DNA of 57,434 nt, filler included, from Candidatus Zhuqueibacterota bacterium (GTDB taxonomy: Bacteria; BS750m-G25): NCBI GenBank assembly GCA_016783505.1. It is 3 parts of 3 records of this genome, joined end to end, with 100 filler letters (N's around TTAATTAATTAA, not from the genome) between each part and the next. Parts side by side here need not be neighbours in the genome. Positions count along the whole stretch, not along the records: positions 19,503 to 38,619 come from JADHWK010000042.1; 2 more parts are not named here. The stretch is one strand, 5' to 3'. A model generated the notes under the pieces. The model was not told the DNA's origin, did not search any database, and saw only the letters and a list, made by a program, of their open reading frames with translations. The position numbers and the translations under genes are program-made. This document shows, in pieces, positions 1-57,434 of the stretch (position 1 is its first letter; each line of letters starts with the position of its first letter).

Positions 1-227
1 CCATTGAATATTTCTTACCAATGTCGGGAAAAGTGATTCTGAGGGTATTCAACGTTATGGGACAGGAAGTGGTAACATTAACTGATGGGTTCCGAAAGCC
101 CGGAAGTTATCGGGTGTTCTGGGATGGGAGGAATTCTGGTGGTAATACGGTAGCTTCTGGGGTCTATTTTTACCGCCTGGATGACGGGAATTTTTCCCAG
201 ACTAAAAAGATGCTATTACTGAGATGA
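1..227 (+). CDS. 3' end of a secreted protein with FlgD-Ig/T9SS-type C-terminal sorting domain (5'-truncated)
   Basis: Frame is open from the window edge ([23 protein letters not shown]...WDGRN...ASGVYFYRL...TKKMLLLR), a typical FCB C-terminal domain. Confidence 0.85.
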
Positions 228-405
228 CTGAAATTAGCATGCAGATGCATAAGTAGGGCTTTTACACTCTTTTTTAAATCGCCATATTTGTTCTGGGAAG
301 TATATTGAGAGAATTTGTTATAATATAGCATCCTTCCTCGGGTGCGTTACTCTTTCTTAACCCGAGACGGGTTAGTGGAGAAAGTAGTTATAAAAAAATG
401 GGAAT

Positions 406-438
406 AAAAAACCAGCATCTTTTCAGTGCTGGTTTTTT
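406..438. terminator. Bidirectional intrinsic terminator, copy 1 of 3
   Basis: AAAAAACCAGCA-TCTTTTCAG-TGCTGGTTTTTT hairpin with A and T tracts; near-identical copies at 8974-9017 and 9882-9914. Confidence 0.75.
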
Positions 439-516
439 AAACGGATTGCACATCACACGCGTCGAAACGAATTGTGGTAGTAACCTCATACAAAATTATC
501 GGGAAGGAGTCAAAAA

Positions 517-586
517 AATTCATAAAATTGGCCATTCAGCCATCTTTTTTCTATTGCTTATTTGGTTATTTTTATTTATCTTTTTT
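517..586 (+). promoter_or_regulatory. Sigma70-like promoter region, duplicated upstream of nagZ
   Basis: TTGCTT(554-559)-17 bp-TATCTT(577-582); aligns without gaps to 11918-11987. Confidence 0.6.
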
Positions 587-607
587 AAAATCAACTTTAC
601 ATCAATA

Positions 608-1660
608 ATGGACAAAAGAAGTTTAGGTAATATTGTTATCCTGGCTGAAGGAGCGGTCCGAAAGCGGGATTTTAAAACGGGCATCGGGGTGATTCGCTAT
701 GGCGCCGATCAGGTGGTGGCCATCATTGATAAGGAGACGGCCGGGCGTGATGCCTCTGAGTTCATCGGGTGCGGGAAAGGCATAAAAATCTTTCCCGACC
801 TCAAATCTACTTTTCCTTTAAAACCCCATACGCTTCTTTTGGGCACCTCGCCCATCGGGGGCGGAATTCCATCTGATTGGCTGAAGATCATCGAGAAGGC
901 CCTGAAGGCGGGGATGGGGGTAATCAGCGGCATGCACGAGTTTCTGTCCGAAAATCCCGGATTGGTCAAGTTGGCCCGGGAATATGGGGGGGGCATCTGG
1001 GACGTGCGCAAACCGGTTAAGGACTATCCGGTAGCCAGGGGGGCGGCTAGGGATACGGGTGTCATTCGCATCCTCACGGTGGGCAGCGACTGTTCGTCGG
1101 GCAAGATGACCGCCACTTTCGAGATGGAAAAAGAGATGACGAAAAGGGGGTATCGGGTCAAATCTATTGCCACCGGTCAATCAGGCATAATCATCAAGGG
1201 CAGGGGCATCCCCATCGACCGCATTCCCGGGGATTTCATGGCCGGGGCCATTGAGGAAGCGATTTTAGAAGAAGCCCCCGGTTGCGATTATCTCTTAATC
1301 GAAGGCCAGGGGTCTATCAACCATCCTGGCTATTCGGGGGTGGCCCTGGCCCTGCTCCACGGGGCGATGCCCCAATATCTGGTTTTCTGTCATGTGGTTA
1401 CTCGGGAGGGCATCCGAAAGTATCAGGGCTTTCCCTATCCCCCGTTAAAGGAGTTAATTCAATTGAACGAAGGGATGGCGACCCCGGTGTATCCGGCTCG
1501 CACCATTGCTGTGGCCCTGAACACCTTAGGTCTGAGTGATGCGGATAGTCAGGGGGTTATTCGTCGGATAGAGGAGGAAACGGGACTGCCCACCACCGAC
1601 CCGGTGCGGTGGGGAGCGGGGAAGCTGGTGGATGCCCTCGGGAAGGCTCAAGTAGTCTAA
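608..1660 (+). CDS. DUF1611 family P-loop protein, DgcN-like (D-glutamate N-acetyltransferase family)
   Basis: KTGIGVIRY, SGMHEFL, TVGSDCSSGKMT, ATGQSGI, DFMAGAIE, EGQGSINHPGYSGV, LLHGAMP motifs; start moved from 398 to ATG 608 because the extension covers a terminator and promoter. Confidence 0.85.
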   Translation: MDKRSLGNIVILAEGAVRKRDFKTGIGVIRYGADQVVAIIDKETAGRDASEFIGCGKGIKIFPDLKSTFPLKPHTLLLGTSPIGGGIPSDWLKIIEKALKAGMGVISGMHEFLSENPGLVKLAREYGGGIWDVRKPVKDYPVARGAARDTGVIRILTVGSDCSSGKMTATFEMEKEMTKRGYRVKSIATGQSGIIIKGRGIPIDRIPGDFMAGAIEEAILEEAPGCDYLLIEGQGSINHPGYSGVALALLHGAMPQYLVFCHVVTREGIRKYQGFPYPPLKELIQLNEGMATPVYPARTIAVALNTLGLSDADSQGVIRRIEEETGLPTTDPVRWGAGKLVDALGKAQVV

Positions 1661-1991
1661 CCTGTCAATAGTGTTTTTATAATCTTTTAGAAAAGACAGC
1701 ACACAGATGACGCTGGTTCACACATGTTTTCACGGATTCTTTTTATTTTTGTATCTAGAATAAGATGAAATTAAATGCAATTGTAAATTATCATTATTTT
1801 GGTTTTATGATTTATATTATCAATCTGTGTGAATTCGTCCCGAAGTTTCGGGATGTCATCCGTGTTCTATTTCGATTCGTTAGATATACCTTAGTGGCTG
1901 AACTGCTACAAAATTGTTATCCAGAACCGTCTCTTTAGAGCGGTTCTAAAAATGCTTATGGATCTGGAAGATCTTCTAATTTTAGGATACC

Positions 1992-3023
1992 ATGAAGTTA
2001 ATTTATGAACCCTTGAAGTTGAGGACGCGGGAGACGTTCCGGATCACCCACGGTGCCACCCAGGTGGCCAATAACGTGCTGGTGAGAATTACCCAAGAGG
2101 ATGGTCTCGAGGGAATAGGGGAAGCGGCCCCCCGATGGTATTACGACGAGAGTCAGCGCTCTGTAATTTCTTTTCTTAAAAAATTGGGCGGTGAGCTTAG
2201 CCAGGATCCCTTTGATTTGGAAGTGGTCTCTTCCTTTTTAAACGGCCTTTCAGCAGCAGGTTCTTCGGCCAAGGCGGCGGTGGATGTAGCCCTCCACGAT
2301 CTAATCGGAAAGATACTGGGACTCCCCCTCTATAAATATCTTGGGCTTTCCCCGGAAAAGACTCCTTTGACTTCGTTCACCATCGCTATGCATGCCATCA
2401 CCAAAATGGAGGACCTGGCCCGGGAGGCGGGGGATTTTCCCGTCCTCAAGGTGAAGCTGGGTAGCGGGGATGATAGGGACGTTATCCGTCGCATCCGGGG
2501 GGTCACCGACGCCGTCATCCGGGTGGATGCCAACGAAGCCTGGAAAACCGATGAAGCAATTGAGAAGATCAATCAACTGGCTGAGTTTGACATTGAGTTT
2601 GTGGAGCAGCCCCTTCCTGCCGGGGACCTTGAGGGCTTGAAGGAAGTCAAGGCCAACGTGGATGTCCCCATCTTTGCCGACGAAAGCTGCAAAGTCCCGG
2701 CGGACATTCCGAAGGTGGCCGAGGCTGTGGATGGGGTCAATATCAAGGTGGCCAAGTGCGGGGGTTTAAGGGAGGCACTGAAGATGATCCACACCGCACG
2801 GGCCTGTGGGTTAAAGGTGATGATTGGGTGCATGATCGAATCCTCGGTGGGCATCACTGCCGCCGCCCACCTTTCCCCACTGGCCGACTATGCCGATCTG
2901 GATGGGAACCTTCTTATATCAAACGACCCTTTTGAAGGGGTTAGGGTTGAGAAAGGAAAATTAATCCTGCCCCAAGGGCCGGGTATCGGGGTTGTTAAGA
3001 GAATCCATGCAGTTAAAATGTAG
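1992..3023 (+). CDS. Enolase-superfamily dipeptide epimerase (L-Ala-D/L-Glu epimerase / DgcA-like racemase)
   Basis: GIGEAAP, KVKLG, VDANEAW, FVEQP, ADES, NIKVAKCGG, GCMIES, DLDG motifs. Confidence 0.9.
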   Translation: MKLIYEPLKLRTRETFRITHGATQVANNVLVRITQEDGLEGIGEAAPRWYYDESQRSVISFLKKLGGELSQDPFDLEVVSSFLNGLSAAGSSAKAAVDVALHDLIGKILGLPLYKYLGLSPEKTPLTSFTIAMHAITKMEDLAREAGDFPVLKVKLGSGDDRDVIRRIRGVTDAVIRVDANEAWKTDEAIEKINQLAEFDIEFVEQPLPAGDLEGLKEVKANVDVPIFADESCKVPADIPKVAEAVDGVNIKVAKCGGLREALKMIHTARACGLKVMIGCMIESSVGITAAAHLSPLADYADLDGNLLISNDPFEGVRVEKGKLILPQGPGIGVVKRIHAVKM

Positions 3024-3327
3024 CCGCACCCTGAAGGCTCGGGGTGCGGGGATATCATTCAGTCGGGCGTCAGTCGGGAGGGCCTGTTGCAGAACTATCG
3101 CAATTGATAATTTAGGGGTTATGTTTGAACCGCTCTAAAGAGCGGTTCTGGTTAACTAGTTGTTAAAGAAAGCTTTAACCAGAACCTTATCCCGATGCTT
3201 CGGGATAGGTTCCGCCCCTTGCTGGTTAGGCAAGATCTTCAGACGGAAAATCAAGGATCTCTGGGTTGTGCCACAGACCAGGGAGCCTGACCGGCCCGAC
3301 CAACCGCAGGCATTAAGCCTGCGGCTA
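3020..3327. repeat. REP/REPIN-like cluster
   Basis: GTAGCCGCACCC..GGGTGCG at 3020 and inverted CGCAGGCATTAAGCCTGCGGCTA near 3306-3327; internal GAACCGCTCTAAAGAGCGGTTC palindrome related to 1921-1947. Confidence 0.55.
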
Positions 3328-3747
3328 AAACTACTTGATATTGGTAACCCATCAAAATCAGGGTGGTCAACCACTTGTGGTCCACCAGCGTGAATTTGAA
3401 ATTGCCGTTTCAAGCCCTAAGGAACCCGCTTGCAGAGGAGTGTTATCACATTGAGACAGAAATGAGTTTAGTTGTGTCTGAAGAATTGGTGCGGGGGGGA
3501 GAAAAGTAACCGCGAAATTTATTTGCGCGAAAATATCAGCACTTGAAGGGTTTCGCGTTACCCCCATTTTTGCGGTTACAAGATCCCACAGACTTACAAG
3601 AATTGGTTCATTATTCTTCCTTTGCTAAAGAGCTATTCAAATACTCTCCCATCGTCAACATGCCATTACCATATCTTCTGGACACTATTGGAAATGATTT
3701 TGTCAGAATCAAAAGAATTGGGAGCATAGCTGAGGGGTAACCGAGAG

Positions 3748-5547
3748 ATGGGGAAACAAAGAAAGCAAAACAAAATCTTAATCGTAGTATCCATTGGTAT
3801 CTTTTTTTCAATGGCCGTTTTCTTCCTTGACTGTGGCAAGAGGAAAGAAGTTTCGGAAGTCAATGTGCTTGCCAAGGTGGGGGATCGGATCATCACCGAT
3901 GAGGACTTTCGGATCAGCTACGAGCTCTGGCCGCGCTACTCCTGGGGAACGAAAGGGATGGATGCTAAGTGGGAGCACCTAAATACCCTAATTGAAAAGA
4001 AGTTGGTCGCCTTAGAGGGAATCAGGCGGGGGATTGACCAACAGGAGCCCATCCGGGAAAGGTTGAAATGGTATCAGAAGAAGGCTGCCATTGAACAACT
4101 CTATAAGCGAGAAATCAGTGAGAATGTTGAAATTACTGAGGCGGAAGCGAGGGAGGCCTTTCTCAAATATAATGAAAAAATCAGGGCTCGGCACCTGTTC
4201 GCTGAAACCTTAGATGAGGCCTTAAAGCTACGTGATCGCCTGTTGGCTGGGGAACGCTTTGAGGACGTGGCCGCTGAGATCTTTACAGATCCTACCCTAC
4301 GGGCAAACGGGGGGGACCTGGGGTTTTTCACCTGGGGGGAGATGGACGAGGATTTCGAAAAGGCCGCCTTTTCCCTGATGCCGGGGGAGTTATCGGAGCC
4401 GGTGAAGACCAGATGGGGTTACCACATTATCAAAGTAGAAGAGCGCCACCGCAACGCCATTATCACCGAATACGATTTTTATCAGAAAAAAAACCATATT
4501 GATTTTATCTTGAAAAGGAGAAAAGAAGAAAAATTGTCCCGGAAATACATCAAGGATTTTATGGACGATAAAAAGGTGGTGTTGAAGGGAAAGCCGTTCG
4601 GCTTTCTGGTGCGGACGAGTCGGGAGAAGTTAGGCCCTCCCGAACAACCCATTCCCCCCTACCTGCCCAAGTTGTTGGACCGGGAGATCGGTGAGGTGAA
4701 GGAGGTCATCGAGGACCATCTGGATGAGGTGTTGGTCACCTTTGAAGGAGGGCACTGGACCATTGGCGATTTTTTTGAAAAGCTGCGTCCCGTCCCCCCG
4801 AGCGAACGGCCGTTGCTGTCCAGTTTTACCGGTCTGAAAAATGGTATCGGGGTTATGGTGAGGGATGAATTTCTGGCCAAGGCAGCCTTCAAAAAGGGGC
4901 TTCATCATTCAGATGAAGCTAAAACTGAAGTCCAAAAACAGCAAGAAGATATTCTGTTTGGCCGACTGAAAACCAGCATTTTGGATACGGTCACGGTGAC
5001 TGAAGGGGAAATGCTTTCTTATTTTCAACAAAACAGGGATGATTATGATATTCCTGAGATGGTAAACGTTCGGGAGATTTTTGTTCGGGACAGAAGCACG
5101 GCCGAGGACCTTTTGTCCCGAATTAAAGCGGGGGAGGACATGGCCGCGTTGGCACGGGAGTATACCCTGCGCACCTGGGTCAAAGACAAGGGTGGGGAGT
5201 TCGGCTATTTTCCCCGGGGTCGGCACGGGGAGATCGGTCGCTTGGCATTTTCCCATCAGGCTGGGGACCTGGTAGGCCCCATCGAGATTGCTGGGGGACC
5301 CCCCCACGGGGGCTATTCTATCTTTAAGGTCATCGGGAGAAAAGATAGTCAGGAAAAATCCTTTGAGGAAGTTCGGGATGAGGTGCAAAAGGATAAGTTT
5401 AAGAAGAAGAAAAAAGCCGTGTGGGCGGATTTCGTGGCCTCCCTCAGGGATCGGTATCCGGTTGAAGTGGATGAGGACCTGCTGACCTCCGTTCCGGTGA
5501 CCGACACCCAGGGCCGGCCATCGCCGATGGTGGTCATTCGACGTTAA
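3748..5547 (+). CDS. Peptidyl-prolyl cis-trans isomerase with two parvulin (PpiC) domains, membrane-anchored or lipoprotein
   Basis: IRARHL, NGGDLGFF, FEKAAFSL, PVKTRWGYHIIKV; second domain VNVREI..KGGEFGYF; hydrophobic N-terminus followed by Cys. Confidence 0.85.
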   Translation: MGKQRKQNKILIVVSIGIFFSMAVFFLDCGKRKEVSEVNVLAKVGDRIITDEDFRISYELWPRYSWGTKGMDAKWEHLNTLIEKKLVALEGIRRGIDQQEPIRERLKWYQKKAAIEQLYKREISENVEITEAEAREAFLKYNEKIRARHLFAETLDEALKLRDRLLAGERFEDVAAEIFTDPTLRANGGDLGFFTWGEMDEDFEKAAFSLMPGELSEPVKTRWGYHIIKVEERHRNAIITEYDFYQKKNHIDFILKRRKEEKLSRKYIKDFMDDKKVVLKGKPFGFLVRTSREKLGPPEQPIPPYLPKLLDREIGEVKEVIEDHLDEVLVTFEGGHWTIGDFFEKLRPVPPSERPLLSSFTGLKNGIGVMVRDEFLAKAAFKKGLHHSDEAKTEVQKQQEDILFGRLKTSILDTVTVTEGEMLSYFQQNRDDYDIPEMVNVREIFVRDRSTAEDLLSRIKAGEDMAALAREYTLRTWVKDKGGEFGYFPRGRHGEIGRLAFSHQAGDLVGPIEIAGGPPHGGYSIFKVIGRKDSQEKSFEEVRDEVQKDKFKKKKKAVWADFVASLRDRYPVEVDEDLLTSVPVTDTQGRPSPMVVIRR

Positions 5548-5549
5548 AA

Positions 5550-6536
5550 GTGATGGTAACCGAATTGATGAATGGTTTTATATTGGGGGTTGATGGGGGT
5601 GGGACCAAAACCGTATGGGCCCTAACCCATTCTACGGGTAGGATTCTCATCCGTAGGGAAGGAAGAAGCGCCAACTTTCAGATCTTAGGGGAGGAAGGGT
5701 TGAGGGATGTCCTCGCCGAAGAGGGGTTCCAGACATTGAGGGAGGCCGGGGTATCCCCTGAAGATGTGGCGGTAGCGTTCTTGGGATTAGCCGGGGTGGG
5801 CAGGGAAAGGGACCGGGTCCAGGTGGCCCAAATGGCGGCCCAGATCGGTTTGGCCCGGGGGGTTTTGGTGGACTCCGACGCCCGGATCGCCCTGGCTGGG
5901 GCTTTCGCCGGGGAGCCGGGCATTATCCTGATAGCGGGCACCGGCTCGATCTGTTATGGGATAAACGAGGAGGGGGAGATGGCCCGCAGCGGGGGCTGGG
6001 GCTATTTGCTGGGGGACGAGGGAAGCGGATACTTCCTGGGCCAACAGGCCTTGATCGCCGCCCTGAAAGATTTTGATGGCCGGGGACAAAAGACCGAACT
6101 ACGACCCGTCCTTGAAGAAAAATTTGGGGTGGAAAATATAAGCCTGATTATCCCGGCTGTGTATTCCGGGAAGATTTCCCGGGAAGCGATTGCCGGCCTG
6201 GCCCCACTTGTCTTTGATACAGCGGATCGGGGGGATGCGGTGGCACGGGAGATCCTGCAGAGGGCGGGTTTGGCGCTGGCCGGGCTAACCAGGGCGGTGG
6301 CGGTCAGACTAGGGTTGACAGGAAAGTTAATCCGCCTGGCCCTCATTGGGGGTCTTTTTAGCCGAAAGAGGTGGTTTATCGGTCCCATCAGGGAGGAACT
6401 AGGCGCCCTTTCCCCTGGGGTCGAGATTGTCAAACCTCAACTTGAACCGGTCCTTGGAGCTGTCCTTCTGGCTCTGCAAGCCTGCCATATTACCCTTACG
6501 AAGGATATCCTGCGTAACCTCTCCAGATCTTCTTGA
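5550..6536 (+). CDS. murK: BadF/BadG/BcrA/BcrD-family N-acetylmuramic acid / N-acetylglucosamine kinase (MurK-like)
   Basis: GVDGGGTKT, GLAG, DSDA, IAGTGS, GGWGYLLGDEGSG motifs; neighbours namZ and murQ. Confidence 0.75.
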   Translation: MMVTELMNGFILGVDGGGTKTVWALTHSTGRILIRREGRSANFQILGEEGLRDVLAEEGFQTLREAGVSPEDVAVAFLGLAGVGRERDRVQVAQMAAQIGLARGVLVDSDARIALAGAFAGEPGIILIAGTGSICYGINEEGEMARSGGWGYLLGDEGSGYFLGQQALIAALKDFDGRGQKTELRPVLEEKFGVENISLIIPAVYSGKISREAIAGLAPLVFDTADRGDAVAREILQRAGLALAGLTRAVAVRLGLTGKLIRLALIGGLFSRKRWFIGPIREELGALSPGVEIVKPQLEPVLGAVLLALQACHITLTKDILRNLSRSS

Positions 6537-6729
6537 TAAACCTAAGGTAGTCCCCGATTGAAATTGGGGTTTGGTCCATGTTTAAATTTCCTGAAGTCGA
6601 TTTCTTTGAATTTTATTGGGAATCGGTTTTAACCGATTTTGAAATTAATAGACGCCCTTGCCGGTCGGTGACTCGCTTAGGGGCAGGCCGAATTTATTCG
6701 GTGGTCTTAAAGACATAGGGAGATAAATA

Positions 6730-8010
6730 ATGCAAAAGAAAATTCGAATTTATCACTATGCTTTTTTCTTACTATTCTTGGGCTTAATGGGAAAGGATGG
6801 TAGGGAAAGAGTATATGGAGAGGAAATGCATCGAAATAACGACATAAAAGTTAAGCCTGGCGTAGAAGTTCTTTTAGAAAAAAAATTAGATCTGTTGGCG
6901 GGGAAAAGGGTGGGTCTGATCACCAACCCCACCGGGGTGACTTCAAACCTCATGTCCACCATTGACGTGCTGGCGGAACGACCTGAATTTAAACTGATTG
7001 CCCTGTTCGGTCCCGAACACGGCATCCGGGGAAACGTCTGGGGCGGACAGAAGGTTAAAAATTTTCGCGACCCAAAAACCGGGATTAAGGTCTACAGTCT
7101 CTATGGGAAGGTTTTTAAACCCACCGGCAAGATGCTAAAAAAGGTGGATGTATTGATCTTTGACATACAGGACATCGGGATTCGGCCTTACACCTACATC
7201 TACACCATGGCTTACGCCATGGAGGCGGCCGCCGAGTTTGGAATCCCTTTCATTGTGTTGGATCGGCCCAATCCTCTGGGGGGAGAATTGGTGGAGGGGC
7301 CGGTTTTAGACCTTAGGTTTAAGTCATTCATCGGGCTTTACCCCATCCCCTATATTCACGGGATGACGGTGGGGGAACTGGCGAAGTTATTTAATGAAGA
7401 ATTCGGGATTAATTGTGACCTTAAGGTCGTTCCTATGGAAGGTTGGGAGCGGCGGATGAACTTCGGGGATACGGGCCTGCCCTGGGTTCCCCCCTCCCCC
7501 CATGTATCACACTGGCAGACGGTTTTCTACATTGCTGCTACCGGAGGCATCGGGGAATTGGGGACCCTCTCTGAGGGGGTAGGAACGCCCCAGCCTTTCG
7601 AGCTGATTGGTGCTCCGTGGATCGATCCAGAAATCCTGGCCGCAGAACTGAACGCCAAAAATTTGCCCGGCGTACTCTTCCGGCCGACCTATTATAAAAG
7701 TTTCTATTTCCGATTCATCGAGGAACCAGTCCCCGGGGTTCAGCTCCATATTCAGAATTTTAGAACCTTTCAACCCTTTACGACCCAGATTCACCTCCTT
7801 TGCGCCTTAGCTAAGCTTTATCCCCACTTGCCTTTCTTGGAAAAATTAGAGGGGACAGAAGGAAAACACGGATTCTACCGGGCCGTGGGGACGGATCAGG
7901 TTGAAAAGGATCTGCGGGCCGGGAAATCGGCCCCCGAGATCATCGCCAGTTGGGAGGATGGCCTTCAAAGATATATGAAAATTCGAGAGAAATATTTAAT
8001 GTATAAATAA
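6730..8010 (+). CDS. namZ: Exo-beta-N-acetylmuramidase NamZ (DUF1343/YbbC), exported
   Basis: VGLITNPTG, LFGPEHGIRG, YSLYG, FDIQDIG, VLDRPNPLGG, HGMTVGELA, WVPPSP motifs. Confidence 0.92.
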   Translation: MQKKIRIYHYAFFLLFLGLMGKDGRERVYGEEMHRNNDIKVKPGVEVLLEKKLDLLAGKRVGLITNPTGVTSNLMSTIDVLAERPEFKLIALFGPEHGIRGNVWGGQKVKNFRDPKTGIKVYSLYGKVFKPTGKMLKKVDVLIFDIQDIGIRPYTYIYTMAYAMEAAAEFGIPFIVLDRPNPLGGELVEGPVLDLRFKSFIGLYPIPYIHGMTVGELAKLFNEEFGINCDLKVVPMEGWERRMNFGDTGLPWVPPSPHVSHWQTVFYIAATGGIGELGTLSEGVGTPQPFELIGAPWIDPEILAAELNAKNLPGVLFRPTYYKSFYFRFIEEPVPGVQLHIQNFRTFQPFTTQIHLLCALAKLYPHLPFLEKLEGTEGKHGFYRAVGTDQVEKDLRAGKSAPEIIASWEDGLQRYMKIREKYLMYK

Positions 8011-8032
8011 TTGATTATCTTTTAGGAGAAAA

Positions 8033-8947
8033 ATGGGACGGGAAATTTTCGATGAGATTAAAGATCTGATCACCGAGAAACGGAATCCGGCCACCATGGG
8101 TATTGATTCCAAGTCCACGGAGGAAATCTTAACCTTGATTAATAGCGAAGATCAGCGAATTCCCGAAATTGTGCGGTCGGAAATCCCTTACATCGCCAGC
8201 GCCGTTGAACTGGTGGTGGCGACCTTCAAACGGGGGGGGCGGCTATTTTACGTCGGTGCCGGGACCTCGGGCCGGCTGGGGGTTTTGGACGCATCCGAAT
8301 GTCCCCCCACCTTCGGCACCGACCCCGAAATGGTGCAGGGGATGATCGCCGGGGGATACGGGGCCTTAGTGCGGGCGGTGGAGGGGGCTGAGGATAAAAG
8401 GGAAGATGGAGGAAAGGATCTGACCGAACAAGGGTTTACAAAGGACGACATTCTGGTGGGTATCGCCGCCAGCCGCCGCACCCCCTACGTGATCGGAGCC
8501 GTGGAGAAGGCCCGGGAATTGGGCGCCATGACGATCTACCTTACCACTACTCCCCGGGAAGAGATGAACATTCCGGTGGACGTGGCCATCTGTCCAGTAG
8601 TGGGTCCCGAGGTGGTGATGGGCTCTACCCGGATGAAATCGGGCACCGCCCAGAAGTTAATCCTTAACATGATAACCACCACCGCCATGATCCGGCTGGG
8701 CAAGGTCTACGAGAACATGATGGTGGACCTGAAGATGACATCCCAGAAGCTAAAGGAACGCTCCAAGCGCACGGTGATGATCGTCACCGGGGCGGACTAT
8801 GACGAGGCGGAACGGGTGCTGAAATTGGCCCACGGCCACGTGAAGACAGCCTTGGTGATGATCCTGGCCGGGGTGGATAGAGAGGAGGCATTAAGAAGAT
8901 TAGTAAAAAGTGGGGGGTTTGTAAGAAAAGCGATAGAAGGGGGTTGA
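8033..8947 (+). CDS. murQ: N-acetylmuramic acid 6-phosphate etherase
   Basis: TEKRNP, GAGTSGRLGVLDASECPPTFG, AVEGAED, GPEVVMGSTRMKSGTAQK, GKVYENMMVD. Confidence 0.96.
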   Translation: MGREIFDEIKDLITEKRNPATMGIDSKSTEEILTLINSEDQRIPEIVRSEIPYIASAVELVVATFKRGGRLFYVGAGTSGRLGVLDASECPPTFGTDPEMVQGMIAGGYGALVRAVEGAEDKREDGGKDLTEQGFTKDDILVGIAASRRTPYVIGAVEKARELGAMTIYLTTTPREEMNIPVDVAICPVVGPEVVMGSTRMKSGTAQKLILNMITTTAMIRLGKVYENMMVDLKMTSQKLKERSKRTVMIVTGADYDEAERVLKLAHGHVKTALVMILAGVDREEALRRLVKSGGFVRKAIEGG

Positions 8948-8973
8948 ATAGAAAGAAAGCTCAAAAATGAAAT

Positions 8974-9095
8974 AAAAAAAAAAAAAAACCAGCATCTTTT
9001 CGGTGCTGGTTTTTTTTGTGTAAGTTTCCTATGTAGTTATCGTTGAGGGTTTTTATCAGGTGATAATATCCGCAGGATTTTGGAGAAGGCGTTTA
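8974..9095. repeat. ~115 bp direct repeat (terminator plus conserved tail), copy A
   Basis: ACCAGCATCTTTTCGGTGCTGGT...TTTTTATCAGGTGATAATATCCGCAGGATTTTGGAGAAGGCGTTTA matches 9882-9999. Confidence 0.8.
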
Positions 9096-9383
9096 TCTGC
9101 CATGCGCTGCTTTCGTTATCTTTTCTTGGAGCCAAAAGTTAATCAGCGTCTCAATTGATACACCTTGCTGGCGCGCCTGAGCCCGCAGTTGAGCGATTAA
9201 GTCCTTCGCCACAGCACAATATATCTTACTTGAACGGAGGTTTATCTGCACATCCACATCTTCCATGAAGTCTTCGTAGTCGGTGGTGTTATGGGTGTCC
9301 CAGAACGCCCAAAACTCTTCAAGCGAGTCAAAGTTTTCCGGTAACGGATCACGTTGCGGGGTTTGTTTCTTACTTTTTGTCAT
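9093..9383 (-). CDS. brnA: BrnA-like / CopG-family antitoxin
   Basis: LPENFDSLEEFWAFWDTHNTTDY, then ribbon-helix-helix-like ARQQGVSIETLINFWLQEK; overlaps the upstream toxin gene. Confidence 0.75.
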   Translation of the reverse strand: MTKSKKQTPQRDPLPENFDSLEEFWAFWDTHNTTDYEDFMEDVDVQINLRSSKIYCAVAKDLIAQLRAQARQQGVSIETLINFWLQEKITKAAHGR

Positions 9384-9660
9384 AGCTCTTTCGCTCCTTC
9401 TTGTCCATATTACGAGCGCTCAAAATCAGTGCTTCATGGGTCAATTTATGGATGAAGAATACAGTCAAATAGCGTCCAGACTCTGTCTGTCCTAGCGCTC
9501 TGTAAACGTGTTCGCCGCGGAAGCGCCCTCTGCGCATCTTCTTAACTTTGGGCTTGCTAACAAAAACTTCCTCAATCTCCGTCATCGTAACATGGTGTTT
9601 GATTTCGATTTTCTCTATAACATTATCCAGCCAGATGAGGCCAGTAATTTTTATTACCAT
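9370..9660 (-). CDS. brnT: BrnT-family RNase toxin
   Basis: IW..KIEIKHHVT..EIEEVF, YRALGQTESGRYLTVFF, ILSARNMDKKERKSY. Confidence 0.85.
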   Translation of the reverse strand: MVIKITGLIWLDNVIEKIEIKHHVTMTEIEEVFVSKPKVKKMRRGRFRGEHVYRALGQTESGRYLTVFFIHKLTHEALILSARNMDKKERKSYDKK

Positions 9661-9725
9661 TGGTTCCTTTGCATTCTATCACACTTCGCCTTCATCGAAA
9701 AGCTAAAAGATACATAGCGGATGTC

Positions 9726-9782
9726 GCCTAACAAATGAGCTCACCTACGGCAGCTACCGTATTAGTGCAGTGGTGGTTAGGT
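9726..9782 (-). mobile_element. Integron attC recombination site (57 bp)
   Basis: Minus strand: ACCTAAC-CACCA-CTGCAC...TACGG/CCGTA...GGTGAGC-TCATTT-GTTAGGC, giving RYYYAAC...GTTRRRY with an unpaired base in the L box. Confidence 0.7.
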
Positions 9783-9881
9783 TGAGTGGTGTATTCATTC
9801 CTTCTATTACAGATTTACGCATACTTTTTTAATATAATTATTTTTTGATTAATAAGCAAGAACAATTTGGAACCCTAAAAC

Positions 9882-9999
9882 AAAAAAACCAGCATCTTCT
9901 CGGTGCTGGTTTTTGTTGGAGGTAGGTTTCAAAAGTGGTTATTGTTAGTGGGATTTTTATCAGGTGACAATATAAGCAAGATTTTGGAAAAGGCGTTTA
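9882..9999. repeat. ~115 bp direct repeat (terminator plus conserved tail), copy B
   Basis: ACCAGCATCTTCTCGGTGCTGGT...TTTTTATCAGGTGACAATATAAGCAAGATTTTGGAAAAGGCGTTTA. Confidence 0.8.
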
Positions 10000-10089
10000 G
10001 TGTCTTCAGGCTTTGCGAAGTCCGGCAAAGGCCAGATTTTAGGCGAGTGGGGTGAGTTAAAGAGCTCATGCTAAGTGATGTAGCGGCAC

Positions 10090-10225
10090 TTTTAACGTCT
10101 CTGGAGCTAATCTACGCCAAAGGCGTGGTTAGATAGAATTTCAAAACAAGTTCAACTTTTGTTGTCCATCTAACCTTTTTAAAATTACTCAACCATTCGG
10201 CGTCTGTTTGAGCGATGTGTTAGGA
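10090..10225 (-). mobile_element. Integron attC site (~136 bp), degenerate
   Basis: Minus strand: TCCTAAC-ACATC-GCTCAAAC-AGACGCCGAA...TTTGGCGT-AGATTAGC-TCCAGAGAC-GTTAAAA, 50 bp after the stop of the 431-aa gene. Confidence 0.6.
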
Positions 10226-10275
10226 AATAATTTGAATCAATTTATTATCCAAAAAGAATTGATAGAAGATTTTTC

Positions 10276-11571
10276 TTATTTTAAAAACAGCATCTTCCGA
10301 ACTTGTCTTTCATTACCTGCTTGTAAAATATAAAAATATATTCCAGAAGAAACGATTCTTCCGAAATTATCCTTGCCATTCCACATAACAGATTTTAATC
10401 CTGGAGTTTGCACATCATCTACGAGTGTTTTTATTTCTTCTCCTAGTAAATTATGAATTTTTAAAACTACTTTAAAAGTTTTTGGTAAGGTGTATTCTAT
10501 CATAGTAGTAGAATTGGCAGGATTGGGATAATTTTGCCATAATTCAAGTTTCTTCGAAATATTATCATTTGGGATTTTATCTACTGAAAGTACTCCGCCA
10601 TTAATTGTTTTTAAAATAACACCTTGACAACCTACTGCATATCCTATATTTGCATCAGTAAAATAGACTGAACGCAGACTTTCAGTTGTTCCGAAATTTT
10701 GAATAAGCCAATAATTACCGCCATCCGTAGTCTTTATAATCATGCCATTTGATCCAACAGAATAACCTGTGTCCGTGTCTGTAAAATATACTGATTGAAG
10801 ATCATCCAAATCAGTAGAAGTATAAATCGGTATTCCACTCCAATTATTACCACCATTTGTAGTTTTTAGCATTACTCTTCCACCAGTAAAATTATTCCCA
10901 ACGATAAATCCTGTATCTTGGTTTGTGAAATAGACAGAAAGGTAAGTATTAGTTATACTAGGTGGATTAATATTCCAATTATTTCCACCATCTATCGTTT
11001 TCATAATAGTACCGTCCCCGCCAACTGCATAACCTATGCTGTCAATAGGGAAAAAGATAGAACGTAGTTCTCTAGTAGTTCCTGAATTTTGAGCTATCCA
11101 ATTATTACCGGAATCTGTTGTCCTTAAAATTGTACCACCAGAACCAACCACATATCCTGTATCCACATTTACAAAAAATACTGAATATAGTGAACTCGTG
11201 GTCCCTGAATTTTGAAGAATCCAATTATCACCACCATCCGTTGTTTTTAGGATTGTTCCAATACCTCCAACTGCGTATCCTGTATTCTCATCAGTAAAAT
11301 AAACAGACCAAAACAAACCCATTTGTGTTGTTTGAATAATCCAAGTAATGCCACCATTCATTGTCTTTGTAATTATGCCAATCCAAGTTTGGCCATCATG
11401 ATGACCTCCAACCACATAGCCCGTGTCCGCATTAACAAAATGAACAGATAGAAGAGCATTTTCAGTTGGTAAGGGATCTAAATAAAACCAACCGTGCTGT
11501 GCTTTGGTGGCAATGCTTAAAAATAGCGCAAATAAAAATGAAGTGATGACTGTAAAGCAAATATTTTTCAT
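10276..11571 (-). CDS. Secreted YCF48-like / BNR-repeat beta-propeller protein with FlgD-type C-terminal sorting domain
   Basis: Signal peptide; about 7 repeats of L.SV.F.D.NTGYAVG..GTILKTTDGG.NW; tail QNYPNP...SSGIYFY..RKMLFLK; visibly AT-rich. Confidence 0.85.
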   Translation of the reverse strand: MKNICFTVITSFLFALFLSIATKAQHGWFYLDPLPTENALLSVHFVNADTGYVVGGHHDGQTWIGIITKTMNGGITWIIQTTQMGLFWSVYFTDENTGYAVGGIGTILKTTDGGDNWILQNSGTTSSLYSVFFVNVDTGYVVGSGGTILRTTDSGNNWIAQNSGTTRELRSIFFPIDSIGYAVGGDGTIMKTIDGGNNWNINPPSITNTYLSVYFTNQDTGFIVGNNFTGGRVMLKTTNGGNNWSGIPIYTSTDLDDLQSVYFTDTDTGYSVGSNGMIIKTTDGGNYWLIQNFGTTESLRSVYFTDANIGYAVGCQGVILKTINGGVLSVDKIPNDNISKKLELWQNYPNPANSTTMIEYTLPKTFKVVLKIHNLLGEEIKTLVDDVQTPGLKSVMWNGKDNFGRIVSSGIYFYILQAGNERQVRKMLFLK

Positions 11572-11882
11572 AATTAGTCCTTATTTTTTTACTAATTATG
11601 TAGCTTAACTAATAATTATATTGCAGTTAGCAGTATAACACTTAGGAAAATATTATTTCAAGTTGTTATTATTAACATTGGTGTTTCCGCGATTAACAAA
11701 AGCATCTGAAAAATACCTTCAGAGGTTCACTTTCTTCGGAATAATAAGACCACTAAAAAACTCTTGAAAGCCTTCACCGAGCAGAATCTATCAAGGTTTC
11801 ACACCAACAATAGCTTCCATAAGTAAAAAGCCTGTCTGGTTAACTTAAGATAATCACAAAATTTAAGATATAATTCTTTGAT

Positions 11883-11911
11883 AATATACTAAAAAAAGAT
11901 TATTATATCAA
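11883..11911 (-). promoter_or_regulatory. Sigma70-like promoter facing the cassette cluster (Pc-like)
   Basis: Minus strand TTGATA-17 bp-TATATT. Confidence 0.5.
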
Positions 11912-11917
11912 GAGAAT

Positions 11918-11987
11918 AATTCATAAAATTGACTTTTCAATTACCTTTTTTCTATTGCTTATTTGGATATTTTTGCTTATCTTTTTT
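11918..11987 (+). promoter_or_regulatory. Sigma70-like promoter of nagZ, duplicate of 517-586
   Basis: TTGCTT(11955-11960)-17 bp-TATCTT(11978-11983), preceded by the shared AATTCATAAAATTG. Confidence 0.6.
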
Positions 11988-12025
11988 TGGAAAAGTTGAG
12001 GGGAACTAAAAAGAAAGAGGAGAGA

Positions 12026-14905
12026 ATGAAAATCCTTTTGAAGTCCAATTTAATTTTAATAGCTATGAGTGTTACCATGATAACCTGCAGTAAAGGACCA
12101 AGGTCTTTGGCTTTTCAAGACAAAGGGATGGTCAATTCAAAATTAATTGAACGTCTGTTGAACCAAATGAGCCTTGATGAGAAGATCGGCCAGATGATGA
12201 CAGTTCACTTTCACGGCCGCTTCTTCAACTCAGCCGACCCCACCTTTCATAAAAGGATCGAAAAGCAGATCGTCGAAAGCAAGGTGGGTGGATTTATCAT
12301 CTACGGGGGGAACGTCTACGAGACGGCTCACCTGATCAACCGCATGCAGAGGCTCTCCAAACTACCTTTATTGATCGCCTCTGACGTGGAGTGGGGTGCC
12401 GGCCAGCAGATCCGGGGGGCGGTCGTCTTCCCAACCCTCATGGCTATCGGAGCCACGGGGAACGAGGAATATGCCTACTTAGCGGGAAAGATCACCGCCG
12501 AGGAGTGCCGGGCCCTGGGGATTCATCAGGCCTACGCCCCGGTGATGGACGTGAACAATAATCCCGAAAACCCCATCATCAACGTCCGCTCCTTCGGCCA
12601 GACCCCGGAAGGGGTCTCTAAACTGGGCAAGGCCTTCATCCGTGGTCTTCAGGAAAACGGCGTTCTGGCCACTGCCAAGCATTTTCCCGGCCACGGGAAT
12701 ACCAGGCTTGACTCCCATATCGAGATGCCGACGATCTATTCGGATTTAGACAGTCTGAAAAAGGTTGAATTTTACCCCTTTGGTAAAGCTATTCAGGCCG
12801 ATGTGGCCGCAATCATGACTGCCCATATTGCCGTCCCCGCCCTGGACCGTACCCCCAATAGGCCGGCTACCCTTTCACCCAAGGTGATCACCGGGCTGTT
12901 GAGGAAGAAGATGGGGTTTGGGGGGCTGATCATTACCGACTCGATGATGATGGGGGGAATCACCCGGGGCCATGCCGTGGTGAAAGCCACGGTGGGAGCG
13001 GTTAAAGCGGGAACCGACATCATCTTGGTCCCCCCCGACCCAGAGCTGGCCATCCGAGCCTTAGTGGCGGCGGTCAAAAGGGGTGAGATCTCTGAGGAAC
13101 GGATCGATGAGTCGGTGCGGAGGATTCTGGGGGTCAAGGATCGGCTGGGGCTTTTCAAACACCGGCTTGTGGAAATTGACCCTCTACCCGGTGCCATCGG
13201 CAGCCCGGAGAACTGGGGTGTAGCCCGAAGGATCGCCGAGGGCGCTGTAACCCTGGTAAAAAATGGGGAAAGCCTCATGCCCCTGACCCTGCCCGATTCA
13301 GTCCGGGTACTATGTTTGACCCTGAACTCCGACCCCCGAAGGACCACCCTGGGGGCCCCCTTCCGGAAAGCGCTCCAGGCCCGTGTTGATTCGGTAAAGC
13401 TGGCAATAATTGACGACAGAACGGATGAGGAGGAATTCGGGGGGTTGCTGGATTTTGCAAAGGGGATGGACGCCATCATCGCTGGGGCTTTTGTGGAGGT
13501 GCGGGCCTACAAGGGAACAGTGGCCATGGAGGAGAAACAGGCCCAATTTGTGGAACGATTGTTGAATCTGGGGAAACCCTTCATCCTGGCATCCTTCGGT
13601 AGCCCTTATCTGATCCGACAATTTCCGGATGTGCCTGTCTATCTGTGCAGCTACAGCAAGGACGAATGGTCCCAGATAGCGGCGGTGGAAGCCATCTTCG
13701 GTGAGATCGAGGTTAATGGAAAGCTGCCCGTCTCTATTCCCGGTTACTTTCCCCTGGGGCATGGCATCCATCTGCCCAAAACTGAAAGGCTGGCCTTCTT
13801 TCCTGTGTTGAGGGAGGTTGAACCCAAAAGGGCGAAATTTTCCCCGGCAAGATTGGATTCTTTAGTAAAGGTGGTCGAAGAAGCCATTACAGATACTGCT
13901 TTTCCGGGAGCGGCCTTACTGTTGGCCCGGTCCGGAAAGGTTGTTTTCAACCGGGGATTCGGGCATTTTAGGTATGATCCTGCATCACCACCAGTAATCC
14001 CAAATACAATGTTTGACTTGGCCTCGGTGACCAAGGTGGCAGCCACTACTACGGCAATCATGATCCTCTACGACCGGGGAATGTTAGACCTGGACCACCG
14101 GGTCGCCGATTACCTGCTCGAATTCGGTCAGCAGGGGAAAGAGCGCATTACCATCCGACACATTCTGACCCACACCTCTGGGCTTACGGCCTGGGTCCCC
14201 CTGTTTGATTCCTGTAAAGGGAAGGATGAAGTCAAAGAAAAAATTTTCGGAATGGAACTGGAATATAGGACCGGGAAAAAGACCATCTACAGCGACCTGG
14301 GGATGATCACCATAGGATTGGTGATCGAAAAGATCAGCGGAATGCCCCTGGATCAGTTCTGCCGGGAGGAAATCTACGAACCGTTGGGGATGACGCATAC
14401 CATGTTTAATCCCCCGAAGGAATTATGGGATCAGATCGCTCCCACGGAGGATTCCCCCCAATGGGGCCGGGTGATGCAGGGGGAGGTTCACGACCAGAAC
14501 GCCTACGTCATGGGGGGTGTGGCCGGGCACGCCGGGCTATTCAGCACGGCCGGGGATATGGCCATCTTGTTACAGATGATCTTAAACGGCGGGTATTACA
14601 ACGGCAGGCGCTTCTTCAGCCCGGAGACGGTAGAGCTTTTTACGGAACGGGCTAATTTGGTAGAGGAATCCAGCCGGGCGCTGGGCTGGGATACCCGTTC
14701 GGAACCGGCCTCTACCGGGGCCTATTTTACCGACGAAACCTTCGGCCATCTGGGGTTCACGGGGACCTCTGTCTGGGTTGATCCCGAAAGGCAACTTTTA
14801 GTGGTTTTGCTGACGAACCGGGTCTACCCCAGCCGGGAGAACATCAAGATTCGACAGGTGAGACCGAGGGTGCATGATGCGGTGATGGGGGCTCTATTGA
14901 AATGA
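12026..14905 (+). CDS. nagZ: GH3 beta-N-acetylglucosaminidase fused to an AmiE-like serine hydrolase (beta-lactamase fold); probable lipoprotein
   Basis: GH3 motifs APVMDVNNNPENPIINVRSF, KHFPGHG..DSH, IITDS; C-terminal FDLASVTK (SxxK), LTHTSGL, YSD, GHAGLFS, GHLGFTG; ATG 12026 follows GAGGAG. Confidence 0.92.
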   Translation: MKILLKSNLILIAMSVTMITCSKGPRSLAFQDKGMVNSKLIERLLNQMSLDEKIGQMMTVHFHGRFFNSADPTFHKRIEKQIVESKVGGFIIYGGNVYETAHLINRMQRLSKLPLLIASDVEWGAGQQIRGAVVFPTLMAIGATGNEEYAYLAGKITAEECRALGIHQAYAPVMDVNNNPENPIINVRSFGQTPEGVSKLGKAFIRGLQENGVLATAKHFPGHGNTRLDSHIEMPTIYSDLDSLKKVEFYPFGKAIQADVAAIMTAHIAVPALDRTPNRPATLSPKVITGLLRKKMGFGGLIITDSMMMGGITRGHAVVKATVGAVKAGTDIILVPPDPELAIRALVAAVKRGEISEERIDESVRRILGVKDRLGLFKHRLVEIDPLPGAIGSPENWGVARRIAEGAVTLVKNGESLMPLTLPDSVRVLCLTLNSDPRRTTLGAPFRKALQARVDSVKLAIIDDRTDEEEFGGLLDFAKGMDAIIAGAFVEVRAYKGTVAMEEKQAQFVERLLNLGKPFILASFGSPYLIRQFPDVPVYLCSYSKDEWSQIAAVEAIFGEIEVNGKLPVSIPGYFPLGHGIHLPKTERLAFFPVLREVEPKRAKFSPARLDSLVKVVEEAITDTAFPGAALLLARSGKVVFNRGFGHFRYDPASPPVIPNTMFDLASVTKVAATTTAIMILYDRGMLDLDHRVADYLLEFGQQGKERITIRHILTHTSGLTAWVPLFDSCKGKDEVKEKIFGMELEYRTGKKTIYSDLGMITIGLVIEKISGMPLDQFCREEIYEPLGMTHTMFNPPKELWDQIAPTEDSPQWGRVMQGEVHDQNAYVMGGVAGHAGLFSTAGDMAILLQMILNGGYYNGRRFFSPETVELFTERANLVEESSRALGWDTRSEPASTGAYFTDETFGHLGFTGTSVWVDPERQLLVVLLTNRVYPSRENIKIRQVRPRVHDAVMGALLK

Positions 14906-15162
14906 GTTAAAAGTTAGAAGTGAAAAGTTAAAAGTTAAAAAAATCATCAAGGGTTGCAATCTAAGCTCCCGGTGGATGTTGCCTGCCCGCCAAAGATTGG
15001 CAGGCGGGTCATCCACCGTAATCCCCCGCTCCTTATGGATATTGTCTGTTCCCCAATGTTTTAATGGGTCACCATTTTTTCGGGGAAGACAACTTCCCCG
15101 GCGAGCATTGAAAACTGTTTTTTTTATAAACTATGCTCCCGGCGGATGTTATCATCCGCCGG
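14905..15162. repeat. Heptamer tandem array plus three REP palindromes left of RAYT
   Basis: (GTTAAAA)n at 14906-14940; REPs at 14965-15018, 15081-15106 (inverted) and 15135-15162. Confidence 0.8.
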
Positions 15163-15188
15163 AATATCCTGTATAATAAGGACGCAGC

Positions 15189-15743
15189 TTGGGAACCTAT
15201 GCAAAAAAATTTCAAGATTCTGGACTTCTTTTTATTACGAATACAGTACTAAATTGGAATAACCTCTTTCTTGATCGTATCTGTACTGAAATCGTTATGA
15301 AGAGCTTGCTTTGTTGCATTGAGCAGCAATGGATCAACCTTTTTTGCTATGTTTTAATGCCTAACCACTACCATGTGATTGTCCGTATGCTTGACGGTCA
15401 CAAGGTTGAGAATTTCCTTCGGGATTTTCATAAATTCACATCACAAAAGATTCTGTTCTATTTGAAAGACACAAGATCGAATTTGCTTTCCCAGTTTTAT
15501 GTCGAGGTTAAAAAACAGCGGTATAAGATTTGGATGAGGGATGTTGACATTAAGAACGTAATTACCCCTCAGTTTCTTTTGCAAAAGGCCGAATACATTC
15601 ACAATAACCCTTTGTCTGAGAAATGGAGGAGGATTTTGAGGGTAGAGAATCCATGGGATTACCCCTATTCCAGCGCAACTTTTTATTTAAAGGGACAAAA
15701 TGATCCTTTTATTCCTTTGGCTGATTTTCGGGAATTAGTTTGA
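15189..15743 (+). mobile_element. REP-associated tyrosine transposase (RAYT, HUH Y1 family)
   Basis: FITNT, YVLMPNHYH (HUH), LRDFHKFTS, YIHNNP, DYPYSSA; flanked by REPs. Confidence 0.9.
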
Positions 15744-15760
15744 GGGGATAAAGAGTTGGC

Positions 15761-15915
15761 GTCGGGGAAGACAACTTCCCCGACGAGCTGTTAGCGGAAA
15801 ATGATTTCTTCCTTTTTCTAAGCTCCCGGCGGATGTTGTCATCCGTCGGGGATAATAGTCGAGGATGACAACATCCTAGACGAGCATATGACATTTAAGT
15901 TTTCACTTTTAACTT
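15761..15915. repeat. Three REP palindromes plus inverted heptamer array right of RAYT
   Basis: GTCGGGGAAGACAACTTCCCCGACGAGC, GCTCCCGGCGGATGTTGTCATCCGTCGG, GTCGAGGATGACAACATCCTAGACGAGC, then TTTTCAC TTTTAAC. Confidence 0.8.
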
Positions 15916-15921
15916 AGTCAC

Positions 15922-17361
15922 ATGGGTTTTACCGACCTCGATTATTTCATCCTGATCTTCTATCTGATCGGGGTGTCCTTATTTGGCCTCTGGATCGGTA
16001 GGAAGCAACGGGACACAAAGGATTACTTTCTGGGGGGGAGAAATCTTCCCTGGCTGGCGGTGGCCTTCTCTGTAGTGGCTACCGAGACCAGCGTCCTTAC
16101 CTTCATCAGCATTCCCGGCTTGGCTTATCTCACCAATCTAAATTTCCTGCAGATTACCTTTGGCTATCTAATCGGTCGCATCATCGTCTCTTTCGTCTTC
16201 ATCCCCGCCTACTATAGGGGTGAACTTTCCACCGCCTATGAGTTTTTAGGTCAGCGGTTCGGCCCCAGACTCCGGAATTTTTCCTCCGGGGTCTTTCTGG
16301 TCACCCGACTTTTAGCAGACGGGGTGCGGCTTTTTGCTACCGCCATTCCCCTGTCCGTCCTCACCGGCTGGTCCTATCCGTCCGCCATTGCCGTCATCGG
16401 GATCGTTACCATTATTTATACCTTCACCGGTGGCATCAGGGCGGTGGTGTGGATGGACGTGGTGCAGATGACCATCTATCTCGGCGGGGCATTGCTTTCA
16501 GTTGGGGTGATCTTAGCCTCCCTTCCCGGGGGGTGGGGGGATGTGGTCGCTTCGGCCCTGCCGGATCAGAAGTTTCAGGTACTCAGCCTGGGCTTCGGTC
16601 AGGGATTGGGGGGATTTTTCAAGATCAATTACACGTTGATCACCGGATTGCTCGGCGGCGCTTTTCTCTCCATGGCCTCTCACGGCACCGATCAACTGAT
16701 CGTTCAACGGCTTCTCACCTGCCGCTCCCAGCGGGAAAGCCAGCGGGCCCTGATCGCCAGCGGGGTGCTGGTCATCATCCAATTTGCCCTGTTTCTGATC
16801 ATCGGGCTTATGCTCTACGCCTTTTATCAGGGTGCGGCATTAAGGTCCGATGAGATCTTCCCCAGATTTATTGTGAACCACCTCCCCCCGGGAATCTCGG
16901 GACTGGTCATCGCCGCCGTGTTCGCCGCCGCTATGTCCACATTAAGCTCCTCGTTGAATTCCTTAGCCTCATCCACTATGCTGGATCTTTATAAGCCCCG
17001 TTACGGCCGGGATAATTCCCCTTCAAAGGACCTGTGGATTTCCCGGGTAATCACCCTGTTCTGGGGTCTGGTGCTGATCGGGGGGGCAATGTTGTTTAAG
17101 AGCAGAGAAAACCCGGTGGTCGAACTGGGGCTGACCATTGCCTCGTTTACTTACGGAGGACTGTTAGGGGCGTTCTTTCTGGGGGTGCTATCGAAAAAGG
17201 TTTCCGAGACAGCAGCCATTGTCGGGATGGCGGCGGGAATAGGGGTGATGATTTTCGTCATCGGTTTTACCCCCATCGCTTGGCCCTGGTATGTGGGGAT
17301 TGGGTGTTCGATAACCCTTTTGGTGGGATTTCTTTTTAACAAGGTTCTTTCAAGGTTTTAA
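15922..17361 (+). CDS. Sodium:solute symporter (SSS family), probable amino-sugar importer
   Basis: DYFLGGRNLPW, SVVATETS, TAYEFLGQRFG, GGIRAVVWMDVVQ, DQLIVQRLL, AAAMSTLSSSLNS. Confidence 0.9.
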   Translation: MGFTDLDYFILIFYLIGVSLFGLWIGRKQRDTKDYFLGGRNLPWLAVAFSVVATETSVLTFISIPGLAYLTNLNFLQITFGYLIGRIIVSFVFIPAYYRGELSTAYEFLGQRFGPRLRNFSSGVFLVTRLLADGVRLFATAIPLSVLTGWSYPSAIAVIGIVTIIYTFTGGIRAVVWMDVVQMTIYLGGALLSVGVILASLPGGWGDVVASALPDQKFQVLSLGFGQGLGGFFKINYTLITGLLGGAFLSMASHGTDQLIVQRLLTCRSQRESQRALIASGVLVIIQFALFLIIGLMLYAFYQGAALRSDEIFPRFIVNHLPPGISGLVIAAVFAAAMSTLSSSLNSLASSTMLDLYKPRYGRDNSPSKDLWISRVITLFWGLVLIGGAMLFKSRENPVVELGLTIASFTYGGLLGAFFLGVLSKKVSETAAIVGMAAGIGVMIFVIGFTPIAWPWYVGIGCSITLLVGFLFNKVLSRF

Positions 17362-17539
17362 TCTGGGAGATTCAAGAATCCTCAAGGTTAAGGGTGCATA
17401 ACCTAAAGGTGGTTCTCTGTCTCAAGGTTCAACCTTGAGACAGCAAATCATTCGAAATTGCAATTGCAAATTATTTATATAAAATTAAGGAATTAGCGTG
17501 TAGATGCATCCCGAATACTCGGGATGCACTTCGGTTGAA

Positions 17540-19255
17540 ATGAAATTAATATTCTGGGATTGGTTTATAATTGTCGGCTACTTTGTCTTTGCTCTGGCGG
17601 TAGGGGTATTTTTCTCGAGGAGGGCGGGGAAGAGTATAACTGAGTATTTCGTCTCCGGCCGTCGCCTTCCCTGGTGGATCGCCGGGACCTCGATGGTGGC
17701 TACCACCTTCGCCGCCGACACCCCCCTGGCGGTGACCGGACTGGTGGCCAATCATGGCATCGCCGGTAACTGGCTGTGGTGGAATTTTGTATTCTCCGGG
17801 ATGCTCACCGTCTTTTTCTTCTCCAGGCTGTGGCGGCGGGTTGGGGTGCTTACGGATGTGGAGTTCACCGAAATCCGGTATTCGGGAAAGCCGGCAGCTA
17901 TCCTGAGGGGTTTCCGGGCCTTATACCTGGGCCTGCCCATCAACCTCATCATCATGGGCTGGGTGACACTGGCCATGGCAAAGATTATCTCCATTACCCT
18001 GGGGTTTCCCAAATGGCAGGCTGTTGCTGTATGCCTGGGGGTGGCCCTCTTCTATTCCGTTCTGTCCGGTTTCTGGGGGGTGGTGGTGACGGATTTTATC
18101 CAGTTTCTGATGGCCCTCGGGGGAGCCATTGCCTTGGCAATTATCTCTGTGAACAAAGTTGGCGGAATTACGATATTAAAAGAAAAATTGGTGGAAACCT
18201 ACGGGGCCGGCCATCAGATTCTATCTATCATTCCTGAAGTGGGTTCGGCCTGGATGCCCCTTACCGCCTTTTTGATCTACATCGGCGTGCAGTGGTGGGC
18301 GACGTGGTATCCGGGGTCCGAACCCGGGGGCGGGGGGTATGTGGCCCAGCGGATGTTTTCAACCCGGGACGAGAGGCATTCACTTCTCGCTACGTTATGG
18401 TTTAATATCGCCCATTACGCCATTCGCCCCTGGCCCTGGATCCTGGTGGCCTTGGTGGCCATGGTCGTATATCCCCATCTGCCCGACCCGGAAACGGGTT
18501 ATCCCAGGGTTATGGTTGATTTTCTTCCCGCCGGCCTCCGGGGGATGATGGTAACTGCCTTCTTAGCTGCCTTCATGTCCACCATTGATACCCAGCTTAA
18601 CTGGAGCAGCTCTTACATCATCAACGATTTCTACAAACGCTTTCTGAAAAAAGACGCTTCTGATCGGCACTATGTTATGGTTTCCAGAATTGTGGTGGTA
18701 GGAATGATGGGTCTGGCTGCCTTAGTGACCAGTCAGATGGAGTCCGTGGGGGGGGCGTGGAAATTCTTGATATCCATCGGGGCGGGAACCGGGGCGGTCT
18801 ACATCCTCCGCTGGTACTGGTGGCGGATCAACGCTTGGTCAGAGATCTCAGCCATGGTCGCCTCATTCGTCGGAGCGATCTTCATCGCCCCCCTTCTCAC
18901 CGCCGAATTTACATTCCAACTGATTATTACAGTAATTTTTTCAACCACCGTCTGGTTGGTGATTACTTTTTTAACCCCACCGGAATCCGAGGAAACCCTG
19001 ATTCAATTTTACAGGAGGGTTCACCCCGGTGGGTCAGGATGGCGGACCATCGCCCGACAGGTGCCAGACGTTGTTGGGGACGAACTGGGCTGGCGGGATT
19101 TCGCCGATTGGATCTGCGGATGTGTGCTAATATTTTCCTTCCTCTTTGGGGTGGGAAAACTCCTTTTGGGCGACCCCGGACTTGGATTGTTCTTTATTTT
19201 GGTGGGCATGGGCGCCGGGAGCTTCATCACCTGGGACTATTTCAGGCGATCTTAG
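17540..19255 (+). CDS. Sodium:solute symporter (SSS family), second subfamily
   Basis: YFVSGRRLPWWIAGTSMVATTFAADTPLAV, EPGGGGYVAQRM, AAFMSTIDTQLNW, LRWYWWRINAWSE. Confidence 0.9.
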   Translation: MKLIFWDWFIIVGYFVFALAVGVFFSRRAGKSITEYFVSGRRLPWWIAGTSMVATTFAADTPLAVTGLVANHGIAGNWLWWNFVFSGMLTVFFFSRLWRRVGVLTDVEFTEIRYSGKPAAILRGFRALYLGLPINLIIMGWVTLAMAKIISITLGFPKWQAVAVCLGVALFYSVLSGFWGVVVTDFIQFLMALGGAIALAIISVNKVGGITILKEKLVETYGAGHQILSIIPEVGSAWMPLTAFLIYIGVQWWATWYPGSEPGGGGYVAQRMFSTRDERHSLLATLWFNIAHYAIRPWPWILVALVAMVVYPHLPDPETGYPRVMVDFLPAGLRGMMVTAFLAAFMSTIDTQLNWSSSYIINDFYKRFLKKDASDRHYVMVSRIVVVGMMGLAALVTSQMESVGGAWKFLISIGAGTGAVYILRWYWWRINAWSEISAMVASFVGAIFIAPLLTAEFTFQLIITVIFSTTVWLVITFLTPPESEETLIQFYRRVHPGGSGWRTIARQVPDVVGDELGWRDFADWICGCVLIFSFLFGVGKLLLGDPGLGLFFILVGMGAGSFITWDYFRRS

Positions 19256-19402
19256 GGGGATGTAGAGACTCTGCTGTTGCAAATGCAATCCCGTCCCAAG
19301 ATCGTTCCGAAATTTTCGGGATTACACCCCATTTGAAGGATAAAGAAAAAGCTCTGGGTGGATCTCAACAAAACCCGAGATTAGCGAAGTTTTAAAGGAG
19401 AA

Positions 19403-19502
19403 NNNNNNNNNNNNNNNNNNNNNNNNNNNNNNNNNNNNNNNNNNNNTTAATTAATTAANNNNNNNNNNNNNNNNNNNNNNNNNNNNNNNNNNNNNNNNNN
19501 NN
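19403..19502. other. Assembly gap / contig spacer
   Basis: N runs around TTAATTAATTAA (stops in all frames). Confidence 0.97.
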
Positions 19503-19665
19503 TTAAACCAAGATAGGAATTCGATCCCAGCATGATGACTTTTTTCCCGTTCATCACCACCTCGGTATCCTGATCGGACTGGATTTCCCGGAAATAGGGA
19601 TAAATTCCCTGGGCCATTACCTCCCGGGCGGCGGTGAAATTCTTAATCTTATCAAAAAATTTCAT
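19503..19665 (-). CDS. N-terminus of an alpha-oxoamine synthase, serine palmitoyltransferase-like (truncated by gap)
   Basis: [35 protein letters not shown] resembles the N-terminus of bacterial SPT/BioF-family enzymes. Confidence 0.7.
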
Positions 19666-20242
19666 AATTATTCCCTATTTTTCTGTATTTATCTGGCGGA
19701 CTTTTCATAAGGTTCAGAAAGACTTTAAAGTAACTGGTCAGCGAGACGGCTATCATTACCACTCCTATCCACATCATAATTAGACAGTAGGGTTCCCATC
19801 CCAGGGTATAAAGAATGATCACCAAAGCCAAGATAATCGCTGTACGTTGGCCGATCTTATTGGAAGTCCCCACTGTATTTTTCAATCTGATGACTAAAAA
19901 ATTGGCGGAGAGTATGGCCAGGTCCCGACCCAAAACCAGGACGACAAACCAAATTGGAATTTTAATTTCCCTGGGGAGGAACGTCAAAAAGATAATCACA
20001 ACGGCGATGCAGACTTTATCCGAAACGGGATCAATGATCTTACCCCAGTAGGAGACCTGATTTAATTTCTTGGCTAAATAGCCGTCAACATTATCCGTAA
20101 TGATAGCCAGAACCATAAAGAACATGGCCCAGAAGTTACCTGTGGGGGAATCTTGTTTTAAAAAGAAAAATATGGGGATGAGAAATAATAATCGAAAAGC
20201 GCTGATAAAGTTGGGTATGGTAAAGACCCTTTTATCATCCAT
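19652..20242 (-). CDS. CDP-alcohol phosphatidyltransferase (PgsA-like)
   Basis: [38 protein letters not shown] signature. Confidence 0.9.
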
Positions 20243-20262
20243 AATATTTGCCTAAAGTTTAA

Positions 20263-20718
20263 TTACAAAATCAGCCCGTCCCGGGCCCGCTCATGGGCTT
20301 TTTGTCTTGTGACATGTTTCCGACGAAATGGGACCCATTCATCCGACAATTTGGCAATGTGGGCTTTGAAAAACTCCTGAACCGACAAGAAAGGGGTTAT
20401 GGACCTGTTCAAATCCGAAGAATTCATCTTGATCAATTTCTCATAGCTCCCTATCAATTTTGCGGTGCACCTTTCCAACGAAAATTCCCCGGCCCGGATC
20501 AAGGCGTTTCGTGAAAATTCAGTTCTCTTCTCATTGTCCTGGATCAATTCTAAAACCCTTTTGGAAAATTCCCCCTCATCCGGGAAAGTTAGGTATCCGG
20601 TAATACCGTCGAGTATAATCTCCCCAATCCCGGGGGCATGGACGGCTATAACCGGCGTCCCACCGGCCAGGGCTTCAAGAACTACCAGGCCCTGGGTTTC
20701 AGTCAATGAGGAAAAAAC
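20263..20718 (-). pseudogene. C-terminal fragment of a GT4 glycosyltransferase (diacylglycerol glucosyltransferase-like)
   Basis: Begins abruptly at VFSSLTETQGLVVLEALAGGTPVIA; the N-terminal GT-B domain is missing and replaced by dctQ sequence. Confidence 0.75.
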
Positions 20719-21154
20719 GGAAGGCGATCACAAAAAAGCCCAACGGAAGTATGATTTGAATGATCCAGATGGGTAAATTATTAAAAAGGATGCCCTGGCC
20801 CTGGCGCTCCATAGCCAGGAAGGTCCAGGCCGCCAAACCCAAAAAGAGGCAGACGGCCAAGGAGAGGACCTCAACCACACATTTTGACCAGAGCTTCCCC
20901 CTGGGGCGGAGCAGTTTGGTCAGCACGTCAATGTTGATGTGTTTATTCTCCCGGGTGGACAAGGACGCCCCTAAAAAAGCTACCCATAGGACTAAATGTC
21001 GAAGAAAGGTATCCGCCCAGGGGATACCAGTGGAGAAAAAATTTCGCAATACCACCTGCAGAAAGGCCAGCCCGATCATGGTGGTTAAAAAGAGGACGAT
21101 GATGACCCCTTCGGTCAACGCTAAATATTTGTCAATCGTTTTCAGGACTTTCAT
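20699..21154 (-). CDS. dctQ: TRAP transporter small permease DctQ (C-terminus probably clipped)
   Basis: FLQVVLRN, WADTFLRHLVLWVAFLGAS, KHINIDV, ILPLGF. Confidence 0.85.
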   Translation of the reverse strand: MKVLKTIDKYLALTEGVIIVLFLTTMIGLAFLQVVLRNFFSTGIPWADTFLRHLVLWVAFLGASLSTRENKHINIDVLTKLLRPRGKLWSKCVVEVLSLAVCLFLGLAAWTFLAMERQGQGILFNNLPIWIIQIILPLGFFVIAFRFFLID

Positions 21155-21270
21155 CTTTTTCGCAAAGCGTGAAGCGTAGATCGTAAAAGCGAAAGGTCAA
21201 AATTTACGCTCCACTCTCTTATGCTCTCCTCTCTTCGTTGTGCCCCCGAGGCCTCGGGGGGATGAGGGTT

Positions 21271-22332
21271 TCATTCTTCGTGACCCCGAGTATTTGGTAT
21301 AGGGGTCTGCTTTGAACGGAATTCCTCAATGTAAAACAGCAGCTCATCCAGCAGTTCCCGGGAATACATCTTTCCCACCAGGTTTTCCCGGGCCCTCTCC
21401 CCTACCCCGTAAAATTCGGCCATAACGCTGTCCGGTGGAGTCGGGGTGATCTGGATGCCGTTTTCTTTGAGGATCTCCACCGACTCGGCATTGTCCCTGC
21501 GGGTGAGTTGAATCAAGCGTGAAAGATGTTTGCGGGCACTTTCTTTTAGTAAAATCTGTAAATCCTGGGGTAACCCATCATAGTAACGTTTGGTGATCAA
21601 CACCGCGCCGTTGGAATCAGCCACCGGGACTTCGCTCATGTATTTTACCTTGGTGAACCACTGCATGGCGATGGCCCCATAGGGCGAGATGTATACAGCA
21701 TTGATCAGTCCGGTCTGCAGGGAGGAAAGCACGTCAATCACCGAGAGGGGGATGGGGCTAACCCCAAGGGCCTTGAATAGGGCCACCGCCAGCGGGTCCC
21801 CTTCCCACATCCAAATCTTCAGGTGTTTCACATCATCCATGGAATAAATGGGCTTGTTAGAGAAGAAATGAACGAACCCCACCTCGGCCCAACCTAAAAG
21901 GACGAATCCCTTCTCCTCAAAGGCGGCGGCGAACCGCTCGTGCATTTTTTCTTGAATATAATCTACCTCACCATAGTTACGGAAGATAAAGGGTAGATCC
22001 ATGACCCTCACTTCCGGCAGAATCTCTCCCATTCCCACCCCGGTGAAGCCGGCGCAGTGGATCTGTCCTATTCTCATTTTTCTTAAGACATCCTTCTCAT
22101 CCCCCGATACCCCCCCGGCGTAGATTCGAAAACCCATCTCTCCCCCACTCTTCTCTTGGATCTCCTGGTCAAATTCTCTCAACACCTTCATCCAGGTAGT
22201 CCCCTCGGGGGCGACGGTGGCGAATTTGATTACGTATTCTTTTCCTGACACAGCAGGACTAAAAATGAAAAGAAAACCTATCACCATACTTATCGCCAGC
22301 CTTCTAAAAGGATGAAAAACTTTCTTTAACAT
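21271..22332 (-). CDS. dctP: TRAP transporter substrate-binding protein DctP (TPAT/TatP-like)
   Basis: IKFATVAPEGTTW, YAGGVSGDEKDVLRKMRIGQ, LKIWMWEGD, LSSLQTGLI; ATG 22332 follows GAGGAG. Confidence 0.88.
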   Translation of the reverse strand: MLKKVFHPFRRLAISMVIGFLFIFSPAVSGKEYVIKFATVAPEGTTWMKVLREFDQEIQEKSGGEMGFRIYAGGVSGDEKDVLRKMRIGQIHCAGFTGVGMGEILPEVRVMDLPFIFRNYGEVDYIQEKMHERFAAAFEEKGFVLLGWAEVGFVHFFSNKPIYSMDDVKHLKIWMWEGDPLAVALFKALGVSPIPLSVIDVLSSLQTGLINAVYISPYGAIAMQWFTKVKYMSEVPVADSNGAVLITKRYYDGLPQDLQILLKESARKHLSRLIQLTRRDNAESVEILKENGIQITPTPPDSVMAEFYGVGERARENLVGKMYSRELLDELLFYIEEFRSKQTPIPNTRGHEE

Positions 22333-22818
22333 TCTCTCCTCAATAAAACCAGTAAAGATCATGAGTCGTCTGCGCAATACTGAACCAGCCCTAGTCAACC
22401 CTTGCCTGCACTTCGCTTTCCAGTGCTTTGGCTAAATACATCTGTGAAAAAACTTATTTATTAATTTTTGTATTCATAAATTTTCCCCAAATATTATTTT
22501 TTAATATTTTTGGCTCTTCTGGACTTTAATACGGTAGAAAAAAGTGCTTAGGTCATGGTAAAGACAGGCATAACCTGATTATATTTAGATACTTAATTAT
22601 TTTATTAAAGTGTTGTAAATGTGGTTAGGTATGTCGGCAAAGATACTGGGGTCTATTCTTAATCTTAAGGGGATTCGGGTTCGAAGTATTTCCCATTCCA
22701 GTCAAGATAAACTCAACGGATTTTTTTATATGATAGACGATTCTCCATACTGAAAATTTTAAATTATGTCAAAAAAAACTACCGTATAAATTTCCAGATG
22801 AACCTTTTTTTTAAACAT

Positions 22819-23940
22819 TTAGATTTCTATCTCATAGATTCTATATTTTTTATACAGCTTCCCCCCTATTGCCTCGTCAAACCGATTGATCAAATCATTA
22901 TCCTCCAGGTTCCACGACATTTCACACCAGCGGTAGCCCAATTTTGCCCCGGCCTTTTCCGTTTCATAGTACAAGACAGTATTGATGCCCGTACGCCGAT
23001 ACTCTTTTTTGAGGCCAAATATCAGGGCTCGCAGGCCGGTTATTTTTCTCCTGTAATAGATAAGCTTAAGAATCCCAACCGGGCCCAGCCTACCATTGAG
23101 TCTTTTCAGCACCTGGTTGAAGTCGGGAATGGTAACACTGACGCCAACGGGCTCTCCGTTTACTTCAGCGAAAAGTACCAGTTCGGGCTCAGCAATGGGT
23201 TTTAGTTCCTTGGCCATTAAATCCATTTCCGCATCAGTCATGGGTACGAATCCCCAATTCATCTCCCAGGAAGAATTGTAGATATCCTTGATAAGCGCCA
23301 CCTCTTGCTCGAATTTTTTCATATTAATAGGCCTTACCACGACATTCTCTTTTTTCTTTACTCTTTCCACCAGTCTGGCGATACGCTCAAGGACTCCTAC
23401 TTCGCTCTTTAGGAAAGCGTACAAATCCTTCGCCTTTCGGAAACCATACCGCTCCATAAATTCAAGATAATATTTGGGATTATAAGGCATCATAATAACC
23501 GGACTTGAATCGAAGCCCTCAAGGAGAAAGGCGCATTCATCGTTCATGCTCAGGTTCATCGGCCCTCGCAGGAGATTCATGCCGTTTTTCCGACACCATT
23601 TTTTGGCGGCGGTGAGCAGAGACTCGGCGACATTATAGTCTCGCACACACTCAAACAGACCGAAGAAGCCTGTGTTCTCCTGATGAAATTTGTTGTGGTT
23701 AAAGTCAATAATAGCGGCTATTCTACCAACCGGTTCGCTGTCTCTTCTCGCAAGGAACAGCTCCATCTCGGCGTGCTCGAAAAAAGGATGCTTCAGACGG
23801 TTCAATTTGAATTTCATTTCCTTAAGGAGCGGGGGTACCCAATAAAGGTCGCCATCATAGACCTTCCACGGCAAACGGAGAAAATCGTTGAGATCCCTTT
23901 TCCCCTCCACTCTATGTACACTAATCTTTTCTCTGTTCAT
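22819..23940 (-). CDS. Tandem GNAT-fold N-acyltransferase, YghO / bacterial ceramide synthase-like
   Basis: WVPPL, HPFF, VGRIAAIID, GFFGLFEC, RGPMNLS, MMPYNPKYY, NWGFVPMT, PDFNQ, SWNLEDN, KKYRIYE. Confidence 0.75.
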   Translation of the reverse strand: MNREKISVHRVEGKRDLNDFLRLPWKVYDGDLYWVPPLLKEMKFKLNRLKHPFFEHAEMELFLARRDSEPVGRIAAIIDFNHNKFHQENTGFFGLFECVRDYNVAESLLTAAKKWCRKNGMNLLRGPMNLSMNDECAFLLEGFDSSPVIMMPYNPKYYLEFMERYGFRKAKDLYAFLKSEVGVLERIARLVERVKKKENVVVRPINMKKFEQEVALIKDIYNSSWEMNWGFVPMTDAEMDLMAKELKPIAEPELVLFAEVNGEPVGVSVTIPDFNQVLKRLNGRLGPVGILKLIYYRRKITGLRALIFGLKKEYRRTGINTVLYYETEKAGAKLGYRWCEMSWNLEDNDLINRFDEAIGGKLYKKYRIYEIEI

Positions 23941-24021
23941 GTTTCCCTCCTTCGGTCAAATTATGTCTACTGATTTCTTAATGTTGAAATTCTCACAAAG
24001 AAAGAAACAGCAACGGTTAAC

Positions 24022-24840
24022 CTAACAGACCCATTTTTGCAGCACGAAGCTTAGGTATATAACCCCTCCAGTCCGAAAACATTCATAAATTTTAGAACCT
24101 TTGACTCCGGCAAACTCTTGAAATAATTTTAACAACAACTTGGGTATTGATTTTTGAATAAGCACCATCTTGCGTTCATTGTCCAAATTCAGAGCCTCGA
24201 TAACATTGGGGATTATATTCGTTTCTTTGATGAGAGTCATTCCTGAACGGCGAAGCTGTTTGTAAAGTGTATCAATTTTGTCTTTGCCACGAAAGTCTGC
24301 GTAAAGAAAGTAACCACCTTGTCGGAGGATCCTCTTGACCTGCATAAGAAAAGCATCCATTGAACCATAACAGTGTGAAGACTCTACATTAACAATCACA
24401 TCAAAGCTATTATCCTCAAAGGGCAGAAATTCAGCATCGGCCGTTACGAATGAAAGTCCTTCAACAAAATAACTCTTATTACAAAATGCCACGGCTTTTT
24501 CTGAGAAATCAACACCAACCATTGTTTTTGGTTCTAAATAACGTTTGATATAATGTGATCCTCCTCCTCGACCGCTGCTTACCTCTAGCACATTTAAATC
24601 CCTAAGGTTAACAACATTGGCAACATGATGATAGAGTTGAACGCAGTAGCGATTTGGCTCGTCATCATCGCCTAAGTTAAGCTTTTCTGTTTGAGGGTCT
24701 AATGGGGCATAACCATAGTTCATGAATGACCAGTCTTCTCTCTGATAGTATCCTGCCAGGAACTGGTACCACTGTCTCCGGATTAATCTTCCAAGATAAG
24801 GAGAAATTCGGCAAAGTGCCATGAATAGCTTAGTTATCAT
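24022..24840 (-). CDS. Class I SAM methyltransferase, fatty-acid / phthiotriol O-methyltransferase-like
   Basis: WSFMNYGY, QLYHHV, VLEVSSGRGGG, NVESSHCY, YADFR. Confidence 0.8.
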   Translation of the reverse strand: MITKLFMALCRISPYLGRLIRRQWYQFLAGYYQREDWSFMNYGYAPLDPQTEKLNLGDDDEPNRYCVQLYHHVANVVNLRDLNVLEVSSGRGGGSHYIKRYLEPKTMVGVDFSEKAVAFCNKSYFVEGLSFVTADAEFLPFEDNSFDVIVNVESSHCYGSMDAFLMQVKRILRQGGYFLYADFRGKDKIDTLYKQLRRSGMTLIKETNIIPNVIEALNLDNERKMVLIQKSIPKLLLKLFQEFAGVKGSKIYECFRTGGVIYLSFVLQKWVC

Positions 24841-24858
24841 GAAATGTCTACCTTTTTG

Positions 24859-25491
24859 TCAAGTTCTGTAAATAGCAAGAATTTTATTTCTTACCCTCTC
24901 AGTAACTTCATTTATTATTTTTCGGTCATACCCTTCCTTATAATAATTGTCAAAATAAATAGGTTTCCCAATTTTAACTGTGATTTGATGTGGCCTGGGA
25001 ATTTTTTTACCATAAGGGAGTACTCGGTTACTTCCGATAATGACTACTGGTATAATCGGGGCCTTAGCCTCTAGTGCAAATCTGGCAATACCCTGCTTAA
25101 AGCGCCCCAGTGTTCCATCTTTACTGACATAACCTTCGGGAAAGATAGCAACGATCTTTTGCTGCTGTAATATTTCGGTAACTATCTTAAAGGTTTGATG
25201 ACAAAAACCCATGCGGTTAACTGAAATTCCATTAAGTCTAGTAAACAGAAATCTTAAAAATGTATTTTTAAACAGTTCTTTTTTTCCGAGTGTGTAAATT
25301 TCCTGTTGAACGGCAGCCATTAGAATAAAAGCATCCAGAGTGCTAAAATGATTAGCGGCTAAAATAAATGTCTCATTCTGCGGCAAATAGTAACATTCCT
25401 CAATCCGCAGCCTCGAATATATCTTAAAGAATACCCAAGATACTATCTTAACAAATTTGTAAAGCATCGTCCGCTCAGTATCTTTTAACAA
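24859..25491 (-). CDS. plsC: Lysophospholipid (1-acyl-G3P) acyltransferase, PlsC family
   Basis: NHFSTLD (HX4D), KKELF, IFPEG, PIIPV. Confidence 0.85.
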   Translation of the reverse strand: MLKDTERTMLYKFVKIVSWVFFKIYSRLRIEECYYLPQNETFILAANHFSTLDAFILMAAVQQEIYTLGKKELFKNTFLRFLFTRLNGISVNRMGFCHQTFKIVTEILQQQKIVAIFPEGYVSKDGTLGRFKQGIARFALEAKAPIIPVVIIGSNRVLPYGKKIPRPHQITVKIGKPIYFDNYYKEGYDRKIINEVTERVRNKILAIYRT

Positions 25492-25493
25492 AA

Positions 25494-26375
25494 CTACTTA
25501 GGAACCATCACCTTTAGGGCCTTAGGAACTAAGGACACCTTCAGCCTGGCATCCCCATCTAAAGCTTCACCGTCCACCTGTATGGGTGCCGGCCCGGGTA
25601 GAATAATCTCCACATTCGAAGACCGATAGATTTCAAAATAACGGGTTCTATCAATATGTCCGGTGAAAAGTTTCGGAAGATGATAGATGGCTTGTAATAT
25701 ATTCAGGTCATTAATAATGCAAATATCCAGTAAGCCATCGTCAGGCTGTGCCTGTGGTGCGATAATAGCCCCGTTGCCAAATTGTATGGTGTTAGCCACG
25801 GCCACCAAAAGGGCCTTTACAGTGATCTGTCGGTGATCAAACCTGAGGGCAATCTTTTTAGGTGAGTAGTTGAAAAACTCTTGAAGACCAACATAGAAAT
25901 GAGGTAGTAACCCTCTCCGTGACCTTGTATTAAGCCGTTTTGTCACTACGGCACCAAACCCAACCCCGGCGGTAGCGAAAAAATATCGGCCTTGTATTTT
26001 GCCTACATCTATTCTCCTGAATTTACCTTGACATAATATTTGACAGGCTTTCTTGAGTTGGAGAGGAATTCCCAATCCTCTCGCCAGACCATTTCCCGAA
26101 CCTATAGGAATAATTCCTAAGCATGCATCTGAATTAACCAATGCTGAGGCCACTTCATTAACCGTGCCGTCGCCTCCAACGGCCGCCACCACATCGAAAC
26201 CTTCCCGTATCGCTTCACGGGCTGTCCGCAGAGCATCGCCTCGGCCCACGGTCTGTTGGATGTGATACTCACACGGAAATTTATCTAAGACACTGGCAAG
26301 GATTCGTTTCATTCTAGCCCCATTTCTGCCCCTGCCAGCTATTGGATTTAAAATAAATTTTATTTTAAAGGCCAT
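25494..26375 (-). CDS. Diacylglycerol/sphingosine kinase-family lipid kinase (YegS-like)
   Basis: ILNPIAG, GGDGTVNEV, IPIGSGNGLAR, DDGLLD, QVDGE. Confidence 0.9.
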   Translation of the reverse strand: MAFKIKFILNPIAGRGRNGARMKRILASVLDKFPCEYHIQQTVGRGDALRTAREAIREGFDVVAAVGGDGTVNEVASALVNSDACLGIIPIGSGNGLARGLGIPLQLKKACQILCQGKFRRIDVGKIQGRYFFATAGVGFGAVVTKRLNTRSRRGLLPHFYVGLQEFFNYSPKKIALRFDHRQITVKALLVAVANTIQFGNGAIIAPQAQPDDGLLDICIINDLNILQAIYHLPKLFTGHIDRTRYFEIYRSSNVEIILPGPAPIQVDGEALDGDARLKVSLVPKALKVMVPK

Positions 26376-26382
26376 TTCTTTG

Positions 26383-28068
26383 TTACAACTTAGCTGAACG
26401 CATAATAGCAATAATCAGCCACAAGCCCAAAACCGCTGCTATCAGATACCCCACAATCCCGATAGCCGGGAAACCAAATACTAACGGCCCTTTGTCCAGT
26501 TGAACAATCAAGGATGAACCAATAATCAGCGCCGCGATGATCATACTAAACGACAGGCGATTGCTGGATTTATCCAATTCTGAAATGAGGTGGTCCAGAC
26601 CGCGATGTTCAAACTTAATGCTTAATTCGCCTTTCTTAATCTTGGTTATAATTGCCCGAATTTCCAGCGGCAAAATCTTAAACAGGCGGTTAAACTCGTC
26701 GAGAGTGCTGGCATAGTCTTTTAGATACCTTCGGGGATCCAACTTGCGAACCATTATTTCTTGAACATAAGGTTTAGCCAGGGAGATCATATCAAAATCA
26801 GGATCAAGTTCGCGACCAATTCCTTCTTCAGTCGCTAGAGCCTTACCCATCAGGGTCAAATCAGAGGGTATTTTAATGCGATGCCTTCTGACAATTTCCA
26901 TAGCCTCATTAATTACTATGCCAATGTTAATTTGATTGAGGGGAACCTGATAATAGCGATCTAGAAAATCCAGTATATCACGCCGCAATGCTCTGACATC
27001 CGAGACATCTTCTATAATGCCGATATGCCTGAAGGCACTGATTATCCTATCAGCATCCTTGTGCACGATTCCAGAAAGAAGATTGCCCACTTCTTCCCTC
27101 ATCTCATCATCCAGTCGTCCCATCATGCCATAATCCAGGGGAGCAATGACGTTATTTTCCAGCACAAAAATGTTGCCTGGATGGGGATCGGCATGAAAGA
27201 AGCCGTGCTCAAAGACCTGTTTTAAAATTGCCTGGGCTCCATTAACGGCGATGATCTTCCTGTCCAGTCCTGCCGCCTCTAATTTCTCTATTTCCGAAGC
27301 CTTTATACCATCAATATACTCCATGGTCAAAACACGGTCAGTGGCCAATTCCCAGTAAACTTTAGGAACATAGATGGTATCATCCCCGGCAAAATTTCTG
27401 CGAAAACGATCTATATTACGCCCCTCTTGAATGAAGTCTAATTCCCGCCGAATAGTTTTAGCAAACTCCTCAACGATGGCTACGGGATTGTAAAGTTCGC
27501 TTTCAGGGATGCGCCGTTCAACCAACACTGCCAGGTCAAAAAGAATACTTAAATCAGTTTCGATAACTTTCTGAATATTGGGGCGCTGAATTTTCACCAC
27601 CACCTGCTCACCATTTTCAATGACGGCTCGATGAACCTGCGCAATTGATGCTGCGGCCAACGGTTCTTCCACAAAGGAATCAAATAGCTGTTCCACCGGG
27701 GCGCCCAATTGCGCTTGAATGACCTCTCGTGCTTGCTGAACAGGAAAAGGCGGCACCTCATCCTGGAGCTTTTTAAATTCATTAATAAAATCTTCGGGGA
27801 TCAGATCCGGACGAACGCTTAGCATTTGACCCAGCTTAACGAACGTAGGCCCCAATTCTTCAAAGGCCAGCCGTACCCGTTGCGCCCGGGTAACCTTCTC
27901 TAAATCCCTTTCTTTTAACCTGGGAATCACCTTTTTCCCCAGTTTAATGTAGTATTCGATTTTCAACCTATTAATGACATCGTCAAAACCATATTTGACC
28001 AGAATCATCAAAATCTGGCGGTATCTCTTAAGATGGCGATAGGTCTTGGTAAATTTGGTTATTTGCAT
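26383..28068 (-). CDS. AarF/ABC1/UbiB-family atypical kinase
   Basis: ELGPTFVKLGQ, PLAAASIAQVH, VVKIQRP, FFHADPHPGN, LDYGMMG; two C-terminal TM helices. Confidence 0.92.
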   Translation of the reverse strand: MQITKFTKTYRHLKRYRQILMILVKYGFDDVINRLKIEYYIKLGKKVIPRLKERDLEKVTRAQRVRLAFEELGPTFVKLGQMLSVRPDLIPEDFINEFKKLQDEVPPFPVQQAREVIQAQLGAPVEQLFDSFVEEPLAAASIAQVHRAVIENGEQVVVKIQRPNIQKVIETDLSILFDLAVLVERRIPESELYNPVAIVEEFAKTIRRELDFIQEGRNIDRFRRNFAGDDTIYVPKVYWELATDRVLTMEYIDGIKASEIEKLEAAGLDRKIIAVNGAQAILKQVFEHGFFHADPHPGNIFVLENNVIAPLDYGMMGRLDDEMREEVGNLLSGIVHKDADRIISAFRHIGIIEDVSDVRALRRDILDFLDRYYQVPLNQINIGIVINEAMEIVRRHRIKIPSDLTLMGKALATEEGIGRELDPDFDMISLAKPYVQEIMVRKLDPRRYLKDYASTLDEFNRLFKILPLEIRAIITKIKKGELSIKFEHRGLDHLISELDKSSNRLSFSMIIAALIIGSSLIVQLDKGPLVFGFPAIGIVGYLIAAVLGLWLIIAIMRSAKL

Positions 28069-28150
28069 GGCATTGCCTCAAATTTGAAAATTAAATTATC
28101 GGCGCCGGGTGGTTATTAGACCCGACGCCGATAGATGGGTGTAACTACCC

Positions 28151-28447
28151 TCACTTTGCCATCTTTTTCGCCAAACCATCGATCTTCTTTTCCAATGCTT
28201 CAAAGTCCTTCTTAGTTGGCAGACCCAGTTTTGCAACTGCCTTCTCGATCTCTGCACTAATTTTGCCCGCCAGCACCTTTTCCGCTTCTTCTGCCTTCTT
28301 AAGGAACTCATCGATGGCTGTAGAGCGTTCTTCCCTGGCTAATTCACCCTTTTTGATAAGTTCATCTACCAGGGCTCCGGCTTTTTCCCTGGTAAGGGTT
28401 ACTGCACCCATGCCCAACAAGACGCCTTTTTTGAGCAGCTCGAACAT
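28151..28447 (-). CDS. Phasin-like (PhaF/granule-associated) small helical protein
   Basis: LLGMGAVTLTREKA..VDELIKKGEL..LGLPTKKDFEALEKKID; a common partner of UbiB genes. Confidence 0.75.
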   Translation of the reverse strand: MFELLKKGVLLGMGAVTLTREKAGALVDELIKKGELAREERSTAIDEFLKKAEEAEKVLAGKISAEIEKAVAKLGLPTKKDFEALEKKIDGLAKKMAK

Positions 28448-28465
28448 AGCAAACACCTCCTTTAC

Positions 28466-29815
28466 TTAAAAACTCACCTTCACTTTTACATAAACCTCAT
28501 CATTTTCCTTCACTCGACTGAACAAGCTTTCCCCCTTGCCTTCGATAAGAAATGCACCGAGGGTCAGTTCAATATTATCCGACGGGCAGTAATCGATCTC
28601 TGGCGCACCCACAAAGCCATAACTATTTTTCACATCATCCCAATCTTCGATACTGATAGCCCCACCGAAGGGCACAATCTTAAGTCCGTCATTGAGAAAC
28701 TTTTTCTCGAAACGGAAAACAATATAATCCTTCAACTCATCCCTACCCCTTTCGTGGATGAATCCATGAAGATATTGAGCATTCACGTATAAGCCGTTCT
28801 TAAAGGTGTAGTCACCACCGACGACATATTTGAAGTAAGGCTCGTCATCCAGTGCCGTTGAGGTCTGGGTCGTCATGCCCATGGGTGTAGGGAGGGTGGT
28901 GGACATAGCCACCCTTTCAGGAATAGTCAGGGCACCCTCGGCCCAGATGCCCACTTTTCCGATGGCCCCAGCCATGTCAGCGCCGACAATCTGCATCCTG
29001 GGAAAGGTGAGGGTTGATGAAACATCCACCGTGCCCAGGGTGTCCACCGGTGTTATGGTTACTGAATTGAATAAAGGCAGGTCGTCCCGTCCATTGAAAT
29101 AGCTCAAGGAAACATCATAATTAAGCAGGGTTGTGGCAACTTTAAATCCTGTCATTGAGGATTCGGAAAGTTTTTCTTCGGGCAATATCAAACTGTCCGA
29201 AATATCTCGGATGATCATGCCTGGCGGAAGGGACATAGGTGCAGAAAAGGCGGCAGCCCAGTCTGGTGGGGGTAAAATCGCTGGTGTGAATACTGGGACA
29301 AAAACGCCCGTCAGCATCGCATTTCCAAGGTAGTAAGTAGCTTTTAGGGAGCTGCTCCCCAACCTCTCCCCGAAGTTGAACAGGTCTTCCAGATCGTCGG
29401 GATTCAGGTTGTCAGTGGGATTGAGCCTATCGGCCGTTCCCCAGGTAATTCGCTGTCGGCCTATACGAACGTCAAGATTTTCCATAAGGAATCCGTAGAT
29501 ATCCACATAAGCTTCCCGAAATTCCAATGCCCATGGGTAGACCTCATCCTTTTCCCGCCGTTGCAGGTCCCATGAAGCTGCTGATTTAGGAAATCCAAAT
29601 CCCCGCAACCGGAGTTCACTGTAAAAATGAAGCTTATCCGAGGAATTACCTTCAAACTTTAGACCCAAGCGATTTTCGTTCCAGGTATAGTGTTTGTCGC
29701 CTTGCAAGCGACATCGGTTATCGGTTTCCACGTAACCACCAATCTCTACTTGCGAGAACAGATTTGAAGCAAAAATAACCATCACTATAAGAGAAAGAAT
29801 CGTTTTTTTCTGCAT
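28466..29815 (-). CDS. Outer-membrane beta-barrel protein (DUF1302-like)
   Basis: Signal peptide, FREAYVD, RIGRQRITWGTAD..NPTD, C-terminal VYVKVKVSF beta-signal. Confidence 0.75.
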   Translation of the reverse strand: MQKKTILSLIVMVIFASNLFSQVEIGGYVETDNRCRLQGDKHYTWNENRLGLKFEGNSSDKLHFYSELRLRGFGFPKSAASWDLQRREKDEVYPWALEFREAYVDIYGFLMENLDVRIGRQRITWGTADRLNPTDNLNPDDLEDLFNFGERLGSSSLKATYYLGNAMLTGVFVPVFTPAILPPPDWAAAFSAPMSLPPGMIIRDISDSLILPEEKLSESSMTGFKVATTLLNYDVSLSYFNGRDDLPLFNSVTITPVDTLGTVDVSSTLTFPRMQIVGADMAGAIGKVGIWAEGALTIPERVAMSTTLPTPMGMTTQTSTALDDEPYFKYVVGGDYTFKNGLYVNAQYLHGFIHERGRDELKDYIVFRFEKKFLNDGLKIVPFGGAISIEDWDDVKNSYGFVGAPEIDYCPSDNIELTLGAFLIEGKGESLFSRVKENDEVYVKVKVSF

Positions 29816-29974
29816 GGTTGTGCTCCTTAGTTTTAGATTTAATCCACCGACAATATTACTCGGCTTAGTTTTCACCCTTTCACCTCGGCACCCCTGCTCC
29901 TCTGCTTGTTAATATTCAAATAAACTTAGATGAATAGAAATTCTTTCTGTCAAAAAGGATTATTCATTGAAGAA

Positions 29975-30721
29975 TCATTTCCTCCGCTTCAAATACCGTT
30001 GGGTGAAGAGCTTATCGGTCAACCCGGTGTCAAATTCCATCTTGTCAACCAACATTTTGGTGCTGTGCTTCTGTTTTACATCCTTCATTTCCATTTCTTC
30101 AGTATACCAATAATTTCCCTGCTTTTTGAGCTTGCGGCGCTCCATTATTTTCCAGAGCCTACCGCCTTTATTGTAATACTCAATTTTGACAGGGTAGAAG
30201 TTGTCCTTTCGCACCCACATTTTCAACTTGCCGTAATCTTTTTTGACATCAGGCTTCGGCGTAAGCTCCAGAAGATAGCACTCTCCGGTGGTTCCCAACA
30301 GCTTCGGATCGTACTCCTCAGCGAACTTGAAGGCGCTCAGGTCATCGTAGGTAAAGTCCGTACCTGCGAATTTGGTATTCTTTACATGCGAAGCAATGCG
30401 GCGCACTTTTTTGAATGCCGGCAGGTAAAGGTACTGGACATCATTGGGAAGCCCCAGAAAAGCGATTCCTTTTTGGTCAGCAGGGGAGAGAAAACGCACC
30501 AGGCGCTTATCGTCACCCTTTTGATACATCTCTGTCTCACGCACCTTTTCCCAGCCGTCTTTGTCAATGAGAATCATTTTGGACAGCATCTTTTGGTCTT
30601 TAGGTGCATTGACCACCGCGTCGGCTTTTTTCAGAATATCCACGGCGGTTAGCTCCTGTGCCTCTACCCCAGCGAAAAGTACCAGGGTGAAGATTGCGGT
30701 GAGTAGGCTAATTCGTCTCAT
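29975..30721 (-). CDS. Outer-membrane lipoprotein-sorting protein (LolA-like)
   Basis: RFLSPADQKGIAFL, YLYLPAFKKVRRIA, FAGTDFTYDDL, FTQRYL. Confidence 0.88.
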   Translation of the reverse strand: MRRISLLTAIFTLVLFAGVEAQELTAVDILKKADAVVNAPKDQKMLSKMILIDKDGWEKVRETEMYQKGDDKRLVRFLSPADQKGIAFLGLPNDVQYLYLPAFKKVRRIASHVKNTKFAGTDFTYDDLSAFKFAEEYDPKLLGTTGECYLLELTPKPDVKKDYGKLKMWVRKDNFYPVKIEYYNKGGRLWKIMERRKLKKQGNYWYTEEMEMKDVKQKHSTKMLVDKMEFDTGLTDKLFTQRYLKRRK

Positions 30722-30764
30722 TGTACTATCTCCTATTGTTTTGGGTTAATGAGGGTTCAGTAAA

Positions 30765-31187
30765 CTACCTTATGGTATCCAGATGTTTTTTAACCCGCAG
30801 GCAATGATTTTCAAACAACATAAAATGGGAATCCAGATGCTTTATATTACGGCGTTGCTCCCTACCCGATTCAATCTCCTTTCTGATGTGTTTTACGTCA
30901 TCATAAATGGCACTCAGGTCAGAGAATGCCAGATTTATCCCATCATTAAGTAAGGCCGTTTTCCGTTCATCATCGGCCATTTCTGATGGCATTTTCATAA
31001 TAGCAGTCGAGAGCGAAGCCAGATTCCCTTCGATCTCTTTTAAAATCTCCATTGCACTTTTTACATCCTCATTGTCCACCCCCAGACTAATCCAGCTTGA
31101 ATTCTCAAGCTTGATCCGATTGACCAGCTTTTTTGCTCTATATAGGATGTTCTGGAGCTCCTCAATACTTCTTTCTAAATCCTCCAT
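30765..31187 (-). CDS. Hypothetical helical / coiled-coil protein
   Basis: 140-aa ORF with GAGGA RBS, co-oriented within the operon; no motif recognised. Confidence 0.6.
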   Translation of the reverse strand: MEDLERSIEELQNILYRAKKLVNRIKLENSSWISLGVDNEDVKSAMEILKEIEGNLASLSTAIMKMPSEMADDERKTALLNDGINLAFSDLSAIYDDVKHIRKEIESGREQRRNIKHLDSHFMLFENHCLRVKKHLDTIR

Positions 31188-31256
31188 CGGGTTTCCTCCT
31201 CAAATGGTTTTTTTCATAACTATATCTGAGTTGGACGAACCGCCTTTAGAAACTGC

Positions 31257-32726
31257 TTAAGCCGCTTCCTTTTTCTCCACCCGTTCCCTCTCCGGTCCAA
31301 TGTATTCCTTTTCCCAGATGGGTCGGGTGAGACGGTCTACCTCATCGCCGCAGGCTACCAGTCCCCTGTAATAAGCCGGATCCTTGAGGGCCTCTCCCGC
31401 CTCTCGATCCCCTGGTCTTGCTCCTGCCGCATCAATGATCTCTCGGGCCTCGCGGTGATGATCCTTGGAAATGCAGGGAACAATCTGGTTTCCTACCTCA
31501 TGCGCGGGTTTCATATAGCTGTAATCCCGCTGCCACTCCCGGATAGACCGGAAAAAGGGACTTATCAGGACGGTGTTCAGGTCTCCTCCTTCTCTGTAAA
31601 CCTGGTAGATATTATCTACTGTGTAAGGATTAAAGGCACAGGGCAGGCAGTTCCCGTTCCAATCAATGTAGAAGTATCCCCCTGAACGACCCGCTGAGAT
31701 GCAGCCGTTGGATACCGCCCCACTGTTCCAGAAGTCAGCGATAAACAGGGCTTTCTCCCGTATCAGATGCTGCTCCCGCTGGAACATCCACTTGCGTTGT
31801 TCCGGGGTAACCATTAGATCAAGGGTGTAGCTTCGCCCGATGGGCATGTACTGAAAAATCCAGCCGTAGACGGCCCCCTGCTGCTCAAAATAGAAGTCCA
31901 AAAACTCGTCGCTGAGGACGAACTCGGCGTTGGAGCGCATTGCCGTGATGGAAATCCCGAAGGGGACACCATTATTCCGCAGATTTTCGAACGCTTTGAG
32001 AATCCGCTTGTGAACACCCTTTCCTCGCCGGGCGTCGGTCTCATTCTCAAGTCCTTCTACTGAGATTGCCGGTGTAATATTACCCACCTCGGCCATCCGT
32101 TGAGCCATTTTCTCATCAATGAGCGTCCCGTTGGTATACATGAGGAAATACTGGTCGCTGTGTTTGGCGGCGACATCAATGAGGTCTTTTCCTTCACTCT
32201 CCCACATAAGCGGCTCTCCCCCGGAAATTACGGTGAAGTGGGAACCCCAAAGTTCTCTCTTCTCCGTCAGGATACGATCCGCTGTTTCGTAGTCCAATTT
32301 CTCCGCATTGGCGGCGCAGCTGGAAGCATAACACCCGATACAGCGGAGATTGCACCGCTTGGTGGGACTGATGAGCAGAAAAAAAGGGACACCGAATCCG
32401 TGGGTCTCCTCGAAGGCTCTTCTCGTAGCATTGTCCTCCAAAAGTACATTGCCCACCAGAACCCTGATAAGGCCTCGGCGAACAGACGGCGAAACCCTCA
32501 TGTTTTCCAGAGCCCTATTGATGGAGTGAAGCATGTTCCTGAGCATGTAGTACTTGTCTTCCTGAACCCGTCGGGGTCCGCCGCTGTCGTTTCTTTCGAC
32601 GAGGGTGTGATATATTTTCTTCTCCCCCACCTTCAAGGCCAGCCCCCGAAGGGCATCGTTGGCTAAAACGGCGTTAACCAAAGTGAGGAAAGGCATGGCC
32701 AGCATTGATTTTACTGTGGGCAGCAT
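31257..32726 (-). CDS. Radical SAM protein with SPASM/twitch-like C-terminal cysteines
   Basis: CNLRCIGC (CX3CX2C), SGGEP, YTNGTLID, ISVEG, YMPIG, GCISAG...NGNCLPC. Confidence 0.9.
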   Translation of the reverse strand: MLPTVKSMLAMPFLTLVNAVLANDALRGLALKVGEKKIYHTLVERNDSGGPRRVQEDKYYMLRNMLHSINRALENMRVSPSVRRGLIRVLVGNVLLEDNATRRAFEETHGFGVPFFLLISPTKRCNLRCIGCYASSCAANAEKLDYETADRILTEKRELWGSHFTVISGGEPLMWESEGKDLIDVAAKHSDQYFLMYTNGTLIDEKMAQRMAEVGNITPAISVEGLENETDARRGKGVHKRILKAFENLRNNGVPFGISITAMRSNAEFVLSDEFLDFYFEQQGAVYGWIFQYMPIGRSYTLDLMVTPEQRKWMFQREQHLIREKALFIADFWNSGAVSNGCISAGRSGGYFYIDWNGNCLPCAFNPYTVDNIYQVYREGGDLNTVLISPFFRSIREWQRDYSYMKPAHEVGNQIVPCISKDHHREAREIIDAAGARPGDREAGEALKDPAYYRGLVACGDEVDRLTRPIWEKEYIGPERERVEKKEAA

Positions 32727-32759
32727 GATGGCACCTCCTTTCTGATTAGTTGAAAAATA

Positions 32760-35738
32760 TCAAGAATTTCTATTCTTAAGTTTTTTTATCCTTGCCTTTG
32801 CTCTACCAATTACGGCATCGGTTCCGCCTGCCACTGCAGTAGCAAAGCCAGAAAAATCCCCGATACACTTTGCTTTGGTGATCAAAATTAGGGCTGGCAG
32901 GATGGTAACAGCACTGAAGGCGCTGGTCATCATGGTGAGGGCCATTAGATAACCAAACCACTTCATGGGAACGATATCCCCGGTAACCAGCACCAGAAAG
33001 CCCATCATCACCGTCACGGCGTTAATCATAATCGCCTTCCCGGTGGTCTCCAGGGTTCTGTCCAGGGCCTCCAACTCGCTCTTGCTTTTAGCAAACTCCA
33101 CCTTAAATCGGGTGATGAAATGAATGGCGTAATCAATCCCAACCCCCATGGCTATGTTGCCCATTAGAATTGTAAGCTCATCCAAAGGTATATCTAAGAT
33201 TACCATCAGTATAAAATTGATAAGAATGGCAAGGATAATCGGGAAAACAGACATCAGCCCACCGACCAGCGATTTTAGCCTGATGGCAAGGAGGACAAAG
33301 ACTAAAAATATGGCAAGGCCCAGGCCCAAGCTCTGACTCCTCATAATCTTTCGATCCAGTTCCTTGTAGATCAAGGGTAATCCTGTTTGCCAAGCAGCCA
33401 GTTTGACCTCGGCCTTACCAGGGTTATCCTGTGCTGAAAAAAGGCTGGCATATTGGGAACTTTCCACAACAATCCAATCTTCGTTGATCTCCCAAACATC
33501 ATCCCGTAGATCTTCCAGAAATTCAGTGTTATTAGTCAATTTTCGGGAAAGAAGCGGCTTTAAGTCTTCAAGCAGATGGTTAACCCTGGCCCATTTTGCC
33601 TGCTCGTTGATAACAGCCACTATGGATTCAGCAGCATATTCCAGAACCACGGGATCATCCGCATAGACTTCTTTTGATACATTCCATTTAAGAATTGTAC
33701 TAATGGCTTCTTCGTCCGGTCTGCTGGTCTGCAATAGCTTGCCAATATTATTAACAATTCGTTCAATAACTTTTTCGGATTCTATCTGGACATCGGCTTC
33801 ATCGCTTAAGAAATAATCGCTAATTTTTTGCTTAATGATCTTTATGGTAGCTTCGTCGAACCTCTCATGATCAGCCAGGACCGCTGCCGTGATGACCTTT
33901 TCCAAATTGGCATCAGGGATTTGTTCATTCACCGCTCTTTTTCTAATGTCCCATTTCATTTTGGATACAATCCCTGCAACACGCTCTTTTTTTAATCGTC
34001 CAGCCAGTTCACCCTCGGCTTGAGAAATCCTTGCCTCGACCAAATTGGTCTTCAGGTGTTGTCTCAAATAGTCTTCAACTGCATCCACAGCAGCGATGGC
34101 CTTTTTCGTATTTACCGAACCCATCTTGGCCTGAATCAGGCCTTCGGTAGCCTCGCTGTTGATCAACTGATCCAGCACCTCATTTCCTTCAATGAAGAAC
34201 CAGAGGTTGGCCACCCCTTCTCTGGTATCAGGGATTGTCCGATGGCCATTCATCACCCAATTCATTTCACAGATAAGATCCGCAATTGATTGGGGATCGT
34301 TAATATTGGGCAGGGATTCCAGGTATTTCTCAAACCTGAGCATCTCTTTTAACACAAAGGGATTTTTTATGTCACCTTTGACAAAGAGTTGAATTGGAAT
34401 GGCACCACCCAGTTTTTGTTCTAAGAGCTCTTCGGCTTGCCTGATTTCACTATCTTTCTCAAAATAGCTGGCATAATCCACCTCACGATCCAGTTTTGGA
34501 ATAGCGACCAGAGAGATTAAAATAACAACCGCACCGAGGACGAGAATCAGTTTCTCCCTTTTGAGGACAAACCCTCCCAATCTGTCCATAAATCTTGTCG
34601 CCCAGTTGTCCTCTATCCCTCTGTGATCTACTTTGACTTTTTTGACCTTTAAGAAGGAAAGGACTGCGGGCAAAAAGGTTACTGACATGATCATGGCGAC
34701 CGTTACACCCAAGGCAGTACTGGCACCAAATTCCCGGATCACATTCAAATCGGAAGATAAAAAGGAAAGGAAGCCGATTAGAGTAGTGACACCAGCCAGC
34801 AGTATAGGAACGCCCACTTCGCTCAAAGCATGTTTTATTCCCTCAATTTTGGTGTCCCCCCGGCGGACATCCTCATTGTATTTGGCCACCATGTGGATGC
34901 CGTACGCACTGCCAATGGCGATGAGCAAAACAGGTACCACCTGGGAAGCCATGGTGAGTGAGATATTCATTAAGCTCATTACCCCCATAGCCCACACCGA
35001 GCTGATAAAAACGGTGATCAGTGGAAGAAAAACCCCACGAAAGCTTTTGAAACTAAAATAAAGAGAAGCCATCACCAACAGGGAAACCAGGGGAAGAAAT
35101 TTTTTCAAATTTGCCATTATGAGGTCAATCAGGAAGACCATTTGAAATGGTAGGCCACCGTAATAGATCTTCTCATCACCCGGGGTTTCTGCGATGATCT
35201 TTTTTAGCTGGCGTCCGATGGCTATTTTGTCAACCTCTTCTCGCAAGCGAGCAATTACGAGGGTTACCTCGCCGTCAGCGGAAACCAAGCTTCCCCGATA
35301 CATATTCTTGGAAAGTGTGTACTCACGCAGACTTTTCAGTTCTTCCGGAGTCTGAGGGATGTTATGTTTATCAATAAGCTTACTGATTTCCAGCCCCCAT
35401 TCGGTCTTTTTTATGTCCAGAATATCGGTCAACCCCATGACATGTGAGACTTCGTCCAACCGTTTGAATCTTTCAATAATTGTATTGACCCTGTTAAGGG
35501 TTTTATAATTAAAGACATCATCGGTCTCCAAAGCCACCATGGCCAGGGAATTACCACCGAATTTTTGCCCGACTTCATTGAAAAGAATAACAATGGGATC
35601 ATCCTGGGGCATGTAGCTTAAAATATCGCTGTTTATTTTGAGGTCTTTCAGTGAATAGCTGAAGAAGGCCGTAACCAGCATGGTAGTCACAATAATGGGA
35701 ATTCTGAATCTGATAACTAAATCGGCAAACTTTTTCAT
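32760..35738 (-). CDS. MMPL/RND-family lipid transporter
   Basis: Two TM blocks with AIGSAYGIH and GVGIDYAIHF, TTLIGFLS, TGKAIMINA. Confidence 0.9.
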   Translation of the reverse strand: MKKFADLVIRFRIPIIVTTMLVTAFFSYSLKDLKINSDILSYMPQDDPIVILFNEVGQKFGGNSLAMVALETDDVFNYKTLNRVNTIIERFKRLDEVSHVMGLTDILDIKKTEWGLEISKLIDKHNIPQTPEELKSLREYTLSKNMYRGSLVSADGEVTLVIARLREEVDKIAIGRQLKKIIAETPGDEKIYYGGLPFQMVFLIDLIMANLKKFLPLVSLLVMASLYFSFKSFRGVFLPLITVFISSVWAMGVMSLMNISLTMASQVVPVLLIAIGSAYGIHMVAKYNEDVRRGDTKIEGIKHALSEVGVPILLAGVTTLIGFLSFLSSDLNVIREFGASTALGVTVAMIMSVTFLPAVLSFLKVKKVKVDHRGIEDNWATRFMDRLGGFVLKREKLILVLGAVVILISLVAIPKLDREVDYASYFEKDSEIRQAEELLEQKLGGAIPIQLFVKGDIKNPFVLKEMLRFEKYLESLPNINDPQSIADLICEMNWVMNGHRTIPDTREGVANLWFFIEGNEVLDQLINSEATEGLIQAKMGSVNTKKAIAAVDAVEDYLRQHLKTNLVEARISQAEGELAGRLKKERVAGIVSKMKWDIRKRAVNEQIPDANLEKVITAAVLADHERFDEATIKIIKQKISDYFLSDEADVQIESEKVIERIVNNIGKLLQTSRPDEEAISTILKWNVSKEVYADDPVVLEYAAESIVAVINEQAKWARVNHLLEDLKPLLSRKLTNNTEFLEDLRDDVWEINEDWIVVESSQYASLFSAQDNPGKAEVKLAAWQTGLPLIYKELDRKIMRSQSLGLGLAIFLVFVLLAIRLKSLVGGLMSVFPIILAILINFILMVILDIPLDELTILMGNIAMGVGIDYAIHFITRFKVEFAKSKSELEALDRTLETTGKAIMINAVTVMMGFLVLVTGDIVPMKWFGYLMALTMMTSAFSAVTILPALILITKAKCIGDFSGFATAVAGGTDAVIGRAKARIKKLKNRNS

Positions 35739-35770
35739 TCTACTACCTCCAGTTGTGTGTCTTTTTGTTT

Positions 35771-35802
35771 AAACAAATAGACTAAATCAGTTTTATGGTC
35801 AC
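35771..35802. promoter_or_regulatory. Putative TetR operator upstream of MMPL
   Basis: AAACAAATAGACTAAATCAGTTTTATGGTCAC, similar to 36394-36427. Confidence 0.5.
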
Positions 35803-35817
35803 TTTAGGTAAAAAAAA

Positions 35818-36387
35818 TTATCTTTTCTCAATCCCCTTAAATAAAATGTCTAACAATAGATCAATACTTTCCTCCATCGCTATTTGACTGTCTTCTATAA
35901 TCCAGGGGTATTCCAGCCCCTTCAAAGCGGTAACGATAGCAAATGATGTAACCTCAATATTCTTTATCATAAATTCTCCTTTCGTAATCCCATCCACCAG
36001 AATCTCCTGAACAATCTTTTTTTCTTCCAAGAAGCTTTCCTTTCGTGCAAACTCAGCCTGGGGCCAAAATTCAGACACATTTTCCCGGGTAACATTATAA
36101 AGATTGGCCAGGTTTTTAAGATATCGCATTTTGGTTAAAACAAAGGTCCGCATCTTTTGCTGGGGCGTTTCCACTTTGGAAATCTCTTCCCTGATCTTAC
36201 CCACCAGAAATTCGCTTTCCTTTTTAACCACCCCATAAAAAACGTCCTCCTTATTAGTGAAATATTTGTAGATCGTTCCCTTCGCCACCCTGGCCAATTT
36301 AGCTATTTCATCAATGGTGGTCTTCCTCAGACCAAACCGCCCGAACAAACCCTGGGCAACCGTCAAAATATTTTCTTTTTTTCCCAT
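35818..36387 (-). CDS. TetR/AcrR family transcriptional regulator
   Basis: LFGRFGLRKTTIDEIAKLARVAKGTIYKYFTNKED helix-turn-helix. Confidence 0.93.
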   Translation of the reverse strand: MGKKENILTVAQGLFGRFGLRKTTIDEIAKLARVAKGTIYKYFTNKEDVFYGVVKKESEFLVGKIREEISKVETPQQKMRTFVLTKMRYLKNLANLYNVTRENVSEFWPQAEFARKESFLEEKKIVQEILVDGITKGEFMIKNIEVTSFAIVTALKGLEYPWIIEDSQIAMEESIDLLLDILFKGIEKR

Positions 36388-36393
36388 CTGTTA

Positions 36394-36460
36394 AAACATA
36401 TTAGACTAATATCGTTTTTTAGTTCACCACCAATATACAACATTTTTTTGAATTTGTCAA
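36394..36460 (-). promoter_or_regulatory. tetR promoter with downstream putative operator
   Basis: Minus strand TTGACA(36460-36455)-17 bp-TATATT(36437-36432); operator-like AAACATATTAGACTAATATCGTTTTTTAGTTCAC at 36394-36427. Confidence 0.65.
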
Positions 36461-36795
36461 GTCTTTTTTAAAAAAAATCCCCAAAGTATCAATGGGGGAT
36501 TTCTGGTTTCGATAACCTTTTCGGGACGGAACAACTATAATGAGCCCCGATTCGGAAAATACCGTCGGCCCGAAGGGTCTTGCCTGCCCGGTCCGTAGGA
36601 GGCTACGCTCCCCAGACGGGTCGTATGACCAGGGGGAAACGATCTTGGGAAACGACACTGAAATGATTGCTGATTGATGCTGGAACCTAGGTTTTAACAA
36701 TTAGCAACCTGCCCGCCAGGTCTTGGCAGGCGGGTTAACAATCAACAATTCAGTGGTTTTCAGTGTTGAATTTCCAGATTTGGGATAAAATAGGA

Positions 36796-37404
36796 TTACA
36801 GTTTCTTAACCCCTTGCACAAAGTACAGGTCCGGTTGATCAATCATCTTCAAGGGGTAAAAGTTAACCGACTTTAAAAGAACCTCCATCTCATCCAAGGA
36901 AGGCAAATAGTCATTTCGGATCGCTCCCCCTTTTTCTCGGTGAAACTCATTTACCCCCTGCTGACCCATTAAATGTATAATGGTAAACCTCCCCCCTGGT
37001 TTCAGGACCGACCAAACGGATCCCAGGGCTCGGAGCTTGTCCTGAACGTGGGGAAATGTGGAAAAACACACCGCCTGATCGAGGGAAGCTTCCCTGAGGG
37101 GAATCGAATGCAAATCTGCGCATACAATAAGGGAAGATACTGAAAAGGGTCGGCGCCTCAGTCGGTAAAGCATCTCAGCCGAAAAATCCAGGGCAAAAAC
37201 CCGCCCGGTCTCCCCCACCGCCTGGCTAAGCAAGGGCAGCAACCTTCCCGTTCCGCACCCAAGATCGGCCACCCAGTCGCCTTTTTTAATCCCCAGAAGG
37301 GAAACAATTTCCCGAGAGCGCTCGCAATTAAAAGGGGGTTTTTTCCATTGGTCGGCGACGGCATCGAAAAACCCACGGTGAGGATCAAATTCAACCACTT
37401 CCAT
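36796..37404 (-). CDS. Class I SAM-dependent methyltransferase (UbiE-like)
   Basis: FFDAVADQW, VADLGCGTG, LDFSAEML, FPH, VLKPGG. Confidence 0.85.
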   Translation of the reverse strand: MEVVEFDPHRGFFDAVADQWKKPPFNCERSREIVSLLGIKKGDWVADLGCGTGRLLPLLSQAVGETGRVFALDFSAEMLYRLRRRPFSVSSLIVCADLHSIPLREASLDQAVCFSTFPHVQDKLRALGSVWSVLKPGGRFTIIHLMGQQGVNEFHREKGGAIRNDYLPSLDEMEVLLKSVNFYPLKMIDQPDLYFVQGVKKL

Positions 37405-37702
37405 TAACCTAAATCCGGAAAATCAACAATAGCTGAAGGTTCGCCCTGGCAAAAAAACACCGAAAATCGGTCAGGCGCCCAACTGATCTGAAATTGAAAA
37501 ACAGCAGAGGAGCAGAGGGGCTGAGGAGCTGAGGAGAGAAAAAAATATCTATTTCTTTTTCCCCTTTGCTCCTCCCTGGGAGCGTAGCCTCCCTGGCCGT
37601 GCCTATGGGCAAGGCGGGCAGGCTTCGCCCCTGCACCCCTGCTCTTTCATTCTGATACCTTCTTATTCATTGTCAACTTCATATAAACTAAACCGATACT
37701 TT

Positions 37703-38619
37703 TTAAAAACTGAAACTAACCCCCCCGGTCACCGCCCGTCCAGGCATGGTATAGACCCCGGCGGAACCGCCGGGAAGATCGACATAAATTGCATAGTCCC
37801 TGTTAAGGAAGTTATCAACCGCAAGGAAGACTCGAAAACCGGGGACGATCTTGTAGTTCAGCTTGGCGTTGATCACAAGGTAATCGGAAATTGGTTCTCC
37901 CCAATTGTCCTCAGCGAAATAGTCGGCGACATATTGAGCGGTGAGGGAAAGGGCAAGCTTTCTCCGTGCATACCTAAGGGCAAAGTCAACCTTATCCCCT
38001 GGTCGTCCCCTGGTCTTCTCGCCAGGATCAAGGTAGGTGTAGTAAATCCGAACCGAAAGCCCCGCCCCGATCTGAGCCTTGAGACCCGCCTCTATCCCCC
38101 TAAAGTCAAATTCCCCGGTATTTCGGAACTTGTACATCGGCGGAGGATTGGGATTTGTCTCTTTCTGGATGAGATCTTCACCCTTGATCAAGTAGCCAAC
38201 GATGTCAATATCCACACCAGCCAAAATCCGCTGGTTAAGTCCTACCTCATAGTTCCAGACCTTCTCTGGTTTAAGATCGGTATTGGATGGTGGGAACAAA
38301 TACAACTCGTTGATCTGGGGAGAACGAAATCCCTTGTTCACCGCTCCCCGAAGGATAGTTCCCCCCCTTGGATGGAAAACCAACCCGGCTTGAGGACAGA
38401 ACTCGCTGCCGGCAATCTCATCCTGGTTGTATCTTGCGCCGAAGGTAAATATCAGCTTTCTGAGAAGGATCTGCTCATCATGGAAGAAGACCGCATATTC
38501 GGCCTTGTCCCATTCGCCTGGGGAGTTGCCCATTCTCTCTCCACCTTGTTCTCTGAATTCTGCCCCCACGGTAAGTTCGTTGCTAGCGAAAAGTTTTCCT
38601 GAGCCATGAAGCACGGCAC
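37703..38619 (-). CDS. TonB-dependent receptor, C-terminal part (truncated by gap)
   Basis: GFRSPQINELY, DLKPEKVWNYEVG, VDNFLNRDY, MPGR, terminal VSFSF. Confidence 0.88.
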
Positions 38620-38719
38620 NNNNNNNNNNNNNNNNNNNNNNNNNNNNNNNNNNNNNNNNNNNNTTAATTAATTAANNNNNNNNNNNNNNNNNNNNNNNNN
38701 NNNNNNNNNNNNNNNNNNN
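38620..38719. other. Assembly gap / contig spacer
   Basis: N runs around TTAATTAATTAA. Confidence 0.97.
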
Positions 38720-38853
38720 GAACTAGCAGAAACTGTGGAACACTGAAAAACACCGAAAAAATTTAAATAAGGACGCAGGCAATTTATTTTATTATGTTTT
38801 TATTCGGTGATTCTTAACTATTCATTGCTTTCAGAATCTGGGATAAAGCAACC

Positions 38854-39921
38854 ATGATTCTTACCCTAATTGCTTTTATTATCGTCATTGGCGTTATCGT
38901 ATTCGTTCACGAGTTCGGCCATTTTATAGCCGCCAAATTAGTGGGTATCCGGGTGGAGCGCTTTTCCCTGGGTTTCCCCCCAAAAGTGGTAAGTAAACGG
39001 ATCGGGGATACGGAATATTGCATCTCCTGGATTCCATTGGGTGGATACGTCAAGATGGCGGGGATGGTGGACGAAAGCCTGGACGGGACGGGGATCACCG
39101 GTGCCCCCTGGGAGTTTGAATCCAAGAATACCTGGCAAAAGGCATTCGTCCTCTTTTCCGGGGTGCTGATGAACTTTCTGCTGGCCGTCTTTTTATACGG
39201 CTTCATTACCCTGGTGGTAGGCATCGGCGAAATTCGTACCACTGAGGTAAACCGGGTGAGTGAAGGCTTTCCAGCCGCCCAGGCGGGTATCCAGCCCGGG
39301 GATGTAATCCTGGCGGTGGACGGTTCAACCGTGCAAAAATGGGAACAGATGTCCAAAATCATCCATAATAAGCCGGAAGAGACCGTAGTAGTCAGATGGC
39401 AGCGAGACGGTGTGATATTTGAAGTCCCCATTCAGACCAGGGCTGAGTGGGTGCTGGACCGAACTAAGATGAAGCCCATCGGATTGATAGGCATCGAACC
39501 GGTCATCCACTACCGCCGGGCGGGCCTGTTTGAGGCTTTAGGAAGGGGGACCCTGACCACCGCAGGCATCGTCGGTCTTGGGGTTGTATCGGTGAAGATG
39601 TTGATTACGGGGGAAGCCTCCCTTAAGGATCTGGTGGGTCCCATAGGAATTGCCAGGCTCTCCGGCGAAAGCGTCCGCATGGGGATTCTCCCCTTCTTGG
39701 GTTTTATCGCCTTCATCAGCGTTTCTATTGGATTTTTGAATATTTTGCCCCTCCCGGTTCTGGATGGGGGCCATCTACTTACCATCTTCATCGAGGGCAT
39801 CCGGGGCCGGCGCATCTCGACCAAGGTCAAAATGGCGGTTCAACAGGTAGGTCTTCTGTTGCTGTTAATCCTGATGGGGGTCATCGTCTACAACGACATC
39901 TTAAGATGGCTCGGGAAATGA
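38854..39921 (+). CDS. rseP: RIP metalloprotease RseP (M50 plus PDZ)
   Basis: HEFGH, FSLGF, IPLGGYVKM, PDZ PAAQAGIQPGD, NILPLPVLDGGH. Confidence 0.95.
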   Translation: MILTLIAFIIVIGVIVFVHEFGHFIAAKLVGIRVERFSLGFPPKVVSKRIGDTEYCISWIPLGGYVKMAGMVDESLDGTGITGAPWEFESKNTWQKAFVLFSGVLMNFLLAVFLYGFITLVVGIGEIRTTEVNRVSEGFPAAQAGIQPGDVILAVDGSTVQKWEQMSKIIHNKPEETVVVRWQRDGVIFEVPIQTRAEWVLDRTKMKPIGLIGIEPVIHYRRAGLFEALGRGTLTTAGIVGLGVVSVKMLITGEASLKDLVGPIGIARLSGESVRMGILPFLGFIAFISVSIGFLNILPLPVLDGGHLLTIFIEGIRGRRISTKVKMAVQQVGLLLLLILMGVIVYNDILRWLGK

Positions 39922-39994
39922 TGGAATAATGGATAAATGGCCAGCGAAACAGACTTACAAACTTTAAAAATCGTGAACACACAACGTTTCTGGA

Positions 39995-40159
39995 TAAGTA
40001 TATCAGGTTATCAGGGTACCTGCCCGCAAAATCTTGGCAGGCGGGTCAGTGGGAAGAATATCGGTCAGTCGCCCGACTGATCAGAAGACCAGAAGAACAG
40101 GATAAAATAATCGAGTTAAATATTGCACGTAGAAAATAATCTGGTGTTCTGATACCCTG
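39995..40159 (+). repeat. Intergenic repeat, copy 1 (with internal insertions)
   Basis: TAAGTATATCAG...GATCAGAAGACCAGAAGAACAG...GAGTTAAA...AGAAAATAATCTGGT.TTCTGATA matches 42847-42941. Confidence 0.8.
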
Positions 40160-40382
40160 ATCTCCTTCCTACTGATTTGCTGATTTACTTTAACATCTCG
40201 GAATTTCTAAGAACTCATTGAAAATATGGTGTTATTTAAATATTACTGGAATATTGGAATGCTGGAAGGTTGGAAGATTGTACCCTAGCTTGGCAGGCAA
40301 GACCTGCAAGAAAAGGTTGAGTTTACCCATTCTTCCATTCATCCATCATTCCAGTTGCCCCGCAGGGGCTAAGTTCAATTAT

Positions 40383-41840
40383 ATGAATCTTGTCACTATG
40401 AATTTTGGGAAAAGTAAAATATTAATTGTCAATTCATTTCTCATAGTCTTTCTGTGGTTTTCGGGTTGTTCCCATCGAGTGGGTATCCTGAAAAAAGACT
40501 TAGGGGAGAAGCCCCGTTTTCATCACCCTAAGGCGCTGGAGCACTTCATCCAGGGGAACATTTACGAGCTGCAGGATGAGTTCCACCGGGCCATCGTCGA
40601 GTATCAGGAAGCCCTCCAGTATGAAAACCGGTCCCCCGACATCTACTTCTGTCTGGGGCGGGATTTCTACTATCTGGGTAAGTTCGATTCTGCCATTATG
40701 CAGTTAAATAGGTGTCTGGGGATTGACCCTGATTTTGTCGAGGCCCATCACCTTTTAGCGGGGATCTATGGGGCCCTGGATAGGTGGGACCTGGCGGAGG
40801 GTCATTATCAAAAGGAAATCATCCTCGATAAAAACGCTACCGATGCCTTCTACCGGCTGGCCCAGATATATCTAAAAAAGGACGAGCCCTTGCAGGCGGT
40901 GAAAGTCTACCGGAGTCTAATGGAGGTCAGCGGCCCCGATCTAGAACTTTTGGGGAGGATTGCCAGCCTGTATGTAGCCCAACGGGATTACGACCGGGCT
41001 CTCCAGGTTTACCGACAGATTCTCGGGATGGTCCCTGGGGAAGTCCAGGTTCTGAAGGCGATGGGGGCTATCTACGCCACCCAAAACCAATTGGATCAAG
41101 CAATAGATGCTTATCGAGAGGCGGTGGGGACGGGGAAGGCCGATGCCCAGACCTGGCTTAATCTGGCCTACCTGCTGAACCGGGAAGGTGATTATTCGGA
41201 TGCGGTGACCGTATTGGAAGATGCCATCATTTTTTTTCCAGACGATGCCCAATTGTATGACCTCAAGGGACATTCCCTGGAGCGGATGAAGAAATATTAT
41301 GAAGCATTAGAAGCGTTGAAGCACGCCTTTTCGTTGGATTCTACCAGTGTTTCACCCCTGATTACCATAGGTTATATTTATGATGAGTTAAATCAGTTCG
41401 AGCAATCGGTGGCGGTCTACGAGAGGGCGTTAGCGATTCAACCCGATGAACCCACAATTCTTAATAACTACAGCTACATTTTGGCGGAGGAGGGGACGAG
41501 ACTTGACGCAGCACTGATTATGTCCCGAAAGGCGGTAACCAAACATCCCCGGAACGCCTCTTACCTGGACACCATCGGGTGGATTTTTTTTAAGCTGGGG
41601 GACTACCAAAAAGCGAGGGATTATATCCAAAAAGCGGTGGCCATCGAAACGGAAAATGCCATTATATATGACCACTTGGGGGATGTTTTTCAAGCCCTGA
41701 AAGATAAGGAAAAGGCCCGTCTGCACTGGAAAAGAGCCCTGGAATTGGATCAGGACAATGAGAAGATAAGGGAAAAGCTGGCCCCGTACGGTGGGGAGCA
41801 GGCGGGCGACCTGCCCGACCAGGGAGAGCCAGAGGAATAG
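40383..41840 (+). CDS. Tetratricopeptide-repeat lipoprotein
   Basis: Lipobox-like FLWFSGC, many TPRs, ILNNYSYILAE, NASYLDTIGW, IYDHLGD; the ORF-track extension from 40218 runs through repeats. Confidence 0.85.
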   Translation: MNLVTMNFGKSKILIVNSFLIVFLWFSGCSHRVGILKKDLGEKPRFHHPKALEHFIQGNIYELQDEFHRAIVEYQEALQYENRSPDIYFCLGRDFYYLGKFDSAIMQLNRCLGIDPDFVEAHHLLAGIYGALDRWDLAEGHYQKEIILDKNATDAFYRLAQIYLKKDEPLQAVKVYRSLMEVSGPDLELLGRIASLYVAQRDYDRALQVYRQILGMVPGEVQVLKAMGAIYATQNQLDQAIDAYREAVGTGKADAQTWLNLAYLLNREGDYSDAVTVLEDAIIFFPDDAQLYDLKGHSLERMKKYYEALEALKHAFSLDSTSVSPLITIGYIYDELNQFEQSVAVYERALAIQPDEPTILNNYSYILAEEGTRLDAALIMSRKAVTKHPRNASYLDTIGWIFFKLGDYQKARDYIQKAVAIETENAIIYDHLGDVFQALKDKEKARLHWKRALELDQDNEKIREKLAPYGGEQAGDLPDQGEPEE

Positions 41841-41870
41841 GAAAGTCCACTTTAATGGACTGATATTAGT

Positions 41871-42728
41871 GTGTTTCAACATGGTGAAATGGTGACAAAA
41901 TCTTTTCCCTGGATTCGATTTGCACTGATTGGGGTGCTTTTATCCGCCATGGGATGCGGTTATCTGGTTAAAAAAAGGATCCCCCGGGTTGATTATTATA
42001 CACCGGAAATGGTGGTTCAAAGGGTGAATGAAAACCAAAAGGGGTTGAAGAATTTTATCGGGTCGGCAGAAGTTAAGATAGATTCCCCTGGGGGGACCCA
42101 GAGAATATCAGCCCGACTGGCCTACATAGCTGGGGACTCATTATTTCTGGACATTCACGGTCCCTTCGGGATGACCGTGGGCCGGGCCATGATCGAAGGG
42201 ACCCGGTTTAGTTTTTACAGCCCCTTTACCAATCAGTGCTTTTACGGTGACATAGACGACCTTGATGAGGCGGGTTATTGGGGAGGGTTCGATCCGGCGG
42301 GGCTAGCAAAATCCATCGGGGGAACTGAAGATGTGCTCCCCCAGGATTTAGCCCATCTGGAGGGGTTCCAGCAGGATGAAGCTACCTTTACCCTAACCTT
42401 CTTGAATGGGGGAGAAAAGAGGGTGGTGGTGGATAAGTCCTGGATGACGGTAAAGAGGGTGGAATATTTTAACCCTGCGGGTCAATTAACCCTGGTAAAG
42501 CTATACGGAGATTTTGGCCTGCACGGTGGGACCGTTTTCCCGGGCAGAATTATTCTGAGCTATCCCCCCCAGGAGACCACCCTCACCCTCAATTTTTCCG
42601 AATTAGATTTAAATGTCAGAAGTCCCCAGAAGGCCTTTCAGATGGGGATCCCGGCGGATGCGGAATGGGTGAACGTCTCCGGTATTGAGTCTGAGAACTT
42701 GAACCCGGATTCGGAAAACACAGAATAA
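41871..42728 (+). CDS. DUF4292-like lipoprotein (LolA/LolB-like fold)
   Basis: Lipobox LSAMGC, GDSLFLDIHGPFG, FPGRI; typical position after a TPR gene. Confidence 0.65.
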   Translation: MFQHGEMVTKSFPWIRFALIGVLLSAMGCGYLVKKRIPRVDYYTPEMVVQRVNENQKGLKNFIGSAEVKIDSPGGTQRISARLAYIAGDSLFLDIHGPFGMTVGRAMIEGTRFSFYSPFTNQCFYGDIDDLDEAGYWGGFDPAGLAKSIGGTEDVLPQDLAHLEGFQQDEATFTLTFLNGGEKRVVVDKSWMTVKRVEYFNPAGQLTLVKLYGDFGLHGGTVFPGRIILSYPPQETTLTLNFSELDLNVRSPQKAFQMGIPADAEWVNVSGIESENLNPDSENTE

Positions 42729-42846
42729 CACTGAAATTACCAAAAAAACAACTTAGCGCAGCGGAGACGCAAACGCATATTTTAAAATTTAACACCGAAC
42801 AACACTGAGAAAACATTTTAAATCAAAAATTTTAAATGCCTTGCAC

Positions 42847-42941
42847 TAAGTATATCAGTTGATCAGAAGACCAGAAGAACAGAACGAGATAAACGAGTTA
42901 AACATCGCTCGAAGAAAATAATCTGGTATTCTGATATCCTG
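42847..42941 (+). repeat. Intergenic repeat, copy 2
   Basis: Colinear with 39995-40159 except for the insertions in that copy. Confidence 0.8.
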
Positions 42942-43129
42942 GTCAGTCCGGCGCCTTACGGATATTCTGATATACTTTTATTCCATTATTCCCTACGGGC
43001 TGTAGGCCAGTTGCCCCGAACCTTTCGGCCCCAAAGGTCTTGGGAAACGATCTTGGGATGGGGCTTAGTTCATGTTAGACTGGCTGAAAAACCAGCCTTG
43101 AGATTCCAATAATTTGAAGGGGAGGTACG

Positions 43130-44080
43130 TTGTACAAAGGCAAGACCATCTGCGTTGTGGTACCGGCTTATAATGAAGAGAAACTGATCGGCCGGGTCAT
43201 TGAAACTATGCCCGATTTTGTGGACAAAATTGTTATCGTTGATGATGTAAGCAAGGATAATACAGTTAAAGTGGTTAAAAGATATGAAAATCCCTTGGAA
43301 GGGCGACTGATTTTGATTGAGCATGAGAAGAATAAGGGGGTTGGCGGGGCAATAGCTACTGGCTATAAGTGGGCACGGGATAACAGAATAGATGTCTCAG
43401 TAGTCATGGCTGGAGATGCTCAAATGAATCCCGCTGATTTGCCAAATTTCCTCGATCCTGTGGTAGGTAATGAGGTGGATTATACCAAGGGCAATCGGCT
43501 GTTTACCGGTGATGCCTTTAGGGTTATCCCAAAATCCCGTTACTTTGGCAATTCGGCTTTGTCACTTCTGACCAAAATTGCCTCTGGATACTGGCACATT
43601 GCCGATTCGCAGTCGGGTTACACCGCGACTTCACTGAAGGTTCTTCAGTCGTTAGATCTTGACAGAATTTATAAAAGGTTTGGTATGCCAAACGACATAC
43701 TGGTTAAATTGAACATTTACAACTTTCGGGTGAGGGATATACCTACTACGCCTGTTTATAATATCGGTGAGAAGTCGGGAATTAAAATTTGGAAGGTCAT
43801 TTTCTCAATCAGTTTTTTATTGGTGAAGCGCTTTTTCTGGAGGATGAAGGAGAAATACGTGATCAGGGATTTTCATCCCTTGGTTTTCTTCTACGGATTG
43901 GCCTTTATGCTTTTGACACTAAGCCTTCCTCTTTTGGGGAGGCTTATATATGTTTGGATAACGACTGGTAACATTCCAAAAGTTAATGCATTGGCTTTGA
44001 TGTTCGCTTTGATAGCAGGGCTGCAATCCCTGTTCTTCGCCATGTGGTTTGACATGGAATACAACAAGGACTTGAAATAA
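43130..44080 (+). CDS. GT2 glycosyltransferase (polyprenol-phosphate sugar synthase-like)
   Basis: VVPAYNEE, VDDVSKD, NKGVGGA, AGDAQM, KGNR, DSQSGY; two C-terminal TM helices. Confidence 0.9.
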   Translation: MYKGKTICVVVPAYNEEKLIGRVIETMPDFVDKIVIVDDVSKDNTVKVVKRYENPLEGRLILIEHEKNKGVGGAIATGYKWARDNRIDVSVVMAGDAQMNPADLPNFLDPVVGNEVDYTKGNRLFTGDAFRVIPKSRYFGNSALSLLTKIASGYWHIADSQSGYTATSLKVLQSLDLDRIYKRFGMPNDILVKLNIYNFRVRDIPTTPVYNIGEKSGIKIWKVIFSISFLLVKRFFWRMKEKYVIRDFHPLVFFYGLAFMLLTLSLPLLGRLIYVWITTGNIPKVNALALMFALIAGLQSLFFAMWFDMEYNKDLK

Positions 44081-44097
44081 AAATTAGCGAGAGGTAA

Positions 44098-45228
44098 ATG
44101 AGAGTTTGCTACTTTGGGGCATATGAAGAAGAAAAAGATCCGCGCAATACAGTCATAATTAAAGGTTTGAGAAAGAACGGTATAGAAGTAAAGGAATGTA
44201 ATATTCCTATTTGGAGTGAAATAAGGAGTGGTTATAAAAGCAAGCCTGGGATGCTGGAAATCATCAAATTTTTCCCAAAACTCCTATTAACCTATCTTAA
44301 ACTTATCAAGAAATATATTCCGATTGGTGATTATGATGTTATGATTGTGGGCTTTCCAGGGCATTTTGATATGCCTTTGGCAAGACTACTTACAAAAATT
44401 TCAGGAAGACCACTGGTCTTTGATGCTTTTACTTCGCTATATGGAACTTTTGTTGCTGATAGAAAATTTGTTGAAAGAGGTTCTTGGAAAGCTAAGTTAC
44501 TTCATACTGTGGACAAATGGTCTTGCAGACTTGCAGATATGATTTTGGTAGATACTGATCAGCACATAGATTACTTTAATAATATGTTCAAAATTGGTAA
44601 AAGAAAACTTCGAAGGATCTTTGTTGGAGCAGATGAGGATATATTCTATCCGCGGGTGAACAGAAAGAATAATAATTTTTTAGTTTTGTTTTACGGGACT
44701 TTCATTCCATTACATGGAATAGAATATATAATTAAGGCAGCAAAACAGTTAGAAAAATATAAAGACATCAAATTTCAGATTATTGGTTCTGGTCAGACTT
44801 CATGGTATATTGAACAGTTGTCCGAAGAGTTGAGAGTGAACAATGTTTTGTTTATCGAAGAATGGGTACCTTATAAGACCATGCCAGAATACATTGCAAG
44901 AGCAGACATCTGTTTGGGAATTTTTGGAAATACAAAAAAAGCTAAAATGGTTATACCAACTAAAGTGTTTCAAGCCTTAGCAATGAAGAAACCTATAATA
45001 ACAGGGGATTCACCTGCAGCGAGAGAAGTATTAACTGATAGAGAAAATGCTGTATTATGTACGATGGCAGATGCTGAGGCTTTAGCGGAATCGACATTAT
45101 TATTAAAACAAAATAAAAAGTTAAGAGAAAAGATAGCCGAAAATAGCTATAAGTTATTTAAGGAGAAATTTTCTTTAAAAGTGATAGGTATTGAAGTTAG
45201 AAGAATTTTGCAAGAATTAACCAATTGA
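44098..45228 (+). CDS. GT4 glycosyltransferase
   Basis: FYGTFIPLHG, ADICLGIFG, IPTKVFQALAMKKPIIT. Confidence 0.9.
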   Translation: MRVCYFGAYEEEKDPRNTVIIKGLRKNGIEVKECNIPIWSEIRSGYKSKPGMLEIIKFFPKLLLTYLKLIKKYIPIGDYDVMIVGFPGHFDMPLARLLTKISGRPLVFDAFTSLYGTFVADRKFVERGSWKAKLLHTVDKWSCRLADMILVDTDQHIDYFNNMFKIGKRKLRRIFVGADEDIFYPRVNRKNNNFLVLFYGTFIPLHGIEYIIKAAKQLEKYKDIKFQIIGSGQTSWYIEQLSEELRVNNVLFIEEWVPYKTMPEYIARADICLGIFGNTKKAKMVIPTKVFQALAMKKPIITGDSPAAREVLTDRENAVLCTMADAEALAESTLLLKQNKKLREKIAENSYKLFKEKFSLKVIGIEVRRILQELTN

Positions 45229-45427
45229 GAAGAACATCCATGACTTTTATACCGATGCCCAGATATTTATTCTGAAAAGTGGGGTAGTGGCGGTTATCTC
45301 TGATTTTAAGAGACTGATGGTAACTGGAGATAAAACGTGCAAGTTCAGTTTAAAGAAGGTTGACAAGGGCCATTTGGGTGGACTGAAGGAGTTATTTAAA
45401 GTCATGAAAGAAGGCAAACCACTGTAG
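45227..45427 (+). pseudogene. Remnant resembling the C-terminal part of a Gfo/Idh/MocA (bi-domain) oxidoreductase
   Basis: Start-less frame ...GVVAVISDFKRLMV...KKVDKGHLGGLKELFKVMKEGKPL*. Confidence 0.4.
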
Positions 45428-45498
45428 ATAGCCAATACTAATTTGTAGGATTTATCATTTAGTTACTTCATATAAACAATCACTTAGGAACAAAGAAT

Positions 45499-45700
45499 AT
45501 GAAAAAGAAAAACGTCCTCGAAGAAGAAGGAATCCAAGCATATTGGCTCAAAGGGTATTAAGCATTGTCAAAGCAATGTTCCACCTAGGTCGGCAGTCAA
45601 GCTGGGTCAGATGGTGTGGTTGGCTGTCGATGCCAACGATATGCCAGGCAGGAGCAAGAGCATCGCCCATACGTATTCGTTTAGAGACATTGAACTTTGC
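45499..45700 (+). pseudogene. Frameshifted DUF1670-like remnant
   Basis: ILAQRVLSIVKAMF, then frameshift, then PPRSAVKLGQMVWLAVDANDMPGRSK resembles the GQ..W.AV motif of DUF1670. Confidence 0.35.
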
Positions 45701-45860
45701 TGTTCACCTGCTAATCAAAGACCTTTCCTGAAAGTCGGAATTATCCTGATGGGTCTGGCCAAGTATTTCGGCCATAGGATAGGTTGTCTGTGACTCAAAT
45801 CCAGATAACGACTGATTCCTGACACGATGGATAGATAGGCATGGAGAGAGAAAAAATAAA

Positions 45861-47621
45861 ATGACTGATGAGTTTACAGCTAATTCACGAGATATTCAAC
45901 CGGCTCGCCGGGTGCTTGTCATTGGTTTAGATGGAGCTACGTGGACAATTTTAAAGCCGTTAGTAGAGGCAAACGAATTGCCGGTGCTGAATAAATTGAT
46001 GTCTGCTGGAGCCTATGGCGCGATGCGCACAGTTCTGCCACCGACGAGTGCTCCTTCTTGGACATCCGCGTTTACTGGCCAGAATCCTGGTAAGCATGGC
46101 GTGTATGAGTTCTTTGTACGCAGATCCGTTGAGAACGGATTTACCTATGTGGATTCACGTAGCAGGGCTACAAAAGCTCTGTGGGAAATTTTAGGGGAGC
46201 GAGGTAAGTCTGTAGGCGTAGTCAATATATTGACTACTCACCCAGCAGAAAAGGTGAAGGGGTTTATGATGTCTGGTAGTTTCGCACCGTACCCAAAAAC
46301 CGATTTCTTTTACCCGCCATCATTAGGTGAACGACTTAGGCAAAAGTTTGGAAAATTTAAACTCCGCGAACCATTCCATCCCAAGTATTGGGGACATAGA
46401 ATCTCTAATTATGTCACTTTATGGCGAGAAATTCTCGCTATAAGAACCGAGATAAATCTCTTTTTAATGGAAGAGTATCCGTGGGATTTTCTGATGACGG
46501 TGATTTCATGTACCGACCACATCCAACACGCAGCATGGAAATATATTGATGAGACGCATCCAGAGCATATCCCAGGCCATCGAGATGCATTCATTGCATT
46601 CTATCGAGATGTAGACGCTGCAGTGGGCAAGTTGGTTGAGAAGGCTGACGATGGTGAAACTTCAATCATCATTATGTCTGATCACGGCTTTGGACCGCGC
46701 TACAAACATTTTTTCTTGAGCCAGTGGCTTGAAGACATGGGATGGTTAAAGACAAAGGACTTGTCAACGGATTTTTTGGAAGCTACATTTGTTCTGATCT
46801 TGCAACGTATGGGGATATCGAATGAACGAGCAAAAGTCTTGAGTAGCTATATTACACGTGCGATTGATGTGATTTCCCCCCTTCCTCTGGCGCGATTGTT
46901 GGATCGTATCCTACGCACTGTTGGACCCAAAGTCGGACTACAGTATTACCCCACTTGCGACTGGTCACAAACCAAGGTGTATTGTAGTCCATGTTGTTTC
47001 GGGCAACTTTTCGTAAACCTAAAAGGTCGTGAACCATCAGGTATCGTCAGCTCAGACGAGTATGATAGCATCTTGGACGTATTGGAGGAGGGGCTCTTCG
47101 ACGTCAAGGACCCAGAAAGCGGTGTGCAGGTCATCGAAAGGATATCGCGGGGCAGAGAGATATATAAAGGGCCATTGGTGCATCTAGCGCCTGATCTGCT
47201 GCTGCAGTCCGCCGGCGATATGGCATATTACTATGTAAACACAGGAAGCAGCCCAGACGGAACCCAGGTCACCTTGCCGGCTGTCGGTACGCGGACAGCC
47301 AACTATTCAGGTCATCACTCGCGTATGGGGTTGTTCTTACTCTACGGTAAGCATATCAGATCTCGGGGCGAAATGTCTGAGGTTTCTATTGTTGATATAG
47401 CACCCACCGTGCTTTATCTCTTGGGCGAGCCTATTCCCACCCAAATGGATGGGCAGGTACTGACTGAGGCGCTGTGTGACGATTTCGTTTCCAAATTTCC
47501 AGTACAATACGATCAAATGTTCGTGGATGTACGTAGCGAGGGCGGCTCTGCAAATGTTTATGACGACGAAGAGATCAAAGAAATAGAAGAACGCTTACGT
47601 TCGATGGGTTATATATCTTGA
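45861..47621 (+). CDS. Alkaline-phosphatase superfamily protein (type I phosphodiesterase / nucleotide pyrophosphatase)
   Basis: VIGLDGATW, SAPSWTSAFTGQNPGKHGVYEF, DHIQH, MSDHGF, VNLKGREP.G, GHH, DIAPTVL, EERLRSMGYI. Confidence 0.9.
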   Translation: MTDEFTANSRDIQPARRVLVIGLDGATWTILKPLVEANELPVLNKLMSAGAYGAMRTVLPPTSAPSWTSAFTGQNPGKHGVYEFFVRRSVENGFTYVDSRSRATKALWEILGERGKSVGVVNILTTHPAEKVKGFMMSGSFAPYPKTDFFYPPSLGERLRQKFGKFKLREPFHPKYWGHRISNYVTLWREILAIRTEINLFLMEEYPWDFLMTVISCTDHIQHAAWKYIDETHPEHIPGHRDAFIAFYRDVDAAVGKLVEKADDGETSIIIMSDHGFGPRYKHFFLSQWLEDMGWLKTKDLSTDFLEATFVLILQRMGISNERAKVLSSYITRAIDVISPLPLARLLDRILRTVGPKVGLQYYPTCDWSQTKVYCSPCCFGQLFVNLKGREPSGIVSSDEYDSILDVLEEGLFDVKDPESGVQVIERISRGREIYKGPLVHLAPDLLLQSAGDMAYYYVNTGSSPDGTQVTLPAVGTRTANYSGHHSRMGLFLLYGKHIRSRGEMSEVSIVDIAPTVLYLLGEPIPTQMDGQVLTEALCDDFVSKFPVQYDQMFVDVRSEGGSANVYDDEEIKEIEERLRSMGYIS

Positions 47622-47870
47622 AAACAACACGGAGACGGTTGTTCATCCTAATTTACAGTGTCGTTGGCTTTCTGGTATTGGCCGGAGTAGCCTATTACCT
47701 ATCTTCACAGCTAGATTTATCGGATGTTTGAGTACTCGATGGTTAAACAATTGTCTGAATTATCGGCCTGTCGCTGGCGAATTTATGTTTTCATGTTATT
47801 CGGGAGAAGGTTTTGTTGTCTGGCATTGGTTATCCAGTTGTTTTGCGCAAACTTTTTCTCGTCTCTACGC
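47618..47870 (+). pseudogene. Decayed LPG-synthase TM / flippase-like gene
   Basis: TTG overlapping the upstream TGA; MKTTRRRLFILIYSVVGFLVLAGVAYYL...; in-frame stops at 47729, 47744 and 47756; resumes IIGLSLANLCFHVIREKVLLSGIGYPVVLRKLF. Confidence 0.55.
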
Positions 47871-48010
47871 ATCGTTGGTATCTTTACGCTCGCGTAACGG
47901 AGACTCAAATGGCGATTAATTCAAAAAATTTCAGATTTTCTGTAAAGAACAAAATCGCATAGGAAAAGATGGCCAACATTATGTCCTTGAGGATCTCAAA
48001 AGCTTGAAAC

Positions 48011-48982
48011 ATGCGTAACTTCTTGGAAAATGAAAAGGTTAAAAGCTGGGCATCCACCGCACTGCTAATAATCATTATACTCCTCAGCGTTTTTTTTATT
48101 TATCACCACAGGGAAGACCTTGCCAAAATATCGAGCATATCTATTCCATTCATTGGCATCATATCATTGTTGATTTTGATTTTTATCGTCCTTAACGGAC
48201 TCATAGTTAAAGTTATTATGGGGTTTTTCGAGATTTGTTTGCCTTTAAAGGAATGGTTGGGATTGACCGTTATAACCACTATGTCCAATTATTTTGTACC
48301 CCTGAAAGGAGGTGTTTCTACACGGGCATTATATCTCAAGAAAAAGTATAATTTTCAATACGCCAAATTCCTGGCTTCAATGGCCGGAACATATGTAATA
48401 TATTTTGGTGTTATTGGTTTTTTGGGTATGGCCACCCTTTTTGCTTATTTTGGGTTGTACGGAAAATTCTATATGAAGCTATTCCCTATTTTTCTGGTTG
48501 TCTGGTGTGGATCAGTATTTCTATCTTTTCTGTTAAAGAAATCGACCAGACTGAGGTTCCGCTGGAAAGTGGTATCAAGCATTTTCGAAGGGTTCAGCTA
48601 TTTCAGAAACAAGCGAAAAAAAGTCCTCAGGTTGGCAATTCTTTCAACTGCGAGCTGTGTGGTTATGGCTTTAAGGCTTTTTTTTGCCTTTACCGCTCTT
48701 GACATAAAAGTAAATTTCCTTCATGTCCTGATTGTTGGACTTCTTTCTTCTCTTTCAATTGTTCTCAGTTTAACCCCGGGCAACCTGGGGATTAAAGAAG
48801 CTATAATCACTTTTTCTTCTCATATGTTAGGTTATGAATTAACCGATGGTTTTCTGGTGGCAGTTATCGACCGTTCACTTACTTTATTAGTCATTTTCAT
48901 CCTTGGGCCCATTTTCAGTTTTGTATTGCTAAAGACTCCTAAATTGGCCATTACACCCAAGGAGGGTGTTGAGAGAAAATGA
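48011..48982 (+). CDS. Lysylphosphatidylglycerol-synthase TM domain / flippase-like protein (UPF0104)
   Basis: NYFVPLKGG..RALYLK, LTPGNLGIKE, IDR; multi-TM. Confidence 0.85.
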   Translation: MRNFLENEKVKSWASTALLIIIILLSVFFIYHHREDLAKISSISIPFIGIISLLILIFIVLNGLIVKVIMGFFEICLPLKEWLGLTVITTMSNYFVPLKGGVSTRALYLKKKYNFQYAKFLASMAGTYVIYFGVIGFLGMATLFAYFGLYGKFYMKLFPIFLVVWCGSVFLSFLLKKSTRLRFRWKVVSSIFEGFSYFRNKRKKVLRLAILSTASCVVMALRLFFAFTALDIKVNFLHVLIVGLLSSLSIVLSLTPGNLGIKEAIITFSSHMLGYELTDGFLVAVIDRSLTLLVIFILGPIFSFVLLKTPKLAITPKEGVERK

Positions 48983-50562
48983 GGGCAAAAAATTATAAAT
49001 TTTTCATTAGGATAGAGGTTCTGCTCCTGCTCTTTTTTTTAAGTCTTTACCTTCTGGCCATGAATGGCCGTTTTTCTACCTCGATGGACGTAGAGGTGTA
49101 TCGCACGGCGATGAGTCTGGTCGAAGATGGCGATTTCGGGCTTAAAGAGAAAGCGCTGGCCAGCAGAGTCGGAGTAGATGGCAAGCACTACTGCGTTGAA
49201 GGCTTAGCCGTTATCCTTGTGGCTACTCCCTTCATCTTTTTTTCCAAATTGACCGGCATCCCACCGCATAACTTGGTGATCTTGATGAATCAAATCCTGA
49301 CTCCTATCGTTTGCCTATTAATATTTCTTCTGGGCCGGGAGTTAAGATATTCGGTGAGGACTTCCATTTTGCTGGCCTTTGTTTATGGCGCTGGTACAAT
49401 GGCCTTTGTTCACTCAAAATATATGCTTCCAGAACCACTGTTTTCAGTGGCTTTTCTGTCGGCGGTACTCTTCCTTTTTAAATACAGGAAGTTGAGGAAG
49501 GTTCAATACTTATTACTCTCAGGGTGCTTTGCTGGAGTAACCATTCTTATAAGAGCAGACGCTGTTCTCTTCATATTCGGCATGTCAATTGGGGTGGCGG
49601 CCACTCTTTTGAAGAATTATAGAACCGGTAACTCCTCCCTTACAGCGTTGATAAGAGAGGTCTTCTTTTTTGTTGTGCCGTTGTTGTTCTTTTTTTCTGT
49701 TTTCTTTTATTACAACTATTCTAGATTTGGAAATATCTTAGAAACCGGTTATACATTAAAAAACGAAGGTCAGATCGCAACTTTATCATATACGAGCCGT
49801 TTTTTAAATGTAAAAAATACCCTGGGTGGTTTTTGGGGAATGTGGGTAATTCCGTGCCGGAGCATTTTTTTTATTAACCCTGTTCTTGTTTTCGTCTTCT
49901 TTTCTTTGAAAGAATTTTGGAAAAAATTCAAGTATGAATCGATCGTTTTACTCATAATATTTGCAATGTATACTTTTTTATATATGAATAGAGGGCCAAA
50001 AGGATTTCCCGGTTCTGCTGCTTGGGGAGCAAGGTACATGCTACCTATGGTCTCTTTCATGGTACTACCAATTGGTGTATTTGTTGAAAACATTTTCAGG
50101 GAGAAGAATGATTCCTTGAAAAAGGTTTTTTTTTCAATTTTTGTAATTTCTTTTGTCTTCCAACTTATTGGCAGCAGCATAAATTATCAAAAGGTTCAAA
50201 TGCCTCTGGAAAATGTTTACAAAAAATTATATAACGATCCTTCGATGGCCAGACTAAAGTTAACCACCGATCCCAGATGGAACTTGGTCTACCAGAATTT
50301 AAAGGTGTTGAAGACGGGGCGAGTTGATGTTAAGGAGAAGGGCCAGATATATTCCTTTAGGGTTGGCCGCGATTCCGATTTTATGTTTTACAATTACCTA
50401 CGGCGGGGTAACGTTCCTGACTGGGTGATTATTTCTCTGTTTTTTATAATTACTACCCTGCTGACTTCCGGCTATCTGCTCTTCAAGCCACTTCTGCTTC
50501 CAGTCAAAGAGCCGGTGAGAAAAGAGAAATTCAAGGGAAAGAAAAAGAAGAAAAGGCGGTAA
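48979..50562 (+). CDS. GT-C fold membrane glycosyltransferase (GT39 / PMT_2 / ArnT-like)
   Basis: N-terminal loop SMDVE, LPEPL, YNYSRFGNILETGY, WGARYMLP; about 11-12 TM segments. Confidence 0.7.
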   Translation: MRAKNYKFFIRIEVLLLLFFLSLYLLAMNGRFSTSMDVEVYRTAMSLVEDGDFGLKEKALASRVGVDGKHYCVEGLAVILVATPFIFFSKLTGIPPHNLVILMNQILTPIVCLLIFLLGRELRYSVRTSILLAFVYGAGTMAFVHSKYMLPEPLFSVAFLSAVLFLFKYRKLRKVQYLLLSGCFAGVTILIRADAVLFIFGMSIGVAATLLKNYRTGNSSLTALIREVFFFVVPLLFFFSVFFYYNYSRFGNILETGYTLKNEGQIATLSYTSRFLNVKNTLGGFWGMWVIPCRSIFFINPVLVFVFFSLKEFWKKFKYESIVLLIIFAMYTFLYMNRGPKGFPGSAAWGARYMLPMVSFMVLPIGVFVENIFREKNDSLKKVFFSIFVISFVFQLIGSSINYQKVQMPLENVYKKLYNDPSMARLKLTTDPRWNLVYQNLKVLKTGRVDVKEKGQIYSFRVGRDSDFMFYNYLRRGNVPDWVIISLFFIITTLLTSGYLLFKPLLLPVKEPVRKEKFKGKKKKKRR

Positions 50563-50892
50563 ACGTCTCCGAATTTCTGAGAATTGACTTTAATAAAATG
50601 AGTAGGTTGCGTAAAACGTTTATCGGTTGTCCCGATCCCGAAACTTCGGGACGGGAAAAAGTCAAACGTTTGCGTTCCTACGACCGAAGACCGATTGACG
50701 GTAGACGATATCCCGAACCTTCGGGACGAAACAGCCCAGAGTTGACTTGCTCGGAGTAAAGGTTTCTTGGTTTAGAGCATTGGGATTTTGGTCATTGTAA
50801 TTTGTTTCGGATTTCGGTATTCGGATTTCGGAATTTTTTACCCATATTGTGCTCGTCGGTTTGCAGCGAAGCTTCGCTAAGAAGGAGGGTAT

Positions 50893-51945
50893 ATGACTGA
50901 GACAGTCAACGTGGCTGTCGTCGGATGCGGATATTGGGGGCCGAACCTCATCCGGAATTTCTATCAGCTTCTTGGAGCCAGACTTCTCACCGTGTGCGAT
51001 CTTAAGGAGGATCGCTTAGATTATGCGAGAAAGCATTTTCCTGGCGTGGGGGTGAGTAATGATGTGGGTTCAATTTTGGCTCACCCCGATATCGATGCCG
51101 TGGTTCTGACCACCCAGGCCGATAGCCACTACCGGTTGGCCAGTGAGGCTCTAGAAGCGGGCAAACACGTCTTGGTGGAAAAACCGCTGGCTCAGACAGC
51201 CGCCGAGTGTCTGAAGTTAATAGATTTGGCCGCTTCAAAAAATAGGGTTTTGATGGTGGGACACACCTTTTTGTATAACGCCGCTGTCCGGAAATTGAAA
51301 GAATTTATGGCTAATGGTGAGTTGGGAGAGATTTACTACCTCTCTTCCAGCCGGTTGAATTTGGGACGGATAAGATCTGACATAAATGCTATGTGGAACT
51401 TTGCCCCTCACGATGTATCTATTATTTTATATCTTTTAGACAAAAAGCCTGTCGCCGTGAGTGCAAAAGGCCGATCTTACATTCAACCGCACATCGAAGA
51501 CGTGGTCTTTATGCATTTAGATTTTGCCAATGGTATCAGCGCAAACATTCATATCTCATGGTTAGACCCCAACAAAGTTAGAAAGATGACCGTGGTGGGA
51601 AGCAAAAAGATGGTGGTTTACGACGATGTGAGTCCTGATGCTAAAATCACTGTCTACGATAAAGGGATAGACAAGATTAACATTTCTAATTCATTGGGCG
51701 ATTTTGAAACTTTTGGCGAGTTCCAACTGAGGTTGCGGGCTGGGGACATGCACGTGCCCAGGATTGAATTTGTCGAACCTTTAAAGATGGAGTGCGCCCA
51801 TTTCATAGATTGCATTAAAAACAACAAAAGACCTCTGACCGACGGTGAAGAGGGTTACTGGGTGGTTCGGATCCTCGAGGCTGGCCAGCGATCCATGGAT
51901 AAAGGGGGCGTGCCGATTGAAATAGAGTGGGAGAGAGGTGGCTGA
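50893..51945 (+). CDS. Gfo/Idh/MocA oxidoreductase (WlbA/WbpB-like sugar 3-dehydrogenase)
   Basis: GCGYWGPNLIRN, GKHVLVEKP, MVGHTF, RLNLG, APHD, SWLDP.KVR. Confidence 0.88.
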   Translation: MTETVNVAVVGCGYWGPNLIRNFYQLLGARLLTVCDLKEDRLDYARKHFPGVGVSNDVGSILAHPDIDAVVLTTQADSHYRLASEALEAGKHVLVEKPLAQTAAECLKLIDLAASKNRVLMVGHTFLYNAAVRKLKEFMANGELGEIYYLSSSRLNLGRIRSDINAMWNFAPHDVSIILYLLDKKPVAVSAKGRSYIQPHIEDVVFMHLDFANGISANIHISWLDPNKVRKMTVVGSKKMVVYDDVSPDAKITVYDKGIDKINISNSLGDFETFGEFQLRLRAGDMHVPRIEFVEPLKMECAHFIDCIKNNKRPLTDGEEGYWVVRILEAGQRSMDKGGVPIEIEWERGG

Positions 51946-52570
51946 AAATTACATAATATACCCGGGGGTTGAAATTGGAGAGAACCCGAGCATTGGAGAA
52001 TACGTTATTCTCGGCCAGCCACCGAGGGGTAAAAGATCGGGAGAGATGGATACTCAAATCGGAGCGCAGGCGATCATCCGCTCTCATACGGTGATCTATG
52101 CTGGCAACAGGATCGGAGATTACTTCCAAACCGGACATGGCGTCATGGTCCGGGAGGAGAACGAGATCGGCCACCACGTCAGCATCGGAACGGGGTCGGT
52201 GGTGGAGCACCACGTGAAGATCGGCCATAATGTCCGCATCCATTCCCAGGCCTTCGTCCCGGAATACTCCGTCCTGGAGGACAAATGCTGGATCGGACCG
52301 AACGTGGTGTTGATCAATGCGCTCCATCCGCTGTGCCCAAAGGCGAAGGAGTGTCTGAAAGGCCCGACAATAAAGGCAGGGGCGAAGATCGGGGCCAATG
52401 CCACCCTCCTGCCGGATATCGAGATCGGTGAAAACGCTCTCGTTGGTGCCGGCAGTGTGGTGGTGGACGACGTACCTGCTCGGGCGGTTGTGGCGGGAAA
52501 TCCAGCTAAATTCATCAAAACCGTTGATGATTTAGATTGTCCCTATGGTTTGTGTGAGAAACCGTATTAA
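51938..52570 (+). CDS. Hexapeptide-repeat N-acetyltransferase (WlbB/WbpD-like)
   Basis: Left-handed beta-helix repeats, IGPNVVLIN, GAKIGANATLLP, VGAGSVV, VAGNPA. Confidence 0.88.
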   Translation: MAENYIIYPGVEIGENPSIGEYVILGQPPRGKRSGEMDTQIGAQAIIRSHTVIYAGNRIGDYFQTGHGVMVREENEIGHHVSIGTGSVVEHHVKIGHNVRIHSQAFVPEYSVLEDKCWIGPNVVLINALHPLCPKAKECLKGPTIKAGAKIGANATLLPDIEIGENALVGAGSVVVDDVPARAVVAGNPAKFIKTVDDLDCPYGLCEKPY

Positions 52571-52579
52571 GGAGGAGAT

Positions 52580-53686
52580 ATGACCATACCCATGGTTGAT
52601 CTGAAGAGACAGTATCTGACGATGAAGGATGAGATCGATCGGGCCATTCAAGGGGTGATCGACACCACGGCCTTTATCAGAAGCAAAAACGTGAACCAAT
52701 TCGAAGAGGAGTTCGCCGCCTATTGTGGGGCCACCCACGGTGTGGCCTGCAGTTCCGGGACCACGGCCCTGCAGCTGGCGCTGAAAGCGTGCGGGGTGGG
52801 ACCGGGAGACGAGGTGATCACTGTGCCCTTCACCTTCATCGCCACCACCGAGTCCATCTCCAATGTCGGGGGCAAACCGGTCTTTGTGGACATCGAGGAG
52901 GAGAGCTACAATATTGACGTGTCAGCCATTGAGAAGGCCATTACTAAAAGGACCAAAGCAATTATCCCAGTGGATCTTTATGGTCAACCGGCCGATCTGG
53001 ATCCCATTTTTGAAATTGCCGATAAACATAACATAGTGGTAATTGAAGATGCGGCTCAAGCCCATGCCTCCGAATATAAGGGGAGAAAAATCGGAGGGCT
53101 GAGCCCCCTCACCTGCTATAGCTTCTTTCCGGGGAAGAACCTGGGGGCATACGGCGATGCTGGTATGGTCCTGACCAACAGCGAGGGGATGGCCGAGCGG
53201 ATGCGCATGCTGTGCGACCACGGGCGAAAGGGTAAATATGAGTACGAAATTGAAGGGTACAACTTCCGCATGGACGGGATGCAGGCGGCCATATTGAGCG
53301 TAAAATTGAAGCATCTTGACGATTGGACCGGGATGAGGCGTAGGAATGCCCGGTTGTACAACCAATATTTGGAGGACGTGGGCGTCATCACCCCTGTCGA
53401 GAAAGAATTCGCCAAACACGTTTATCACTGCTACGTCATTCGGACCAAACACCGGGAACGGATTCAGGAGAGGCTGAAAGCGGAGGGGATCGCCACGGGT
53501 GTCCATTACCCCATCGTACTTCACCTCCAGCCGGCCTATTGCTGTCTGGGATATAAGCGGGGTGACTTTCCCGTGAGCGAGCATTGCGCGGCTCAGGTGT
53601 TGTCACTGCCCATGTTTCCTGAGTTGACCGAGGAGGAGATAGTGAGAATTTCCGTACTGGTGAAGGAATCAATGCCGGATTCTTGA
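52580..53686 (+). CDS. DegT/DnrJ/EryC1/StrS PLP aminotransferase (WlbC/WbpE-like)
   Basis: SGTTAL, FTFIAT, IEDAAQAH, SFFPGKNLGAYGDAG, NFRMD, HYP, LSLPM. Confidence 0.92.
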   Translation: MTIPMVDLKRQYLTMKDEIDRAIQGVIDTTAFIRSKNVNQFEEEFAAYCGATHGVACSSGTTALQLALKACGVGPGDEVITVPFTFIATTESISNVGGKPVFVDIEEESYNIDVSAIEKAITKRTKAIIPVDLYGQPADLDPIFEIADKHNIVVIEDAAQAHASEYKGRKIGGLSPLTCYSFFPGKNLGAYGDAGMVLTNSEGMAERMRMLCDHGRKGKYEYEIEGYNFRMDGMQAAILSVKLKHLDDWTGMRRRNARLYNQYLEDVGVITPVEKEFAKHVYHCYVIRTKHRERIQERLKAEGIATGVHYPIVLHLQPAYCCLGYKRGDFPVSEHCAAQVLSLPMFPELTEEEIVRISVLVKESMPDS

Positions 53687-53862
53687 TATACGATTATAGA
53701 TTCCGAATTTTTTTTTGTGATCGTTCAGCCATTTGAAGTTGAAAAGCAGCAGAGGAGCAGAAGAAAAATTGACAATTGTCAATTTAAAATTGTCAATTAT
53801 GATACTTCCCATTCGTTGTCAACTTTAGATAGCTAAACCAATATCATTTCGCAGGATGAAAT

Positions 53863-54795
53863 ATGATGCCACGGCCAGAAGTATCTGTGTTCATACCCGC
53901 CCATAACGAGAAAGAGAACGTGGCCCCTCTGATGGATAAGGTGGCCAAGACCTTTGCTGACAACAGCATTGATGGCGAACTGGTTTTCGTCAATGATGGG
54001 AGTACCGATGGCACCAAGGAGGAGGCAGAAAAGGCTGCCGCCAAATACGATTTTGTAAAGGTAATTAACCATCGGATCAACCTCGGGCTGACTGAGGCTT
54101 TCAAGACAGGATTTGATCACGTGTCCGGGGACGTGATTATTTTTCTGTGTGCCGATTTGGAGTCTGATCCTGAGGAGGATATTCCCAAGCTGCTGGCTGA
54201 GATCCGAAAGGGGTACGATATGGTGGTGGGTTGGCGGCAGGGGAGACGGGACAGCAAGATTGTGGCCTCCAAAATTTACAACTTCGTCTCCCGCCGGCTG
54301 TTTCGGGTCTCTGCCCACGACATGAACTGGATCAAGGCCTTCCGCCGAGAGCTCATTGATGACCTGCCCCTGCGGTCCGATTGGCACCGTTTTCTCTATA
54401 TCCTGGCTGCCTCTCAGGGGTATAAGGTCACTGAGGTGAGGACGGGTTATCACCCCCGCAAACGCGGCCGATCGAAATACGGACTGACGCGTATCCCTAT
54501 CTCCTTCCTGGATGTCATCGGTCTCAAATTTCAGTTGGTCTTTAGCAAAAAACCCCTCCTATTCTTTGGAGGTGTAGGCTCTGTCTTGGTCGGCATCAGT
54601 TTGATTTTCGGCGTGGTGTTCATCGTCCAGTGGTTTATGAAGACGTTCCATTTTCGTCCCATTGTCCTTTTGGCCTCGATGCTCTTTCTGTCCGGGATTC
54701 AACTCTTTATCACCGGCTTCTTGGCTGAGTTGATCGTTACTCAACGGGACAGGATTGAGCGGTTAGAGAAAAAACTCAAAAAGAGGTCTGATTAA
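53863..54795 (+). CDS. GT2 glycosyltransferase (ArnC/DPM-like)
   Basis: IPAHNE, VNDGSTD, CADLESDP, GYDMVVGWR, HRF, GRSKY; two C-terminal TM helices. Confidence 0.9.
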   Translation: MMPRPEVSVFIPAHNEKENVAPLMDKVAKTFADNSIDGELVFVNDGSTDGTKEEAEKAAAKYDFVKVINHRINLGLTEAFKTGFDHVSGDVIIFLCADLESDPEEDIPKLLAEIRKGYDMVVGWRQGRRDSKIVASKIYNFVSRRLFRVSAHDMNWIKAFRRELIDDLPLRSDWHRFLYILAASQGYKVTEVRTGYHPRKRGRSKYGLTRIPISFLDVIGLKFQLVFSKKPLLFFGGVGSVLVGISLIFGVVFIVQWFMKTFHFRPIVLLASMLFLSGIQLFITGFLAELIVTQRDRIERLEKKLKKRSD

Positions 54796-54800
54796 AACTG

Positions 54801-55937
54801 ATGCGCATCTGCATTGTGACCCATTGCTATCCCAGTTCTACCGATGATATCCATGGCAATTGGATTCCGGATTTTGCCCAACTGCTGTTAGAAAAGGGTC
54901 ACCAAGTTTTTATACTCACCCCAAGAATGAAAAATGCTCTGGGAAAAAGGAGGCTCATAAGCTGGCCTTTTGAAGTTATCTACTTTGAATGGAGGGGGGG
55001 AGAGAAAAGATTGGGGGATTTAAAACTTCTTAATCCCCAGGACATGATAAGTCTGTTTAGCCTCTTAAACTACGGCATTAAGGAGTTGGTGAGGTTGATT
55101 GATGAGAATAACATTGATATCTGTCTCGGGGTGTGGACCATTCCCGGAGGATATTTGTGTTACCGGGCCCAAAAGGAGGTGGGTATTCCCTATGTGGTGT
55201 GGAGCTTGGGTTCGGATGTCAATGTCTATGGTCGAAAAAGGGTATTTAGAAGGGTTATAACGAGGGTTTTAAAAAACGCAAATTACGTTTTTTCCAACAG
55301 CAGGGAATTGACTGCGAAGGTCTCTGAGTGGTCTGGAAAGCCTTGCGGTTTTATGCCTACCAATCGGAATTTATCTGCAGGTGGGGAGGTCAAGATTACA
55401 GTTGATGAGACTGCAGCGAACTTTTTGTTCATCGGCCGCTTGGAGAAGGTTAAAGGGATTGATGTCTTAATTGATGCCATGAGTGGCCTCTTAAGTGAAG
55501 GCCAACCCGCCTTTTTATACGTCCTGGGGGATGGTGTTCTTAAAGCCGATCTGGAAAAAAAGGTGGAAAGAGATGGATGGAAAGGGAACATCATTTTCAC
55601 AGGTTGGGCAGACCCCGGTACTGTGGCTGCGTATTTGAGGGCTTGTGACGTTTTAATTATTCCTTCCAGAAGCGAGGGGATGCCGGTGGTCTTCCAAGAA
55701 GCTATGCAGCTACAGATTCCTGTAATAGTAACCAATGTTGGGGATATGGGGAGACTAACCAGGAAATTTGGAGTCGGTGAAGTAGTTGAACACGAAAGCA
55801 TTATACAATTGAAGGCAGCGATGAAAGCTATGGTGGGGGGAGATAAAGAAAATTATAAAAAAAAGATGAATGAAATAGCTAACGAATATGATCTGAGGAA
55901 ATCAGCAGAGACATTTTTAATGAGGATAAAATCCTAA
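54801..55937 (+). CDS. GT4 glycosyltransferase
   Basis: LGSDV, FIGRLEKVKGID, PSRSEGMPVVFQEAM, TNVGD. Confidence 0.9.
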   Translation: MRICIVTHCYPSSTDDIHGNWIPDFAQLLLEKGHQVFILTPRMKNALGKRRLISWPFEVIYFEWRGGEKRLGDLKLLNPQDMISLFSLLNYGIKELVRLIDENNIDICLGVWTIPGGYLCYRAQKEVGIPYVVWSLGSDVNVYGRKRVFRRVITRVLKNANYVFSNSRELTAKVSEWSGKPCGFMPTNRNLSAGGEVKITVDETAANFLFIGRLEKVKGIDVLIDAMSGLLSEGQPAFLYVLGDGVLKADLEKKVERDGWKGNIIFTGWADPGTVAAYLRACDVLIIPSRSEGMPVVFQEAMQLQIPVIVTNVGDMGRLTRKFGVGEVVEHESIIQLKAAMKAMVGGDKENYKKKMNEIANEYDLRKSAETFLMRIKS

Positions 55938-56290
55938 AGATGTCAATCAGTTAAAAATTTAGCGACAAAAGTCCCTCTATAATTTTCATAAAGATTACTG
56001 AAATTTTTGAAGAGTGCCAAAAGATGGATGGTTTTGTCAAGGTAGTTTGGTATAATTACTTTTTAGATTCACTGGGGTACGTGGGATATTTAAAAAATTA
56101 TGTGATATTTTAAAATGGTTGGGGAAAAGGATGTTTATGTGGCCTCCGGCGAAGACATCACAAATTGGTGGGTTAAGAGAAAAAAGGCAGGACTAATAAA
56201 ACTCTGCCAAAAATGAAACGAGGGTATGGGAGTATTCAACAGAGGAGGATCTAAAAAATATAACCTTTTGACAAAGGGTGCTGTAAATGC

Positions 56291-56319
56291 TTGACAAATT
56301 ATAGAATAATTATTATATC
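56291..56319 (+). promoter_or_regulatory. Sigma70-like promoter
   Basis: TTGACA-17 bp-TATATC upstream of the FG-GAP gene. Confidence 0.45.
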
Positions 56320-56589
56320 ATTTCATCTGCAAATCGAAATGTTCTTTTTCCTAAATCGTATTGTTTTGTACCAAAGTCTCGGGATTGGTAATTCGAATTT
56401 AGAATGTATGCTTAACCACACTAAATCGGGAAGAGCCAAAAATAAGACAGGGTCATAGCCGGCGTCTTATTCAAATCAGAAAAAGCCTATTAGAGAAACT
56501 ACGACTAATAAAACATGTCCTATTAACTCGATCTGACAAGAGACAGTCACCAAATAAATGACACCTATCATTCAAACGAGGAGAACATT

Positions 56590-57434
56590 ATGTTTAAACA
56601 AATGTTAACGAAAACTTTGGTGCGTTGTGTAATAGGGATCATTGGAATCTTCCAATATGCCTCTGCACAGGTACCAGATACTTTCACCCGCATCACCGAA
56701 GGCGATGTTGTCAACGACACAAGTGATAGTTATGGTGTTGCTTGGGGTGATTATGATAATGATGGTGATTTAGATTTATATGTTGCAACATATATGGGAC
56801 CTAATAGATTATACCGGAATGATGGTAACGAGATATTTTCTGAAGTGGCAGTTCAACTTGGTGTTAATGGTGGAAATGGTTGGAGTTTAGGGGTTTCATG
56901 GGCAGACTATGATAATGATGGAGATCTGGATTTATTTGTCGGTGAGGCTCAAAATAAATTATTTCGAAATGATGGAAACAGTTTTTCAGATGTTGGAATT
57001 AGTTCGGGATTTACCCATTTGAATGCTACCTATTCTGCTGTCTGGGCGGATTATGATAATGATGGAGATCTGGATCTGTTTACTGCTAATTGGTATGGTG
57101 TTAATCTACTCTACCAAAACGATCAAAATTACTTCACAGATGTTGCTCCATCTGTGGGTATAGTAGAAACAGGTTATAGTCGGGCAGCCGCCTGGGGTGA
57201 TTATGATAATGACGGTGATTTAGACTTGTATGTTTGTCGTGGTGCTAGCTGGGAAAATCAGCCTGATTTGTTGTATCGAAATGATAATGCATATTTTACA
57301 AATGTTGCTGATTCAGTTGGAATAACCGATGTTTTGTATTCTGAGGGTGTTGATTGGGGTGATTATGACAATGATGGTGATTTAGACTTGTTTGTGACAA
57401 CAAGTAACTTACAGCCGAATAAGTTATATCGTAA
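56590..57434 (+). CDS. Secreted FG-GAP/VCBS repeat (CRTAC1/ASPIC-like) protein, 3'-truncated; absent from the ORF track
   Basis: RBS GAGGAG, ATG 56590, signal peptide (..YASAQ), five WGDYDNDGDLDL-type repeats, open to the window end. Confidence 0.9.
   Translation, partial: MFKQMLTKTLVRCVIGIIGIFQYASAQVPDTFTRITEGDVVNDTSDSYGVAWGDYDNDGDLDLYVATYMGPNRLYRNDGNEIFSEVAVQLGVNGGNGWSLGVSWADYDNDGDLDLFVGEAQNKLFRNDGNSFSDVGISSGFTHLNATYSAVWADYDNDGDLDLFTANWYGVNLLYQNDQNYFTDVAPSVGIVETGYSRAAAWGDYDNDGDLDLYVCRGASWENQPDLLYRNDNAYFTNVADSVGITDVLYSEGVDWGDYDNDGDLDLFVTTSNLQPNKLYR

Follow-up and report, generated by a model that had tools for sequence, protein, structure and literature searches.

A radical SAM homologue of the Mss family in an apparent mosaic of lipid genes from Candidatus Zhuqueibacterota

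Organisation of the locus

The window analysed here is the whole of a 57,434-nt stretch made of three joined parts, of which positions 19,503-38,619 come from JADHWK010000042.1. Within this part, at 22819-36387 on the minus strand, lies a run of twelve genes, all co-oriented and tightly spaced, with translations and coordinates checked. A first-pass annotation had claimed such a run, and all twelve genes are found where it placed them. Families were assigned by Pfam and NCBIfam model searches, with scores set against the model cut-offs. The features, from the promoter end, are as follows.

36432-36460, minus strand: promoter-like site TTGACA-17-TATATT, 11 of 12 consensus positions, upstream of the TetR gene
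36398-36412, no strand assigned: perfect 7-1-7 palindrome ATATTAGTCTAATAT, downstream of the -10 hexamer and ahead of the TetR start codon
35818-36387, minus strand: TetR-family regulator, 189 aa (Pfam TetR_N, E 1.5e-13)
32760-35738, minus strand: MMPL/HAE3-type RND inner-membrane transporter, 992 aa (Pfam MMPL, E 1.6e-51)
31257-32726, minus strand: radical SAM enzyme, fitting a sister clade of the Mss family, 489 aa (PF04055, E 6e-23)
30765-31187, minus strand: 140-aa protein; no Pfam or NCBIfam family passes, with weak coiled-coil-type matches only
29975-30721, minus strand: periplasmic LolA-like protein, 248 aa (PF17131, E 1.6e-60; DUF1329, E 9e-10)
28466-29875, minus strand: putative outer-membrane beta-barrel, likely start 29815 (DUF1302, 21.6 bits, under the cut-off of 23.2)
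28151-28456, minus strand: phasin-related protein, 101 aa (PF05597, 43.5 bits, cut-off 28.8)
26383-28068, minus strand: UbiB/ABC1-family atypical kinase/ATPase, 561 aa (TIGR01982, 511.9 bits, cut-off 487.55)
25494-26411, minus strand: YegS/DAGK-type lipid kinase, 305 aa (TIGR00147, 171.3 bits, cut-off 118.65)
24859-25491, minus strand: PlsC-type acyltransferase, 210 aa (PF01553, E 1.8e-26; GC3 0.32)
24022-24840, minus strand: SAM-dependent methyltransferase related to mycobacterial lipid O-methyltransferases, 272 aa (GC3 0.37)
22819-23940, minus strand: GNAT-fold acyltransferase, 373 aa (Acetyltransf_1, E 4.3e-6, no single stretch passing)

Successive gaps range from -29 nt, the overlap of the lipid kinase and UbiB genes, to 159 nt, and 420 nt lie before the next gene. 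The promoter-like site is the best of 28 such matches in the region, a number that alone is not above chance given a shuffle mean of 23.6; position 36460, where the first-pass annotation had started the block, belongs to its -35 hexamer. The palindrome ATATTAGTCTAATAT is the sole exact match in the window, and with up to three mismatches there are four matches against 1.5 expected; judged from its sequence, it is a candidate TetR operator.

The GC3 values of the genes extend from 0.32 (PlsC) to 0.63 (radical SAM), a spread that suggests that parts of the locus differ in origin. On its flanks the block is accompanied by truncated genes, which point to rearrangement: one for a TonB receptor survives as a fragment at 37703-38614, and one for a glycosyltransferase, abutting DctQ, at 20263-20706.

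The radical SAM enzyme

Mss is a radical SAM enzyme that links two fatty acyl chains tail to tail across the bilayer; it yields diabolic or iso-diabolic-acid lipids, from which branched GDGTs are presumed to derive. The window protein begins with a helical extension of about 110 aa and has the radical SAM cysteines C125, C129 and C132, as well as three further invariant cysteines, C342, C363 and C418. Its length of 489 aa is similar to that of the described Mss proteins, 482 and 446 aa (TM0824/Tmari_0825 and WP_129545148.1; Sahonero-Canavesi et al. 2022, PMC13159169). When set against the six Mss motif blocks defined in the supplement of that paper, it is found to carry CNxxCxGC and GGEP, the residues described as conserved in blocks III, IV and VI, and the D-F pair of block V; it differs at the VEPC motif, which reads CLPC in the window protein and V-x-P-C in its clade.

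The window protein also matches homologues that do carry VEPC: it shares 37% identity with one from Dictyoglomaceae along the entire length (E 1e-105) and 42% with one from Bacillota (E 1e-91), values for which the validated Mss pair, matching each other at E 1e-89 (Table S20), provide a scale. In the tree, the window protein falls in a separate, well-supported clade (34 rows, support 0.97) in which VEPC is found in no row and the median length is 493.5 aa, compared with a clade of 60 rows, 33 of them with VEPC, and a median of 472 aa. Since the tree and alignment were made without the validated Mss proteins (T. maritima TM0824 and T. ethanolicus WP_129545148.1), membership is judged from motif descriptions and through intermediates that are themselves unvalidated; read in this way, the window protein fits as a Mss-family homologue from a sister clade. 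The named relatives in the VEPC clade come from Dictyoglomaceae, Bacillota, Bacteroidales, Patescibacteria, Asgard and DPANN, and those in the window's clade from FCB phyla, Nitrospirota, Spirochaetes, Planctomycetes and candidate phyla; both ranges agree with the published distribution of Mss homologues.

Gene neighbourhoods add a further likeness, since a second radical SAM gene is often adjacent in related loci, as an AhbD-like gene is to mss in T. maritima. In loci L049 and L055, the gene immediately upstream of the family member encodes an AhbD-type radical SAM protein with an N-terminal extension of 120-145 aa. Such an architecture has been published for Gms, and such an adjacency is stated for bacterial gms-mss clusters (PMC11214058). 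The window protein itself resembles Gms (GMGT synthase; Garcia et al. 2024, PMC11214058) in being of the SPASM/twitch type, in having a helical N-terminal extension of about 100 aa, and in the B12 radical SAM genes that are often adjacent in its family (within 5 kb in 11 of 80 related loci, and absent from the window). Gms, however, is a close AhbD homologue across its whole core, whereas the AhbD model matches only residues 122-303 of the window protein (68 bits), compared with about 216 bits over the whole model for the Gms-like neighbours in L049 and L055. The archaeal tetraether synthase Tes (GDGT-MAS; 7TOL/7TOM) is likewise a radical SAM enzyme with auxiliary cluster(s), and cluster-assisted sp3-sp3 coupling of the Tes kind is postulated for Mss in a review (PMC13459092); its match to the window protein is nevertheless marginal (profile E 0.0056, core only; 35th by fold, TM 0.38).

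Among solved structures, both sequence and fold point to generic SPASM/twitch enzymes: SuiB, SkfB and anSME. Peptide maturases stand among the nearest structures (SuiB, E 7e-12; SkfB; CteB), so that the enzyme could be imagined to mature a peptide (RiPP), with the adjacent small proteins as its substrates and the pump exporting the product. We regard this as barely plausible: the fold matches reach TM-scores of only about 0.47 and span the common core, the small neighbours of 101 and 140 aa are conserved helical proteins, one of the phasin family, no peptidase or leader-recognition domain was found, and the relatives of the family and their neighbours are lipid-related. The first-pass annotation had not recognised the combination of genes as a described pathway, but its radical SAM enzyme is not an orphan, as it fits the Mss motif blocks.

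Conservation of the neighbourhood

Conservation was followed in 80 loci related by the radical SAM gene, with partners counted within 5 kb as raw tallies that carry no chance baseline. A TetR gene is present in 35 of the loci, in 33 of them on the same strand; relatives of the phasin-related protein (NF047773, 42.9 bits, cut-off 35) are found in 22 and those of UbiB in 14, every one on the same strand; and relatives of the 140-aa protein lie downstream of the radical SAM gene in seven. The other partners are rare or missing within this distance: MMPL occurs in two loci, PlsC in two (L005 and L023) and LolA-like in one, and none of the 80 has the barrel, the lipid kinase, the methyltransferase or the GNAT, the last of which occurs farther off in two loci (L010 and L014). 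In 23 loci none of the partners was seen, and even in L001-L003, at 83-87% identity, the gene arrangement already differs from that of the window. The twelve-gene unit is not conserved; of its members, only those for the TetR, 140-aa and phasin-like proteins and UbiB accompany the radical SAM gene repeatedly. Seven of the twelve genes thus fail co-conservation, and the locus is not the one co-conserved pathway that had been proposed.

The recurrence of UbiB invites another reading, in which the radical SAM/phasin-like/UbiB module acts on an isoprenoid quinone or other polyprenyl lipid and not in acyl-tail coupling. UbiB proteins have been linked to ubiquinone biosynthesis, the UbiB of the window, a protein of the UbiB/COQ8 (ABC1) family, is above the NCBIfam UbiB equivalog cut-off, and a gene resembling CDP-archaeol synthase is a neighbour in L045. 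In E. coli the gene order is ubiE-ubiJ-ubiB; here, by contrast, UbiB stands beside an Mss-type enzyme and a phasin-related protein, not ubiE or ubiJ, and Pfam and NCBIfam reveal no quinone-ring or prenyl-transfer gene in the cluster. Since the radical SAM enzyme finds its sequence relatives in the Mss family, and its commonest enzymatic neighbours are glycerolipid enzymes (patatin phospholipase, absent from the window, in 16 loci; PlsC in two), we consider a quinone or polyprenyl substrate improbable.

The putative exporter genes

The pump, LolA-like and barrel genes resemble an envelope exporter. The MMPL protein scores 266.5 bits with the HAE3 model TIGR00921, under the cut-off of 351.9. The LolA-like protein has a signal-like N-terminal segment and solved relatives in 9tp6, 3bk5, 4z48 and 3buu. 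For the putative barrel, a signal-like N-terminus and a terminal Phe are found, together with 47% identity to the gene next after the LolA-like one in L027; the DUF1302 likeness proposed for it exists as a sub-threshold match, and the AF2 model, with a pLDDT of 28.6, is unusable. Sets of this kind are associated in the literature with trans-envelope movement of hydrophobic molecules, as the first-pass annotation had it, through AmeABCD (PMC6394551) and a DUF1302/DUF1329/BNR/RND cofitness cluster (bioRxiv 10.1101/072470). The window shares with AmeABCD and the BNR-containing HAE3-RND cassette a HAE3-type RND pump, a periplasmic protein of the LolA superfamily and a DUF1302-like outer-membrane protein. 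It differs in that its barrel and HAE3 proteins fall short of the model cut-offs, its LolA-like protein is shorter (248 aa; AmeB has 451 aa), its genes are interspersed with those of an Mss module, and the cluster has no BNR/Ycf48-like gene, the one at 10276-11571 being 11 kb off in window coordinates. HpnN is also a HAE3-type RND protein, described as carrying a membrane lipid (a hopanoid) towards the outer membrane; its models, however, give the MMPL protein scores far under their cut-offs, 154 bits with TIGR03480 (cut-off 751.85) and 87.7 bits with NF052374 (cut-off 1100), and there are no hopanoid genes in the window.

Are these genes simply strangers to the radical SAM enzyme? Three unrelated neighbours, namely an Mss-type module, an Ame-like system under TetR control that pumps out hydrophobic toxicants, and phospholipid enzymes with housekeeping roles, may have been brought together by rearrangement with no shared pathway. 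In favour of this, the 80 loci hardly ever pair the radical SAM family with the exporter or tail genes, GC3 differs widely among the parts, the truncated TonB-receptor and glycosyltransferase genes flank the block, and the Ame system is described as giving monoterpene tolerance (PMC6394551). Against this, the sets are interleaved, not juxtaposed, in the order TetR, MMPL, radical SAM, 140-aa protein, LolA, barrel, phasin, UbiB, and the gaps of 9-159 nt with one promoter-like site make separate expression unlikely. An MMPL or LolA-like gene also stands next to the family in four distant loci: L027 has a TetR-MMPL-LolA-barrel operon 4.7 kb from the radical SAM gene, with a full-length MMPL relative (699 bits); L020 has an N-terminal MMPL remnant of 148 residues between the TetR and radical SAM genes; in L001 a LolA-like gene follows that of the 140-aa protein; and in L005 a LolA-like gene heads a phasin-UbiB-PlsC-patatin-radical SAM run. 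The TetR of the window, whose best NCBIfam match is the Bacillus-type fatty-acid regulator FadR (76 bits, far below the cut-off of 200), is nearer to TetRs linked to the radical SAM gene (up to 193 bits) than to the one in L027 that is linked to the exporter (114 bits). An assembly of unrelated neighbours is thus a tentative possibility, and a doubtful one.

The lipid-enzyme tail

In bacteria, ceramide synthase has the GNAT fold, and ceramide kinase is of the DAGK type. In this locus a lipid kinase (DAGK_cat, E 4.7e-31, with YegS_C; GC3 0.42), an acyltransferase, a methyltransferase and a GNAT stand together, and one might propose a sphingolipid-type or otherwise new pathway in which, much as in the first-pass annotation, a lipid would be imported or exported and then phosphorylated, acylated, methylated and radically modified, with the GNAT as ceramide synthase. 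The window nevertheless holds no serine palmitoyltransferase or reductase, these four enzymes do not travel with the radical SAM gene, and the GNAT matches no named family; such a pathway seems very unlikely. The GNAT has no NCBIfam match and no relative below E 0.07 among solved structures, and its nearest Atlas clusters are generic N-acetyltransferases, so that the label "ceramide-synthase-like" finds no support in Pfam, NCBIfam, Atlas clusters or solved structures. The methyltransferase matches two models over their full length, both below cut-off: NF045823, for phthiotriol/phenolphthiotriol dimycocerosate methyltransferase (241.6 bits, cut-off 300), and NF045825, for Mtf2 (210 bits, cut-off 400). 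No ether-forming gene of the Ger/PlsA/ElbD type was seen in the window.

A proposed mosaic built on an Mss homologue

The explanation that we favour, to which we give about an even chance, is that the locus is a lineage-specific mosaic on an Mss homologue, comprising an Mss module, an interleaved Ame-type exporter and a low-GC3 lipid-enzyme tail. The first layer, recurrent in many phyla, is made up of the TetR, the Mss-like radical SAM enzyme, the 140-aa helical protein, the phasin-related protein and UbiB. The second, an Ame-type exporter as far as sequence likeness can tell, would consist of the HAE3/MMPL pump, the LolA-like carrier in the periplasm and what is probably an outer-membrane barrel; its genes are interspersed among those of the first layer, with the order within each set preserved. 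The third, of low GC3, comprises the YegS-type lipid kinase, the PlsC acyltransferase, the lipid O-methyltransferase-like enzyme and the GNAT. What is unusual in this mosaic is that an Mss-family radical SAM enzyme stands with a putative envelope lipid exporter and enzymes for lipid tailoring, and the main text of five Mss-related papers makes no mention of a TetR/phasin-like/UbiB/patatin/exporter neighbourhood.

Family matches and layout support a co-oriented lipid locus behind a TetR gene, and of the earlier interpretation the lipid theme, the TetR and the exporter set are retained; the single co-conserved pathway and the ceramide-synthase likeness are not. The best reading of the mosaic is that it serves the regulated synthesis, tailoring and possibly export of membrane-spanning lipids. 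A lipid-sensing TetR would let go of the palindrome at the single strong promoter, and the Mss-like enzyme, with its SAM cluster and one auxiliary cluster (C342/C363/C418), could then couple the acyl tails of membrane glycerolipids, while the amphipathic helical proteins and UbiB might assist lipid exposure or extraction. The glycerol ends would be re-tailored by the kinase, acyltransferase and methyltransferase, and the bolaform product, or a related hydrophobic lipid, may pass to the outer membrane via pump, carrier and barrel. Among the related loci, PAP2, acyl-CoA ligase, CarS-like and MlaE/MlaD genes are each found in a single locus.

Gene organisation and promoter region

The radical SAM gene belongs to a run of twelve consecutive genes on the minus strand, placed by gene calls and translations from 36387 down to 22819. 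Successive genes of the run are separated by -29 to 159 nt, whereas 420 nt lie between the last of them and the gene downstream, for a TRAP DctP protein. The first-pass annotation had described a co-oriented run of twelve genes here, and their occurrence in a row, together with the Pfam and NCBIfam assignments listed below, confirms it.

Features of the cluster (assignments from Pfam/NCBIfam unless stated)
36460-36432, minus: promoter-like site, 11/12 consensus bases (motif scan)
36398-36412: perfect 15-base palindrome lying between the TetR start and the -10 hexamer, with no second exact copy in the window
Minus, first gene of the run: TetR regulator
Minus: MMPL/HAE3-type RND protein, 992 aa
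Minus: radical SAM protein, 489 aa
Minus: 140-aa protein, no family in Pfam/NCBIfam
Minus: LolA_like periplasmic protein (PF17131, E 1.6e-60, 204.4 bits)
Minus: putative barrel protein (DUF1302 sub-threshold, 21.6 bits against 23.2)
Minus: phasin-related protein (43.5 bits, cut-off 28.8)
Minus: UbiB (TIGR01982, 511.9 bits against 487.55, reaching the curated equivalog score)
Minus: YegS/DAGK lipid kinase (TIGR00147, 171.3 bits against 118.65)
Minus: PlsC-type acyltransferase
Minus: methyltransferase akin to two mycobacterial lipid O-methyltransferases (241.6 bits against 300 and 210 against 400, both below cut-off)
Minus: GNAT, generic match only

Promoter-like matches in the region number 28, compared with 23.6 in shuffles; since this total is not above the shuffles, only the quality and position of the site at 36460-36432 count. 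The palindrome core, TTAGTCTAA, is present in just 2 of 80 related loci (L001-L080, surrounding radical SAM homologues in other genomes), and there is thus no conserved operator. The nearest named relative of the TetR protein is a fatty-acid regulator, with a score far under the cut-off. Rfam and tRNA scans of the whole window gave no matches.

The last gene had been called ceramide-synthase-like. At E 0.01 the GNAT protein has no NCBIfam match, and elsewhere only generic GNAT matches, although the libraries may hold no model of that enzyme, and Atlas and PDB searches gave it no identity. The label thus finds no support in these searches, and the sphingolipid-like pathway proposed with it seems very improbable.

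The radical SAM enzyme

Relatives of the radical SAM protein run to thousands (4257 of the 8000 scored candidates pass). The best named ones come from candidate division KSB1, at 84-85% identity, and Latescibacteria and Zixibacteria are among the other sources. When one genome per species was scanned, at least 574 matches were confirmed, all in MAGs and from many phyla. A 628-aa form is also among the relatives listed, and in the closest genome relative (L001:1067-2974, 87% identity) the ORF is ∼150 aa longer at its C-terminus. The predicted structure has a pLDDT of 82 and a pTM of 0.86. In an alignment of 17 members (A1), the proteins begin with a helical extension of ∼110 aa, and besides the cysteines of the SAM cluster only those at positions 342, 363 and 418 are invariant.

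Six conserved blocks of the bacterial membrane-spanning lipid synthase (Mss) are described in words in the supplement of the paper that discovered it (PMC13159169). Block I of that description, CxxxCxxC extended to CNxxCxGC, fits residues 125-132 of the window protein, with N126 invariant in A1 and the block's glycine not invariant across the clade. Block II, GGEP, is present as G169, G170, E171 and P172, all invariant in A1. For blocks III, IV and VI the supplement lists, respectively, N, S, R and glycines; G, S, N, E and W, then P, Q and R; and three P, C, V and A. At fitting places, in a register inferred from the verbal description, A1 is invariant at N216, S222 and R233/R234/G235, at G257, S259, N266, E268, W289, P308, Q310 and R311, and at P407, P417 and C418. 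Block V differs. Its D-F pair is kept, but in place of VEPC the window protein has CLPC at the aligned position, and its clade V-x-P-C.

From 450 proteins found at E ≤ 1e-30 among 1.84 billion representatives, the best 150 were considered; 93 of these (425-540 aa) were kept as rows of a tree, and 57 were dropped as fragments or out of range. With a midpoint root, the window protein falls in a clade of 34 rows, itself included, with a support of 0.97, a median length of 493.5 aa and no VEPC; the other clade has 60 rows, 33 of them with VEPC, and a median of 472 aa. Named relatives of the VEPC-clade proteins come from Dictyoglomaceae, Bacillota, Bacteroidales, Patescibacteria, Asgard and DPANN, groups from which Mss homologues are also reported in PMC13159169. 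Proteins of Thermotoga, Thermoanaerobacter and cultured Dictyoglomus were not among the best 120 in homologue searches from VEPC-clade proteins, and two VEPC-bearing homologues, from Dictyoglomaceae and Bacillota MAGs, served as surrogates for validated Mss. The window protein matches the former over its full length at 37% identity (E 1e-105) and the latter at 42% (E 1e-91). Between the two validated Mss the match has E 1e-89 (Table S20 of PMC13159169), and the published criterion for an Mss homologue is E ≤ 1e-50 with at least 30% identity to a validated Mss.

These sequence comparisons make the window enzyme very probably a member of the Mss family. We only modestly favour the view that it also shares the chemistry of Mss, which joins fatty acyl chains tail to tail in anoxic conditions, because the VEPC motif differs and because the window's clade is known from sequence alone.

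Two other identities were rejected. GMGT synthase (Gms) is described as an AhbD-type core with the COG4001 N-terminal extension (PMC11214058), and the AhbD model covers only residues 122-303 of the window protein (68.4 bits), not the whole core. The archaeal tetraether synthase (Tes, or GDGT-MAS) matches by profile at E 0.0056, over the core only, and stands at rank 35 in Foldseek with a TM of 0.38. PDB sequence, profile and fold searches returned solely generic SPASM/twitch enzymes (SkfB, SuiB, anSME), with tetraether synthase marginal; a peptide maturase is nonetheless the least probable of the readings that we weighed.

In two related loci, L049 (2960-4537, a TA06 MAG) and L055 (8499-10001, a Stahlbacteria MAG), the gene immediately upstream of the Mss-type one encodes an AhbD-type radical SAM/SPASM protein. 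Both proteins have an N-terminal extension of 120-145 aa, as in the Gms architecture, and the arrangement is that of the bacterial gms-mss clusters reported by Garcia et al. (PMC11214058).

Conserved and variable neighbours

Which of the twelve genes accompany the Mss-type gene elsewhere? The window proteins were compared with all ORFs of the 80 loci, drawn from at least 574 genome matches and including 19 shorter than 6 kb, by phmmer and then with profiles built from the first matches; extra profiles were added for neighbours identified by Pfam.

Neighbours in the 80 loci (raw counts within 5 kb of the radical SAM gene)
TetR: 35/80, 33 on the same strand
Phasin-related: 22/80, all on the same strand
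Patatin phospholipase: 16/80, absent from the window
UbiB: 14/80, all on the same strand
B12-binding radical SAM: 11/80, absent from the window
140-aa protein: 7/80
PlsC: 2/80
MMPL: 2/80
LolA-like: 1/80, 4 anywhere in the locus
Barrel: 0/80, 1 anywhere in the locus
Lipid kinase: 0/80
Methyltransferase: 0/80
GNAT: 0/80, 2 anywhere in the locus

None of these partners occurs in 23 of the 80 loci. Co-conservation of the whole set, as expected of a single conserved operon, is contradicted by this neighbourhood analysis, the kinase, methyltransferase, GNAT and barrel genes each scoring 0/80. Even the closest relatives, L001-L003, already differ from the window in arrangement: L002 and L003 (83-84% identity) have TetR, radical SAM, in one case or both the 140-aa protein, phasin, UbiB and, again variably, patatin, and L001 has DUF445, radical SAM, an unknown gene, the 140-aa protein and a LolA-like gene.

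Two of the recurrent neighbours are absent from the window. Fifteen loci have a patatin gene on the same strand as the Mss-type gene and no more than 3 kb from it (L003, L005-L008, L010, L016, L023, L028, L047, L053, L069, L071, L077 and L079). A gene for a B12-binding radical SAM protein lies within 3 kb in 11 of the 80 (L027, L031, L033, L034, L037, L040, L042, L045, L050, L067 and L080), in MAGs labelled Nitrospirota, Ignavibacteria and Deltaproteobacteria, among others. The best NCBIfam matches of these B12 proteins are HpnJ, BchE and HpnR, all far below cut-off, and their genes are candidates for alkyl-chain methylases.

Exporter genes and the Ame-type cassette

The pump, carrier and barrel of the window appear, from their sequences, to resemble the AmeABCD or DUF1302-DUF1329-BNR-RND cassette, minus BNR. 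For the HAE3 RND pump of such cassettes, the best NCBIfam match in the window is TIGR00921, at 266.5 bits and below the cut-off of 351.9. The LolA-superfamily/DUF1329 component has a clear counterpart, which matches PF17131 and also DUF1329 (38.8 bits against 23.1), and whose solved relatives, 3bk5, 4z48 and 3buu, are entries cited for the AmeB superfamily in PMC6394551. For the DUF1302 outer-membrane protein, the match is sub-threshold and confined to residues 115-204, which leaves the barrel label of the first-pass annotation no more than probable; an AF2 model from a 2-row alignment has a pLDDT of 28.6. The BNR/Ycf48-like protein (COG4447), the fourth component of Ame-type cassettes (PMC6394551; bioRxiv 10.1101/072470), has no gene in the cluster, Pfam finding none between 22819 and 36460.

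A BNR/Ycf48-like (PSII_BNR) gene does occur in the window, at 10276-11571 on the minus strand, where it stands alone at a distance of 11 kb from the exporter genes; the stretch around it is very poor in GC (GC 0.34, GC3 0.22).

Mosaic structure of the cluster

In the window order (TetR, MMPL, radical SAM, 140-aa protein, LolA-like, barrel, phasin, UbiB), two operon types that are found apart elsewhere are interleaved, each with its own gene order kept. One, as in L002, runs TetR, radical SAM, 140-aa protein, phasin, UbiB; the other, as in L027, runs TetR, MMPL, LolA-like, barrel, with a match to the window of 699 bits for MMPL and 47% identity for the barrel. The window has a single TetR, closer to the radical-SAM-linked TetRs (up to 193 bits) than to the exporter-linked one of L027 (114 bits).

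The distant locus L020 (56% identity) has a 153-aa ORF at 858-1319, flanked by TetR and the Mss-type gene. This ORF aligns with residues 2-148 of the window MMPL and is a 148-residue N-terminal remnant from a TetR-MMPL-radical SAM arrangement. In both L001 and L005 a LolA-like gene stands in the same run as the radical SAM gene. With this remnant and these LolA-like genes elsewhere, the exporter link, though rare, is not unique to the window.

The tail of the run differs in composition, with a GC3 of 0.42 for the kinase, 0.32 for PlsC and 0.37 for the methyltransferase, against 0.63 for the radical SAM gene and 0.59 for the LolA-like gene. Just outside the cluster, at 37703-38614 (minus strand), is what looks like a truncated gene for a TonB-dependent receptor, encoding the C-terminal barrel part only (303 aa), with no N-terminal part upstream. 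At the downstream edge, 19652-22398 (minus strand) looks like a rearrangement scar: after TRAP DctP and DctQ there comes, in place of a DctM permease, a C-terminal piece (147 aa) of a GT4 glycosyltransferase, and then a CDP-alcohol phosphatidyltransferase. The low GC3 of the tail genes and the flanking gene fragments fit recent assembly from parts.

The main rival explanation, that parts of the locus are merely neighbours, gains from the rarity of the linkage and the mixed composition. Against it, the gene sets are interleaved under one promoter-like site, and exporter-type genes recur in four distant loci. We regard it as possible, but not probable.

Proposed function

What the data show directly is which genes are present, how they are spaced, how they relate to known families and which partners recur. 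In the working that seems most likely, TetR would control the promoter through the palindrome, and the Mss-type enzyme would couple the acyl tails of membrane glycerolipids, using SAM cleavage and a single three-cysteine auxiliary site. Cluster-assisted coupling has been postulated for Mss, by analogy with Tes, in a recent review (PMC13459092). Access to the lipid may be aided by UbiB together with two helical proteins, the phasin-related one and the one of 140 aa; a complex prediction for the radical SAM and 140-aa proteins (score 0.00, mark 0.32) gave no verdict either way. A quinone or polyprenyl as the substrate, in place of glycerolipids, is unlikely. The kinase, acyltransferase and methyltransferase could then re-tailor the ends of the coupled product, and the pump, carrier and barrel might carry it, or a related lipid, outward.

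A broader reading, less likely than not when all its parts are taken jointly, is that membrane-spanning (bolaform) lipids have a machinery of their own in FCB-group diderms and candidate phyla. An uncharacterised Mss-type clade would act there alongside UbiB and phasin-like proteins, which would raise acyl tails from the bilayer; an HAE3/LolA-like/barrel conduit would, in some lineages, carry what is made to the outer membrane, and the adjacent B12 radical SAM proteins of other phyla would be the long-sought branched-tetraether methylases. Branched GDGTs are widely used palaeoclimate proxies, whose anaerobic producers and full biosynthesis are described as still open (PMC13274423, PMC11868695).

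The first-pass annotation had not recognised the combination as a described pathway. Its main elements are nevertheless of known kinds, the radical SAM enzyme being a relative of Mss, and both that enzyme family (2022) and the exporter type having been described before. In this uncultured bacterium of the FCB group, an Mss-type gene comes under a regulator of lipid type and has as neighbours an envelope exporter, tailoring enzymes and candidate helpers (a phasin-like protein, UbiB and the 140-aa protein). New, as far as the main texts of the Mss-related papers searched go, are the partners that this Mss-type clade conserves, and an exporter interleaved among them and followed by a tailoring tail. 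TetR, phasin-like, patatin, UbiB and B12 radical SAM proteins are not mentioned there as Mss partners, although supplements may bear on this, and MMPL, phasin, patatin, LolA and UbiB are absent from the same main texts. Our search found no literature joining membrane-spanning lipid, radical SAM, transporter and outer membrane, and no top-ranked paper named both membrane-spanning lipid synthase and UbiB. The 80-locus survey ranks the recurrent partners as TetR, phasin-like, patatin, UbiB and B12 radical SAM, which are testable leads to accessory factors, to methylation and to the route by which a lipid spanning one membrane reaches another.

Elsewhere in the window, further envelope lipid or glycan genes lie at 48011-50562 (plus strand), amid glycosyltransferase genes: one encodes a protein whose membrane domain is of the lysyl-phosphatidylglycerol-synthase type, the other a 527-aa protein assigned to no family. 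A gene pair for a BrnT-like toxin and a CopG/BrnA-like antitoxin is found at 9093-9660 (minus strand).
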